Assembly (NCBI GenBank): GCA_018901615.1
Contig: JAHIEN010000083.1
Span: 1-42,910 of the forward strand
From: Candidatus Omnitrophota bacterium
Lineage (GTDB): Bacteria; Omnitrophota; Gorgyraeia; Gorgyraeales; Gorgyraeaceae
Length of the DNA: 42,910 nucleotides
Reading direction: 5' to 3'
The notes below the pieces were generated by a model. It did no database searches and had not been told where the DNA came from. It worked only from the letters and a program-made list of their open reading frames with translations. Made by a program: the position numbers and the translations under genes. How positions within the stretch are numbered: the first letter of the stretch is position 1; each line of letters starts with the position of its first letter. This document shows positions 1 through 42,910 of this stretch, one piece after another.

Positions 1-513
1 CAGGGCGTCGGGTATAAATTTCTGGCCGCCAAAACCAGGATGCACTGACATGATCAGGATCATTTGCGCATCAGCCAGGACATTCTCTATGCAAAAAGAT
101 GAATCCGGGTTCAGAGATATGCCTGCTTTTTTGCCAAGAGACCTTATCTGATCCAGCGCTTCTATTACGCGGCCCTCGTCTATCTTGCATATCGTTCTGG
201 ATCTGCCTTTTCGAATATCTTCTCCGTATGCCTCAGCATGGATTGTAATAATATCGCTCCCAGCGTCCGCGAAATCTTTTATAAACCTGTGAGGCGCCTC
301 GATCATCAAGTGCACATCAAGCGGCAGGTCAGTGCATCTCCTGGCCGCTTCGACGATCAAAGGCCCTATTGTTATATTCGGCACAAAACAACCGTCCATA
401 ACATCCACATGGATCATGTCTGCCCCGGCGTCTTCCGCCTTTTTTATCTCTTCCCGGAGTTTAGAAAAATCGGCAGAGAGTATGCTTGGAGCTATCAGGA
501 TATTTTTTTTCAT
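1..513 (-). CDS. rpe: Ribulose-phosphate 3-epimerase, N-terminal part only (the C-terminus runs off the left edge of the window)
   Basis: Absent from the ORF track because it has no stop codon in the window. My own translation from the ATG at 513..511 gives MKKNILIAPSILSADFSKLREEIKKAEDAGADMIHVDVMDGCFVPNITIGP..., which is the canonical Rpe N-terminus. The ATG overlaps the TGA of the upstream peptidase gene (TGATG). Confidence 0.85.
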   Translation of the reverse strand, partial: MKKNILIAPSILSADFSKLREEIKKAEDAGADMIHVDVMDGCFVPNITIGPLIVEAARRCTDLPLDVHLMIEAPHRFIKDFADAGSDIITIHAEAYGEDIRKGRSRTICKIDEGRVIEALDQIRSLGKKAGISLNPDSSFCIENVLADAQMILIMSVHPGFGGQKFIPDAL

Positions 514-1784
514 CACAGCTCTCCCATTTCCTGTTCTATTCCGGCCTTTTCTTTTCCCGTCTCAGGCCCTATGATAGCTAGGTTAGTATTTTTATTTTTA
601 AATATCGCCTTTGCCACGCGCTGCAGGTCGGCAGGGGTTACAGAGTCGATCTTTCTCAAGATCTCGTCTTTATCAGGCAGTTTACCCGCTAATAGGAGAT
701 TTTCCCCGAGCCATAGCATATGGTCCAGCGTGTCCTCAAGCGCAAGCAACAACTGCACCTTGAAAAACTCTTTTGCCCTTTTCAATTCCATCGCGGGAAC
801 AAGAACACGTTTTATTTCTTTTAGTTCTTTTATTATAATTGATACGCCCTTCCGCACTTTTTTATGCTCTATACCTGCATTTACTATGAAGGCGCCTGTG
901 GTCCTGTATCGCTTGACCTCTGAACTGATCTCGTAAGCAAGGCCTCTTTTCTCTCTCAAGTTTTCAAATAGCCTTGAAGACATATTCGCGCCAAGGATGA
1001 TGTGCAGGAGGCTCAGCGCATACCTATCGGGATGCATCCTGCCGAATGAGCGCATGCCCATGGAGAGATGAGATTGTTCGGTATCTTTATATAAAATCCT
1101 TACCCGCGGCCTTGTCTGGTTAGAGGTAAATTTAATCAACGGCTGTTGTCTTTTGTTTCCTTTTGAAGTAAATATGCCGTCTATCTTCCTGATCAGGACA
1201 TCGCTGTTTAAATTGCCGCACAAGACAAGCGTAATATTACCAGGTCTGTAGTTCGCGCTTTTATGGGCAACAAGGTCTTCTCTTGTAATGGCCTCGACAG
1301 ATTTTATATTTCCCGCAACAGACAGGCCAAGCGGATGGCCTGGCCACAACATCTCGCTTAATATGTCGTGGACATGGTGGTTTGGCAGATCCCGGTACAT
1401 CTTTATCTCTTCTATTATTACCGTACGTTCTCGCTCTATGTCTTTTTTATCCATGCTGGCATGGAGGACCATGTCAGAAAGTACGCTAAGGGCTATATCA
1501 GCGTGACGGCCGCTTACCTTTGCCAGATAACATGTGACCTCTTCCGAGGTAAATCCATTCAAGGATCCGCCCCTGCCTTCGATCTCTTGTTTGATCTTTC
1601 TGGTGCTCCTGGTGGACGTGCCCTTGAAGATCATATGCTCAAGAAAATGCGATATCCCCGATACCTTTTCATCTTCATTTTCCGAGCCTGCCGCAACCCA
1701 GACTCCGACAGAGGCTGATTCCATGTGCGGCATATGGTCCAGAATAACGCTGACTCTGTTTTTAAGGTTTATCTTTTTATACAT
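513..1784 (-). CDS. M16-family zinc metallopeptidase (insulinase-like)
   Basis: 423-aa ORF with the inverted zinc motif HxxEH (GISHFLEHMIFKGT) near the N-terminus. Length is typical of M16B peptidases. Confidence 0.9.
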   Translation of the reverse strand: MYKKINLKNRVSVILDHMPHMESASVGVWVAAGSENEDEKVSGISHFLEHMIFKGTSTRSTRKIKQEIEGRGGSLNGFTSEEVTCYLAKVSGRHADIALSVLSDMVLHASMDKKDIERERTVIIEEIKMYRDLPNHHVHDILSEMLWPGHPLGLSVAGNIKSVEAITREDLVAHKSANYRPGNITLVLCGNLNSDVLIRKIDGIFTSKGNKRQQPLIKFTSNQTRPRVRILYKDTEQSHLSMGMRSFGRMHPDRYALSLLHIILGANMSSRLFENLREKRGLAYEISSEVKRYRTTGAFIVNAGIEHKKVRKGVSIIIKELKEIKRVLVPAMELKRAKEFFKVQLLLALEDTLDHMLWLGENLLLAGKLPDKDEILRKIDSVTPADLQRVAKAIFKNKNTNLAIIGPETGKEKAGIEQEMGEL

Positions 1785-1786
1785 TT

Positions 1787-2200
1787 TTATACATTTAATT
1801 CGAGATACGTCTGGAGTATTAACTGGGCCGCTATCTTATCTATACAGGCCTTGCGCTTTTTTCTTGAGACGTCAGCCTCTAATAGAAGCCGTTCGCCCTG
1901 CGCAGTGGTCAACCTTTCATCCACTGTCGTTATTTCTACGGAAAGCCTGTTTTTTAGAGTTTCAATAAAATCTTCTACTGCCGCCGCGCTGGCGCCTTTT
2001 GTCCCATTCATATTAAAAGGCAGGCCTACCACTATCTTCGCGACATCATATTCTTTAACCAGGGCCTTGATCCTGTCCAGCGTTGATCCGGCATCCTGAC
2101 GCACGAGCGTTTCTATGCCCTGAGCTGACATGTTCAAGGCATCACTTACTGCTATGCCTATGCGTTTTTCGCCCACGTCAAGGGCAAGTATTCTAGACAC
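1787..2200 (-). CDS. ruvX: Putative pre-16S rRNA nuclease / Holliday-junction-resolvase-like protein YqgF (RuvX)
   Basis: 137 aa. The N-terminus MSRILALDVGEKRIGIAVSD and the overall size are typical of the YqgF family. Confidence 0.9.
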   Translation of the reverse strand: MSRILALDVGEKRIGIAVSDALNMSAQGIETLVRQDAGSTLDRIKALVKEYDVAKIVVGLPFNMNGTKGASAAAVEDFIETLKNRLSVEITTVDERLTTAQGERLLLEADVSRKKRKACIDKIAAQLILQTYLELNV

Positions 2201-2201
2201 G

Positions 2202-3248
2202 TTAAAAACTCCTTACGAGGTCTTTTACCTCCTGCGCCCTGTTCTTGCCGCACACCAGCGTGCCTGATTTTGTCTGGACTATTATGACGTCTTTAAGTCC
2301 TATAACGCCTATCTTGTGGTCCCTGTCTCCTATAATAATGGAATTTTTCACGTCTATCAAAGCGCTGTTAGAAAGGAGTATATTGCCGTCTTTGTTTTTA
2401 TCGTATATCTCCTCGACGCTTGACCACGAGCCTATATCGACCCAGTCAAAACTGGCCATAACGCAGTATATTTTATTAGACCTGCTTCTCGCTACAGGCT
2501 CCATCATACCGTAATCTATCGAGATAGGTTTGATCTTCGCGTACTCACTGGACAGCTTGACAAAGTAGCCTTTTTTTCCCGCAAGATTTGATACATCCTT
2601 GAGCCCGTAATACAGGCTGGGTAAATGCTTTTTTAACTCAGCGAGCACAGTATCCGTGCTCCAGACAAAAATCCCGCTGTTCCACAGGAAGTTTTTTCGC
2701 CTGTAAAAGCTTTCCGCCTTTTTTTTGCACGGTTTTTCAGTAAATCTTTTCAATGCATAGCACCCGTTTAGTTTTTTGCCCACCTCCAGATATCCGTAAC
2801 CTACCGAAGGATATCTAGGCCTGACCCCTATTGTTACCATGCTGGAATCAGAGGATGCTATTTTCTCTGCCGCCTCAAGATCCTTGAATAAGGGCTGTGT
2901 ATTTTTTATTATGTGGTCGGCCGGAAGCACTGCCATTTTCACGTTGCCGAATCTTTGCTTTATGATCAAGGCGGAAAGGCAGATAGCCGCCGCTGTGTCC
3001 TTGCCCTCAGGCTCAAGTATGATATTTGATTTCTTGAGAATGGCTGTGTATGGTTTCAGGCTAGGGTATTGCTTTTTGGTAGTCACGAGAAATATGTTTT
3101 CGGCGGGGAATTTCTGTCTTAGCCTTTTTATGGTCTCCTGTATCATTACATTTCTAGTGCCAAAGGTCAGTATATGCTTTGCCCTGCCTTTTGTGCTTTT
3201 AGGCCAAAGCCTTTCGCCTTTACCGCCAGCCATTATTACCGCGTACAT
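2202..3248 (-). CDS. Mannose-1-phosphate guanylyltransferase-type sugar nucleotidyltransferase
   Basis: 348 aa. Contains the N-terminal NTP-transferase signature IMAGGKGERLWP, plus EPEGKDTAAAI, LPADHII and GYGYLEV. An SD-like AGGGGTGA precedes the ATG. Confidence 0.85.
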   Translation of the reverse strand: MYAVIMAGGKGERLWPKSTKGRAKHILTFGTRNVMIQETIKRLRQKFPAENIFLVTTKKQYPSLKPYTAILKKSNIILEPEGKDTAAAICLSALIIKQRFGNVKMAVLPADHIIKNTQPLFKDLEAAEKIASSDSSMVTIGVRPRYPSVGYGYLEVGKKLNGCYALKRFTEKPCKKKAESFYRRKNFLWNSGIFVWSTDTVLAELKKHLPSLYYGLKDVSNLAGKKGYFVKLSSEYAKIKPISIDYGMMEPVARSRSNKIYCVMASFDWVDIGSWSSVEEIYDKNKDGNILLSNSALIDVKNSIIIGDRDHKIGVIGLKDVIIVQTKSGTLVCGKNRAQEVKDLVRSF

Positions 3249-3296
3249 ATAGTCACCCCTTATAAATAATGCTAAATTCGAAACTCGAAATCCGAC

Positions 3297-3330
3297 CCTT
3301 CGACAAGCTCAGGGTTCTTAGTCCCGAGCG
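3297..3330. repeat. Copy 1 of a short dispersed repeat (CCTTCGACAAGCTCAGGG..CTTAGTCCCGAGCG)
   Basis: About 33 nt, nearly identical (one indel/substitution cluster) to 24016-24048. Both copies are intergenic and lie just upstream of a gene start. Confidence 0.8.
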
Positions 3331-3343
3331 TGGTCGAGGGACG

Positions 3344-3423
3344 AAATTCGAAACAAATCATAAATTAGAAATTCTAAATTCAAAACAGCAGGTTTAGAAT
3401 TTTAAATTTTGTGTTTCGAATTT
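3344..3423. repeat. AT-rich imperfect palindrome spanning the trpA stop codon
   Basis: The outer arms AAATTCGAAACA (3344-3355) and TGTTTCGAATTT (3412-3423) are perfect. The inner arms AAATTAGAAATTCTAAA and TTTAGAATTTTAAATTT match at about 15 of 17 positions. Related CGAAATCCGA/TCGGATTTCG units flank it at 3287-3296 and 3428-3437. Confidence 0.75.
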
Positions 3424-4235
3424 GTTTCGGATTTCGTGCTTCGGATTTTGGATTTAACAAGCGTCTTTACAAAACCCCCCACCTTCTTCACTAAATCCTT
3501 CTTTCCTATATTTTTCTCAATCACCTTCACAATCGCGCTGCCGACTATTACGCCATCAGCCGCCATGGATATTCGCGCTACCTGCTCAGCGCTTGAAATC
3601 CCAAACCCGACACAAACAGGTTTTCTTGTCATCTTTTTAATAAGGCGCAGGTTCTCGAATATCTCTTGAGGTAAAATTTCCCGCGCGCCTGTTGTTCCGG
3701 TAAGCGATACGTAATATATAAAGCCGGTCGAAGCTTCAGCTATCTTTTTAAGTCTTTCTTTGGAGCTTGTGGGAGCCGCAAGGTGCGCTATTGCGACGCC
3801 ATTCTTTCTGGCAACATCACGCAAAGGCCCTGATTCTTCAAATGGTAAATCAGGTATTACCGCACCGTCCACTCCCGAGGCCTTTGCCATTCTGGCGAAT
3901 CTTTCCAACCCATAATAATAAATCAGATTGTAGTATGTAAGAAAGACCACGGGCACCTGGGTCCTTGACCTTATCCTTTTTACCAGGTTAAAGACTGAGT
4001 CCAGATTTACTTTGTTTTTGAGCGCCCTCTGGCTTGAGCGCTGTATCGTGGGGCCGTCCGCAAGCGGGTCTGAGAAAGGCACGCCAAGTTCGATTATATC
4101 CGCGCCGCTTGTTTCTAACTCAAATATCAATTTTTCAGTAATGTCTATAGATGGGTCCCCCGCCATTATAAAGGCGATAAACGCCTTTTTGTTATTCTTC
4201 TTCAGTTCTTTGAATTTCAAATCTATGCGATTCAC
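3402..4235 (-). CDS. trpA: Tryptophan synthase alpha chain
   Basis: 277 aa with the motifs FIMAGDPS and [17 protein letters not shown]. It overlaps trpB by 4 nt. The last ~17 aa ([17 protein letters not shown]) are encoded by one arm of the palindromic repeat at 3344-3423. Confidence 0.95.
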
Positions 4236-5419
4236 CCTTGACCCTCCACCCTTGACCCTCTTATTATATCCATATCCTTATCGCCCCTGCCAGAGAGACA
4301 GACAATTATGATCTTATTCCTGTTTAATTTCGGCGCCAGTTTTTTTACCGCGTAATATATGGCGTGGCTTGGCTCCAGGGCAGGTATTATACCTTCTATT
4401 TCACTCAGCATCTTGAAGCCCTCAAGCGCTTCTTTGTCGCTGACAGCCACATATTTAGCCCGCCCTGTTTCCTTGTAATACGAATGCTCAGGACCTACGC
4501 CAGGATAATCCAGGCCAGCGGATATTGAATGAGCTATGTGTATCTGTCCGTCTTTGTCCTGCAGGAGATAGCTCTTACTACCATGCAATATCCCTGGTTT
4601 GCCCTTACATAGAGCAGCGCCATGCCTTTTTGTCGCAAGGCCTAATCCCCCTGCTTCTACCCCGATAAATTTAACATTTGATTTAAAGAAAGGGTGAAAA
4701 AGGCCTATTGAGTTGCTTCCTCCCCCTACGCATGCAACCAGGTAATCAGGAAGCGTTTTTTCGTATTTCAGGATTTGCGCCTTTGCCTCTTTGCCTATGA
4801 TAGATTGAAAATCTCTTACCATGGCAGGATAAGGGTGAGGGCCGACTGCGGAGCCAAGGACATAGTGTGTGGTGCGGACATTTGTGACCCAGTCTCTTAT
4901 TGCCTCATTTGTAGCGTCTTTAAGAGTCTTACTCCCGGAATAGACAGGGATAACCTTTGCGCCCAGGAGTTTCATCTTGAACACGTTGAGCGCCTGGCGT
5001 TCTATATCCTCAACCCCCATATACACTTCGCATGGCAGGTTAAATACAGCCGCGGCTGTTGCCGTGGCTACTCCATGTTGGCCCGCGCCTGTCTCAGCAA
5101 TAATGCGCGACTTGCCCATCTTGACTGCCAGGAGCAGCTGGCCGAGCGTATTATTTATCTTGTGGGCGCCGGTATGAAGCAGGTCTTCGCGCTTCAGGAA
5201 TATCTTTGCGCCAGCTTTTTTAGAAATATTCTTAGCAAAATATAAAGGGGTCGGCCTGCCAGCGTATGTCTTTAAAAGTTCGTACAGCTCGCGCTTAAAC
5301 TTCAGGTCTTTAATAGCCTTTTTGTACGCCTTTTCAAGCTCTTCAAGCGCCACCATAAGGGTCTCAGGCACAAACTTTCCGCCAAACCCGTTAAATCTGC
5401 CATCTTTATCAGGTAGCAT
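4232..5419 (-). CDS. trpB: Tryptophan synthase beta chain
   Basis: 395 aa with the PLP-lysine region [11 protein letters not shown] and the GGGSNSIG loop. SD AGGAG lies upstream of the ATG. Confidence 0.95.
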
Positions 5420-5445
5420 ACATATCTCCTATTTATAGAATATTG

Positions 5446-5474
5446 ATTATAGATGAAAAGGCGGGCTCTGTCAA
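5446..5474 (-). promoter_or_regulatory. Consensus sigma70-type promoter for trpBA
   Basis: The minus strand reads TTGACA (5474..5469), a 17-nt spacer, then TATAAT (5451..5446). It sits about 26 nt upstream of the trpB ATG, with AGGAG in between. Confidence 0.7.
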
Positions 5475-5482
5475 CAACAATA

Positions 5483-5528
5483 CCGCTGACTTTTACATTT
5501 AGCGGTGTCCTTATGTAAAAGTCAGCGG
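5483..5528 (-). terminator. Perfect 16-bp stem hairpin, probable terminator of the exported-protein operon
   Basis: CCGCTGACTTTTACAT (5483-5498) pairs with ATGTAAAAGTCAGCGG (5513-5528) across a 14-nt loop. On the transcript it is followed by TATTGTTGTT. It lies 27 nt after the stop at 5556 and just upstream of the trpBA promoter. Confidence 0.5.
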
Positions 5529-5555
5529 ACAAAATCTAAAGGGTTATATTTTTTA

Positions 5556-6545
5556 TTAAATATTTGCTACCAGGGCACGAGCTACTGCCGGAGTAAGGTT
5601 ATTTAGTGTATTACCCGTAGCTAATGCTGCCATATCCTCTATCTGGGCAAACATTTCCGAGTTTGGTATATAGGAAAATACAATGATTCTTTGCGTGAGC
5701 AGACGCTTTGCGGTTTCGTATTCCATAGGAAGACCTCTCAGGATAGACGAGACATATGCCTCGTCTTCTGGAGATACATTGCCTGCCTCATCAACTTTAA
5801 TATTGCGTGTGGTGGCTATTGCTAGATTGTTGCCACCTTCTCTTACGCCCTCCGTCTTCTCGGCTAGAAGTTCCGGATTTAAACTATCTGGCCCCATTAT
5901 CTGCCCCGCTGTAAGAACCTTTACTTTTGTATAGCTTTTTCCGTTGAGAGGATTATCTCTATCAGGTGTTTGGATAGTCTGCCCGCTCGCTAATACCTGA
6001 CCCGCTATCTGCCTCGCCATAACCTTTTCTTCGGAAGTTGTAGTTCTGCTTATATCGTAAGAGTCTAATCCTACGTTGCGCAGGCTGCTTATTTCCTTGT
6101 ACCGTTCGTTTATTTCTTGCATCTGGCCGCTATCCATAGAAACTATCACGCGGTAATTACCCGGTGATACGCGTTCGATAACCCCAACTATCGAAGACAA
6201 GTCATTTAATTCGTTGTATAACATTGTGCTGCTAATGGAATAATCGCTATTCCCTGTAACCTCTTTACCAAAAGCTATCCTCATTTCTTCAAATTCTTTA
6301 TATGTAAATTCAGCTCCCTCCTGAAACTTATTGTTCCGTATTAATGTAGCCCATGCATTAAAGGCAGACCTCTTTCCCCCTGGAATTTTCCCGTCTATCT
6401 CGCGTTTCACGTCATCCAGGTTATTTGCTCCGATCTTATCCCCTCTTAATTTCATCAACGGCGCGCTGGCATAACATGCCTGCGCCATTATAAAAATACA
6501 TGCTATCAAACTGAGCGCAAATACCACCTTTTGTCTTTTTTTCAT
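5556..6545 (-). CDS. Exported protein of unknown function (orphan)
   Basis: 329-aa ORF. The N-terminus MKKRQKVVFALSLIACIFIMAQACYASAP looks like a Sec signal peptide. It starts 21 nt downstream of the preceding gene. I recognise no domain. Confidence 0.75.
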   Translation of the reverse strand: MKKRQKVVFALSLIACIFIMAQACYASAPLMKLRGDKIGANNLDDVKREIDGKIPGGKRSAFNAWATLIRNNKFQEGAEFTYKEFEEMRIAFGKEVTGNSDYSISSTMLYNELNDLSSIVGVIERVSPGNYRVIVSMDSGQMQEINERYKEISSLRNVGLDSYDISRTTTSEEKVMARQIAGQVLASGQTIQTPDRDNPLNGKSYTKVKVLTAGQIMGPDSLNPELLAEKTEGVREGGNNLAIATTRNIKVDEAGNVSPEDEAYVSSILRGLPMEYETAKRLLTQRIIVFSYIPNSEMFAQIEDMAALATGNTLNNLTPAVARALVANI

Positions 6546-6566
6546 TTTGTTCTCCTCTTTTTTGTT

Positions 6567-8036
6567 TTATCTTATGAATGTTGCTCTATATAACGATTCG
6601 TCTGTTACTGTCGTAACTCTGGGACTCACTACAAGATATGAATACCCTTTATCCGCAAGAAGTTCTGTGAGGGCCGGGGCGTGAAAACCCCCTGCAATCA
6701 ATCCGGCTATATTCTCGTCATGGCCCTTTAATTCTTCATCAAGCCTGGTCACAAAGGCCGTGTCTCTTTTAAAAGCTACGCTATAAAACTTTTCTACAAC
6801 AGGGAGATTGTCGCTTATAACGTAGGCATTTTCAGGAACATCGGTGTCAAGCCTCAGTTCTTCTGATTTTTTTATTATAAAATCAGACCAGAGGAGAGGA
6901 TTGAAGTCTTTCTTGTTATCTATAAAATACTTGTACTCTTCAGGGACAACCTTTATCTCAAGAAGATTTTTCATTATTGACAGCGCCCTTGATATCCTTA
7001 CAAGCTGTTTCTGGTCAGGATTCGTTGCCAGGACGCCGATTAGAAAATCTTCCAGCTGGGGCTCTTCCTTAAAGAGCTCGTTTATGTTCAAATCTTTCAT
7101 TAATCTTGTATATTTGTCGTATGACTCCATTTCTTCATCTGTAGCATTGCCGGCGCTGATCGCGGCCATGTCTATCTCTTTCTCAAGTTCACCAATTTGT
7201 ATCAGATTGCTGAGATTCGGAAACACATATAAAGGCGCGTCATTTGCTTCGGATTTGGCATATAGATATTGATAGTAAGCCAGCAAATCTATATTACCGT
7301 CATCATAATCCTTCTTTTTATTACTCAGCTCGAGCAATTCTTCGGTGTAGATATGGGGTTTCAATGCTTCTGCCGCTGCCATCAGTCGACCCACATAATC
7401 AGCTCCAATATCCCTGATCTTATCTACTTCCCACAACATATTTTTCTGTTCTTCATAAAGCGCTTTTTCTTCTAAGCCATAAAAAGACAACGGGTACGTA
7501 GAAGTAAGCTCCAGGTACTCTTCGCCTGTTATTTCGGCGCTCTCAAGAAGATCTTCGGCTGCCTCTCTTCTTGCTTCATCTGAACCGTAATTTCTTAGAC
7601 TGTTCAGGTCCTTGTTCGTGCTCATTCCTTCTCTAAAAACCAACTCCAGTCCAGTGTCCTCGATTACTGATTCAAGTATGTACGCTAAGTTTCTCTGCGC
7701 TTCGTAATTCGCGTGCGCGTCCTGGATATACACGATGAGTTTTCCGTTAGATCCTTTATGTGTTTCGATTACTGTGCCGTATTGGTCCGGGATTGTGATA
7801 GATAATTGGTCTAATAAATCCAACTCTTCGATAGTTTCTTCTGTGTCTTCTCGGACCATTGCTTCTTCTTTTGCAAGCTCAGGGGTTTGTTTTGGCGCCT
7901 GTTTTTCTGCTTGAGGCCCTGCCCCTGCCTGTAAAGCCTTCTGTCGCCTTTCCCATATGGTTTCAGCGTAAGATAGGCTGATTCCAAGCGTAGAGACTAT
8001 AATCATAGCAGTTAAGATTCTAAATATTCTATTCAC
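6567..8036 (-). CDS. Exported protein, possible Tiki/TraB/GumN/ChaN-superfamily fold
   Basis: 489 aa with a signal peptide (MNRIFRILTAMIIVSTLGISLSYA/ET). An N-terminal block KLIVYIQDAHANYEAQRNLAYILESVIEDTGLELVFREGM and a C-terminal GLIAGGFHAPAL resemble the paired GxxH...E blocks of ChaN/Tiki-like proteins. CDS confidence is high. Confidence in the family call is about 0.35. Confidence 0.8.
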   Translation of the reverse strand: MNRIFRILTAMIIVSTLGISLSYAETIWERRQKALQAGAGPQAEKQAPKQTPELAKEEAMVREDTEETIEELDLLDQLSITIPDQYGTVIETHKGSNGKLIVYIQDAHANYEAQRNLAYILESVIEDTGLELVFREGMSTNKDLNSLRNYGSDEARREAAEDLLESAEITGEEYLELTSTYPLSFYGLEEKALYEEQKNMLWEVDKIRDIGADYVGRLMAAAEALKPHIYTEELLELSNKKKDYDDGNIDLLAYYQYLYAKSEANDAPLYVFPNLSNLIQIGELEKEIDMAAISAGNATDEEMESYDKYTRLMKDLNINELFKEEPQLEDFLIGVLATNPDQKQLVRISRALSIMKNLLEIKVVPEEYKYFIDNKKDFNPLLWSDFIIKKSEELRLDTDVPENAYVISDNLPVVEKFYSVAFKRDTAFVTRLDEELKGHDENIAGLIAGGFHAPALTELLADKGYSYLVVSPRVTTVTDESLYRATFIR

Positions 8037-8086
8037 GGGTTCATACGCCTCCTTAAGTTTAATAAATAGATTTTAAAACTATTAAT

Positions 8087-8115
8087 AGTATACCATCTCA
8101 GCCAAGCTACGTCAA
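8087..8115 (-). promoter_or_regulatory. Sigma70-type promoter with extended -10, upstream of the 489-aa exported protein gene
   Basis: The minus strand reads TTGACG (8115..8110), a 17-nt spacer ending in TGg, then TATACT (8092..8087). Confidence 0.6.
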
Positions 8116-8162
8116 GTTATTTTTGCATTCAAAGAATTCCTGTGAAAACCAGGCTGTGTTTA

Positions 8163-10079
8163 TTATAGTTTACTTCTGACTTGTGCATATCCGTTCAATA
8201 CCCTACCTGTATGCCGCGACTCAATCACAATACTCTCTACGCCGTTATTATCCATGGCTACTATGTTTCCGTCTGATACCTTAAGTGAAACAGTTTCTTT
8301 TAAAACATTGTCTATGAGAAAGTCCATATCTTTCGGCAACGCCTCTTTGCTGACATTGTCCTTCATATCCAAAAGAGTGCGTAGCCATATCAGGCTCTCT
8401 TCTTTTAAACCAAGTATACCCAATCTCTTTTCCCAAATCGAGCGTTGCGAGTCGCTAGCAGCGTTTATTAATTCTCTTACGGCAAAATCTCTCACGCTTC
8501 TATTTTTATCATCAAGAAACCCATAATCATTTTCTGCTTTTATACCAAGTTTTGTTAAAGAGATAGCGGACGATTCATATGTCGTAGTTGTCAAAAACCC
8601 TCTCCCGTAAGAATCTAAAATAAAAGCGCTTATTCTTATATGCTTATCGTCTATTATTTCCACGCCGGGTATAATAAAATCTGAAGATATATCTACATCC
8701 GGCCTTGCCCCAGTTACGGAAGAAGCAATAAAAATCCTTTCAGGGTACCCAGAAGCATCTTTTTCTGTTATTATCGCCTCTGGATTTTCGATGCCAAGTT
8801 CTTTAAAATCTCTTATGTCCTCAGGCGAATATCTATTCCAACCAGAAATATTTTTGCCATTAAGGTCCTTGGAAGAATGAACCATCCTGACCCTGGAAAT
8901 GCCATTACCATCCGCGTTAATCCTGCCAGCCCCTATCAGACCTGTGGCAAAGCCTTCAATCCCGCCGCTAGCTCCCAAAACAATCGTATATTTCTTTCCT
9001 TTATAAGTCGGCACTCCCAGAGGAGCCACGACTCTCACAAAAGCGTCTCCGTCAGGAACTGTAGAATACGTTATCTTGTTGCCTTTTGCCTGTAAATCCT
9101 TCATTGTATTTTCATTATATTCATGCCTAGTTCTTTCTAGAAAAACAATATGCGCTTCTTCGCCTAGCTGCTCAACGGTTACGCCGCGTTCATTCGCGAT
9201 ATTCTGCAGAATAACGTCTGGCTCAAGCAATGCCGGAGAAAACGGCTTTTTGCCCTCTTTTCCATATGGCATCCCAGGATAAGAAACTGATATCACATAA
9301 CGATCGTGGCAAAAAGGTATCTTATATTTTGCCAAGACCTTTCCTTTTATATACTCCAAATATTCCTGCAGCAGTTTTCCAGCCTTATAAGCATCTTTTC
9401 TTAGCAGGGTTTCAGATTTCGCATTAAGCTTTGTGAGAAAGAATAAAGACCATGCGCCTTTTTCGCTTACTGCTTGCGCATTTGTATTTTCTAGAGGGTC
9501 GGCATGAACAATATATAGGCCTTTCTTGCCGTTCGGATTTATAACTTGCTTTACTTTTAATGCAGGCGCACCATCCCGAGTTTTTCCCTCACTTCCCCCT
9601 ATAATAATCGCAATATCCAGATCTTTGGCAATATTCATTAACATTTTTTCCAGTATACTAACAGTTCCGCCATCCGCTATAGCTTTTTTTTCTTTCGCAT
9701 TTTTATATTCCTCTCCGGTAGCAGGATTAATAGCGTATCCTGCGTTAAAATATGCGCTAAGCGCCGCCATATTCGTAGTATGAAGCGATAAGGTAACGAC
9801 CTTATCTTTATACGGGCTGTCTAAATCATCATATTTTAAGCCGGAAATCTGGGTAAAAGAAGTATCAACAAGTTTAAGACCATATGAAGCTATTGCTTCG
9901 CTGGTGTTTTCCGGATTATAGGTTTTTCGGGCGAGTTCTAGCCTATCCTTGGATACCCCTAAGGGCAATCTTAAACTTGCTGATGTCTGAATATCCTGAG
10001 GATAAACTGCGCTTGTGGATATAAAAATAAATACGAGCAGAAATGATATAATTTTGTTTGCTGATTTGCCGGTAAGCAC
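8163..10079 (-). CDS. Exported GlpX-like (class II fructose-1,6-bisphosphatase fold) protein with N- and C-terminal extensions
   Basis: 638 aa with a GTG start preceded by AAAAGGAGAAA and an N-terminal hydrophobic signal/anchor (KIISFLLVFIFISTSAV). Blocks collinear with GlpX: IADGG (D136), IIGGSEGK (E164), HADPLEN (D193/E196), VPDGDA (D343/D345), LGASGGIEG (E375) and IFIASSVTG. CDS confidence is high. Confidence in the fold call is about 0.55. Confidence 0.8.
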   Translation of the reverse strand: MLTGKSANKIISFLLVFIFISTSAVYPQDIQTSASLRLPLGVSKDRLELARKTYNPENTSEAIASYGLKLVDTSFTQISGLKYDDLDSPYKDKVVTLSLHTTNMAALSAYFNAGYAINPATGEEYKNAKEKKAIADGGTVSILEKMLMNIAKDLDIAIIIGGSEGKTRDGAPALKVKQVINPNGKKGLYIVHADPLENTNAQAVSEKGAWSLFFLTKLNAKSETLLRKDAYKAGKLLQEYLEYIKGKVLAKYKIPFCHDRYVISVSYPGMPYGKEGKKPFSPALLEPDVILQNIANERGVTVEQLGEEAHIVFLERTRHEYNENTMKDLQAKGNKITYSTVPDGDAFVRVVAPLGVPTYKGKKYTIVLGASGGIEGFATGLIGAGRINADGNGISRVRMVHSSKDLNGKNISGWNRYSPEDIRDFKELGIENPEAIITEKDASGYPERIFIASSVTGARPDVDISSDFIIPGVEIIDDKHIRISAFILDSYGRGFLTTTTYESSAISLTKLGIKAENDYGFLDDKNRSVRDFAVRELINAASDSQRSIWEKRLGILGLKEESLIWLRTLLDMKDNVSKEALPKDMDFLIDNVLKETVSLKVSDGNIVAMDNNGVESIVIESRHTGRVLNGYAQVRSKL

Positions 10080-10116
10080 TTTCTCCTTTTAGTTTATCTT
10101 ATAAATCATTTATAAA

Positions 10117-10145
10117 AGTATATCACAATATAATCTTTTTGTCAA
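10117..10145 (-). promoter_or_regulatory. Sigma70-type promoter with extended -10, upstream of the GlpX-like gene
   Basis: The minus strand reads TTGACA (10145..10140), a 17-nt spacer ending in TGa, then TATACT (10122..10117). It lies about 37 nt upstream of the GTG start. Confidence 0.6.
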
Positions 10146-10181
10146 TAAATATTTTTGACAAATATTTTGATAGAGGTCTAA

Positions 10182-12140
10182 TTATTCAATGATTATGTCG
10201 CATTCAGGTATGGAACTCAAAAATGCCTTGCCATAAAACTTGTTTATTATGCGGCTGTCAAGGATCGCTATTATACCTGTATCGCTCTTGCTCCTTACCA
10301 GTCTGCCAACCCCCTGCTTGAACCTGAGCACTGCTTCCGGCAGGTTGTACTCAAGAAAGGCGTCCCCTCCTTTTTTCTGTATTTCTTCTGCGCGGGCCTC
10401 GATTACAGGGTGATCAGGGACAGCAAACGGCAGTTTTGTGATTATTACGTTAGACAAGGCTTCGCCCTGGACATCTATGCCCTGCCAGAAACTGTCTACG
10501 CCGAACAATATAGAGCCTTTTTCTTTTTTAAAACTTGAAAGCATCTTGCTTCTGCCAAGGCCGCTGCCTTGTTTCAATACATTAAAACCCTTGTCACTGA
10601 GAAATGATTCGAGTTCTTCATATACTATATTCATCAAAGCATAGCTCGTAAATAACACAAATGCCCTTCCGTTTGTAAGCTCTATGTATTTTTTTGTCTT
10701 TTCCGCGACTGCCGCGGCGTATTCAGTAAGCTGGCTCGGCAAAGGCATGTCTTTCGCTATATACATCCTGACCTGATTTTTGTAATCAAAGGGGGAGCCT
10801 AATTTTAATTCCTTTGCCTCGTCTATCCCCAGCCTTTTTCTTAAGTACTGGAATGAGTCGTTTCCCACGGAAAGCGTCGCACTTGTCAATATGACAGGCC
10901 TGCGCGTGGAAAAAACCCTTTCTTTGAGCAGGTTGCCTATGTTGATCGGGGCGGCATTGATCGAAATATTGCTATTGCGAAGCCGCCTTGAACACTCTAT
11001 CCAGTATACGCAATCCTCTATTGTCTGTTCGAGTATGATCTCAAGTGAATCTTTTAGCGCGTTGAGCTTCCTGATAAAAGACGAGATTTCAAGTTCTTCC
11101 TCTTTGTTTCTCGCTATTTTTTTGGCGTTCAGTAATGACTCAACCAGCTTGGAAAGCGGCGCTTCGAGGGAATTATCCACGAAACCAGCCTTCCTTATCC
11201 TCAATGAATCAACTTCTCCTCCGAGTTTTCTCCCTTCAAAATATTCCTTTATCTCTTTAAAAAAAGAGTCTGATCTTTTGCGTATCACCTCGACCCATTC
11301 CATAGGCTCCTGATCGCCCAGCGTCAACAAGAACCCTTTTTGCTTTTTCAGGTTAAACAAAAGGTCCATAAGGTATTTGATCCCTGAATTCGTTACGCTG
11401 GTGCCCATATGTTCCGTGGCAACATTCTCTATGCTGTGCGCCTCGTCAAAGACAAGGACGTCGCATTCAGGGAGGAGTTTTTTTTGCTCTTCCTGCATGG
11501 CAAGGTTTGAAAAAAAGAGGTGGTGGTTCACGACCAGGATCCTGGCTTCGCGTATTTTTTCCCTGGCCTTTTGAAAAAAACATTGCTTGTAATAAGGGCA
11601 TTTTTTCCCAAGACAGGACTCTGAGTCGACAGAGACCATATCCCACACCTTTGAATCAGGTTCCCCCTCCATGTCATAGAGCGAACCGTCTATTGTATTG
11701 TAAGACCACGTCATTATCATGGCGAACTGGCGCATCTCATATTCGTCGGCGAATAGGTCTTTTTGCTTCAAATTCGACCTGTTCAATCTCCTGAGGCATA
11801 GGTAATTGTGCCTGCCCTTTACAAGCAGGGCCTTAAAATCTATATCGAGCGCTTTTTCAAGAAAAGGGATATCTTTATGTACGATCTGTTCCTGGAGATT
11901 GATGGTATTGGTGGAGATGATCGCGACGCCTTCTGTCTCAAGCGCAAACCTGGCAACAGGGACCAGATAAGAAAAGCTTTTGCCGACCCCGGTACCTGCC
12001 TCGACTATGAGCGTATCTGAGTTCAGGATGGCCTTCCCGACTGCCATGGCCATTGAGACCTGTTCGTCTCTTGTCTCGTAGTCTGGCATGGCCCTGGCTA
12101 CAGGACCGTCTTTATCAAAAACACTATCTATATAATCCAT
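10182..12140 (-). CDS. dinG: ATP-dependent DNA helicase, DinG/XPD (Rad3-like) family
   Basis: 652 aa with Walker A AGTGVGKS and the DEAH box VFDEAHSIEN. Four cysteines (CLRRL ... CLGKKCPYYKQC) are positioned like the Fe-S domain of XPD/DinG helicases. Confidence 0.9.
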   Translation of the reverse strand: MDYIDSVFDKDGPVARAMPDYETRDEQVSMAMAVGKAILNSDTLIVEAGTGVGKSFSYLVPVARFALETEGVAIISTNTINLQEQIVHKDIPFLEKALDIDFKALLVKGRHNYLCLRRLNRSNLKQKDLFADEYEMRQFAMIMTWSYNTIDGSLYDMEGEPDSKVWDMVSVDSESCLGKKCPYYKQCFFQKAREKIREARILVVNHHLFFSNLAMQEEQKKLLPECDVLVFDEAHSIENVATEHMGTSVTNSGIKYLMDLLFNLKKQKGFLLTLGDQEPMEWVEVIRKRSDSFFKEIKEYFEGRKLGGEVDSLRIRKAGFVDNSLEAPLSKLVESLLNAKKIARNKEEELEISSFIRKLNALKDSLEIILEQTIEDCVYWIECSRRLRNSNISINAAPINIGNLLKERVFSTRRPVILTSATLSVGNDSFQYLRKRLGIDEAKELKLGSPFDYKNQVRMYIAKDMPLPSQLTEYAAAVAEKTKKYIELTNGRAFVLFTSYALMNIVYEELESFLSDKGFNVLKQGSGLGRSKMLSSFKKEKGSILFGVDSFWQGIDVQGEALSNVIITKLPFAVPDHPVIEARAEEIQKKGGDAFLEYNLPEAVLRFKQGVGRLVRSKSDTGIIAILDSRIINKFYGKAFLSSIPECDIIIE

Positions 12141-12144
12141 AATG

Positions 12145-12783
12145 TCAAGGTCGTTTCTTTTTAAATAGCGATAATTTTTTTTCTTCGCCGTCCTTTAAGC
12201 GCCTTAGATTAGACCTGTGCTTATAGACAATAATAAGACATAACGCGCTCATGAAGATCGTCAGCTCTGCCGATTGATTAAACGCAAGCGTGAATATTGG
12301 TATTGATACAGACGCTACAATCGAAGCTATAGACACATAGCCGGTGATAAGAAAGATTATCAGCCAGATCAGGAAACCAAGCCAGAATATATTTGCCGCA
12401 AGCCCTATTACAACGCCTGCGCTTGTTGCCACGCCCTTGCCGCCTTTGAACTTGAGAAACACTGTCCAATTATGACCTGCTATTGCCGCCAAGCCCATAA
12501 ATACCTTATACAGTTCAGGCCTTGCCACAGGCGATAGGTACATAAATAAACCGGCAAGGTAAGTTACGCATAAAAATCCCTTAAGTATGTCAATTGCCAG
12601 AACTATAAGACCAGGCACCCTGCCTATTACCCTTAATGTATTTGTGGCGCCTACATTTCCGCTTCCGAATTGTCTTATGTCTATACCCCTGAACACCCTT
12701 CCGAATATATAACCAGTAGGTATCGAACCTATCACATACGCGGCAAATATACCTGAAAAAAGTATAAGATTAGCCATAACCAC
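12145..12783 (-). CDS. plsY: Glycerol-3-phosphate acyltransferase PlsY
   Basis: 212-aa polytopic membrane protein with the motifs GSGNVGATN and KGGKGVAT. Confidence 0.92.
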   Translation of the reverse strand: MVMANLILFSGIFAAYVIGSIPTGYIFGRVFRGIDIRQFGSGNVGATNTLRVIGRVPGLIVLAIDILKGFLCVTYLAGLFMYLSPVARPELYKVFMGLAAIAGHNWTVFLKFKGGKGVATSAGVVIGLAANIFWLGFLIWLIIFLITGYVSIASIVASVSIPIFTLAFNQSAELTIFMSALCLIIVYKHRSNLRRLKDGEEKKLSLFKKKRP

Positions 12784-12805
12784 CTCTCTGCTCCGTTTTA
12801 TTTAT

Positions 12806-14125
12806 TTAGAATATCTTTTTTTTAAAACTGACCTTTATCGGGATCCCCTCTAATCCCAGCTCTTTCCTTAAAACATTTACTATGTGTCTTCTGTTCGGGT
12901 CATCTATCGTCGCTGGATTTTTCGCGATAATCTCAAATTCAGGCACCGCATTTTTTGCCTGCCTTATTGAATATAATCTTGTCGCCTTGATCGTTATCTG
13001 TTTTAATATCTCATTCAGCAGGCTTGTTGAAAAGTTTGTCTGAGACTTTCCGGCAAGCGCATAGCTGGCGTCAAGCGCCTTTTGAATATTTTTCCCTGTC
13101 AGTGCCGATATAAAAATTATGGACGCGTAGTCAATAAATCTTAAGCCCCTGCGGATAACCAACTCGTAGTCTTTTTCTTTCAGGCCCTGCTTAAGGCATA
13201 GGTCCCATTTATTGACTACAAGCGCAAAAGGTTTCATGTAATCTTGTATCATGCCTATTATCTTAAAGTCTTCCTTAGTCAACCCGACCATGCCATCGAT
13301 AATGACCAGTATTACATCGCTCCTTTTTATGGCCTCTTCTGTCCTTACTATGCTGAAATATGTCACGTCATCTTTTATCTTGCCCTTGGACCGTATGCCC
13401 GCGGTATCGATAATGACAAATCTTTTTCCTTGCCTCTCGAAGTTTGTATCCACTGAATCGCGCGTAGTGCCTGGCTCCGGACTCACAATAACACGTTCTT
13501 CGCCCAGGACAGTATTGACAAAAGAAGATTTGCCGGAATTCGGTCTGCCTACTATGGCTATCTTTATACCTGTCCAGGGCGAGGACTTGGACATGCTATC
13601 TGTCCAGGGCGAGACCTTGGACAGATTAACGACTTTATCCAACAAATCATTTATTCCTATCCCGTGCATGCTTGATATGGCTATTGGCTCGCCAAAACCC
13701 AGGCTGTAAAATTCAAGGCTGTTCTGTAAAAGCTGCCGGTTGTCAGCTTTATTGACCACAAGTATGATCTCTTTATTAAAGTTCCTTAAGAGCTCGCCTA
13801 TTTTACGGTCCATAGGCACGACGCCTGTTTTTATGTCACAGACAAAGATAATCTTATCAGCTTGTTCCGCGGCGATCGTAACCTGCTTTTCAACCTGTTC
13901 GGGTATATCTTTTTTATTAACAAAATCCAGGCCGCCTGTATCAATAAGTTCAAAGACACAGCCCGCGTAATCAACGATCTCGATGATCCTGTCCCTGGTC
14001 GTCGGCCCGGTCTTTTCAACAATGGCCTTGCGCTTTCCAGTGATCCTGTTAAAGAGGGTTGATTTGCCTACATTGGCACGTCCGACTATAGCTATATTTA
14101 GGTGGGGACGGCTGCTACGCTTCAT
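12806..14125 (-). CDS. der: Ribosome-biogenesis GTPase Der (EngA), double GTPase domain
   Basis: 439 aa with two G1 motifs (GRANVGKST and GRPNSGKSS) plus DTGG/DTAG and NKAD/NKWD. The inter-domain linker carries an in-frame 30-bp tandem duplication. Confidence 0.95.
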   Translation of the reverse strand: MKRSSRPHLNIAIVGRANVGKSTLFNRITGKRKAIVEKTGPTTRDRIIEIVDYAGCVFELIDTGGLDFVNKKDIPEQVEKQVTIAAEQADKIIFVCDIKTGVVPMDRKIGELLRNFNKEIILVVNKADNRQLLQNSLEFYSLGFGEPIAISSMHGIGINDLLDKVVNLSKVSPWTDSMSKSSPWTGIKIAIVGRPNSGKSSFVNTVLGEERVIVSPEPGTTRDSVDTNFERQGKRFVIIDTAGIRSKGKIKDDVTYFSIVRTEEAIKRSDVILVIIDGMVGLTKEDFKIIGMIQDYMKPFALVVNKWDLCLKQGLKEKDYELVIRRGLRFIDYASIIFISALTGKNIQKALDASYALAGKSQTNFSTSLLNEILKQITIKATRLYSIRQAKNAVPEFEIIAKNPATIDDPNRRHIVNVLRKELGLEGIPIKVSFKKKIF

Positions 14126-14663
14126 TTAATTGCCTTGAGCCGCGCCAGATGTAGTCTATACCTGAGAGTATGGTAAAAAAAGCAGCTGGGTATACGAAGA
14201 ACCTGTGAGAACGAAACACCGTCAGTATTGCCAGGATGGCTATCATTTGAAAAAATGTCGTAGCCTTACCCAGAAAGCTTGGTTTTATGGTGACATCACC
14301 CTTGAGAAAATATATAATCACTGAGCCAAGGACTATGATAATATCTCTTGTCAGGACAATAAGCACTACCCATGCAGGGATACGTAAATCAGGAGGTAAA
14401 TTCTTAGTGACAGACAGGGCTATAAAAGCGCTGGCGATAAGCAGTTTGTCTGCCACAGGATCCAGTACAACGCCAAGTTCTGTTACCTGGCCGCGGCTCC
14501 TGGCTATACCGCCGTCAATAGCATCTGTAAGAGCGGCCAGCGCGAACAAGGCTAGCGCGACAAACCTGAAGTAAGGCCTTGCCTCCCCATAATAGAGGAT
14601 GCTGGCTATAAAAAAAGGGATCAGTAATATACGGAATATGGTGATCTTGTTGGCCAGGTTCAT
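14115..14663 (-). CDS. pgsA: CDP-diacylglycerol--glycerol-3-phosphate 3-phosphatidyltransferase
   Basis: 182 aa with the CDP-alcohol phosphotransferase motif DAIDGGIARSRGQVTELGVVLDPVADK. It overlaps der by 11 nt. Confidence 0.92.
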   Translation of the reverse strand: MNLANKITIFRILLIPFFIASILYYGEARPYFRFVALALFALAALTDAIDGGIARSRGQVTELGVVLDPVADKLLIASAFIALSVTKNLPPDLRIPAWVVLIVLTRDIIIVLGSVIIYFLKGDVTIKPSFLGKATTFFQMIAILAILTVFRSHRFFVYPAAFFTILSGIDYIWRGSRQLNEA

Positions 14664-14674
14664 ATTGTCTGCGG

Positions 14675-14717
14675 CTTAACTTGACAAAACGAGTAATACT
14701 CGAAGTGTCAAGTTAAG
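14675..14717. repeat. Composite hairpin between acsC and pgsA
   Basis: CTTAACTTGACA (14675-14686) pairs with TGTCAAGTTAAG (14706-14717), with an inner CGAGTA/TACTCG stem. There is no U-tract. Confidence 0.7.
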
Positions 14718-14756
14718 GGGTTTGTAAATCGTTACCAATCACTTTTGCATTCTTCG

Positions 14757-16094
14757 CTATTTCCATACCTCTTTTAAATATTTCGGTATTCCTGACGCCT
14801 CTTTAGGGCCTACCATTACGTTCCATCCAGACGCGTCCTCGAGTTTGCCGCTTAAGACAGATACATAGCCTGGTATGATTATCTTTTTGTGAGATACCAC
14901 ATTTTCCAGTTCAAGTTTTTTCATTGTATCAGCTATGATCTCCGGCGTAAATTTTTCAGCTGCCCATGCTGTTAAAACGCTCATGCCTTCTGAATCCGTC
15001 ACAAGAAGATATGCCGGCATTTTACTCGCCTCTATCTCAGGAGAGACCGTATAGAACGTAAGGGAAAAATTAGTCGTGACCATAACCGGGGAATTTTTAT
15101 CAACAGCGCCAAAGGGATAGAGTTTTGGCTCAACAGTCACGGGTTTTTGCGGGTCTGTGTAGATATTCTGGCGCAGCGTCACGATCGGCAGTAAGACCTC
15201 TTTATCAAGAGAGTCCAGCACGATAAGGCCCGCATACTTTGCAATGCATACGCTCGCGTCCTGCACTATTCTGTATTTATCATCACTATTAATAAAGGAA
15301 ATGATGGGGTACCCAAGCGGCCTGTAATTTTTCTTTAGACTTGCCCTTCTTATCTGTGTAAAATCGTTTAACGCCTGATTCAATGTCTCTGGCAGAGGAT
15401 CAAGCACCAGCCCTTCCGCGCCCAGGGACATTGCTTCCTGACTTAGTTTGTCAAGTTCATCCAGGCCTTTTGCCTTTATGGCCATAGGCGCCTTATAATC
15501 CTTTGACAGTCTGCACATGTCTTTAAGATTAGAGCCGCTGGCAGCGTATATCAGCGGCCTCCTGTCAGCGCATTTTTTTAAAGCCTCTTCTATTGTCTTT
15601 GCGTCATCGCTCGCGAGTATTATAGCCTTTTTTGAATTTGCGATTATCTTATCAAGGGCCGCGATAAATTTTTCAGAAGTCCCGCTTTTATTGACAATGG
15701 CTATCATGTCAATGGTTATATGCTGGCCAACGCGCTCAAAACTCATCTCCTCTATGTCTTTGACGCGCTGGTCCATGTCAGCGGCTGGCAGTATATCGTC
15801 CACGCTTAAGGCTATCGCTGTCTGATGATAAAATGTCTTTTCATGCCTGAAGAGGACTGTCTCTCCCCCCACTACCACTTCATTGTCCCCGGAACCAATG
15901 GATATGGCCGCTATCGGAGGCCTGGCCGCCTGATCCAATGCCTTTTTCGCTTCCTCTGTCACGTCAGGGCATTGATCCAGGGACGCCTTTTTCATCGCCA
16001 GTTTCATGGCAAAAGTAAGGCAGGTTGGAGAACCGCATTTTTTACAGTTGGTCTTCGGTAATAATTTGTATATATCTAAGCCAGATAGCGCCAT
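14757..16094 (-). CDS. acsC: Corrinoid iron-sulfur protein large subunit (AcsC/CdhE type)
   Basis: 445 aa. The N-terminal [4Fe-4S] motif CKKCGSPTCLTFAMKLAMKKASLDQCP and the length match AcsC. A strong SD (AAGGAGATAAA) precedes the ATG. Confidence 0.92.
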   Translation of the reverse strand: MALSGLDIYKLLPKTNCKKCGSPTCLTFAMKLAMKKASLDQCPDVTEEAKKALDQAARPPIAAISIGSGDNEVVVGGETVLFRHEKTFYHQTAIALSVDDILPAADMDQRVKDIEEMSFERVGQHITIDMIAIVNKSGTSEKFIAALDKIIANSKKAIILASDDAKTIEEALKKCADRRPLIYAASGSNLKDMCRLSKDYKAPMAIKAKGLDELDKLSQEAMSLGAEGLVLDPLPETLNQALNDFTQIRRASLKKNYRPLGYPIISFINSDDKYRIVQDASVCIAKYAGLIVLDSLDKEVLLPIVTLRQNIYTDPQKPVTVEPKLYPFGAVDKNSPVMVTTNFSLTFYTVSPEIEASKMPAYLLVTDSEGMSVLTAWAAEKFTPEIIADTMKKLELENVVSHKKIIIPGYVSVLSGKLEDASGWNVMVGPKEASGIPKYLKEVWK

Positions 16095-16239
16095 TTTATC
16101 TCCTTAATGAGCACTTGACTTACGGAACGAGCGAAGCGAGTAAACGTAAGTCAATGTGCGAATTAACCCCCACACCAATTGGGAGGTATAAGTTTCTTTC
16201 CAACCAATTGGTGTGGGGGTAAGTTCGGGGTGTCCTCAC
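16095..16239 (-). repeat. Structured intergenic element, copy 1 (acsB-acsC spacer)
   Basis: The minus strand has a perfect 16-bp hairpin: CCCCCACACCAATTGG at 16167-16182 pairs with 16204-16219. Next come GGTGTGGGGGTTAATTCGCAC, a second hairpin (TTGACTTACG/CGTAAGTCAA) and the terminus GTGCTCATTAA. The SD and acsC ATG follow immediately. Confidence 0.75.
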
Positions 16240-18417
16240 TTACATAATTGCTTCCATCATCAACGCGGGATGTCCGACCTTTTCCAGATAGGGCATAAGT
16301 TCTTCCACTGTGGTCGCCACTGTCTCATCAGCTATCTTGTTCAAAAGATCCAGCTCTCCTAATTCTTCGCTCCTCTTTTTTATTTTATCCGAAAGCGCTT
16401 CTTTTAATTCTTTTGGCATCCATACAATCCTTTTTAGACCGCCTTCCGCGGATATGAATTTCTTGCTTGTAATATAAAGCCGCCCGACGCCCATGAACCC
16501 TGGTGTTTGCTGCCCTCCTCCTATCGTACCTGCAAGCGTTGAGAAGCCTATGCCGACAGGTGTCATGCCGGGATATTCCCTGTTGACTACTATAAAGCCG
16601 TTTACCTCCGGCAATATAGCTACTATACACTCAAAGCAGCCGCAACTCGTCTCTGGCGAATCTATTATAGAATAGCCGCAGAATCTTTCGATAGTCCTGT
16701 TTGATTTCTGGGCTACCGCCTCATTTACGCCGATCCACTCGCCTTTTACAGCGTCAAGACATTGGCCTTTTTTAACAGGCTGGTTCGGCCCTGAAGGGTT
16801 AAGCTCATTGGATGCCTTTGCGTCAAGCCAGTTATAGGCACCGCACAACCCTATCCTTTCAGGTTTTATTATACAGACGTGGTTAGGCGCGAAGCTCTGA
16901 CACAGCGTGCATGTCCAGAATAAGTCTACGCTGTCATCTGTCATGCCTAAAACCCTGATATCCCGCTCTTCATAAGACTTTTGAGCGTCCTTGATCTCCC
17001 TTCCAACGTCTTCCTGTTTTGTATATATCGTGACCTGGACCTTGTCAGCAATCGCGTTGAAGACATCATGAATCCTGGCGTGCAATATAACTCCAAAATG
17101 TTTTAACTTGAACTTTTTATTTTTTGCGTCTTTTGATATCCTTATCCAGCACATATCCCTCTGGCCCATGTGAAAAACACCCATTGCCTCGTTCAGAAAA
17201 CTATGTATCTGTCTTTCGAGGATAGGCTCAAAGTCTTTCTGCATCTTTCTGCCTGCTACCTGCACAACGATTCCAAGGGGCAAGGCGTCGCCTTCTTTGA
17301 TCTCATCCAGCTCTGGGCCTATTACCTCTATCTTTCCATCCTCTATCTTGTCCAGCTCTGTCATTTTTACATATTCAAAGGCATCTGAATATTTGCCTCC
17401 AAACTGCGCGTACATCTGTTCCCGCCTGACCCGTTCTCCTTCAAACGCGGGCGAGTACGACACAGGTATAGGGATTTCAGTGATCTTTAGCTTTATCCCT
17501 CTTACCTCTACAGCCACGGGAACTATCTTTTTATGGTCCAGCTCTTTTACAACATGTTCATACGTGCAAATCCCGCTCGGTCTTATCTCAGGTATATCTG
17601 TATCGGCTATAATCGGAAATCCCATGTTTATCGCGCCTGCGCCTGTAGCGTATTTTATATCATCCAGATCACCAAGCGTCATGCCGAACGCGTATACCCT
17701 GTTTAGACAATATTTTAGACACTTCAACGCCTCGCCTTTTTTATGACCACCGAACGTCAATGCGCCGCGGATAGCCCAGTTTAAAGGGTATATAGCGCTC
17801 AATGTATCCCTGCCATAGGGTACTATATAGGTATCCCACCCCATTTCTACTTTTTCTTCCATGAGCTGGTCGATTATGCTGCGGCCCTTGACATTGCTGC
17901 CTACAAAGGTCATGATACTGCGCTTCTGAAGCTCGCGCACAATATACACAGCTGTTTTATTGTCAGGCGCGGCTCCGAGAATCGCGGCAAATCCAGGCAT
18001 CCTGCCATCCACGAGCTGGATACCGAGCGTGCGCAATATAGTGTCTGAAAAAAATCCATTGCAGTCTTTCTGCGGTTCCTGGCCGTATAGATATCTGAGA
18101 GCCATTATTATCTCTTCACACAATAAAGCCGCCACGCCTGAGTCAAGGGTATTGCCGAGATATGGCAGCCAGATTTTTTCCTCAGGTTCATCATGAAGAA
18201 GCGTCCTGGAAAACAGCAGGACATCCTTTGCCTCAGACAGATTCTTTACCTCTTTACCCAGAAGCGCGTAAGCCAGCGGGAAATAAAATGCCGTGTCTGG
18301 AAATCTTACCTCGCACTGCTCACCTTTTTCTTTAATGGCCTTGCCTAGAAACTCTTCTGCCTGGCGATATATCTCTTTAGCCCCTCTTATGGCAGCTGAT
18401 GCAATTATCTTTGACAT
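16240..18417 (-). CDS. acsB: Acetyl-CoA synthase catalytic subunit (CO-methylating; AcsB)
   Basis: 725 aa with the A-cluster region CTLCQSFAPNHVCII...GLCGAYNW and SCGCFECIV. SD GGAGGGTGT precedes the ATG. Confidence 0.95.
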   Translation of the reverse strand: MSKIIASAAIRGAKEIYRQAEEFLGKAIKEKGEQCEVRFPDTAFYFPLAYALLGKEVKNLSEAKDVLLFSRTLLHDEPEEKIWLPYLGNTLDSGVAALLCEEIIMALRYLYGQEPQKDCNGFFSDTILRTLGIQLVDGRMPGFAAILGAAPDNKTAVYIVRELQKRSIMTFVGSNVKGRSIIDQLMEEKVEMGWDTYIVPYGRDTLSAIYPLNWAIRGALTFGGHKKGEALKCLKYCLNRVYAFGMTLGDLDDIKYATGAGAINMGFPIIADTDIPEIRPSGICTYEHVVKELDHKKIVPVAVEVRGIKLKITEIPIPVSYSPAFEGERVRREQMYAQFGGKYSDAFEYVKMTELDKIEDGKIEVIGPELDEIKEGDALPLGIVVQVAGRKMQKDFEPILERQIHSFLNEAMGVFHMGQRDMCWIRISKDAKNKKFKLKHFGVILHARIHDVFNAIADKVQVTIYTKQEDVGREIKDAQKSYEERDIRVLGMTDDSVDLFWTCTLCQSFAPNHVCIIKPERIGLCGAYNWLDAKASNELNPSGPNQPVKKGQCLDAVKGEWIGVNEAVAQKSNRTIERFCGYSIIDSPETSCGCFECIVAILPEVNGFIVVNREYPGMTPVGIGFSTLAGTIGGGQQTPGFMGVGRLYITSKKFISAEGGLKRIVWMPKELKEALSDKIKKRSEELGELDLLNKIADETVATTVEELMPYLEKVGHPALMMEAIM

Positions 18418-18439
18418 ACACCCTCCATCCGATTTCAGC

Positions 18440-19729
18440 TTAAGCGGTCATGATTGTCTCTGTAAATTCTTTTTGTTTAAAGGCGCCCTTTGAATCCTTT
18501 ATTATATTTACAATCTTGCCATAATCAAAATAATCCTCGAGAACAATGTCCTCCGCGTCTTTTATATTAACCTTGTTTTTTATAAGGGCTCCGATGACAC
18601 CTATCTGTTCGATCGCATTTACAAAAACAGCCCCTACTATTATATTATCGCGCAGCACTATCTTCTTATAGACGTTTTTATCTAGATTTTTTCTGACTAT
18701 TTCTTTATAGATATCCTTTTTAGGCCTTGTTATGCCTATTGATATCACCGGCAAGCCGAAGAATTCTATGGAATTCATGGCCAGGGTCCCGTCGTATACC
18801 TGATTTTCCCCTGACATATTAAGTCCCGCGGCCCTTCCCTGCTCACACGCAACAGGCCATATCGCGTTTATGGTCTTTTCTTCCAGGGCTATGTCATAAG
18901 ATTCTGACACATCGCCGGCGGCAAAGATATTGTCATCGCTGGTTTTTAAAAATTGGTCTACGACAATACCCCAGTTAGTCTTGATGCCGGCCTCTTTCGC
19001 TGTTTCAATATTAGGGCTGACTCCTTTTCCCACAACAACGAGTTGACAGTCAATATTTGAACCATTATCCAGCACCAGGCCTTCTACAGAGTCCTTTCCC
19101 TTTATCTCTTTCGCGGATCTTCCCGTAAATATCTTAATCCCTTTTTTCTCTATGTGCCGCTGCATTATGCCGGCGGATTCCTTGTCTATTATCTGGGAGA
19201 GTATCTGGGGCGAACGCACAAAAACAGATACGTCTTTGCCTCTGCTTTTCAAGGCATAAGCCGCTCTGAGCCCTATAAGCCCGCCGCCCAATACAGCCAC
19301 GCTTTTAACTTTGTCCAGCACAGACTGGATCTCGACAGCGTGCCCAAGGGTCCTGAGAGGGAAAACTCTCTTTTTATCCTTGCCCGGAATATCTTCAAGC
19401 TTTGGGGAAGAGCCCGTGGCAATAAGCAACCTGTCAAATCTTATTTTTTCTCTGTTCTCAAGGCGCACCTCTTTGCTTTCAGTGTCTATTTTTTCTGCCC
19501 TTACCCCGAGTATTGCCTCTACCTTGTTTTTCTTAAAGAAGTTGTCAGGCCTGATCCAGATCTTATCTTTGTCAATAGTGCCTGCCAGGAGATATGAAAT
19601 CAGGCAGCGAGAATAAAGGGGGGTTTTTTCGTCAGATATAACTGTTATGGCAGCCTCTTTATCTTTTGATCTTATGGCCTCGACTGCGCTTATCCCCGCG
19701 GCGCTCGAACCTATTATCGCGTATCGCAT
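18440..19729 (-). CDS. FAD-dependent pyridine-nucleotide-disulfide-family oxidoreductase (CODH-associated type)
   Basis: 429 aa with two dinucleotide-binding folds (IIGSSAAGISA and VLGGGLIGLRAA) and AAGDV. It sits directly downstream of a CooF-like ferredoxin gene. Confidence 0.88.
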   Translation of the reverse strand: MRYAIIGSSAAGISAVEAIRSKDKEAAITVISDEKTPLYSRCLISYLLAGTIDKDKIWIRPDNFFKKNKVEAILGVRAEKIDTESKEVRLENREKIRFDRLLIATGSSPKLEDIPGKDKKRVFPLRTLGHAVEIQSVLDKVKSVAVLGGGLIGLRAAYALKSRGKDVSVFVRSPQILSQIIDKESAGIMQRHIEKKGIKIFTGRSAKEIKGKDSVEGLVLDNGSNIDCQLVVVGKGVSPNIETAKEAGIKTNWGIVVDQFLKTSDDNIFAAGDVSESYDIALEEKTINAIWPVACEQGRAAGLNMSGENQVYDGTLAMNSIEFFGLPVISIGITRPKKDIYKEIVRKNLDKNVYKKIVLRDNIIVGAVFVNAIEQIGVIGALIKNKVNIKDAEDIVLEDYFDYGKIVNIIKDSKGAFKQKEFTETIMTA

Positions 19730-19733
19730 GCCT

Positions 19734-20213
19734 TCAAGTCCTCACTTTAAATTCCTCTAATGTTCCTAAAAACAGCGCTTTTGTATGACACGCCTCAACG
19801 CAAGCAGGCCTGCCTGCCGGCAAGGCAAGCACGTCTCTGTCAGGACAGAGGTCGCATTTTACAATCACCTTTTCCTGCCTCTCTCTTGTAAGCGCGCCAA
19901 AAGGACAGCTCATTATACACATCCAGCAGCCAATGCATTTATCTGCATCATGCATGGTCTGTCCTGTCTTTTTATCCTTATACATCGCGGCTGACATGCA
20001 TGCTGTTACGCATGCCGCATCCTCGCAATGATGACAGCCTGTTGAAATCGCCCTGCCCTTATCGATAAATTGAGCCTTGCGCCTTTTTATCGGGAGTAGT
20101 TCTTCTTTTATGGCAATATCAAGAGTCTTGGATCTCGAATGCTCCACAGCGCACGCAATCTCGCAAGACCCGCACCCTAAACATTTTTTAATGTCACAGT
20201 ATATCTTTTTCAT
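19734..20213 (-). CDS. cooF: CooF-like 4Fe-4S ferredoxin
   Basis: 159 aa with four Cys clusters: CLGCGSCEIAC, CHHCEDAACVTAC, CIGCWMCIMSCP and CDLCPDR...CVEAC. No SD is visible. The ATG directly abuts the repeat terminus GTGCTCATTAA. Confidence 0.9.
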   Translation of the reverse strand: MKKIYCDIKKCLGCGSCEIACAVEHSRSKTLDIAIKEELLPIKRRKAQFIDKGRAISTGCHHCEDAACVTACMSAAMYKDKKTGQTMHDADKCIGCWMCIMSCPFGALTRERQEKVIVKCDLCPDRDVLALPAGRPACVEACHTKALFLGTLEEFKVRT

Positions 20214-20392
20214 TTAATGAGCACTTAAGTTACGAAAAATCTCTGATTTTTTGTAACTTAATCTTCTCTGTTTAACTTCTCTGAAGGTGCGAATTAATCC
20301 CACACCTTTTTAATATTCATCTACTTAAGAAATGGACAAATTCTTAAGATTATGAATAAACAGAAGGTGCGGGACAAATTCGGCCTTATAAG
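20214..20392 (-). repeat. Structured intergenic element, copy 2 (cooS-cooF spacer)
   Basis: Same architecture and conserved blocks as copy 1: CCGAATTTGTCCCGCACC ... GGTGTGGGATTAATTCGCAC ... a long hairpin ... AAGTGCTCATTAA. The cooF ATG follows directly. Confidence 0.75.
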
Positions 20393-22321
20393 TTATGTTC
20401 GCTTCGCTCCATAACTTATGGCCTCATTTGACATCAGCGGCTTTAGTTTTAATGCCTCGCGTTTTTTGTCAATATGGGCTATCATGAGCTCTGCTGCCTT
20501 TATCGGATCGCCTTCAAAGGCCCACTTGCCTCCAACAACCGGCTCTATATCATTGCATATATAATCCGCAACAGTCTTGCTGCCCAGGACCCTTAAAGGC
20601 GTTCCTATTACAACAAAGATACCTGAGGCGACAAAATACCATCCTATCGCGATCGCCTTTTCAGACATCCACTCAGGCGCTGCCCCGGCAACAGGCAATT
20701 CATCAATACTATTGCCAATGCCGCCCTCTTTTACCATCTCGCAGCAGGCAGTAAGGATCCTTGTGTTATCAACGCACGAGCCAGTGTGCAGTACTGGCGG
20801 GATCCCGACAGTCTCGCATATTTCCTTGAGGCCGTCTCCCGCAAACCTGAACGCGCTCTCGGGCGTCAGAAGCCCTGCCTTTGCGCATGCCCCAGCAGAG
20901 CAGCCGGTCTGGACTACGAGCACATCATTTTTTATAAGGTGCTTTACCATATCAGCGTGGCACATTCCTGACTGGTTTTTTGGGTTGTCACAGCCTACAA
21001 CGCCCGCAACGCCCCTTATCCTGCCGCTTATAATAGCGTCATTCAGCGGCCTGTAGGATTTTCTGAAAGAGCCCCCGAGATTATAGAAAATATTTTCCAT
21101 TGTGAATCCCGCGACCAGCGTCATTTTTTCTTTGGGAATATTTACCTTTGACCTGTCCCTGTTTTTATAATTCTCTATGGCTATCTTCAATATCTTTTTA
21201 GCTATCAGAAGCGCGTCTTTTTCGTTAAATTCTATGTGCTCCATGCCTTTGAACCTGGCCTTAGGGGACGTGGAAATAAGCTTTGTGTGAAACGACTGAG
21301 CGACCTCTGACAGAGAAGGCATGACACATTGTATATCGACTACCATTGCCTCTACTGCTCCCGTGATGATCGCGAGTTCCTGCTGTAAAAAAGTACCTGC
21401 CATAGGTATGCCGTGCCTCATAAGGACTTCAGCCGCAGTGCAACAGATACCTGAAAGATTTATGCCTTTTGCCCCTGCCTTTTTTGCGAGCTCGATTATT
21501 TCTTTATCCTGGCTGGCAGAGACTATTATATCTGAAAGAGTGGGCTCGTGGCCATGAACCAGGACATTGACCTCGTCATCTTTTAACACGCCGAGGTTTA
21601 CCTCTGCCCTGACAGGCTGTGGCGAACCAAAAAGTATATCGCTGAGGTCAGTCGCGATCATTGAACCGCCCCATCCGTCCGCAAGAGATGTCTTCATGGC
21701 AAGTTCTATGATATGCCGGTATTCACTGTCGCATCCTATGTGCGTCCTGGACATTGCCTGGACCACCTCTATATCAATACCCCTTGGCACAACATTTAAT
21801 TTTCTCCATGTATCAACCTGCTTCTTTGGAGCCCTTTTTATAAGGGCCAGTTCGCCCTCTTGCTGGCCAAATTCCTTTAATATCGCCTCGCCCAGTTCTT
21901 CGGCTATCTTTAGATCATTTTTGTTTTCTATTTTTATGCCGAATTCAACGGCCAGCTTTCTTAACTTCGCGGGGTCCTTTATAGAATAATCCTTTGCCTT
22001 GCCGCGGCCTAATTCAAGCAATGTCACTGCCAGATCCCTGCAATGGTCTGAATGACACGCTGCGCCGCCAGCTGCGTTTCGCGCAAGATTTCGAGAGGCA
22101 ATGATATCCGCGTCTGCGCCGCAAGCGCCTTTTTGCGCGCCTTCGCCAAACGGATCTATCCTGCACGGGCCAAGGTTACATATCTTGCAGCAGAGTCCAA
22201 GAGTCCCGAAACCGCAGTGCGGTTCCTGGAGATGGAACCTGTCCCATATGGTTTGGATATTTTTTTCGCTCGCTATCTTAAGCAGGCCGTCATTGATAGA
22301 ATTACCTGTTGGTTTTGACAT
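20393..22321 (-). CDS. cooS: Anaerobic Ni-Fe carbon monoxide dehydrogenase catalytic subunit
   Basis: 642 aa with the N-terminal D/B-cluster cysteines CGFGTLGLCCKICNLGPCRI. SD GAGGAGG precedes the ATG. The start overlaps the end of cooC by 20 nt. Confidence 0.95.
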   Translation of the reverse strand: MSKPTGNSINDGLLKIASEKNIQTIWDRFHLQEPHCGFGTLGLCCKICNLGPCRIDPFGEGAQKGACGADADIIASRNLARNAAGGAACHSDHCRDLAVTLLELGRGKAKDYSIKDPAKLRKLAVEFGIKIENKNDLKIAEELGEAILKEFGQQEGELALIKRAPKKQVDTWRKLNVVPRGIDIEVVQAMSRTHIGCDSEYRHIIELAMKTSLADGWGGSMIATDLSDILFGSPQPVRAEVNLGVLKDDEVNVLVHGHEPTLSDIIVSASQDKEIIELAKKAGAKGINLSGICCTAAEVLMRHGIPMAGTFLQQELAIITGAVEAMVVDIQCVMPSLSEVAQSFHTKLISTSPKARFKGMEHIEFNEKDALLIAKKILKIAIENYKNRDRSKVNIPKEKMTLVAGFTMENIFYNLGGSFRKSYRPLNDAIISGRIRGVAGVVGCDNPKNQSGMCHADMVKHLIKNDVLVVQTGCSAGACAKAGLLTPESAFRFAGDGLKEICETVGIPPVLHTGSCVDNTRILTACCEMVKEGGIGNSIDELPVAGAAPEWMSEKAIAIGWYFVASGIFVVIGTPLRVLGSKTVADYICNDIEPVVGGKWAFEGDPIKAAELMIAHIDKKREALKLKPLMSNEAISYGAKRT

Positions 22322-23054
22322 TCAATACCTCCTCTGATGCTCTTGCCAGATCTTTCGAAAACTTTGAATCCTCGGGCAGGATCCCCCTGGAACTCAAAAG
22401 TGATTCATCCAGTTTTATAAAGCCCGCTATCCTCAGCCCCTTTAGATTTTCCTCAATAAAAATCCTGTCGCCTTCAGACCTTATCTTGTTGGCTATAACC
22501 AAAACCTCTTTGATCTTTAAATTTTCCGCAAGGCCTTTTATCCTGGCCGCTGTGTCAATAGAGGTCTTGTTGGGTTCGATTACTATTATAAACTTTTCAA
22601 CTGACTGAGCAGTGCCACGGCCCAGATGCTCGACGCCTGCCTCCATGTCGACTATCACGACCTCATCCCTGTTTATAAAGATGTGGCTCAATAGGGCCTT
22701 TAAAAAGGCGTTTTCAGGACACACGCAGCCAGAGCCGCCTTTTTTTACAGTGCCCATCTCAAGCAGCCTGATATTGCCACGCTCTTTTGAAAATCTATCA
22801 GGTATATCGTCGACCTTTGGATTTAATTTAAAAAACGCGCCGAGTTCTCCTGTGCGCTCCAGGATTATTTTTTTTAACTCTGATATTGGCGTTGGCCTTT
22901 CTGTGTCTGAAAAACCAAGCGCGGTGCCAAGATTGGCGTCGGGATCAGCGTCTATCGCTATCACCTTCTTACCCTGTCCGCTAAATATACAGGCAAGGCC
23001 TGCCGCAATAGATGTCTTTCCTGCCCCGCCTTTTCCCGTAACCGCTATCTTCAT
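22302..23054 (-). CDS. cooC: CODH/ACS nickel-insertion accessory ATPase (CooC/AcsF)
   Basis: 250 aa with the deviant Walker A GKGGAGKTS and the CXC metal motif GGSGCVCPEN. Confidence 0.92.
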   Translation of the reverse strand: MKIAVTGKGGAGKTSIAAGLACIFSGQGKKVIAIDADPDANLGTALGFSDTERPTPISELKKIILERTGELGAFFKLNPKVDDIPDRFSKERGNIRLLEMGTVKKGGSGCVCPENAFLKALLSHIFINRDEVVIVDMEAGVEHLGRGTAQSVEKFIIVIEPNKTSIDTAARIKGLAENLKIKEVLVIANKIRSEGDRIFIEENLKGLRIAGFIKLDESLLSSRGILPEDSKFSKDLARASEEVLNVKTNR

Positions 23055-23068
23055 GATATCACAGATTT

Positions 23069-23935
23069 TTACAACCCTGCCGCGTCCAGCACAAACGGAA
23101 CTTTTTTATCCCACCCTATAGGCATTATGTGCACGCCCTGGCACATCGGTTTTAACTCTTTGATAAGACGGGCCGCTATCTCTATTGACTTAGCGCTCTT
23201 ATCCTGCGCCTTATCTATTTCCTCGATCAAGCTGTCAGGCACGAATACGCCGCTGACGTTTTTATTCATAAACCTGGCCATGCCGGCTGATTTTAAAAGA
23301 ACGATCCCCGCTATTATTGTGGTCTTTAGGTGCCTTGACGCCTCAAGGAATTTCTTAAACATGCCGATGTCATATATTGCCTGGGTCTGAAAAAATTGAG
23401 CCCCTGAAGCTATTTTTTTCTCCATCTTGAGGACCTCGGGCTCGAGCGGGTCAGCGCCGGGGTTTACCACTGCGCCCACGCAAAACCTGGGGGAGCCTTT
23501 TAGGTCTTTACCGACCATATCTTTTCCTGTCTGTAATGTCCTTATTGCCTCAAGGAGCTGCATTGAGTCAAGGTCAAACACAGGTTTTGCCTGCGGATGG
23601 TCGCCAAGCATAGGGTGGTCGCCTGTTAAAGCAAGGATATTCTTTATGCCAAAAACCGAGGCTGATAAAAGATCGGACTGCAATGCCAATCTATTCCTGT
23701 CGCGGCAGGTCATCTGAAATACAGGCTCTATGCCGCGTTCGATCAAAAGCCTGCATATAGCGAGAGACCCTACACGCATCACAGAACTCTGCAGGTCAGT
23801 GACATTAATGGCATCGACCCTGCTTTTAATAAGCTCTGCGTCTTTCAGCGTCTCCTCAATATCAGTCCCCTTAGGCGGCCCGATCTCAGAGGTCAGTATA
23901 AACTTCCCATCCCTGATCTTATCACACAAAGACAT
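23069..23935 (-). CDS. metF: 5,10-methylenetetrahydrofolate reductase
   Basis: The ORF track extends this to 24025, but that start is a TTG inside a palindromic repeat. I prefer the ATG at 23935 (MSLCDKIRDGKFILTSEIGPPKG), which is preceded by AAGGAAACTAAA. The remainder is MetF-like (LTGDHP, FFQTQAIYD). Confidence 0.88.
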   Translation of the reverse strand: MSLCDKIRDGKFILTSEIGPPKGTDIEETLKDAELIKSRVDAINVTDLQSSVMRVGSLAICRLLIERGIEPVFQMTCRDRNRLALQSDLLSASVFGIKNILALTGDHPMLGDHPQAKPVFDLDSMQLLEAIRTLQTGKDMVGKDLKGSPRFCVGAVVNPGADPLEPEVLKMEKKIASGAQFFQTQAIYDIGMFKKFLEASRHLKTTIIAGIVLLKSAGMARFMNKNVSGVFVPDSLIEEIDKAQDKSAKSIEIAARLIKELKPMCQGVHIMPIGWDKKVPFVLDAAGL

Positions 23936-23962
23936 TTTAGTTTCCTTAAGGTTCTCATCCTG

Positions 23963-24189
23963 TTGGTTAGCCTTGGGGCCGTTCGGCACTGAGAAGTTTT
24001 GCCGTCCGCTACGGTCCTTCGACAAGCTCAGGGCCTTAGTCCCGAGCGAAGCGAGGGGCGGTTTACGGCTCGTTCGTTTGGCGGAATTCCCTCGCTACGC
24101 TCGGTCAGTTCCGCCACTCACTCGCCGTAAAGCCTTGCGGACTTTTGCCAAAACTTCTCTAATGTGCCTCAGACCCCAAGGCTAACCAA
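23963..24189. repeat. Imperfect palindromic element of about 227 bp, directly upstream of metF
   Basis: The outer arms are TTGGTTAGCCTTGGGG (from 23963) and CCCCAAGGCTAACCAA (ending 24189). Next inward, GAGAAGTTTTGCC faces GCCAAAACTTCTC with one mismatch. Innermost, CCGAGCGAAGCGAGGG pairs with CCCTCGCTACGCTCGG. Confidence 0.75.
24016..24048. repeat. Copy 2 of the same dispersed repeat
   Basis: CCTTCGACAAGCTCAGGGCCTTAGTCCCGAGCG, embedded in the large palindrome at 23963-24189. Confidence 0.8.
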
Positions 24190-24210
24190 CACGAAGTAAA
24201 AGACCTATAT

Positions 24211-24399
24211 CGTCTCTTCGCTCAGGCAAGGCCTTAAGAAAAGCCTTTTTCTTTTGCGGACAACAGGACTACCGCACAATAAAAGATCCTGCCTGTCAAA
24301 AGAAAACGGAGCGAGACCCAACTCTACGATAAGCCTTGCTATATTAAAATATTATTAGGTCGAGCATCTTTTCGTAGGCCTTGCCTGAGCGAAGAGACG
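24211..24399. repeat. Element bounded by perfect 23-bp inverted repeats (MITE-like or a long hairpin)
   Basis: CGTCTCTTCGCTCAGGCAAGGCC (24211-24233) pairs with GGCCTTGCCTGAGCGAAGAGACG (24377-24399), 143 nt apart. Nested inner stems include TTTCTTTTG/CAAAAGAAA. Confidence 0.8.
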
Positions 24400-24426
24400 C
24401 TGTACCAGCTCAAAGAACAACACGCT

Positions 24427-25293
24427 CTACTGCTGTAACTTAAATGCCTCCACCACATTCTTCATCAGCATTGCCACTGTCAAAGGTCCTACCCCTCCTG
24501 GAACAGGCGTTATGTACGACGCCTTTTCCTGAGCCTTGTCAAATTCAACGTCTCCGACGATCTTACCTTCGACACGGTTAATGCCCACGTCTATTACAAT
24601 AGCGCCTTCTTTTATCCAATCGCCTTTTACCAGGCATGCCTTGCCGCACGCCACAATCAATATCTCCGCCTTTTTTACAAAATCAGGCAACGCGCCTCTT
24701 TCACCTGTAGCAATATGGCACACTGTGGTCGTCACAAATTTATTGAGAAGCAGTAACGCGAGAGGTTTCCCGACGATCTCGCTGTGACCTACTACCACAG
24801 CCTCTTTGCCGTAAAGGTCCAGGGAATCTATTGAATTTAAAAGCTCCATGCACGCCGCCGCTGTGCACGGGAGGATCTTTGCCTTGCCAAATACTATCTC
24901 TCCCATATTCTGCGGGTGCACTGCCTCAATATCCTTTAAAGGCGAGATATAGCGCGAGATGATCTTCCCGTCTATATGCTGAGGGATAGGCATCTGCACA
25001 ATGATCCCGCTTACGGACGCATCCTTATTTAACTTATCGATCGCCTTTATTAGATCCGATTGAGACGTCTTGGCGTCCAGTTTTTCAAGCGAATACTCTA
25101 TACCAAGGGCCTCGGCGTTTTTCCTCTGCGATTTTAGATATATTTCTGACGCAGGGTCTTCGCCCACTTGCACGCTTACCAGCTTAGGAGATCTTTTATA
25201 TCTGATCCTTAAGGAACTTACATCAGCGAGCAGCCCTTTTTTTATCTTTGCTGCCAGGGCCTTGCCGTCCAGTAACTTCGCAGCCATGATCAT
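24427..25293 (-). CDS. folD: Bifunctional methylene-THF dehydrogenase / methenyl-THF cyclohydrolase
   Basis: 288 aa with the motifs VQVGEDPASEIYLKSQ, IIVQMPIP, VVGHSEIVGKP and PVPGGVGPLTVAML. Confidence 0.95.
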   Translation of the reverse strand: MIMAAKLLDGKALAAKIKKGLLADVSSLRIRYKRSPKLVSVQVGEDPASEIYLKSQRKNAEALGIEYSLEKLDAKTSQSDLIKAIDKLNKDASVSGIIVQMPIPQHIDGKIISRYISPLKDIEAVHPQNMGEIVFGKAKILPCTAAACMELLNSIDSLDLYGKEAVVVGHSEIVGKPLALLLLNKFVTTTVCHIATGERGALPDFVKKAEILIVACGKACLVKGDWIKEGAIVIDVGINRVEGKIVGDVEFDKAQEKASYITPVPGGVGPLTVAMLMKNVVEAFKLQQ

Positions 25294-25889
25294 CTCATCC
25301 TTCCTTGGGTTTTATCAATAGTTCTTTTGTACAAGATCCTTATCTCTTTTCTTATTCTCTCCACGCCCATTATCTCTTTTTCTACAAAAGGCCTGTCCTT
25401 CATACCTTTAAGGTTGATTTTGCAATTAAACGCCGCTGAATTAAAAGCGGCCTGCAGAAGTTCCGCGGCGCAGCCTACGTCAGTTATAAGGTTCGGATTG
25501 CCTTTTTCAGCAAGGCCCAGCGCTGTCTCCATTGTGCCCTTAGATAACCTGCACGCCCTGTTTGAAACATAGTAGCCGTCTTTAAGAGCCCTTTCAATAA
25601 TTTTTTTGTCTTTTGTCCTGAACGCGTCTCTTATTTTCGAATATATCTCCGTATCATCATCTATCAAAGCAAGAAAAATTTTCCTGGCCTTTGTCAGGCT
25701 GAAAAGATGCTTCTTGACAGTTTTCTCGACACTCTTGTATTTATCATTACCTATTGTAAAATTACATACCATCTCCAGCAAAGCTGTGCCTATGGCTCCG
25801 GCAAGACCTGCCGCGCTTCCTCCGCCTGGCACAGGTTTCTTTGCCGCGAGTTCATCGATATACTTCTTTAAAGATTTATTTACATACAT
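25290..25889 (-). CDS. fchA: Cyclodeaminase/cyclohydrolase-family protein (FchA-like methenyl-THF cyclohydrolase)
   Basis: 199 aa with the FTCD C-terminal-domain signature KKPVPGGGSAAGLAGAIGTALLEMV. It overlaps folD by 4 nt. Confidence 0.85.
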   Translation of the reverse strand: MYVNKSLKKYIDELAAKKPVPGGGSAAGLAGAIGTALLEMVCNFTIGNDKYKSVEKTVKKHLFSLTKARKIFLALIDDDTEIYSKIRDAFRTKDKKIIERALKDGYYVSNRACRLSKGTMETALGLAEKGNPNLITDVGCAAELLQAAFNSAAFNCKINLKGMKDRPFVEKEIMGVERIRKEIRILYKRTIDKTQGRMR

Positions 25890-25929
25890 GGTTTTCCGAG
25901 TTTTTCCGCGTAACGTTCCGCGATTCTTA

Positions 25930-27642
25930 TCAAAAGAGTCCTACTATCTTTCCGTCTTTGTCTATATCCACTTTTGTGCCAGCCGGGACTGACGGAAGCC
26001 CTGGCATGGTCCTCATTGTGCCGCAGAGAGGATACAAAAATCCCGCGCCCGCGGATATCCTTATATCTCTTATCGGCAGAGTAAAATCGCGCGGCCTGCC
26101 TTTAAGGCTGGGGTCATGCGACAGGGAAAGGTGCGTCTTTGCCATATTGATCGGCAATTTATCATATCCAAGCCTTGTATAGTATTCTATTTTCTTTTCA
26201 GCCTCTTCTGAATACTCAACATCCTTTGCCCCGTAGATCTTTGTCGCTATGCTCTCTATCTTCTTTTTTATCGGTGCGTCCAGGGGATAGAGAAATTTAA
26301 AGTCGGATTTCTTCTCGCACATCCTCAAGACAGCGTCCGCAAGATCCACCCCTCCCTCTCCGCCTTTTTCCCACACCTCGCTCAGAACCACGTCAAACGC
26401 GCCCGCCTTTTTAGCTATCTCCTTTATTACCGCTATTTCTTTTTCCGTATCATAAAGAAACCTGTTGATGGCCACTACTACCGGCAAGCCGAACTGTTTT
26501 ATGTTCTCTATGTGTTTTACAAGGTTTTCAGCGCCTTTTATAACAGCCTCGACGTTTTCTTTTTTCACCTGCTCCATATCGAGCGGCCTGCCAGGTATTG
26601 CGTTAAACCCTCCGCCGTGCATCTTAATGGCCTTTACGGTGCACACAAGGACCATGCCGTCAGGCGGTTTCAGTCCTTTTGCCCTGCATTTTATATCAAG
26701 GAATTTTTCAGCCCCGCAGTCAGCGCCAAATCCGCTCTCTGTCACCACGTAATCCGCCAGCTTCAGCGCTATCAGGTCAGCCAGTATGGAATTATTGCCG
26801 TGCGCTATATTCGCGAAAGGCCCGGCATGCATTATGCAGGCCGTGTTTTCAGTTGTCTGGACCAGGTTTGGTTTTATGGCGTCTTTTAAAAGCACTGTCA
26901 TTGCCCCCGCGCATTTTAAGTCCTCCGCAGTAACAGGCCTACCGTCTTTTGTAGACGCCACCAGCATGCGGCCAAGCCTTTTTCTCAGATCAGGCAGACT
27001 ATCTGCCAAGGCCAGTATTGCCATTACCTCGCTGGCAACAGTAATATCAAACCCTGTATCGCGCGGAATACCATTTTCTTTTCCTCCAAGCCCTATCCTG
27101 ATCTGTCTGAGAGCCCTGTCGCTTATATCAACCACTCGCCTTATCGCTATAGAGTCTATGTCTATATTTAAAGAGTTTCCCTTTATCAGATGATTATCTA
27201 TAAATGCCGCAAGGAGATTGTTCGCGGCGCCTACTGCATGAATGTCTCCTGTGAAGTGCAGATTTATGTCTTCCATAGGTAAGACCTGAGAATACCCGCC
27301 GCCAGCAGCCCCGCCTTTTATGCCAAAGACAGGGCCCATGGAAGGCTGTCTCAGCGTTGTAATTACTTTTTTTCCAAGTTTGGCCAGACCAAGGCTAAGC
27401 CCTATGGTAGTCACGGTCTTTCCTTCGCCAAGCGGCGTAGGTGTAACAGCAGTGACGTCTATATATTTTCCTTGCTTATTGTCTTTCAGGCGGTCAAGTA
27501 TAGAAAGGGATATTTTTGCTTTGTATTTACCGTATAATTCAAGTTCATCGTCATTGATCCCGATTTGGCGGGCTATTTCAGTAATGGGTTTTAGTTTAGC
27601 GGCCTGTGCTATCTCGAGGTCAATCGGAACTTTTGTCAACAT
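25930..27642 (-). CDS. fhs: Formate--tetrahydrofolate ligase
   Basis: 570 aa with the motifs PTPLGEGKTVTTIGL and GFGADCGAEKF, and the typical C-terminus ...IVGLF. Confidence 0.96.
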   Translation of the reverse strand: MLTKVPIDLEIAQAAKLKPITEIARQIGINDDELELYGKYKAKISLSILDRLKDNKQGKYIDVTAVTPTPLGEGKTVTTIGLSLGLAKLGKKVITTLRQPSMGPVFGIKGGAAGGGYSQVLPMEDINLHFTGDIHAVGAANNLLAAFIDNHLIKGNSLNIDIDSIAIRRVVDISDRALRQIRIGLGGKENGIPRDTGFDITVASEVMAILALADSLPDLRKRLGRMLVASTKDGRPVTAEDLKCAGAMTVLLKDAIKPNLVQTTENTACIMHAGPFANIAHGNNSILADLIALKLADYVVTESGFGADCGAEKFLDIKCRAKGLKPPDGMVLVCTVKAIKMHGGGFNAIPGRPLDMEQVKKENVEAVIKGAENLVKHIENIKQFGLPVVVAINRFLYDTEKEIAVIKEIAKKAGAFDVVLSEVWEKGGEGGVDLADAVLRMCEKKSDFKFLYPLDAPIKKKIESIATKIYGAKDVEYSEEAEKKIEYYTRLGYDKLPINMAKTHLSLSHDPSLKGRPRDFTLPIRDIRISAGAGFLYPLCGTMRTMPGLPSVPAGTKVDIDKDGKIVGLF

Positions 27643-27672
27643 ACACCTCCGTTGATTATATTTTTTAGGCTG

Positions 27673-28056
27673 TCAATATCTATACCGCTCATCCAATTCA
27701 AACGCGTTCTTGATAAGCCTTAGTTTTGGAGAATCGCTATTTACGCCTTCAACGCACACAACGTCAAATCTACAATTTTGATCTTCTATTCGCTTTCTTT
27801 TAATATACAACAAAGCGCTTTTTGCAATCTGGTTTTGCTTCCTTTTATTTATAGAATATTCCGGCGCGGCGAATCTTTCTGTATTGCCGGTTCTAACTTC
27901 TATAAAGGAAACACAGTCTTTATCCATGCCTATCATATCTATCTCGCCGCATCTTGTCCTGTAATTTCTCTCGATTATCCTATATCCCTGCTTTTCTAAA
28001 AAACCCCGCGCTAGATGCTCTCCTCTTTTACCCGTTTTTAATCTTTCAAACGTCAT
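27673..28056 (-). CDS. yraN: YraN-family (UPF0102) endonuclease-fold protein
   Basis: 127 aa with GEIDMIGMDKDCVSFIEVRTG. It shows the usual linkage to rnhB, with a 4-nt overlap. Confidence 0.88.
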   Translation of the reverse strand: MTFERLKTGKRGEHLARGFLEKQGYRIIERNYRTRCGEIDMIGMDKDCVSFIEVRTGNTERFAAPEYSINKRKQNQIAKSALLYIKRKRIEDQNCRFDVVCVEGVNSDSPKLRLIKNAFELDERYRY

Positions 28057-28760
28057 GCTTCTCTAATAGGCGCAAAGGTCTTTCTGTGTATGGGGCACGG
28101 GCCGTATTTCTTTATGGCGTCAATGTGAAATTTCGTGCCATATCCCTTGTGCCTCAAAAAACCATAGGCCGGATATTTTCTGTCACAGGATTCCATTATC
28201 GCGTCGCGGGTTACCTTTGCCACTATCGAAGCCGCCGCGATTGAAAGGCTCTTCGAATCCCCCCTGACTATCCGCACGGTCCTGTAAGGCAACCTTAGTT
28301 TGATGTTACCATCTACCAGGACGCAAACATTTTTTTCTATCTCTTTACTGACCTTGCTATTTATACGGCAGAATTCCTTTATAAGCCGCGTCGCGGCCTG
28401 TTCCATTGCCGCGGCCGTTGCCCTGAGTATATTTCTTTTATCTATAAACCTGTGGTCTTTCAGTCCTGTGGCAAATATAGATTTTTTTGCTATTTCTTTA
28501 AAGGCCTTTTGCCTTTGCCCGGGTAATAACTTCTTTGAATCGTCTATTCTTGCGCTGAATTCTGGGGCAGAAAATCTGATCAAAGGCCCGGGAGTAAGTA
28601 TTACTGCCGCTGCTACGACAGGTCCGGCGAGCGGGCCACGGCCTGCCTCGTCAATACCCACTATCAAAGAAAAGCCGTTAAGAAAGGCCCTTTTCTCCCA
28701 CAGGAGCATTTGTTGTTTTTTCTGCTTCCCGTTTTTCTTCGACTTTCGTATGCTTGCCAA
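28053..28760 (-). CDS. rnhB: Ribonuclease HII
   Basis: Core motif GIDEAGRGPLAGPVVAAAV. The track start at 28760 is a TTG with GAGG 5 nt upstream, inside the rplS coding sequence. An alternative ATG lies at 28709 (MLLWEK...). The true start is uncertain. Confidence 0.88.
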   Translation of the reverse strand: MASIRKSKKNGKQKKQQMLLWEKRAFLNGFSLIVGIDEAGRGPLAGPVVAAAVILTPGPLIRFSAPEFSARIDDSKKLLPGQRQKAFKEIAKKSIFATGLKDHRFIDKRNILRATAAAMEQAATRLIKEFCRINSKVSKEIEKNVCVLVDGNIKLRLPYRTVRIVRGDSKSLSIAAASIVAKVTRDAIMESCDRKYPAYGFLRHKGYGTKFHIDAIKKYGPCPIHRKTFAPIREA

Positions 28761-29067
28761 CCCTGCCTCGCAGATAATAAAGCTTTGCCTTGTTGACTTT
28801 GCCTTTTTTTATAACAGAGACAGAATCAACTGTCGGGGAATGCAGCTGAAATACCCTTTCGATTCCCTCGCCATAGGATACGCGCCTTACAGCAAAGGTC
28901 TCTTTTATGCTGGACCCTTTTTTTCCTATCACTATGCCCTCAAAGCCCTGAAGGCGGGTCTTTTCGCCTTCTTTTATCCTCACAGACACCTTTACTGTGT
29001 CCCCTACATTGAACTGCGGTATTTCTTTTTTCATAAACCTTTTTTCGATCTCTTTGATCTTGTCCAT
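28678..29067 (-). CDS. rplS: 50S ribosomal protein L19
   Basis: The track extends to a GTG at 29106. I prefer the ATG at 29067 (MDKIKEIEKRFMKKEIPQFNVGDTVKV), preceded by GGGGAGAGG. This gives a typical L19 N-terminus. Confidence 0.92.
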   Translation of the reverse strand: MDKIKEIEKRFMKKEIPQFNVGDTVKVSVRIKEGEKTRLQGFEGIVIGKKGSSIKETFAVRRVSYGEGIERVFQLHSPTVDSVSVIKKGKVNKAKLYYLRGRVGKHTKVEEKREAEKTTNAPVGEKGLS

Positions 29068-29102
29068 AACCTCTCCCCATATAATGTTGTACTGCATCAA
29101 AC

Positions 29103-29786
29103 TCACTTAATAAGATCCGGCCTTCTTTGTTTTGTTACCCTTAAAGACTCTTTCCTTCTCCACTTTTTTATTTTTACGTGATCTCCCGAGAGAAGCACTT
29201 CAGGCACCTTTTTGCCCTTGTATTCAGCAGGCCTTGTATAATGCGGGTATTCGAGCGTACCTTCAGAAAATGACTCATCCTGTCTCGAGTCCTCATTGCC
29301 GAGCGCCCCTGGCAAAAGCCTGACCACAGCGTCAATAATGGCCATTGCCGGTAATTCGCCGCCTGTTAACACAAAATCACCTATTGATATTTCTTCGTCC
29401 GCAAGCTCTCTGACCCTTTCGTCAATACCCTCATAGTGGCCGCACAACAGCACTATATGCTCATAGCTGGAAATTTTTTCAGCCAGATCATGACTAAACG
29501 TAGCGCCCCTTGGCGTCAGAAGGATCACCTTGGTCTTGAGTCTCAAGTCCTTTGTCTTGCGCCGTATATAATTTATTGCCTCAAAGAACGGCTCAACGCT
29601 CATTACCATCCCGGGCCCGCCTCCGAAAGGCTTGTCATCTACTTTCCTGTGCCTGTCTTTTGAAAAAAGCCGTAAGTCTATGATGTTTATATCCACTACG
29701 CTTTTCCCCTGGGCCAGTTTTATTATTGATTCACCCAGCACGGCATCAAACATCTTTGGAAATATTGTAAGCACGTCTATACGCAT
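29103..29786 (-). CDS. trmD: tRNA (guanine37-N1)-methyltransferase
   Basis: 227 aa with MRIDVLTIFPKMF, DDKPFGGGPGMVM and CGHYEGIDERV. Confidence 0.95.
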   Translation of the reverse strand: MRIDVLTIFPKMFDAVLGESIIKLAQGKSVVDINIIDLRLFSKDRHRKVDDKPFGGGPGMVMSVEPFFEAINYIRRKTKDLRLKTKVILLTPRGATFSHDLAEKISSYEHIVLLCGHYEGIDERVRELADEEISIGDFVLTGGELPAMAIIDAVVRLLPGALGNEDSRQDESFSEGTLEYPHYTRPAEYKGKKVPEVLLSGDHVKIKKWRRKESLRVTKQRRPDLIK

Positions 29787-29792
29787 AAAATG

Positions 29793-30035
29793 TTACAGCG
29801 CCCCTTGTTTTTTAAGCAAGTTTCTTACGATTTCCGACGGCTGCGCGCCTTTTGACAGCCAATATTTGGCCCTGTCTATCTCGACTACTACCAGCGGTGG
29901 TTTTTTGGACGGATCATAATAGCCGATCTCTTCTATTGTCTTGCCATCCCTGGCGCGTTTTTTATCGCACACCACGATCCTTTGATGGGGCTTCTTTTTC
30001 GTGCCAAACCTTTTCAACCTGATTCTTACTGACAT
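29793..30035 (-). CDS. rpsP: 30S ribosomal protein S16
   Basis: 80 aa beginning MSVRIRLKRFGTKKKPHQRIVV. SD GGGGGAGG precedes the ATG. Confidence 0.95.
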   Translation of the reverse strand: MSVRIRLKRFGTKKKPHQRIVVCDKKRARDGKTIEEIGYYDPSKKPPLVVVEIDRAKYWLSKGAQPSEIVRNLLKKQGAL

Positions 30036-30063
30036 TTTGCCTCCCCCTTTTAGAAATTACACT

Positions 30064-30102
30064 CCAAACCCGCATTGCAATTTAATTGCAATGCGGGTTT
30101 GG
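30064..30102 (-). terminator. Perfect 18-bp stem hairpin between murA and rpsP
   Basis: CCAAACCCGCATTGCAAT (30064-30081) pairs with ATTGCAATGCGGGTTTGG (30085-30102) across a 3-nt loop. The U-tract is poor (AGTGTAATTTCT), so terminator function is uncertain. Confidence 0.4.
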
Positions 30103-30180
30103 TAAACTCAAAAATTCCATACAACAAGTTCAGCAACACGATATGCCGCAACTACATATATGGGTAACTGCGGCGGCTTC

Positions 30181-31446
30181 TCAGTCCTCTTTCTCTCTCT
30201 TGATCCGCGCGCCTAATTTCTCTAATTTTTCCTCGATGTTGTAATACCCTCTGTCCAGATGATATATCCTTGACACCTCTGTCTTTCCTTTAGCCACAAG
30301 CCCGGCAAGTATCAAGGCCGCTGACGCCCTTAAGTCAGACGCCATTACTGGCGCGCCGCTAAGCCTGGGTACGCCTTTTATTATTGCGCTCGGGCCTTCC
30401 AGCATAACCTGTCCGCCCATCCTCGCGAGCTCACTGACATGCATGTATCTTTCGGGATAGACCTTCTCTGTTATAACGCTTATGCCTTTTGTTATACTCA
30501 TCAACGCCATCATCTGCGCCTGCATATCTGTTGGAAAACCAGGGTACGGCAATGTAGTCACGTCCACTGGCCTTAAAGAACGTATGGTCTTTACCCGCAG
30601 ACCTTCTTTTGTGTCCGTAATTTTTAACCCTGCGCACTGCAACTTATCTATAACTGCGCCAATATGCTCCACATTCGCGCCCTTTATTACGATATCACCC
30701 CCTGTAATAGCCGAGGCTATCATAAATGTGCCTGCCTCTATCCGGTCATCGATTATAGTATATTCCGCGCCATGAAGACTCTTTACGCCTTCTATTTCCA
30801 CAACGGGCGTTCCGTGCCCTTTTATTTTAGCTCCCATCTTTATCAGGAATTTTGCCAGATCGCAGACCTCTGGTTCGCAGGCAGCGCTTTCTATAACTGT
30901 TTTTCCTTTTGCAAGCGTGGCGGCCATCATCAGGTTAGCTGTCGCCAGTACGCTAGAGCCAAAATTTCCGCCAAGATACACCCTCGCGCCTTTTAGCTGC
31001 TTTGCGCTGGCTACAATATAGCCGTGTTCTATCTTTATATCAGCTCCTATGGCGCTCAGCCCTTTTATATGCAAGTCAATCGGCCTGGGTCCGATAACGC
31101 AGCCCCCTGGCATAGATACCTCTGCCAGTTTCAATTTGGCAAGTACAGGCCCCAAGACGCATACAGACGCCCTCATAGTACTGACAAGTTTATAAGGCGC
31201 TGTATAATTAGAATAGCCGCGGGGCTCCACTATAACAACATTGTCTTCCATGCTCACCTTGACGCCAAGGACTCGCATGATCCTGAGCATCGTATAGACA
31301 TCGCGCAGCGGAGGTACGTTTTTTATAACTGACTTGGAATCCGCGAGGAGCGTGGCCGCCAGTATAGGTAACGCGGCATTCTTAGCCCCGCTTAACTCCA
31401 CTGTTCCTTTAAGCCTTGCTCCGCCCTCTATAATAAATCTATCCAT
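30181..31446 (-). CDS. murA: UDP-N-acetylglucosamine 1-carboxyvinyltransferase
   Basis: 421 aa with [28 protein letters not shown] and the active-site PGGCVIGPRPIDLH. Confidence 0.95.
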   Translation of the reverse strand: MDRFIIEGGARLKGTVELSGAKNAALPILAATLLADSKSVIKNVPPLRDVYTMLRIMRVLGVKVSMEDNVVIVEPRGYSNYTAPYKLVSTMRASVCVLGPVLAKLKLAEVSMPGGCVIGPRPIDLHIKGLSAIGADIKIEHGYIVASAKQLKGARVYLGGNFGSSVLATANLMMAATLAKGKTVIESAACEPEVCDLAKFLIKMGAKIKGHGTPVVEIEGVKSLHGAEYTIIDDRIEAGTFMIASAITGGDIVIKGANVEHIGAVIDKLQCAGLKITDTKEGLRVKTIRSLRPVDVTTLPYPGFPTDMQAQMMALMSITKGISVITEKVYPERYMHVSELARMGGQVMLEGPSAIIKGVPRLSGAPVMASDLRASAALILAGLVAKGKTEVSRIYHLDRGYYNIEEKLEKLGARIKREKED

Positions 31447-32258
31447 AGCACCCTGTCTATTTCCGCAAAATCTTTTATCACGTCTTTTATCATGTACGAT
31501 CTTTCATCAGAAAATATCTTTCGCGCGTCATGGCTTTCTCCCAATCCTATTTCCAGAAATAAAGCGCCTTTTGTTTTTAAGTGCTTACTGGCATCTCGCG
31601 CTATCAGCCTGTAAAATTCCAGTCCATCAGGCCCGCCATCCAGCGCGCATCCAGGCTCCCGCCTGACTTCCCGCTGTAATAGCCCCATATCGCTGCTTTT
31701 GATATAAGGCGGATTGCACACTATTATATCAAACTTATTGGTTTTATCAAACACTAATGGTTCAAAAAGATCGCCTTTATAAAATTTTATTCTTTCAGCC
31801 ACATCGTGCATGACGGCGTTTTCTCTTGCCGCTTTCAGCGCGTCTTCTGAAATATCTGTAGCGACTATTTCCGCGGCCGGCATGGCCTTTGCAATGCCTA
31901 TGGCAATACAACCAGAACCTGTGCAGAGGTCGAGTATCTTAAGATCAGCGTTTAGTGTGTAGCGTTTAGTGTGTAGTAAATCCAGGGCCGCGTTCACTAA
32001 AATTTCTGTCTCAGGGCGGGGGATAAAAACTCTCTCTCGCACCTTAAAATCCATTCCCATAAAATCAGCGCGGCCGGTGATATACTGCAACGGTTCGCCT
32101 GCCAGGCGTCTTTGAACTAAAGAATCCAATAAAAGCTCTTTACCCTGGCCTACTGCCAGCTCTTTTGAGTAGAGATCCGTCCTGCTGCAATTGAATAAAT
32201 ACGCAAGCAGCTCCTCTATTTCAAACCGCGAGACAATATCTGTATACTTGTTTATCAT
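31428..32258 (-). CDS. prmC: Release-factor glutamine N5-methyltransferase (PrmC/HemK)
   Basis: 276 aa with SAM motif [10 protein letters not shown] and the catalytic NPPY (VCNPPYI). It overlaps prfA by 4 nt. Confidence 0.92.
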
Positions 32259-33328
32259 AATTCTGCGCCGTGTCCAAGTTTCAACTTTTTTTCAGCATGG
32301 AGAAGGGCCGCTATTATCTCATCTATTTCGCCTTCCATGACCCTGTCAAGCTTGTGTATGGTAAAACCTATCCTGTGGTCAGTTACCCTTCTGTCCGGAT
32401 AATTATAAGTCCTTATCTTTTCGCTGCGGTCTCCTGTTCCCACCTGGTTCTTTCTGTTATCCGCGGTTTTTTTCTGCTGCTCCTTCCTGAGACTTTCCAG
32501 AATACGCGCCTTTAAGACCTTCATCGCCGCTATCTTATTCTTATATTGAGACCTCTCGTTCTGGCACTGCACGACTATGCCAGTAGGCTCATGCGTGATC
32601 CTGACAGCAGAATCCGTTACGTTTACATGCTGCCCTCCCGCGCCGCTGGATCGATAGGTATCAATCCTCAAGTCCTGCGGATTGATCTCGACCTCGACAT
32701 CTTCCGCCTCTGGCAAAACAGCTACGGTAACAGCTGAGGTATGTATCCTGCCTGAAGATTCAGTCACAGGCACTCTCTGAACCCTGTGAGCGCCGCTTTC
32801 ATGTTTCAGCATCCTGTAAACATTATTACCTTTAACAGAAAATATTATTTCCTTAAACCCGCCTGCTTCGGCAATATGATTATCCAGTATCTCTATTTTC
32901 CACCCCTGGCCAGCCGCATATTTAGAATACATACGGAAGAGGACTCCGGCAAAAATCGAAGCCTCCCGGCCGCCCGTGCCAGCCCTTATCTCCATGATAA
33001 CGTCCTTACCCGCATCAGGATCTTCCTCCAGAATAGCCTCTTCCAGCTCTGACAGGAGCTTTATCCTTTTTGACTCAAGCTCCTCAATCTCTTTCCTTGC
33101 CATCTCTACAAGCTCTTCGTGAGTCTCTTTCTGGATAAGGGTTTTTGTCGAATCAATCTCCAGCACCACCTTCTTGTATTCTTTATAGGCGTAGACAAGG
33201 CCTTCCATAGAAGACAGTTCCTTTGCGAGCTTATGGCACCTGTCTATATCCATAGCCACATCGTTATCAGCTAAAAGGTGTTGTATCTCTTCATAGCGCT
33301 TTAATAGATTTTCGAGCTTATTAAACAT
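32255..33328 (-). CDS. prfA: Peptide chain release factor 1
   Basis: 357 aa with the GGQ motif (SGAGGQHVN) and the PVT tripeptide in [10 protein letters not shown] (canonical RF1 recognition motif is PxT). Confidence 0.96.
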
Positions 33329-33370
33329 AATTTTACCGCCGCAGACAGAGACTTCTGCGTAGTTCCGTGA

Positions 33371-33571
33371 TTACTTCTTTTTGTATTTTTTCAAAAACTT
33401 TTCCACCCTGCCGGCCGAATCAATGAATTTTTGTTTGCCTGTAAAGAACGGGTGGCATTTTGAACATATCTCCACGCGTATATTCTGCTTCGTTGAGCAG
33501 GTATGCATGACTTCTCCGCACGCGCAGATGATAGTCGCTTCTTTGTAGTCAGGATGAATCTTGTCTCTCAT
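33371..33571 (-). CDS. rpmE: 50S ribosomal protein L31
   Basis: 66 aa beginning MRDKIHPDY, with a CxxC...CxxC zinc ribbon (CACGE / [10 protein letters not shown]). Confidence 0.95.
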
Positions 33572-33585
33572 TTTAAACCCCCTTG

Positions 33586-34851
33586 TTAATGGTTCATGCT
33601 CTCTAAAAACTCTTCGTTTGTCTTTGTCTTCCCGAGCTTCTGGAGCAAAAGCTCCATGGCCTCGACGCTATTAAGCTCGTTCAGGACCTTTCTTAAGATC
33701 CATACCCTCTGGAGCTCTTTATCTTCGAGGAGGAGTTCTTCTTTTCTTGTATTAGACCTCTTTATGTCAATGGCCGGATAGACCCTTCTTTGAAACAGGT
33801 TCCTATCAAGTTGTGTCTCCATATTGCCCGTGCCTTTAAATTCCTCGAATATAACCTCGTCCATCCGGCTGCCTGTATCAACCAGCGCGGTGGCGATGAT
33901 AGTCAGGCTTCCGCCTTCTTCTATATTCCTGGCCGCGCCAAAAAATCTCTTGGGTTTATGAAGCGCGTTTGAATCCACTCCGCCCGAAAGTATCTTTCCT
34001 GAATGCGGGACCACTGAGTTATACGCCCGCGCGAGCCTGGTTATGCTGTCCAGGAGGATCACTACGTCTTTTTTATGCTCGACAAGTCTTTTGGCTTTTT
34101 CAAGCACCATTTCAGAGACCTGAACATGCCTCTCCGCTGGTTCATCAAATGTAGAGCTTATCACCTCGCCTTTGACAGTCCGCTGCATGTCTGTGACCTC
34201 TTCAGGTCTTTCGTCGATAAGAAGCACCATGATTACAGCGTCAGGATAATTTTCCGCTATGCTGTTTGCCACCTTCTGCATGATAATAGTTTTGCCGCTG
34301 TAGGGAGGCGCCACGATCATCCCCCTTTGACCCTTTCCGATAGGCGTCAATAGGTCCATCACGCGAGTTGTAAGGTCACTCTTTTTTGTCTCAAGCTTAT
34401 ATCTCTGGTTAGGATAAAGAGGCGTCAGGTTATCAAACAATATCTTGTCCTTGGCTGTCTCAGGGTTTTCAAAATTTACAGCCTCCACCTTCAGGAGCGC
34501 GAAATATTTCTCGCCCTCTTTAGGCGGTCTTATCTGGCCGCTTACCGTATCCCCTGTTCGCAGGGCGAACTTTTTGATCTGTGACGGCGAGATATATATA
34601 TCGTCAGGACAGGGAAGATAGTTATAATTAGGCGAACGCAAAAATCCGAAACCATCAGGCAGTACCTCCAGGACTCCCTCGCCGAATATAAGGCCGGCCC
34701 TTTCTGTCTGGGCCTGAAGCACCTTGAAAATAAGGTCCTGTTTTTTTAAACTGCCCACGTCGCTTACATTCATCTCCCGAGCTATTTTATTCAACTCAGA
34801 TACCTTGATAGATTTTAATTTTTCAATATCCAGTTTTTGACTTATAGTCAT
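33586..34851 (-). CDS. rho: Transcription termination factor Rho
   Basis: 421 aa with an N-terminal RNA-binding domain (GFGFLR), Walker A PPYSGKT and [10 protein letters not shown]. Confidence 0.96.
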
Positions 34852-35446
34852 AAGCGGCGCCCATGCCTCCTAATTGCTTCCAGATTTTTTTAACCTGGGT
34901 TCTTGTTTCGTTTTTTGAACCACCATTATCTATAACAAAGTCTGCAAACGCCAGCTTTTTTTTTAACGGCGCCTGCAAACGTAACCTTTTCAGCGCATCT
35001 TCTTTTGTCATAGCCTTCGCCTTCGTCAACCTGGCAACCTGTCTTCTTCTCTCTACCTTGACCACTATCAGGATATCCAGTTTCTTATAAAAACCTGACT
35101 CGACAAGCAATGCCCCTTCAACAACAACCGGCCTTTTGCCTTTTTCGCAAAGAACGAGCGCCTCTATTTCTTTTATTGTTTCAGGGTGAACAAGCCTATT
35201 CAACAGCAAGAGCCTTGAAGTATTATTGAAAACAATGTCTGCCAGCTTTACCCTGTCTATACGCTTGCCCGGGCCAAGTATCTTTTTTCCGAAATGCCTT
35301 ACTATTCTTTTATAAATCGTCCTGCCAGGCAGCATAAGTTTGTGACAGACTATGTCCGCGTCAATCACGCGCGCGCCAAGAGCGCCGAACATCTCAGTCA
35401 CAGTGGTCTTTCCGCTGCCAAAACTGCCTGTGATACCTATTATCAT
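34823..35446 (-). CDS. coaE: Dephospho-CoA kinase
   Basis: 207 aa beginning [15 protein letters not shown]. The 3' end overlaps the rho start by 29 nt. Confidence 0.9.
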
Positions 35447-35462
35447 AACAAAAGTCCTATTA

Positions 35463-35495
35463 GGAGATGTTCGAGGTTAAACCTCGAACATCTCC
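35463..35495 (-). terminator. 33-nt near-perfect palindrome spanning the polA stop codon
   Basis: GGAGATGTTCGAGGTT-A-AACCTCGAACATCTCC. One arm encodes the last PolA residues (EMFEV*). On the transcript it is followed by TAATAGGACTTTTGTT and then the coaE ATG. Confidence 0.4.
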
Positions 35496-38200
35496 AACCA
35501 GTTCTTCCCAAACTTTACACTCACCTCTACAGGTACGCGCAATTTTACAGCGCCTTCCATCTTTTCCTTGATCATTTTCGCCATTGATGCAAGTTCTTTC
35601 TCAGGGGCCTCAAACACAAGCTCATCATGCACCTGCAAAATCATCTTTGAGGAAACTTTTTTCTCCGCCATATCCTTGTGTATATTTATCATGGCTATCT
35701 TTATAAGGTCTGCGGCAGAGCCTTGTATTGGGGCGTTAATGGCTATCCTTTCAGCCTGCTGCTGTTCCTTTACGCTTCCGGTAATTATTTCAGGTATATA
35801 CCTGCGCCTGTTAAAGAGCGTTGTCACGTAACCCAGAGACCTGGCCTCTTCTATAGTATCTTCCATATATAACCTCACGCGAGAGTATCTTTCGAAATAA
35901 GAATCTATGAACTGCTGTGCGCTGGCAGGGTCGATAGAAAGGCTTCTTGAAAGCCCGAACGCGCTCATGCCATAGACTATGCCGAAGTTTACAGTCTTTG
36001 CGCTGGAGCGTTGTTCCGGCGTCACATCCTTCTCCTTGACGTCAAAAATCAAAGACGCTGTATGGGTGTGGACATCCAGGCCCTGCTCAAACGCCTTTAA
36101 CAGTTCTTCGTCTTTGGACAAATGCGCCAGTATCCTCAGCTCTATCTGCGAGTAATCCGCGGATATTATCAGGCTGCCTTTTTCTCCTATAAAGGCCTTT
36201 CGTATCTCTCTGCCCTGAGGCGTCTTTATAGGTATATTCTGCAGGTTAGGCTTGCTTGATGAAAGCCTGCCGGTAGCCGTTATGGTCTGATTGAATGATG
36301 TGTGCAGCCTGCCTGTCTTTTTGTTTACAAGCTCGGGCAGCGCGTCTATATAAGTCGACTTTAATTTTGACAACTCCCTGTACCTGAGAAGCTCTTTTGG
36401 CAGCGGATGGACAAAGGCCAGCCTTTCCAGGACGCCCACGTCTGTGGAAAACCCCGTCTTGGTCTTTTTTACAACAGGCAGGTTCAGTTTTTCAAAAAGT
36501 ATCTCGCTCAACTGCTTGGGAGAATTGATATTAAATTCAGCGCCCGCTATCTTATAGATATTTTTTACAATAGTCTCCAGCTCTTTATCCATATCCCTTG
36601 ACATGCCTTTTAACAATTTAACGTCCACCTTTATCCCTGAGGTTTCCATCTCTGAGAGCACATCCACTAAGGGCAGTTCTATTTCCCTGAAAAGCATGTC
36701 CAGCTCTTTTTCAAAAAGCTCTTTCTCGAGGATCTGCTTCAGCCTGAACGTAATATCGCTGTCTTCGCAGGAGTATTCTGAAATCCTGTCCAGCGGCACC
36801 TCGCTCATGTTTATGCGCTTTTTGCCGCTGCCCAAAAGCTCATCTATGGATATCATTTTATGGTCCAGCCTTTCAAACGCCAGGTCATCGAGATTGTGAT
36901 TGAATTTCGAAGGGTTTAATAAATAAGACGCTATCATCGTATCAAACTCTATGGCATTCAACCCTATGCCGCAATTTGACAGGATCAATTTCTCGTATTT
37001 TATATTCTGTCCTATTTTCTTTATTTTCTCATTCTCCATAATGCCCTTAAGCGCCTTAAAAACATAGCCTGGATCAACGCCCTGCCGAACCATAAGACCT
37101 GAGCCCTGAGCCTTACTGGCAAGCGCCACATAATACGCCTTCCCCGCTTCCCAGCAAAACGAGACGCCAACAGGCACCGCGACCAGAGGGTTTTCGCTTG
37201 TTGTCTCAAAATCAAACACAAACTCTTTTTGTTTTTTTAATTCGCTCAAAAAACCTTCAAAACCTTTTATGTCAACTATGGTCTTATAACACGCCCCGGA
37301 ACGCAAGCCGGGGCTGTCAGGGGCGGCTTCTTTCGCCAGTGTTTTAAAATCCAGGTCCTTAAAGATCCTGACCAATCTCTCCCGATCAGGATCTTTTAGG
37401 CGCATAGCGCTGAGTTCAACCTCAATAGGCACAGAGTCATCTACAGTAGCCAGTTCTTTTGACAGGCGCGCGATATCTTCCTGTTCCGCGAGCATCTTTC
37501 TCTTTGACTCGTTTTTTATCTTATCAATATTTTTATACAGGGTGTCTATATCCTTAAAATCCTTTATCAGCTCTATTGCCGTCTTCTCTCCTACGCCACG
37601 GACCCCGGGTATATTGTCGCTGACGTCGCCGGACAATGCCATAAGGTCTGTCATGTTCTCAGGCCCCAGGCCTGAAAACCTGTTTATCACAGCCTCTTTG
37701 TCGTACACAAGGCCTTCCTTATGGGTGCTGCAGACCTTTATATTATCATCCACGAGCTGCAGCGCATCTTTATCGCCTGTAACAATATAAACCTCTACGC
37801 CTTCTTTTGCTATTTTTCTGGCTACTGTCGCGAGTATATCATCTGCCTCAAACCCTTCTTTTTCAAATATAGCTATGTTATAGGCCGCGACTACTTCTTT
37901 TATCAAAGGCATCTGAGAAACAAGGTCATCAGGCATAGGCTTTCTTTTTATCTTATACGCGTTGAATCTCTTATGCCTGAAGGTCGGGCCTTTTAGATCA
38001 AAGGCAATGCCCATGTAATCCGGCTTTTCTGACGCGAGCAATTTTTTCAGCATCAGGATAAAACCATACACAGCGTTTGTCGGCTGGCCCTTGGAATTCC
38101 TCAGGTCTTTTATGGCATAATACGCCCTGTAGCAATAGGAATTCCCGTCTATTAAAAAAACCCTTTCTTTTTTCATGGTCTGTCCGGGGCTAGCGATCAT
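35477..38200 (-). CDS. polA: DNA polymerase I
   Basis: 907 aa with a 5'-nuclease N-terminus (LIDGNSYCYRAYYA) and polymerase motifs DYSQIELR and QVHDELVFE. The alternative start ATG at 38176 (MKKERVFLIDG) is equally plausible. Confidence 0.95.
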   Translation of the reverse strand: MIASPGQTMKKERVFLIDGNSYCYRAYYAIKDLRNSKGQPTNAVYGFILMLKKLLASEKPDYMGIAFDLKGPTFRHKRFNAYKIKRKPMPDDLVSQMPLIKEVVAAYNIAIFEKEGFEADDILATVARKIAKEGVEVYIVTGDKDALQLVDDNIKVCSTHKEGLVYDKEAVINRFSGLGPENMTDLMALSGDVSDNIPGVRGVGEKTAIELIKDFKDIDTLYKNIDKIKNESKRKMLAEQEDIARLSKELATVDDSVPIEVELSAMRLKDPDRERLVRIFKDLDFKTLAKEAAPDSPGLRSGACYKTIVDIKGFEGFLSELKKQKEFVFDFETTSENPLVAVPVGVSFCWEAGKAYYVALASKAQGSGLMVRQGVDPGYVFKALKGIMENEKIKKIGQNIKYEKLILSNCGIGLNAIEFDTMIASYLLNPSKFNHNLDDLAFERLDHKMISIDELLGSGKKRINMSEVPLDRISEYSCEDSDITFRLKQILEKELFEKELDMLFREIELPLVDVLSEMETSGIKVDVKLLKGMSRDMDKELETIVKNIYKIAGAEFNINSPKQLSEILFEKLNLPVVKKTKTGFSTDVGVLERLAFVHPLPKELLRYRELSKLKSTYIDALPELVNKKTGRLHTSFNQTITATGRLSSSKPNLQNIPIKTPQGREIRKAFIGEKGSLIISADYSQIELRILAHLSKDEELLKAFEQGLDVHTHTASLIFDVKEKDVTPEQRSSAKTVNFGIVYGMSAFGLSRSLSIDPASAQQFIDSYFERYSRVRLYMEDTIEEARSLGYVTTLFNRRRYIPEIITGSVKEQQQAERIAINAPIQGSAADLIKIAMINIHKDMAEKKVSSKMILQVHDELVFEAPEKELASMAKMIKEKMEGAVKLRVPVEVSVKFGKNWLEMFEV

Positions 38201-38275
38201 CTGAAATTTTTACGATGTTTTCTAAGGGGGTACATGGCGTCTTCAGGAATATTTGTAAAAAATTGGAAGGGAAAA

Positions 38276-39328
38276 TTATTCTGGCAATATATTTAATATT
38301 GCTTCAAATTCTTTCCTCGCGCCTGAAAAATTATTTTCGCGGTAGCGCATAAGGCCTTCGTCGTAAAGATCCTTAATCCTTTCCTCCTTCATCTTTTTTT
38401 TCACGGATTCTTCCAGGCTAAGCAAGCTTGCGTCATCCGGATACTCTCTCTTCGCGGATCTTATTACGTCAAGCGCTCTGGAGTATTCTCCTTTTGCAAA
38501 ATAACTATTCGCGTTAACATAATAACTCTTGGCGCTGGGACCTGATTCAGGCTCTTTTGTGATAGGTTTTTTGTTTTCTGTCACCACCGCAGGGGTCTTT
38601 TTGCCTCTTTCCCGGCTAAGCCTCTCTTCCGCCAGCCTGAGTGATTCCTGTAGTTCTCTGTCCAGGCTTGACTTTTTTGAACTCACCGCCTGCTTTCGTC
38701 TTTCTGTTGTTTTTTTAAGCCCTGTCTTTCTGGGATCCTCATCCTTTGAACCAAGTAATGTCCATTCATCAGATGCATCCTTTGTCTTTTTTATCCCGAC
38801 AGGCTTCTTTGTCTTTTTCTTCCGATCTCTGACAGCAGGCCGCTTTTTAGAGACAGCTTGTTTTTCGAGCAGCCCAAGCTTTACAAGTCTCTGCTCGGCC
38901 TCTTGTGTCCACGGATCTTGTGGACTGCCGAGCTTATAGCGCCTCATCCAGTGAAAGGCCGCCTTTTCAAGTTCGCCTTTTCTCTCGTAAAGAAGCGCCA
39001 GGTTGGTATGCGCGTTTGCGTAATTACCGTCTATTGCCACTGCCTTCTGGTATTCAGTCTCTGCGCGGTCAAGCCAGCCCTTTGCTTCAAAAAGAATACC
39101 AAGGTCATTGTGTGGGGCAGCGTAGTTTGGATCAAGGCTCGCTGACTTCTGATACCATGAGATAGCCTCGTCTATCTCCCCTACCTGCTGGGCATTGTAG
39201 CCTTGCACGCGGTATGATTCAGCGTCGCCTTTAATCTCTCCCGCGTATATATATTTAGTATTTATTACATAGATAAGGGCTATGAAAATAAGGGTGCTTA
39301 TGGAACACCGCGAAAAATGTTTTTGCAT
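38276..39328 (-). CDS. Exported or membrane-anchored TPR-repeat protein with a Lys/Arg-rich central linker
   Basis: The N-terminal hydrophobic segment STLIFIALIYVINT is followed by about three TPRs (AISWYQKSASLDPNYAAPHNDLG...). The ORF opens at ATG 39340. I prefer ATG 39328 because the GGAG in ATGGAGTCATTAATG lies 6 nt upstream of it. Confidence 0.8.
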   Translation of the reverse strand: MQKHFSRCSISTLIFIALIYVINTKYIYAGEIKGDAESYRVQGYNAQQVGEIDEAISWYQKSASLDPNYAAPHNDLGILFEAKGWLDRAETEYQKAVAIDGNYANAHTNLALLYERKGELEKAAFHWMRRYKLGSPQDPWTQEAEQRLVKLGLLEKQAVSKKRPAVRDRKKKTKKPVGIKKTKDASDEWTLLGSKDEDPRKTGLKKTTERRKQAVSSKKSSLDRELQESLRLAEERLSRERGKKTPAVVTENKKPITKEPESGPSAKSYYVNANSYFAKGEYSRALDVIRSAKREYPDDASLLSLEESVKKKMKEERIKDLYDEGLMRYRENNFSGARKEFEAILNILPE

Positions 39329-39348
39329 TAATGACTCCATTTTTCACA

Positions 39349-39377
39349 AGTGTATCATATTAAGCTTTTTGCGTCAA
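39349..39377 (-). promoter_or_regulatory. Sigma70-type promoter with extended -10, upstream of the TPR gene
   Basis: The minus strand reads TTGACG (39377..39372), a 17-nt spacer ending in TGa, then TACACT (39354..39349). The -10 element ends only 8 nt before the first ATG (39340). This implies a very short leader. Confidence 0.5.
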
Positions 39378-39387
39378 GAAAAATCTG

Positions 39388-40962
39388 CTATTTTGAGTAA
39401 AGATGAGGCTGGTTAGAAAAATGCCCTCCTGTCAGGGCATCCAAATCCGCCGTAAGCTCAGCTATTCTAAGCTGTCTTTCCATCCTTTCTTTTAATCCCG
39501 AAGGCGGAGAAATTAGCGTCTCTATCTGAAGTCTCCTGCGCTCAAAATAAGTCCTGGTTACCTCATCCAGGATATCGTCTCGCAGCTGCACCATTAAGCG
39601 ACTGCGCGTATCTATTGATGTCTGGTCGTTATTCCAGATGAGTTCGCCCAGGTCCCAGGACATTGTAACATCCCAGCTTATGGCATCGTCGCCTTTTTGC
39701 AATACATCAGGATTCTGACCTGCGTCCCAGTGCCAGTAATCGGTGACATATCTATCCACGCCTACAGATACATCCGGCAGTAATGCCTTTTTACCTGCGG
39801 CAGAACGCCACTGCTTAATCTTATCAGGATGAACCTCGGCGTATTCGATAGCAGCTTCTTGCACTTCTCTGATGCTTGGTTCGTGCGCGAATAATCTTAG
39901 AATATCTTTTTCCTGCTCAGCGCCATCCCTCGACTTCGCTCGGGACAGGTAAGATGGCGCAGCTACGCTACCATCCATAATTGTAGTTGCAGCGCCTTGC
40001 ACTGCCAACAAACGACCTTTCGTAGATCTATACAACCCCTTATCCGTCGCAGCCCAAATCCTATTTTTATTATCCGCTGCTATAGAACTTGTCCTGCTCG
40101 CGTCCATCCCCTTGTATAATGCCTGCCATATCTCATCTTTATCATTAAAAATAAAGACTCCGCTATCGGTAGCTGCATAGAGATTGTCTTTAAATAAAAT
40201 ACGGTTTATCTTCTCTGAACCAAGCCCTGCGGATGTAAAGTTCTGCCACGATTCTCCTTTATCATCGCTCGTAAATATGCCTGAATCTGTCGCAAGGAAT
40301 ATCTTTTTATCTTTCACATATATACTATTGACTAGTTTCGATGCAGTGGCCGCCTCATTTATTACGTCAGCATCGTATTCGGTTTCCTCGGAAGAAGTGA
40401 TAAATACTCTTTTCCAATCAGGGCCTGAACTTTTATATACGCCTTTTTCTGTCGCTAAAAATACATTGCCTTCTAAAGACGCGATCCATTTTATATTTAT
40501 ATTTCCCGCTTCGCCTTGCTCTTTCTGCCATGTAGCTCCATTGTCGCTGCTGAGGAAAAGCCCGCCTCCTGTGCCAAGGTAGATTTTATTATTATCAAAT
40601 GCGATATGCTGTGTACTGCTTGCCTCTGTGCCAATTCCTTTAAAGATCCTTTTCCAGCTGGTTTTACCGTCAATGCTTTTAAAGAGCCCCTTATCCGTGC
40701 AGATAAAAACAGCGCCCCTGAAGACCTGTATGAAATTAATGGTTCCATATTCGCCTCTTGCAAGAAAAACAACATTCCATGTCTCGCCATCGTCCTCGCT
40801 CCTATACAGCCTATTTTCAGAAGACATGCAAATATCATCTCCTTTGACAGCAACTTCTCTGATGTCAGATTCGCTGATTCCCGGAATCGGTTCCCATATT
40901 TCATCAGCGCACGCCGCGGAAACAAAAACGCAGCAGGCCATTAAAAAGATAAAATACCTCAC
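39388..40962 (-). CDS. Exported BNR/Asp-box beta-propeller-like protein with an unassigned C-terminal domain of about 190 aa
   Basis: 524 aa with a GTG start 6 nt after GGAGGAGG and a signal peptide (FIFLMACCVFVSAACA/DE). Asp-box repeats are SEDDGETW, SIDGKTSW, SSDNGATW and SDDKGESW. Confidence 0.8.
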   Translation of the reverse strand: MRYFIFLMACCVFVSAACADEIWEPIPGISESDIREVAVKGDDICMSSENRLYRSEDDGETWNVVFLARGEYGTINFIQVFRGAVFICTDKGLFKSIDGKTSWKRIFKGIGTEASSTQHIAFDNNKIYLGTGGGLFLSSDNGATWQKEQGEAGNINIKWIASLEGNVFLATEKGVYKSSGPDWKRVFITSSEETEYDADVINEAATASKLVNSIYVKDKKIFLATDSGIFTSDDKGESWQNFTSAGLGSEKINRILFKDNLYAATDSGVFIFNDKDEIWQALYKGMDASRTSSIAADNKNRIWAATDKGLYRSTKGRLLAVQGAATTIMDGSVAAPSYLSRAKSRDGAEQEKDILRLFAHEPSIREVQEAAIEYAEVHPDKIKQWRSAAGKKALLPDVSVGVDRYVTDYWHWDAGQNPDVLQKGDDAISWDVTMSWDLGELIWNNDQTSIDTRSRLMVQLRDDILDEVTRTYFERRRLQIETLISPPSGLKERMERQLRIAELTADLDALTGGHFSNQPHLYSK

Positions 40963-41141
40963 AGAACACCTCCTCCCTTCTATTAATAATAGACATGCAA
41001 GGCCTTTTTTCTTCCAGATTTTTCTCAGGAAATAAAATTTTAGGCGTGGTTAACAAGATACAGCCAGTTTACTACCGGAACTAGGTATGGTTCAATAGAC
41101 TGCCGGACAGGAAATCATGACTGGAGGCAAACCCTTAAAGG

Positions 41142-41282
41142 GGGACGTCTTACTGCGATGCAACACCTTTTAAATCATAGAGTTAAGAACCTTATGATTC
41201 CAGTATTAAAATATTAAAATTTGGAATCGTTATGCTTATAACTTATTTTAAATATTCATGTTACAAACCAGTAAGACGTCCC
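41142..41282. repeat. AT-rich segment bounded by 14-bp perfect inverted repeats
   Basis: GGGACGTCTTACTG (41142-41155) pairs with CAGTAAGACGTCCC (41269-41282). It is flanked at a distance by an 18-nt direct repeat, AGGAAATCATGACTGGAG (41109-41126) and AGGAAATTGTGACTGGAG (41333-41350). Confidence 0.7.
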
Positions 41283-41368
41283 TCTTATCCCCATATTTTT
41301 ACAGGGGTACTACGAGCAAGGGAAAATGGGGTAGGAAATTGTGACTGGAGAAGATGTTGAAAAGGGGA

Positions 41369-42253
41369 TTATAAATTTTTCTGTAGGCCCTTCTGATTAT
41401 CTAAGAGAATATCCTTGGTTAAGGTAGGCTGCGATTGGTCAGGATTCTCAAAAAGCATCATAGTGACTGTATCTTGTTCACTAACAATGTGTTCTTTCTG
41501 CATAGTAAGATTATAAGGTTTAAATAATTGCTCATATTCTTCACGTCTTCTAAAAATTGTATATTTACTACGAGGGGGACCTTTGTCTTGATAAGTTTGC
41601 TCAACTATAAAAACCCTATCACTTAACTCTTTCATTTTCTCAATGGTCTGTTTTAATTCCTCTGGATTAATAATGTGGATTAATACTAAGGAACTAAAAA
41701 CCAAATCAAAAGACTTTGGAGATAGACCCAATTCAGTAATTTTTCCTACATGTAATGAAACATTATCGAATCCCTTCAAATTTTTTGTAGCTCTTTGAAT
41801 CATGTTTGGAGAAATATCATTTCCAATAATCTCTTTTGCTCGCTTTGCAATTTCTGAAGTCATTCGACCTATACCAACTCCAACTTCAAATACTCGCTTA
41901 CCTTCCAGTGTACCCTCTAAGATTCCAAATATATCCTCTTGAAGCTTCCTTGTGTTTTCTATATTCTGTTCCGTAGAGTACCTTGTTGACAAAACTGCGT
42001 TGATGCCTGAACGAGAGGCTCTTATTTTATCCCACTGCTCAAAAATTTCCTCCTCTAAAATTTTCTCTTTATCTTTACGACTTAAAAATTCATTTGCATC
42101 ATCAGTCCTTTCTATGCCTTGCTGTCGTTTACTCTCATCAAACATTAAATTAGCTCTGAGAGTGGGAGTAGCATAAGCTATAGTATGCACAAATAGGCAC
42201 ACGCTTACACAGATAGATACAATCTTGAATAATCCTTTTTCAATCTTCCTCAT
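41369..42253 (-). CDS. Class I SAM-dependent methyltransferase with an N-terminal signal peptide or membrane anchor
   Basis: 294 aa with the N-terminus MRKIEKGLFKIVSICVSVCLFVHTIAYA/TP and motif I VFEVGVGIGRMT, followed by DISPNM and VFSSLVLIH. The coding sequence is visibly AT-richer than most of the window. Confidence 0.8.
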   Translation of the reverse strand: MRKIEKGLFKIVSICVSVCLFVHTIAYATPTLRANLMFDESKRQQGIERTDDANEFLSRKDKEKILEEEIFEQWDKIRASRSGINAVLSTRYSTEQNIENTRKLQEDIFGILEGTLEGKRVFEVGVGIGRMTSEIAKRAKEIIGNDISPNMIQRATKNLKGFDNVSLHVGKITELGLSPKSFDLVFSSLVLIHIINPEELKQTIEKMKELSDRVFIVEQTYQDKGPPRSKYTIFRRREEYEQLFKPYNLTMQKEHIVSEQDTVTMMLFENPDQSQPTLTKDILLDNQKGLQKNL

Positions 42254-42287
42254 AATCCACCCAAAAAATAGCCTTACTGTCTCTAGT

Positions 42288-42910
42288 CTATAAAGCTGTT
42301 CTAGTTGCGTTACGGAACATGTTTAGTTCAAGCGCCTCTTTCTCTCTTCTAAGGATTCCAAGAAAGATTTCAATAAACGTTTTCGCTTGGCTGTCTTGAG
42401 AAACTTTAAAAGCTTTTTTTACTGTTTCAATGGCTTCATCTAAATACTTTATTGCTTTTTTTGGATCAGTATCTTTTTCTATCATGGCAAGACTACGTAA
42501 GACAATACCCCGGTTATTAAAGGCGTATGCATAATCCGGATTAATTGTTGTGGCTTTTTCATATTTTGCGTGTGCCTCTTCTAAATACTTTATTACTTTT
42601 TCCGGATTAGTATCTTTTTCTATCATAGCGAGGCTACATAAGGTATTGCCCCAGTTATTAAAGACTTTTGCATAATCCGGATTAATTGTTGTGGCTTTTT
42701 CATATTTTGCGCATGCCTCTTCTAAATACTTTATTGCTTCTTTCGGATTAGTATCTTTTTCTATCATGGCAAGATCGTTTAAACTAGTGCCCCAGTTATA
42801 AAAGGCTTTTGCATAATCCGGATTAATTGTTGTGGCTTTTTCATATTTTGCGTGTGCCTCTTCTAAATACTTTATTACTTTTTCCGGATTAGTATCTTTT
42901 TCTATCATAG
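42288..42910 (-). CDS. TPR-like repeat protein, C-terminal part (the N-terminus lies beyond the right edge)
   Basis: Three complete 47-aa units (MIEKDTNPEKVIKYLEEAHAKYEKATTINPDYAKAFYNWGTSLNDLA) plus a degenerate fourth. The reading frame is still open at the window edge. Confidence 0.8.
   Translation of the reverse strand, partial: MIEKDTNPEKVIKYLEEAHAKYEKATTINPDYAKAFYNWGTSLNDLAMIEKDTNPKEAIKYLEEACAKYEKATTINPDYAKVFNNWGNTLCSLAMIEKDTNPEKVIKYLEEAHAKYEKATTINPDYAYAFNNRGIVLRSLAMIEKDTDPKKAIKYLDEAIETVKKAFKVSQDSQAKTFIEIFLGILRREKEALELNMFRNATRTAL
42486..42910. repeat. 141-bp tandem DNA repeat (3 full units in the window, continuing past the edge)
   Basis: The units begin at offsets of exactly 141 nt: ATAATCCGG at 42531, 42672 and 42813. 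The first and third units are identical over about 100 bp. The middle unit differs at a handful of positions. Confidence 0.9.

Follow-up and report, generated by a model that had tools for sequence, protein, structure and literature searches.

Omnitrophota are abundant, mostly uncultured nanobacteria. Their giant proteins, named 'Archaeovorins' by West-Roberts et al. 2023 (bioRxiv 10.1101/2023.11.21.568195) and 'multi-enzyme metabolic clusters' in a second preprint (bioRxiv 10.64898/2026.06.07.730766), carry FBPase, aldolase, PGM, TIM and GPI domains in parts predicted to be extracellular, and both preprints describe their N-terminal regions as devoid of identifiable domains. The same two preprints infer a host-dependent or predatory life for Omnitrophota and propose that the giants act as extracellular effectors. 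Type II/IV secretion, pilus and PilZ genes were reported in the neighbourhoods of the giant genes, together with the caution that a missed transmembrane helix could invert the predicted localisation (West-Roberts et al., bioRxiv 10.1101/2023.11.21.568195). Neither preprint (bioRxiv 10.1101/2023.11.21.568195; 10.64898/2026.06.07.730766) mentions erythromycin esterase, TraB or Tiki.

The superfamily to which these last names belong, TIKI/Ere, lists EreC, Bcr135, HopBA1 and ChaN together and has a catalytic signature of two His and two Glu residues with characteristic spacing (PMC6254334). TIKI-fold domains serve as effectors in MARTX toxins, PMT and HopBA1, and non-enzymatic members include the haem-binding ChaN and the C1/C2 domains of PMT, which lack the catalytic motif (PMC6254334).

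We analysed a 42,910-nt stretch of Omnitrophota DNA (the window), in which three minus-strand genes, here called A, B and C, lie between dinG and trpBA. The module comprises the following features.

5483 to 5528, minus strand: terminator-like hairpin closing the module, with a perfect 16-bp stem, a 13-nt loop and a U-rich tail
5556 to 6545, minus strand: gene C (ORF call), 329 aa, ATG start
6141 to 6368, minus strand: probable winged-helix domain of C (about aa 60-135; low-confidence model)
6567 to 8036, minus strand: gene B (ORF call), 489 aa, GTG start, encoding a signal peptide, a conserved ETIWEKRQKA helix, a disordered acidic linker and an alpha/beta core
6570 to 7805, minus strand: B domain proper (aa 78-489), with invariant D106-A-H108, E136 and GGFH452
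8087 to 8115, minus strand: promoter-like site of B-C, TTGACG, 17 nt, TGnTATACT
8163 to 10079, minus strand: gene A (ORF call), 638 aa, GTG start, encoding a signal peptide, an N-terminal region, a GlpX-like core and a C-terminal helical extension
8601 to 9689, minus strand: GlpX-like catalytic core of A (about aa 131-493; hhalign)
10117 to 10145, minus strand: promoter-like site of A, TTGACA, 17 nt, TGnTATACT, with 11 of 12 consensus matches plus an extended -10 TG

A sequence-only reading of this DNA had proposed three minus-strand ORFs of 638, 489 and 329 aa with 21 nt between B and C, and our ORF coordinates agree on both counts. Locus comparison revealed that the order dinG-[A slot]-B-C-trpBA is kept in sister genomes, where the B-C pair is the sole constant part between dinG and trpBA. 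B and C are neighbours in every close-clade locus, with a gap of -51 to +43 nt based on crude longest-ORF calls for the relatives. In contrast, the A slot is vacant in four loci (L003, L008, L010 and L015) and is filled by different sugar-phosphate enzyme proteins in three others (L001, L005 and L014); these replacements are GlpX+aldolase or PFK/FBPase_3 proteins. The question raised earlier, whether the three genes recur together in related genomes, thus has a positive answer for B-C, whereas A is not a constant part of the locus, and cooperation between A and B cannot be obligatory since A is missing from the locus in several genomes. We found neither tRNA genes nor flanking repeats marking a mobile island around the module. 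In the annotated parts of the window we found only housekeeping and Wood-Ljungdahl genes, and none for type II/IV secretion, pili or PilZ. The organism encodes the Wood-Ljungdahl pathway.

Both near-consensus promoters noted in the sequence-only reading are present as predicted sites and recur in sister loci. The region as a whole is not enriched in promoter-like sites (18 observed vs 11.8 +/- 3.6 expected). The B promoter was found with 10 to 12 of 12 matches in all 15 close-clade locus entries, which represent ~11 distinct loci after merging of duplicate captures, at 27-55 nt upstream of the B start, and it is kept although the close-clade proteins are only ~50% identical. The A-type genes of L001, L005 and L014 are preceded by near-consensus sites equivalent to the A promoter, and an AGGAG ribosome-binding site is visible before A. 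At the other end of the module, the predicted hairpin, whose perfect 16-bp stem had been recognised earlier, folds at -25.9 kcal/mol (z = -5.05), a value equalled by none of 200 shuffles. A hairpin of -23 to -30 kcal/mol lies 3' of C in all nine sister loci with sufficient downstream sequence, followed by a U-run in most of them. B-C is served by its own conserved, strong predicted promoter and ends at a conserved predicted terminator. The module is also AT-richer than its surroundings, as had been judged by eye: its GC content is 0.409 vs 0.451 in the remainder of the window, a level undercut by just 5 of 192 segments of the same size for the module value, and the GC3 of A is 0.35 compared to 0.41-0.53 across six neighbouring genes (0.48-0.53 in five of them and 0.41 in plsY).

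All three proteins begin with a basic n-region, an uncharged core and an AxA-like site, confirming the Sec-type signal peptides ascribed to them, as far as our own heuristic (n-region charge, core length, AxA-like site) can tell. These features are shared by relatives: counting the latter, the n-region is net positive in 34 of 35 B proteins and 25 of 25 partners, the uncharged core has a median length of 15-17 residues, and an AxA-like site occurs in 35 of 35 B proteins and 21 of 25 partners. Within the B family, h-region sequences are unconserved and the residues right after the predicted cleavage site are conserved. Beyond the N-terminus, further hydrophobic segments are few or absent, and we detected no second transmembrane segment in A, B or C. 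Each of the three hence displays the hallmarks of a Sec-dependent signal peptide (n-region, core of ~10-20 aa, small residues at -3/-1, no further transmembrane segment). Furthermore, the positive-inside rule predicts a cytoplasmic N-terminus with the bulk of the protein outside in 59 of the 60 proteins tested. The N-termini of A, B and C are of the signal-peptide type, and their predicted location is outside the cytoplasm.

No Pfam or NCBIfam model matched A, B or C at threshold, and none of the three had a sequence match in the PDB. The earlier statement that the module lacks any standard annotation accordingly holds at curated thresholds but fails for A, which profile comparison reveals to be GlpX-related. 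Alignment of the A family with E. coli GlpX by hhalign gave a probability of 97.1% (E = 7.5e-11, 286 columns), and the A HMM matched PDB 1NI9 with E = 0.0017. The fold of A is homologous to that of E. coli GlpX (PDB 1NI9/3D1R; PF03320) across GlpX residues 28-313. Eleven residues are invariant in the A family, and they align with GlpX as follows: D136 with D33, E164 with E57 (in the HMMER alignment; with E59 in hhalign), D169 with D61, D194 with D85, E197 with E88, T199 with T90, R316 with K164, R318 with R166, D343 with D186, D345 with D188 and E375 with E213. The metal-binding and catalytic residues of GlpX, as Brown et al. reportedly defined them in 2009, are D33, E57, D61, E62, D85, E88, T90, R166, D186, D188 and E213, a numbering that we verified against the A-GlpX alignment. 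Ten of these 11 positions are kept and are invariant in seven A-family members; the exception is E62, replaced by G170 in A.

A nonetheless departs from GlpX in several respects. GlpX is a single-domain cytoplasmic protein of ~336 aa, whereas A has 638 aa, a signal peptide, an N-terminal region of ~100 aa, an insertion of ~70 aa and a C-terminal extension of ~140 aa, in addition to the glycine at the E62 position. A also falls below the Pfam threshold, with no match to PF03320 (FBPase_glpX) even at E <= 1. Relatives above the gathering threshold of this model (27 bits) are P0002 (27.6 bits), L001 (36 bits), L024 (41.2 bits) and P0129 (47.7 bits), and the N-terminus of A is common to P0002 and P0127. 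A single-sequence search of 1.84 billion representative proteins returned 28 matches to A, none of them a canonical GlpX. Judged by alignment and conserved residues, A is a very divergent GlpX-type (class II) fructose-1,6-bisphosphatase and a candidate enzyme, in line with the earlier proposal that a normally cytoplasmic, metal-dependent hydrolase fold is encoded here.

B founds, within this analysis, an unnamed Omnitrophota family that lacks a Pfam or NCBIfam model. We counted more than 574 copies of it across species-representative genomes, and nearly all of these belong to Omnitrophota. In the confident AF2 model of B (pLDDT 83.7, pTM 0.74), the alpha/beta core is broken by a helical insertion of ~250 aa, and each catalytic candidate lies immediately C-terminal to a predicted beta strand. 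The D-x-H/E/H set is invariant across 38 B-family sequences, down to ~30% identity. The best Foldseek matches of the model were EreC (6xcq/6xcs) and Bcr135 (3b55), with HopBA1 and ChaN within the top 30; the scores were weak throughout (E ~0.06-1.4, TM 0.12-0.26), including those of the best matches (E ~0.06, TM 0.22-0.26). At the sequence level, weak Pfam matches to TraB_PrgY_gumN and ChaN of the Tiki superfamily appeared in 3 of 38 members (best E = 0.0026), and a PDB profile search, a core-only Pfam rescan and hhalign against E. coli YbaP all failed to link B to the TIKI/Ere superfamily.

The likeness of B to this superfamily thus lies in an alpha/beta core with EreC, Bcr135, HopBA1 and ChaN among its structural matches, and in the arrangement of its motifs: a His after one strand, a Glu 28 residues further on after the next, and a second His in a GxxH after a third. 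The H108-to-E136 spacing of 28 equals that of H85/E113 in Bcr135 and H3902/E3930 in RRSP, and the set D106-x-H108...E136(+28)...H452 at predicted strand ends appears to fit the 2His/2Glu signature. The superfamily further includes EreB, TraB/PrgY/GumN, Tiki and the RRSP of MARTX toxins, and its members are also found as modules of giant secreted toxins. B differs in that Asp stands for the first Glu, the first motif is QDAH and not GxxH, and the helical insertion is far larger (~250 aa). The model suggests that B is probably a TIKI/erythromycin-esterase-like candidate hydrolase. The second hydrolase-type fold announced in the sequence-only reading is therefore backed by a weak structural resemblance and a motif but not by sequence-level searches.

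In C, a shared N-terminal domain is followed by an alpha/beta region that is conserved at the C-terminus. As a group, the C proteins are small, variable and poorly conserved between genomes. Its model is of low confidence (pLDDT 53), with an H-b-H-H-b-b order that fits a winged helix, and winged-helix domains were its only high-probability local Foldseek matches. C probably carries such a domain. P0003, a GlpX-type protein, has the winged-helix-like domain of C at its N-terminus as well, and residues 1-88 of the C profile match the N-terminus of the FBPase_3 protein of L005.

In other genomes, B keeps the company of sugar-phosphate and glycolytic enzymes. We observed enzyme-B cassettes in L005 (PFK-B and FBPase_3-B) and L001 (GlpX+aldolase-B), and stand-alone B genes followed downstream by PFK-GAPDH-PGK, PGK-GAPDH-TIM-enolase, TIM-GAPDH, PGK, FBPase_3, DeoC or GlpX proteins. 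Elsewhere, B precedes or heads exported proteins of 1-6 kaa with PFK, GAPDH, PGK, TIM, enolase, PGM and similar domains. In the fused forms, the B domain occupies about residues 45-520 of proteins of 785 to more than 3,800 aa, many of which are truncated where the locus ends. Natural B-A fusions also exist (P0142, P0144, P0148 and P0128), among them P0144 (5,831 aa) and P0148 (6,205 aa), with an N-terminal B domain and an A-type domain inside. The cargo domains of sister proteins score strongly against enzyme models (PGK 371 bits, FBPase_3 336 bits). B is thus genetically tied to sugar-phosphate enzyme proteins phylum-wide, by adjacency and by natural fusion, and the scope of the finding exceeds three genes. 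The idea of an uncharacterised extracytoplasmic enzyme system survives in the form of one functional neighbourhood of predicted exported proteins, but the module is neither a fixed three-gene unit nor wholly new.

The module of the window is a small, split relative of the giant Omnitrophota proteins. Both come from the same phylum and combine a signal peptide with sugar-phosphate or glycolytic domains predicted outside the cytoplasm, and the B domain of the window heads same-phylum proteins of 785-6,205 aa, some of which hold an A-type domain. Conversely, the giants are single polypeptides of 10 kaa or more, those studied in the publications having at least 30 kaa, whereas the B-headed proteins compared here reach 6,205 aa and the window encodes separate proteins of 329-638 aa. 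These lie among housekeeping genes in a conserved position, and the annotated parts of the window lack secretion, pilus and PilZ genes. Because the preprints are silent on Ere, TraB and Tiki and call the N-termini domain-free, neither the B family nor the rule pairing B with cargo is described there. The B family, this rule and the compact operon are new with respect to both preprints, and the extracellular glycolytic domains of giants were already known.

Our preferred explanation, to which we give slightly better than even chances, is that the module represents, in compact and split form, a Sec-exported system that spans Omnitrophota and in which a conserved B domain of ~450 aa adjoins or heads sugar-phosphate and glycolytic enzyme proteins. 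Exported A would be a metal-dependent phosphatase of sugar bisphosphates, located in the periplasm or on the cell surface, and its substrates may be phosphosugars of outside origin, such as those of host or prey cells that are lysed or attached. B would be a TIKI/Ere-type hydrolase and a common accessory subunit that processes, matures or docks the exported enzymes, in cis if fused and in trans in this module. C could be an adaptor or additional cargo and would act by way of its winged-helix-like N-domain; another genome has this domain fused to a GlpX-type enzyme. The weak TIKI/Ere link of B, the absence of A from the locus in several genomes, the poorly predicted fold of C and the crude gene calls in the relatives' loci count against this explanation, as do two further points. 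PFK, PGK and GAPDH need ATP or NAD, which are unexpected in a normal periplasm, so that extracytoplasmic catalysis is chemically awkward for the system as a whole, although not for the phosphatase A; and an organism encoding the Wood-Ljungdahl pathway needs a gluconeogenic FBPase somewhere, which counts against an exported A. A more far-reaching proposal, which we regard as unlikely, is that Omnitrophota run part of their sugar-phosphate metabolism (glycolysis/gluconeogenesis) outside the cytoplasm, the site being either a periplasm of unusual character or the surface or interior of a host or prey cell. B, as a TIKI-like hydrolase that had escaped recognition, would then be the dedicated head or maturation factor marking and servicing the exported enzymes, and the dinG-trpBA module would be the minimal split form.

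The same cofactor demand lends some appeal to a membrane-tethered cytoplasmic metabolism, in which the N-termini would be uncleaved anchors, A the gluconeogenic FBPase of the cell and B the scaffold of a glycolytic/gluconeogenic metabolon. The cargo domains are all classic cytoplasmic enzymes using ATP, NAD or phosphosugars, the Wood-Ljungdahl pathway makes an FBPase necessary, the locus with its strong predicted promoters sits amid housekeeping genes, and the caution of West-Roberts et al. on inverted localisation applies. We nevertheless find it unlikely, given that the positive-inside rule places the bulk outside in 59 of 60 proteins, that short cores (median 15-17) with near-universal AxA sites are typical of cleaved signal peptides, and that A, B and C lack a second transmembrane segment. 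Furthermore, A is extremely divergent, with no canonical GlpX in 28 matches, unlike a housekeeping enzyme under conserved selection, and is lacking at the same locus in related genomes.

ATP and NAD would also be on hand inside a victim cell, which leads to the improbable alternative that these proteins are effectors directed at prey or host, secreted and then delivered into or onto the other cell: by analogy with RRSP of MARTX, B would be a TIKI-type protease toxin, and the enzymes would rewire or drain the central carbon metabolism of the victim, PFK and FBPase together forming, for example, an ATP-wasting futile cycle. Consistent with this, L005 has a PFK protein and an FBPase_3 protein each beside its own B gene, TIKI-fold effectors are known in MARTX toxins, PMT and HopBA1, and Omnitrophota are inferred to be host-dependent or predatory with giants proposed as extracellular effectors. 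As a working analogy only, B-headed proteins and MARTX-type toxins are both very large secreted chains of enzymatic modules that include a TIKI-fold module, a putative one in the case of B, and the processing of the large secreted toxin polypeptide into pieces may have its counterpart in the B-headed proteins. However, B occupies the N-terminus, unlike effector domains, which are internal; we saw neither RTX repeats nor a cysteine protease domain (CPD) nor type I secretion genes; and the cargo is made up of enzymes of central metabolism instead of known toxins. There is likewise no sign of translocation domains, the annotated window parts lack the secretion-system, pilus and PilZ genes of giant-gene neighbourhoods, the Wood-Ljungdahl genes suggest that autonomous life is possible, and a fixed chromosomal site among housekeeping genes is atypical of effector loci.

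The divergence of A, its large insertions and extensions and its glycine in place of the catalytic residue E62 could instead indicate that the folds are used non-catalytically, the GlpX-like and B domains having lost their function to become phosphosugar- or glycan-binding surface proteins or envelope scaffolds, as the non-enzymatic ChaN and PMT C1/C2 domains illustrate for the TIKI superfamily. We consider this decidedly unlikely: the A family keeps 10 of the 11 catalytic or metal-binding residues of GlpX without variation, the invariance of the D-x-H/E/H set in 38 B sequences points to selection on an active site, and the sister cargo domains score very high against enzyme models (371 bits for PGK, 336 bits for FBPase_3). 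Finally, that three unrelated secreted proteins merely share a variable AT-rich intergenic slot, as the low GC content, the differing A slot and the weakly conserved C proteins might suggest, is very unlikely and largely refuted by synteny and fusions, because every close-clade locus retains the B-C adjacency together with its common promoter and terminator, B-A fusions exist, enzyme-B pairing recurs in unrelated contexts, and no tRNA genes or flanking repeats betray a mobile island.

Giant Omnitrophota proteins with signal peptides and an abundance of central-metabolism domains are an open puzzle, and they are too large to express or model. The module described here offers the same ingredients in tractable form, as separate proteins of 329-638 aa with defined predicted promoters, and makes localisation, activity, B-dependent processing and complex formation directly testable. 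The B family, which numbers more than 574 copies and has a candidate active site that is conserved, provides a search handle for the whole system. It also fills an annotation gap at the supposedly 'domain-free' N-terminus that many large Omnitrophota proteins have. Exported fusion proteins may partly underlie KEGG-style assignments of 'glycolysis present' in this phylum.

We found genes A, B and C exactly where the sequence-only reading had placed them, as three adjacent minus-strand genes between dinG and trpBA, each preceded by an AGGAG-type ribosome-binding site and with a gap of 21 nt between B and C.

Genes of the module, its predicted transcription signals and its neighbours
3402-4235: trpA, on the same side of the module as trpB
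4232-5419: trpB, flanking the module on one side
5483-5528: terminator-like hairpin with a 16-bp stem, −25.9 kcal/mol
5556-6545, minus strand: gene C, 329 aa, ATG start
6567-8036, minus strand: gene B, 489 aa, GTG start
8115-8087, minus strand: B-C promoter predicted by scanning, TTGACG/17/TGnTATACT
8163-10079, minus strand: gene A, 638 aa, GTG start
10145-10117, minus strand: A promoter predicted by scanning, TTGACA/17/TGnTATACT
10182-12140: dinG, flanking the module on the other side

The two near-consensus promoters proposed for the module are present at A and B and recur in sister loci. Over the whole region, promoter-like sites were not significantly enriched (18 found vs 11.8 ± 3.6 expected). 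In 15 of 15 same-clade locus entries (about 11 distinct loci after merging duplicate captures), a 10-12/12 match, often including the extended −10 TG, precedes the start of B by 27-55 nt, in a clade whose B proteins are only about 50% identical. Equivalent promoter-like sites precede the A-type genes of the sister loci L001, L005 and L014. The closing hairpin is the perfect stem that had been described (z = −5.05; no shuffled sequence folded as well), and hairpins of −23 to −30 kcal/mol lie 3' of C in each of the nine sister loci whose sequence extends far enough downstream, followed in most by a U-run. Immediately after the module's terminator comes a predicted promoter of perfect consensus (TTGACA/17/TATAAT; 5446-5474, minus strand), directly upstream of trpB. 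Furthermore, a four-codon mini-ORF (ATG AAC CCG TGA; 8033-8044, minus strand) starts 3 nt past an AAGGAGG ribosome-binding site, and its stop codon shares nucleotides with the GTG that opens B (GTGA), an arrangement hinting at translational coupling or a leader.

As had been judged by eye, the module is richer in AT than its neighbours, with a GC content of 0.409 vs 0.451 for the surroundings; only 5 of 192 equal-size windows fall below it, and the GC3 of A is 0.35. A mobile island was rejected as a reading of this low GC because no tRNA genes and no meaningful flanking direct repeats were found, and because synteny is kept across species.

Sec-type signal peptides had been claimed for all three proteins, and our heuristic likewise found export-type N-termini, shared with homologues, on A (MLTGKSANK…SAV↓), B (MNRIFR…SYA↓E) and C (MKKRQK…CYA↓S), each with a basic n-region, a hydrophobic core and an AxA-like site. 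The homologues begin alike, which supports the three start codons. By the same heuristic, the n-region is net positive in 34 of 35 B proteins and in all 25 partners (enzyme-domain proteins adjoining B), the uncharged core has a median length of 15-17 residues, and an AxA-like site is present in 35/35 B proteins and 21/25 partners. No further hydrophobic segments were found in A, B or C. In the B alignment, the h-region is variable in sequence and the residues just past the predicted cleavage site are conserved, indicating the behaviour of a signal peptide rather than an anchor. Even if uncleaved, the bulk of the protein would lie outside the cytoplasm according to the positive-inside rule. A signal peptidase I gene is located nearby on the module's contig.

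The three genes had been described as lacking any standard annotation. None of the proteins reached a Pfam or NCBIfam threshold or had a PDB sequence match, but A is recognisably related to GlpX. Assigned first by eye and afterwards by profile, A is by its sequence a recognisable, though extreme, relative of GlpX-type class II fructose-1,6-bisphosphatase. A four-sequence A profile matched E. coli GlpX (1NI9) at E = 0.0017, and hhalign of the seven-sequence A family against E. coli GlpX gave 97.1% probability (E = 7.5e-11) over GlpX residues 28-313. Residues D136, E164, D169, D194, E197 and T199 of A align to GlpX D33, E57, D61, D85, E88 and T90, and R316, R318, D343, D345 and E375 to K164, R166, D186, D188 and E213; in the hhalign alignment, E164 pairs with E59, not E57. 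All eleven residues are invariant within the A family, and the sole position lost is GlpX E62, replaced by glycine. As aligned, the GlpX active site is intact in A. Compared to GlpX, A adds a signal peptide, about 100 aa of N-terminal sequence, an inserted stretch of about 70 aa and some 140 aa at the C-terminus.

An exhaustive phmmer search with A against 1.84 billion representative proteins returned only 28 relatives at E ≤ 0.001, none of them a canonical GlpX. Most are long proteins, up to 6,205 aa, and close relatives are fused to PPDK (P0127), a NagB-like domain (P0128) or a class II aldolase (P0129, L001). GlpX-like and class II FBP-aldolase-like domains occur in one predicted exported protein at L001:4718-7915, in P0129 and at L011:24-1580, an aldolase/phosphatase pair with folds unlike the known bifunctional FBPase_3 enzyme. 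At L089:2250-2330 (GCA_018899115.1, JAHIIR010000021.1), a 1-nt indel relative to window position about 8310 frameshifts the C-terminus of A, leaving 588 aa instead of 638; it is probably an assembly error in this MAG, as two other assemblies match the window.

B is a member of a large family lacking a name. None of the 124 relatives retrieved by a word-index search carried a precomputed Pfam domain, and a pattern scan covering a single genome for each species confirmed at least 574 B loci. Almost without exception, the homologues carry Candidatus Omnitrophota or Omnitrophica names. An HMM search of the six reading frames of the window found one A and one B, and no further copies. MAG JAHIPS01 (isolate KR13_S3.mb.80) contains four B-family genes on four contigs (L011-L014), all close-clade; these may be genuine paralogues, or the bin may combine several strains.

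The family alignment revealed an invariant core that includes IQDAHxNYEAQ, EG, several Tyr and Arg residues, and GGFH. In the confident AlphaFold model of B (pLDDT 83.7, pTM 0.74), the signal peptide is followed by a short conserved helix (ETIWEKRQKA), then by an acidic, disordered linker and finally by an α/β core, which an all-helical insertion of about 250 residues interrupts. In Foldseek searches of the PDB, the best-ranked structures were the erythromycin esterase EreC (6xcq, 6xcs) and Bcr135 (3b55), and the top 30 also held HopBA1 and ChaN; the scores were weak (E about 0.06, TM 0.22-0.26). All of these are listed as TIKI superfamily members, whose catalytic signature is 2His/2Glu at strand ends, represented by E3900-x-H3902, E3930 and H4030 in RRSP and by H85/E113 in Bcr135 (PMC6254334). 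B has D106-A-H108, E136 exactly 28 residues on, and H452 in GGFH, a candidate active site in which all residues are invariant and each directly follows a predicted strand. Weak Pfam matches to TraB_PrgY_gumN or 'Cofac_haem_bdg, Tiki superfamily, ChaN' were obtained for 3 of 38 B members.

Attempts at sequence-level proof of TIKI/Ere membership failed. A PDB profile search with the full B family gave no matches, an alignment of the core alone, stripped of the helical insertion, retrieved no TIKI family from Pfam or the PDB, and hhalign of B against E. coli YbaP (TraB family) gave a probability of 0.1-0.2%; homology is therefore not demonstrated by sequence. Because sequence methods otherwise fail to confirm it, we regard B, from its model, as a probable rather than established TIKI/Ere-like hydrolase. 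Of the two hydrolase-type folds proposed earlier, that of A is GlpX-type by profile and that of B is probable. A helical segment of B, ARREAAEDLLESAEITGEEYLELTS (residues about 150-180, window about 7497-7589), with the short motif 'AE.LL..G.IT.EEY', gave recurrent weak matches, both to SHOCT_2 (6 of 38 full-length and 4 of 15 core-only members) and, in the PDB, to repeat proteins of the phycobilisome-linker type (E = 0.005).

Only two full-length relatives of C were detectable. An iterative search among B-family loci collected from other genomes revealed that its N-terminal ~170 residues recur in most small proteins at the position of C in sister loci. This region is also present N-terminally in the GlpX-type protein P0003 (residues 48-200), and its first 88 residues are matched by the N-terminal part of the FBPase_3 protein from L005. 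The AlphaFold model of C, built from three sequences, is poor (pLDDT 53). At this low confidence, residues 61-133 show the succession of elements expected for a winged helix (H-β-H-H-β-β), and the only high-probability local Foldseek matches were winged-helix domains (Rok, Cdt1, cullin WHB, DpnI, ORC/Cdc6). The C-terminal α/β region is conserved and gave no consistent local Foldseek matches; these came from the winged-helix region alone.

The proposal of a three-gene unit holds for B-C, which is always present between dinG and trpBA in the close clade, but not for A, whose slot upstream of B is empty or differently filled elsewhere. The unit consists of the B-C pair and an enzyme slot whose content varies.

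Content of the A slot
Window: A
L003, L008, L010, L015: empty
L001 (incomplete in L011): 1,065-aa GlpX + class II aldolase protein
L005, L014: 1,115-aa PFK protein, then an extra B
L005, after PFK and B: additional 852-aa FBPase_3 protein

Every A-slot protein has a signal-peptide-type N-terminus. Tandem enzyme-B cassettes stand ahead of C at L005:423-10433 and L014:6458-11331; they consist of PFK (1,115 aa) with B (480 aa), then FBPase_3 (852 aa) with B (493 aa). PFK and FBPase, which both carry signal peptides, would make up a futile cycle were they active at one site. In distant clades, large signal-peptide proteins directly follow stand-alone B.

Proteins following stand-alone B
PFK-GAPDH-PGK: 2,500 aa
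PGK-GAPDH-TIM-enolase: 2,026 aa
TIM-GAPDH: 1,673 aa
PGK: 793 aa
FBPase_3: 1,030 aa
DeoC aldolase: 1,310 aa
GlpX: 1,189 aa; as called, the sole member that lacks a hydrophobic N-terminus
PPDK_N-containing protein: 2,695 aa

Elsewhere, in many loci, B spans approximately residues 45-520 of proteins measuring 785 to >3,800 aa, lengths that are minima for the many B-headed proteins extending past the end of the locus DNA. Those scanned contain PGM domains I-III, CofD and HEAT repeats, and the domain census of the wider set adds PGI, GH94 and NTP_transferase. Natural B-A fusions occur among A-family representatives (P0142, P0144, P0148 and fragment P0128). The genetic link between B and sugar-phosphate enzymes thus rests on three independent supports: conserved adjacency, repeated enzyme-B cassettes and fusion. 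Gene calls in these loci are crude longest-ORF calls, and domain content refers to the subset of partners scanned. A few neighbours of B are probably unrelated, namely 609-aa GlmS-like proteins without signal peptide and a histidine kinase.

An LR(x)P motif was observed 3-20 residues past the predicted signal-peptide cleavage site of enzyme-bearing partners, in 9 of 40 partners vs 6 of 132 other signal-peptide proteins (p = 0.0015, calculated post hoc on proteins that are not independent). In A it reads SLRLPLG (residues 34-40, window 9961-9981). The carriers include P0002, P0127, P0128, P0129 and P0130, as well as L001:4718-7915, L005:423-3770, L019, L023, L031, L039 and L073; in the fusion fragment P0128, the B domain is immediately followed by the motif. 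The idea of a universal B-cargo junction or processing site was rejected, as only 3 of 52 B-fused proteins carry the motif, which equals background. LRxP may be confined to the window's clade, where it could serve as a signal for sorting or processing.

Giant Omnitrophota proteins, named 'Archaeovorins', were previously reported with TIM, GPI, FBPase, PGM/PMM and FBP aldolase domains 'predicted to be in an extracellular region', with the caution that an overlooked transmembrane helix could alter this placement; identifiable domains are generally absent from their N-terminal regions (West-Roberts et al., bioRxiv 2023, 10.1101/2023.11.21.568195). A 2026 preprint described 'multi-enzyme metabolic clusters' in giant signal-peptide, transmembrane proteins (bioRxiv 10.64898/2026.06.07.730766). 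Predicted extracellular enzyme domains in giant Omnitrophota proteins had therefore been noted before. Neither text mentions erythromycin esterase, TraB, Tiki or the dinG-trpB locus, and we rejected the module's locus as a listed hypervariable region of the 2026 preprint, where trpB and dinG do not appear. As far as the literature searched here shows, the B family, its systematic pairing with enzyme-domain proteins and the small, split operon version are apparently new relative to both preprints. B-headed proteins are described here at lengths of up to 6,205 aa; the published giants include proteins of 30 kaa or more.

The window is identical to contigs of Omnitrophota MAG GCA_018899115.1. Outside the module, a Pfam scan identified housekeeping genes and, at 14757-27642, a Wood-Ljungdahl set (CdhD-like protein, ACS/CODH, CooS-type Prismane protein, CooC, MTHFR, FolD and FTHFS); exact-protein look-ups across the rest of the window gained little annotation. 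A 524-aa BNR/Sortilin-type beta-propeller protein adjoins a 354-aa TPR protein at 38276-40962, between polA and a methyltransferase gene. Given the Wood-Ljungdahl genes, the host looks capable of acetogenic or autotrophic carbon metabolism, and the location of a gluconeogenic FBPase therefore bears on the reading of gene A.

We propose that A would be a phosphosugar phosphatase acting outside the cytoplasm, that B would be a hydrolase servicing co-exported enzymes, acting in cis in the fusions and in trans in the window, and that C would be an adaptor or extra cargo. The main difficulty is that sister proteins with kinase and dehydrogenase domains would need ATP and NAD outside the cytoplasm, which is plausible only if they work in an unconventional compartment or if a host cell, lysed or attached, adjoins or surrounds them. 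Beside this difficulty stands the reading of membrane-tethered enzymes facing the cytoplasm, in which A would be the housekeeping FBPase that serves a Wood-Ljungdahl organism; weighed against the export-type N-termini, we consider it unlikely. Prey-directed effectors seem just as doubtful. Non-catalytic folds, set against the invariant residues of A and B, are less probable still, and chance neighbours are very improbable beside the fusions and repeated cassettes.

The earlier interpretation of an extracytoplasmic enzyme system, to which we return here, was largely right but incomplete, as it lacked the variable slot, the GlpX relationship of A and the phylum-wide scope. The module belongs to a system that spans the phylum and has been noticed only recently.
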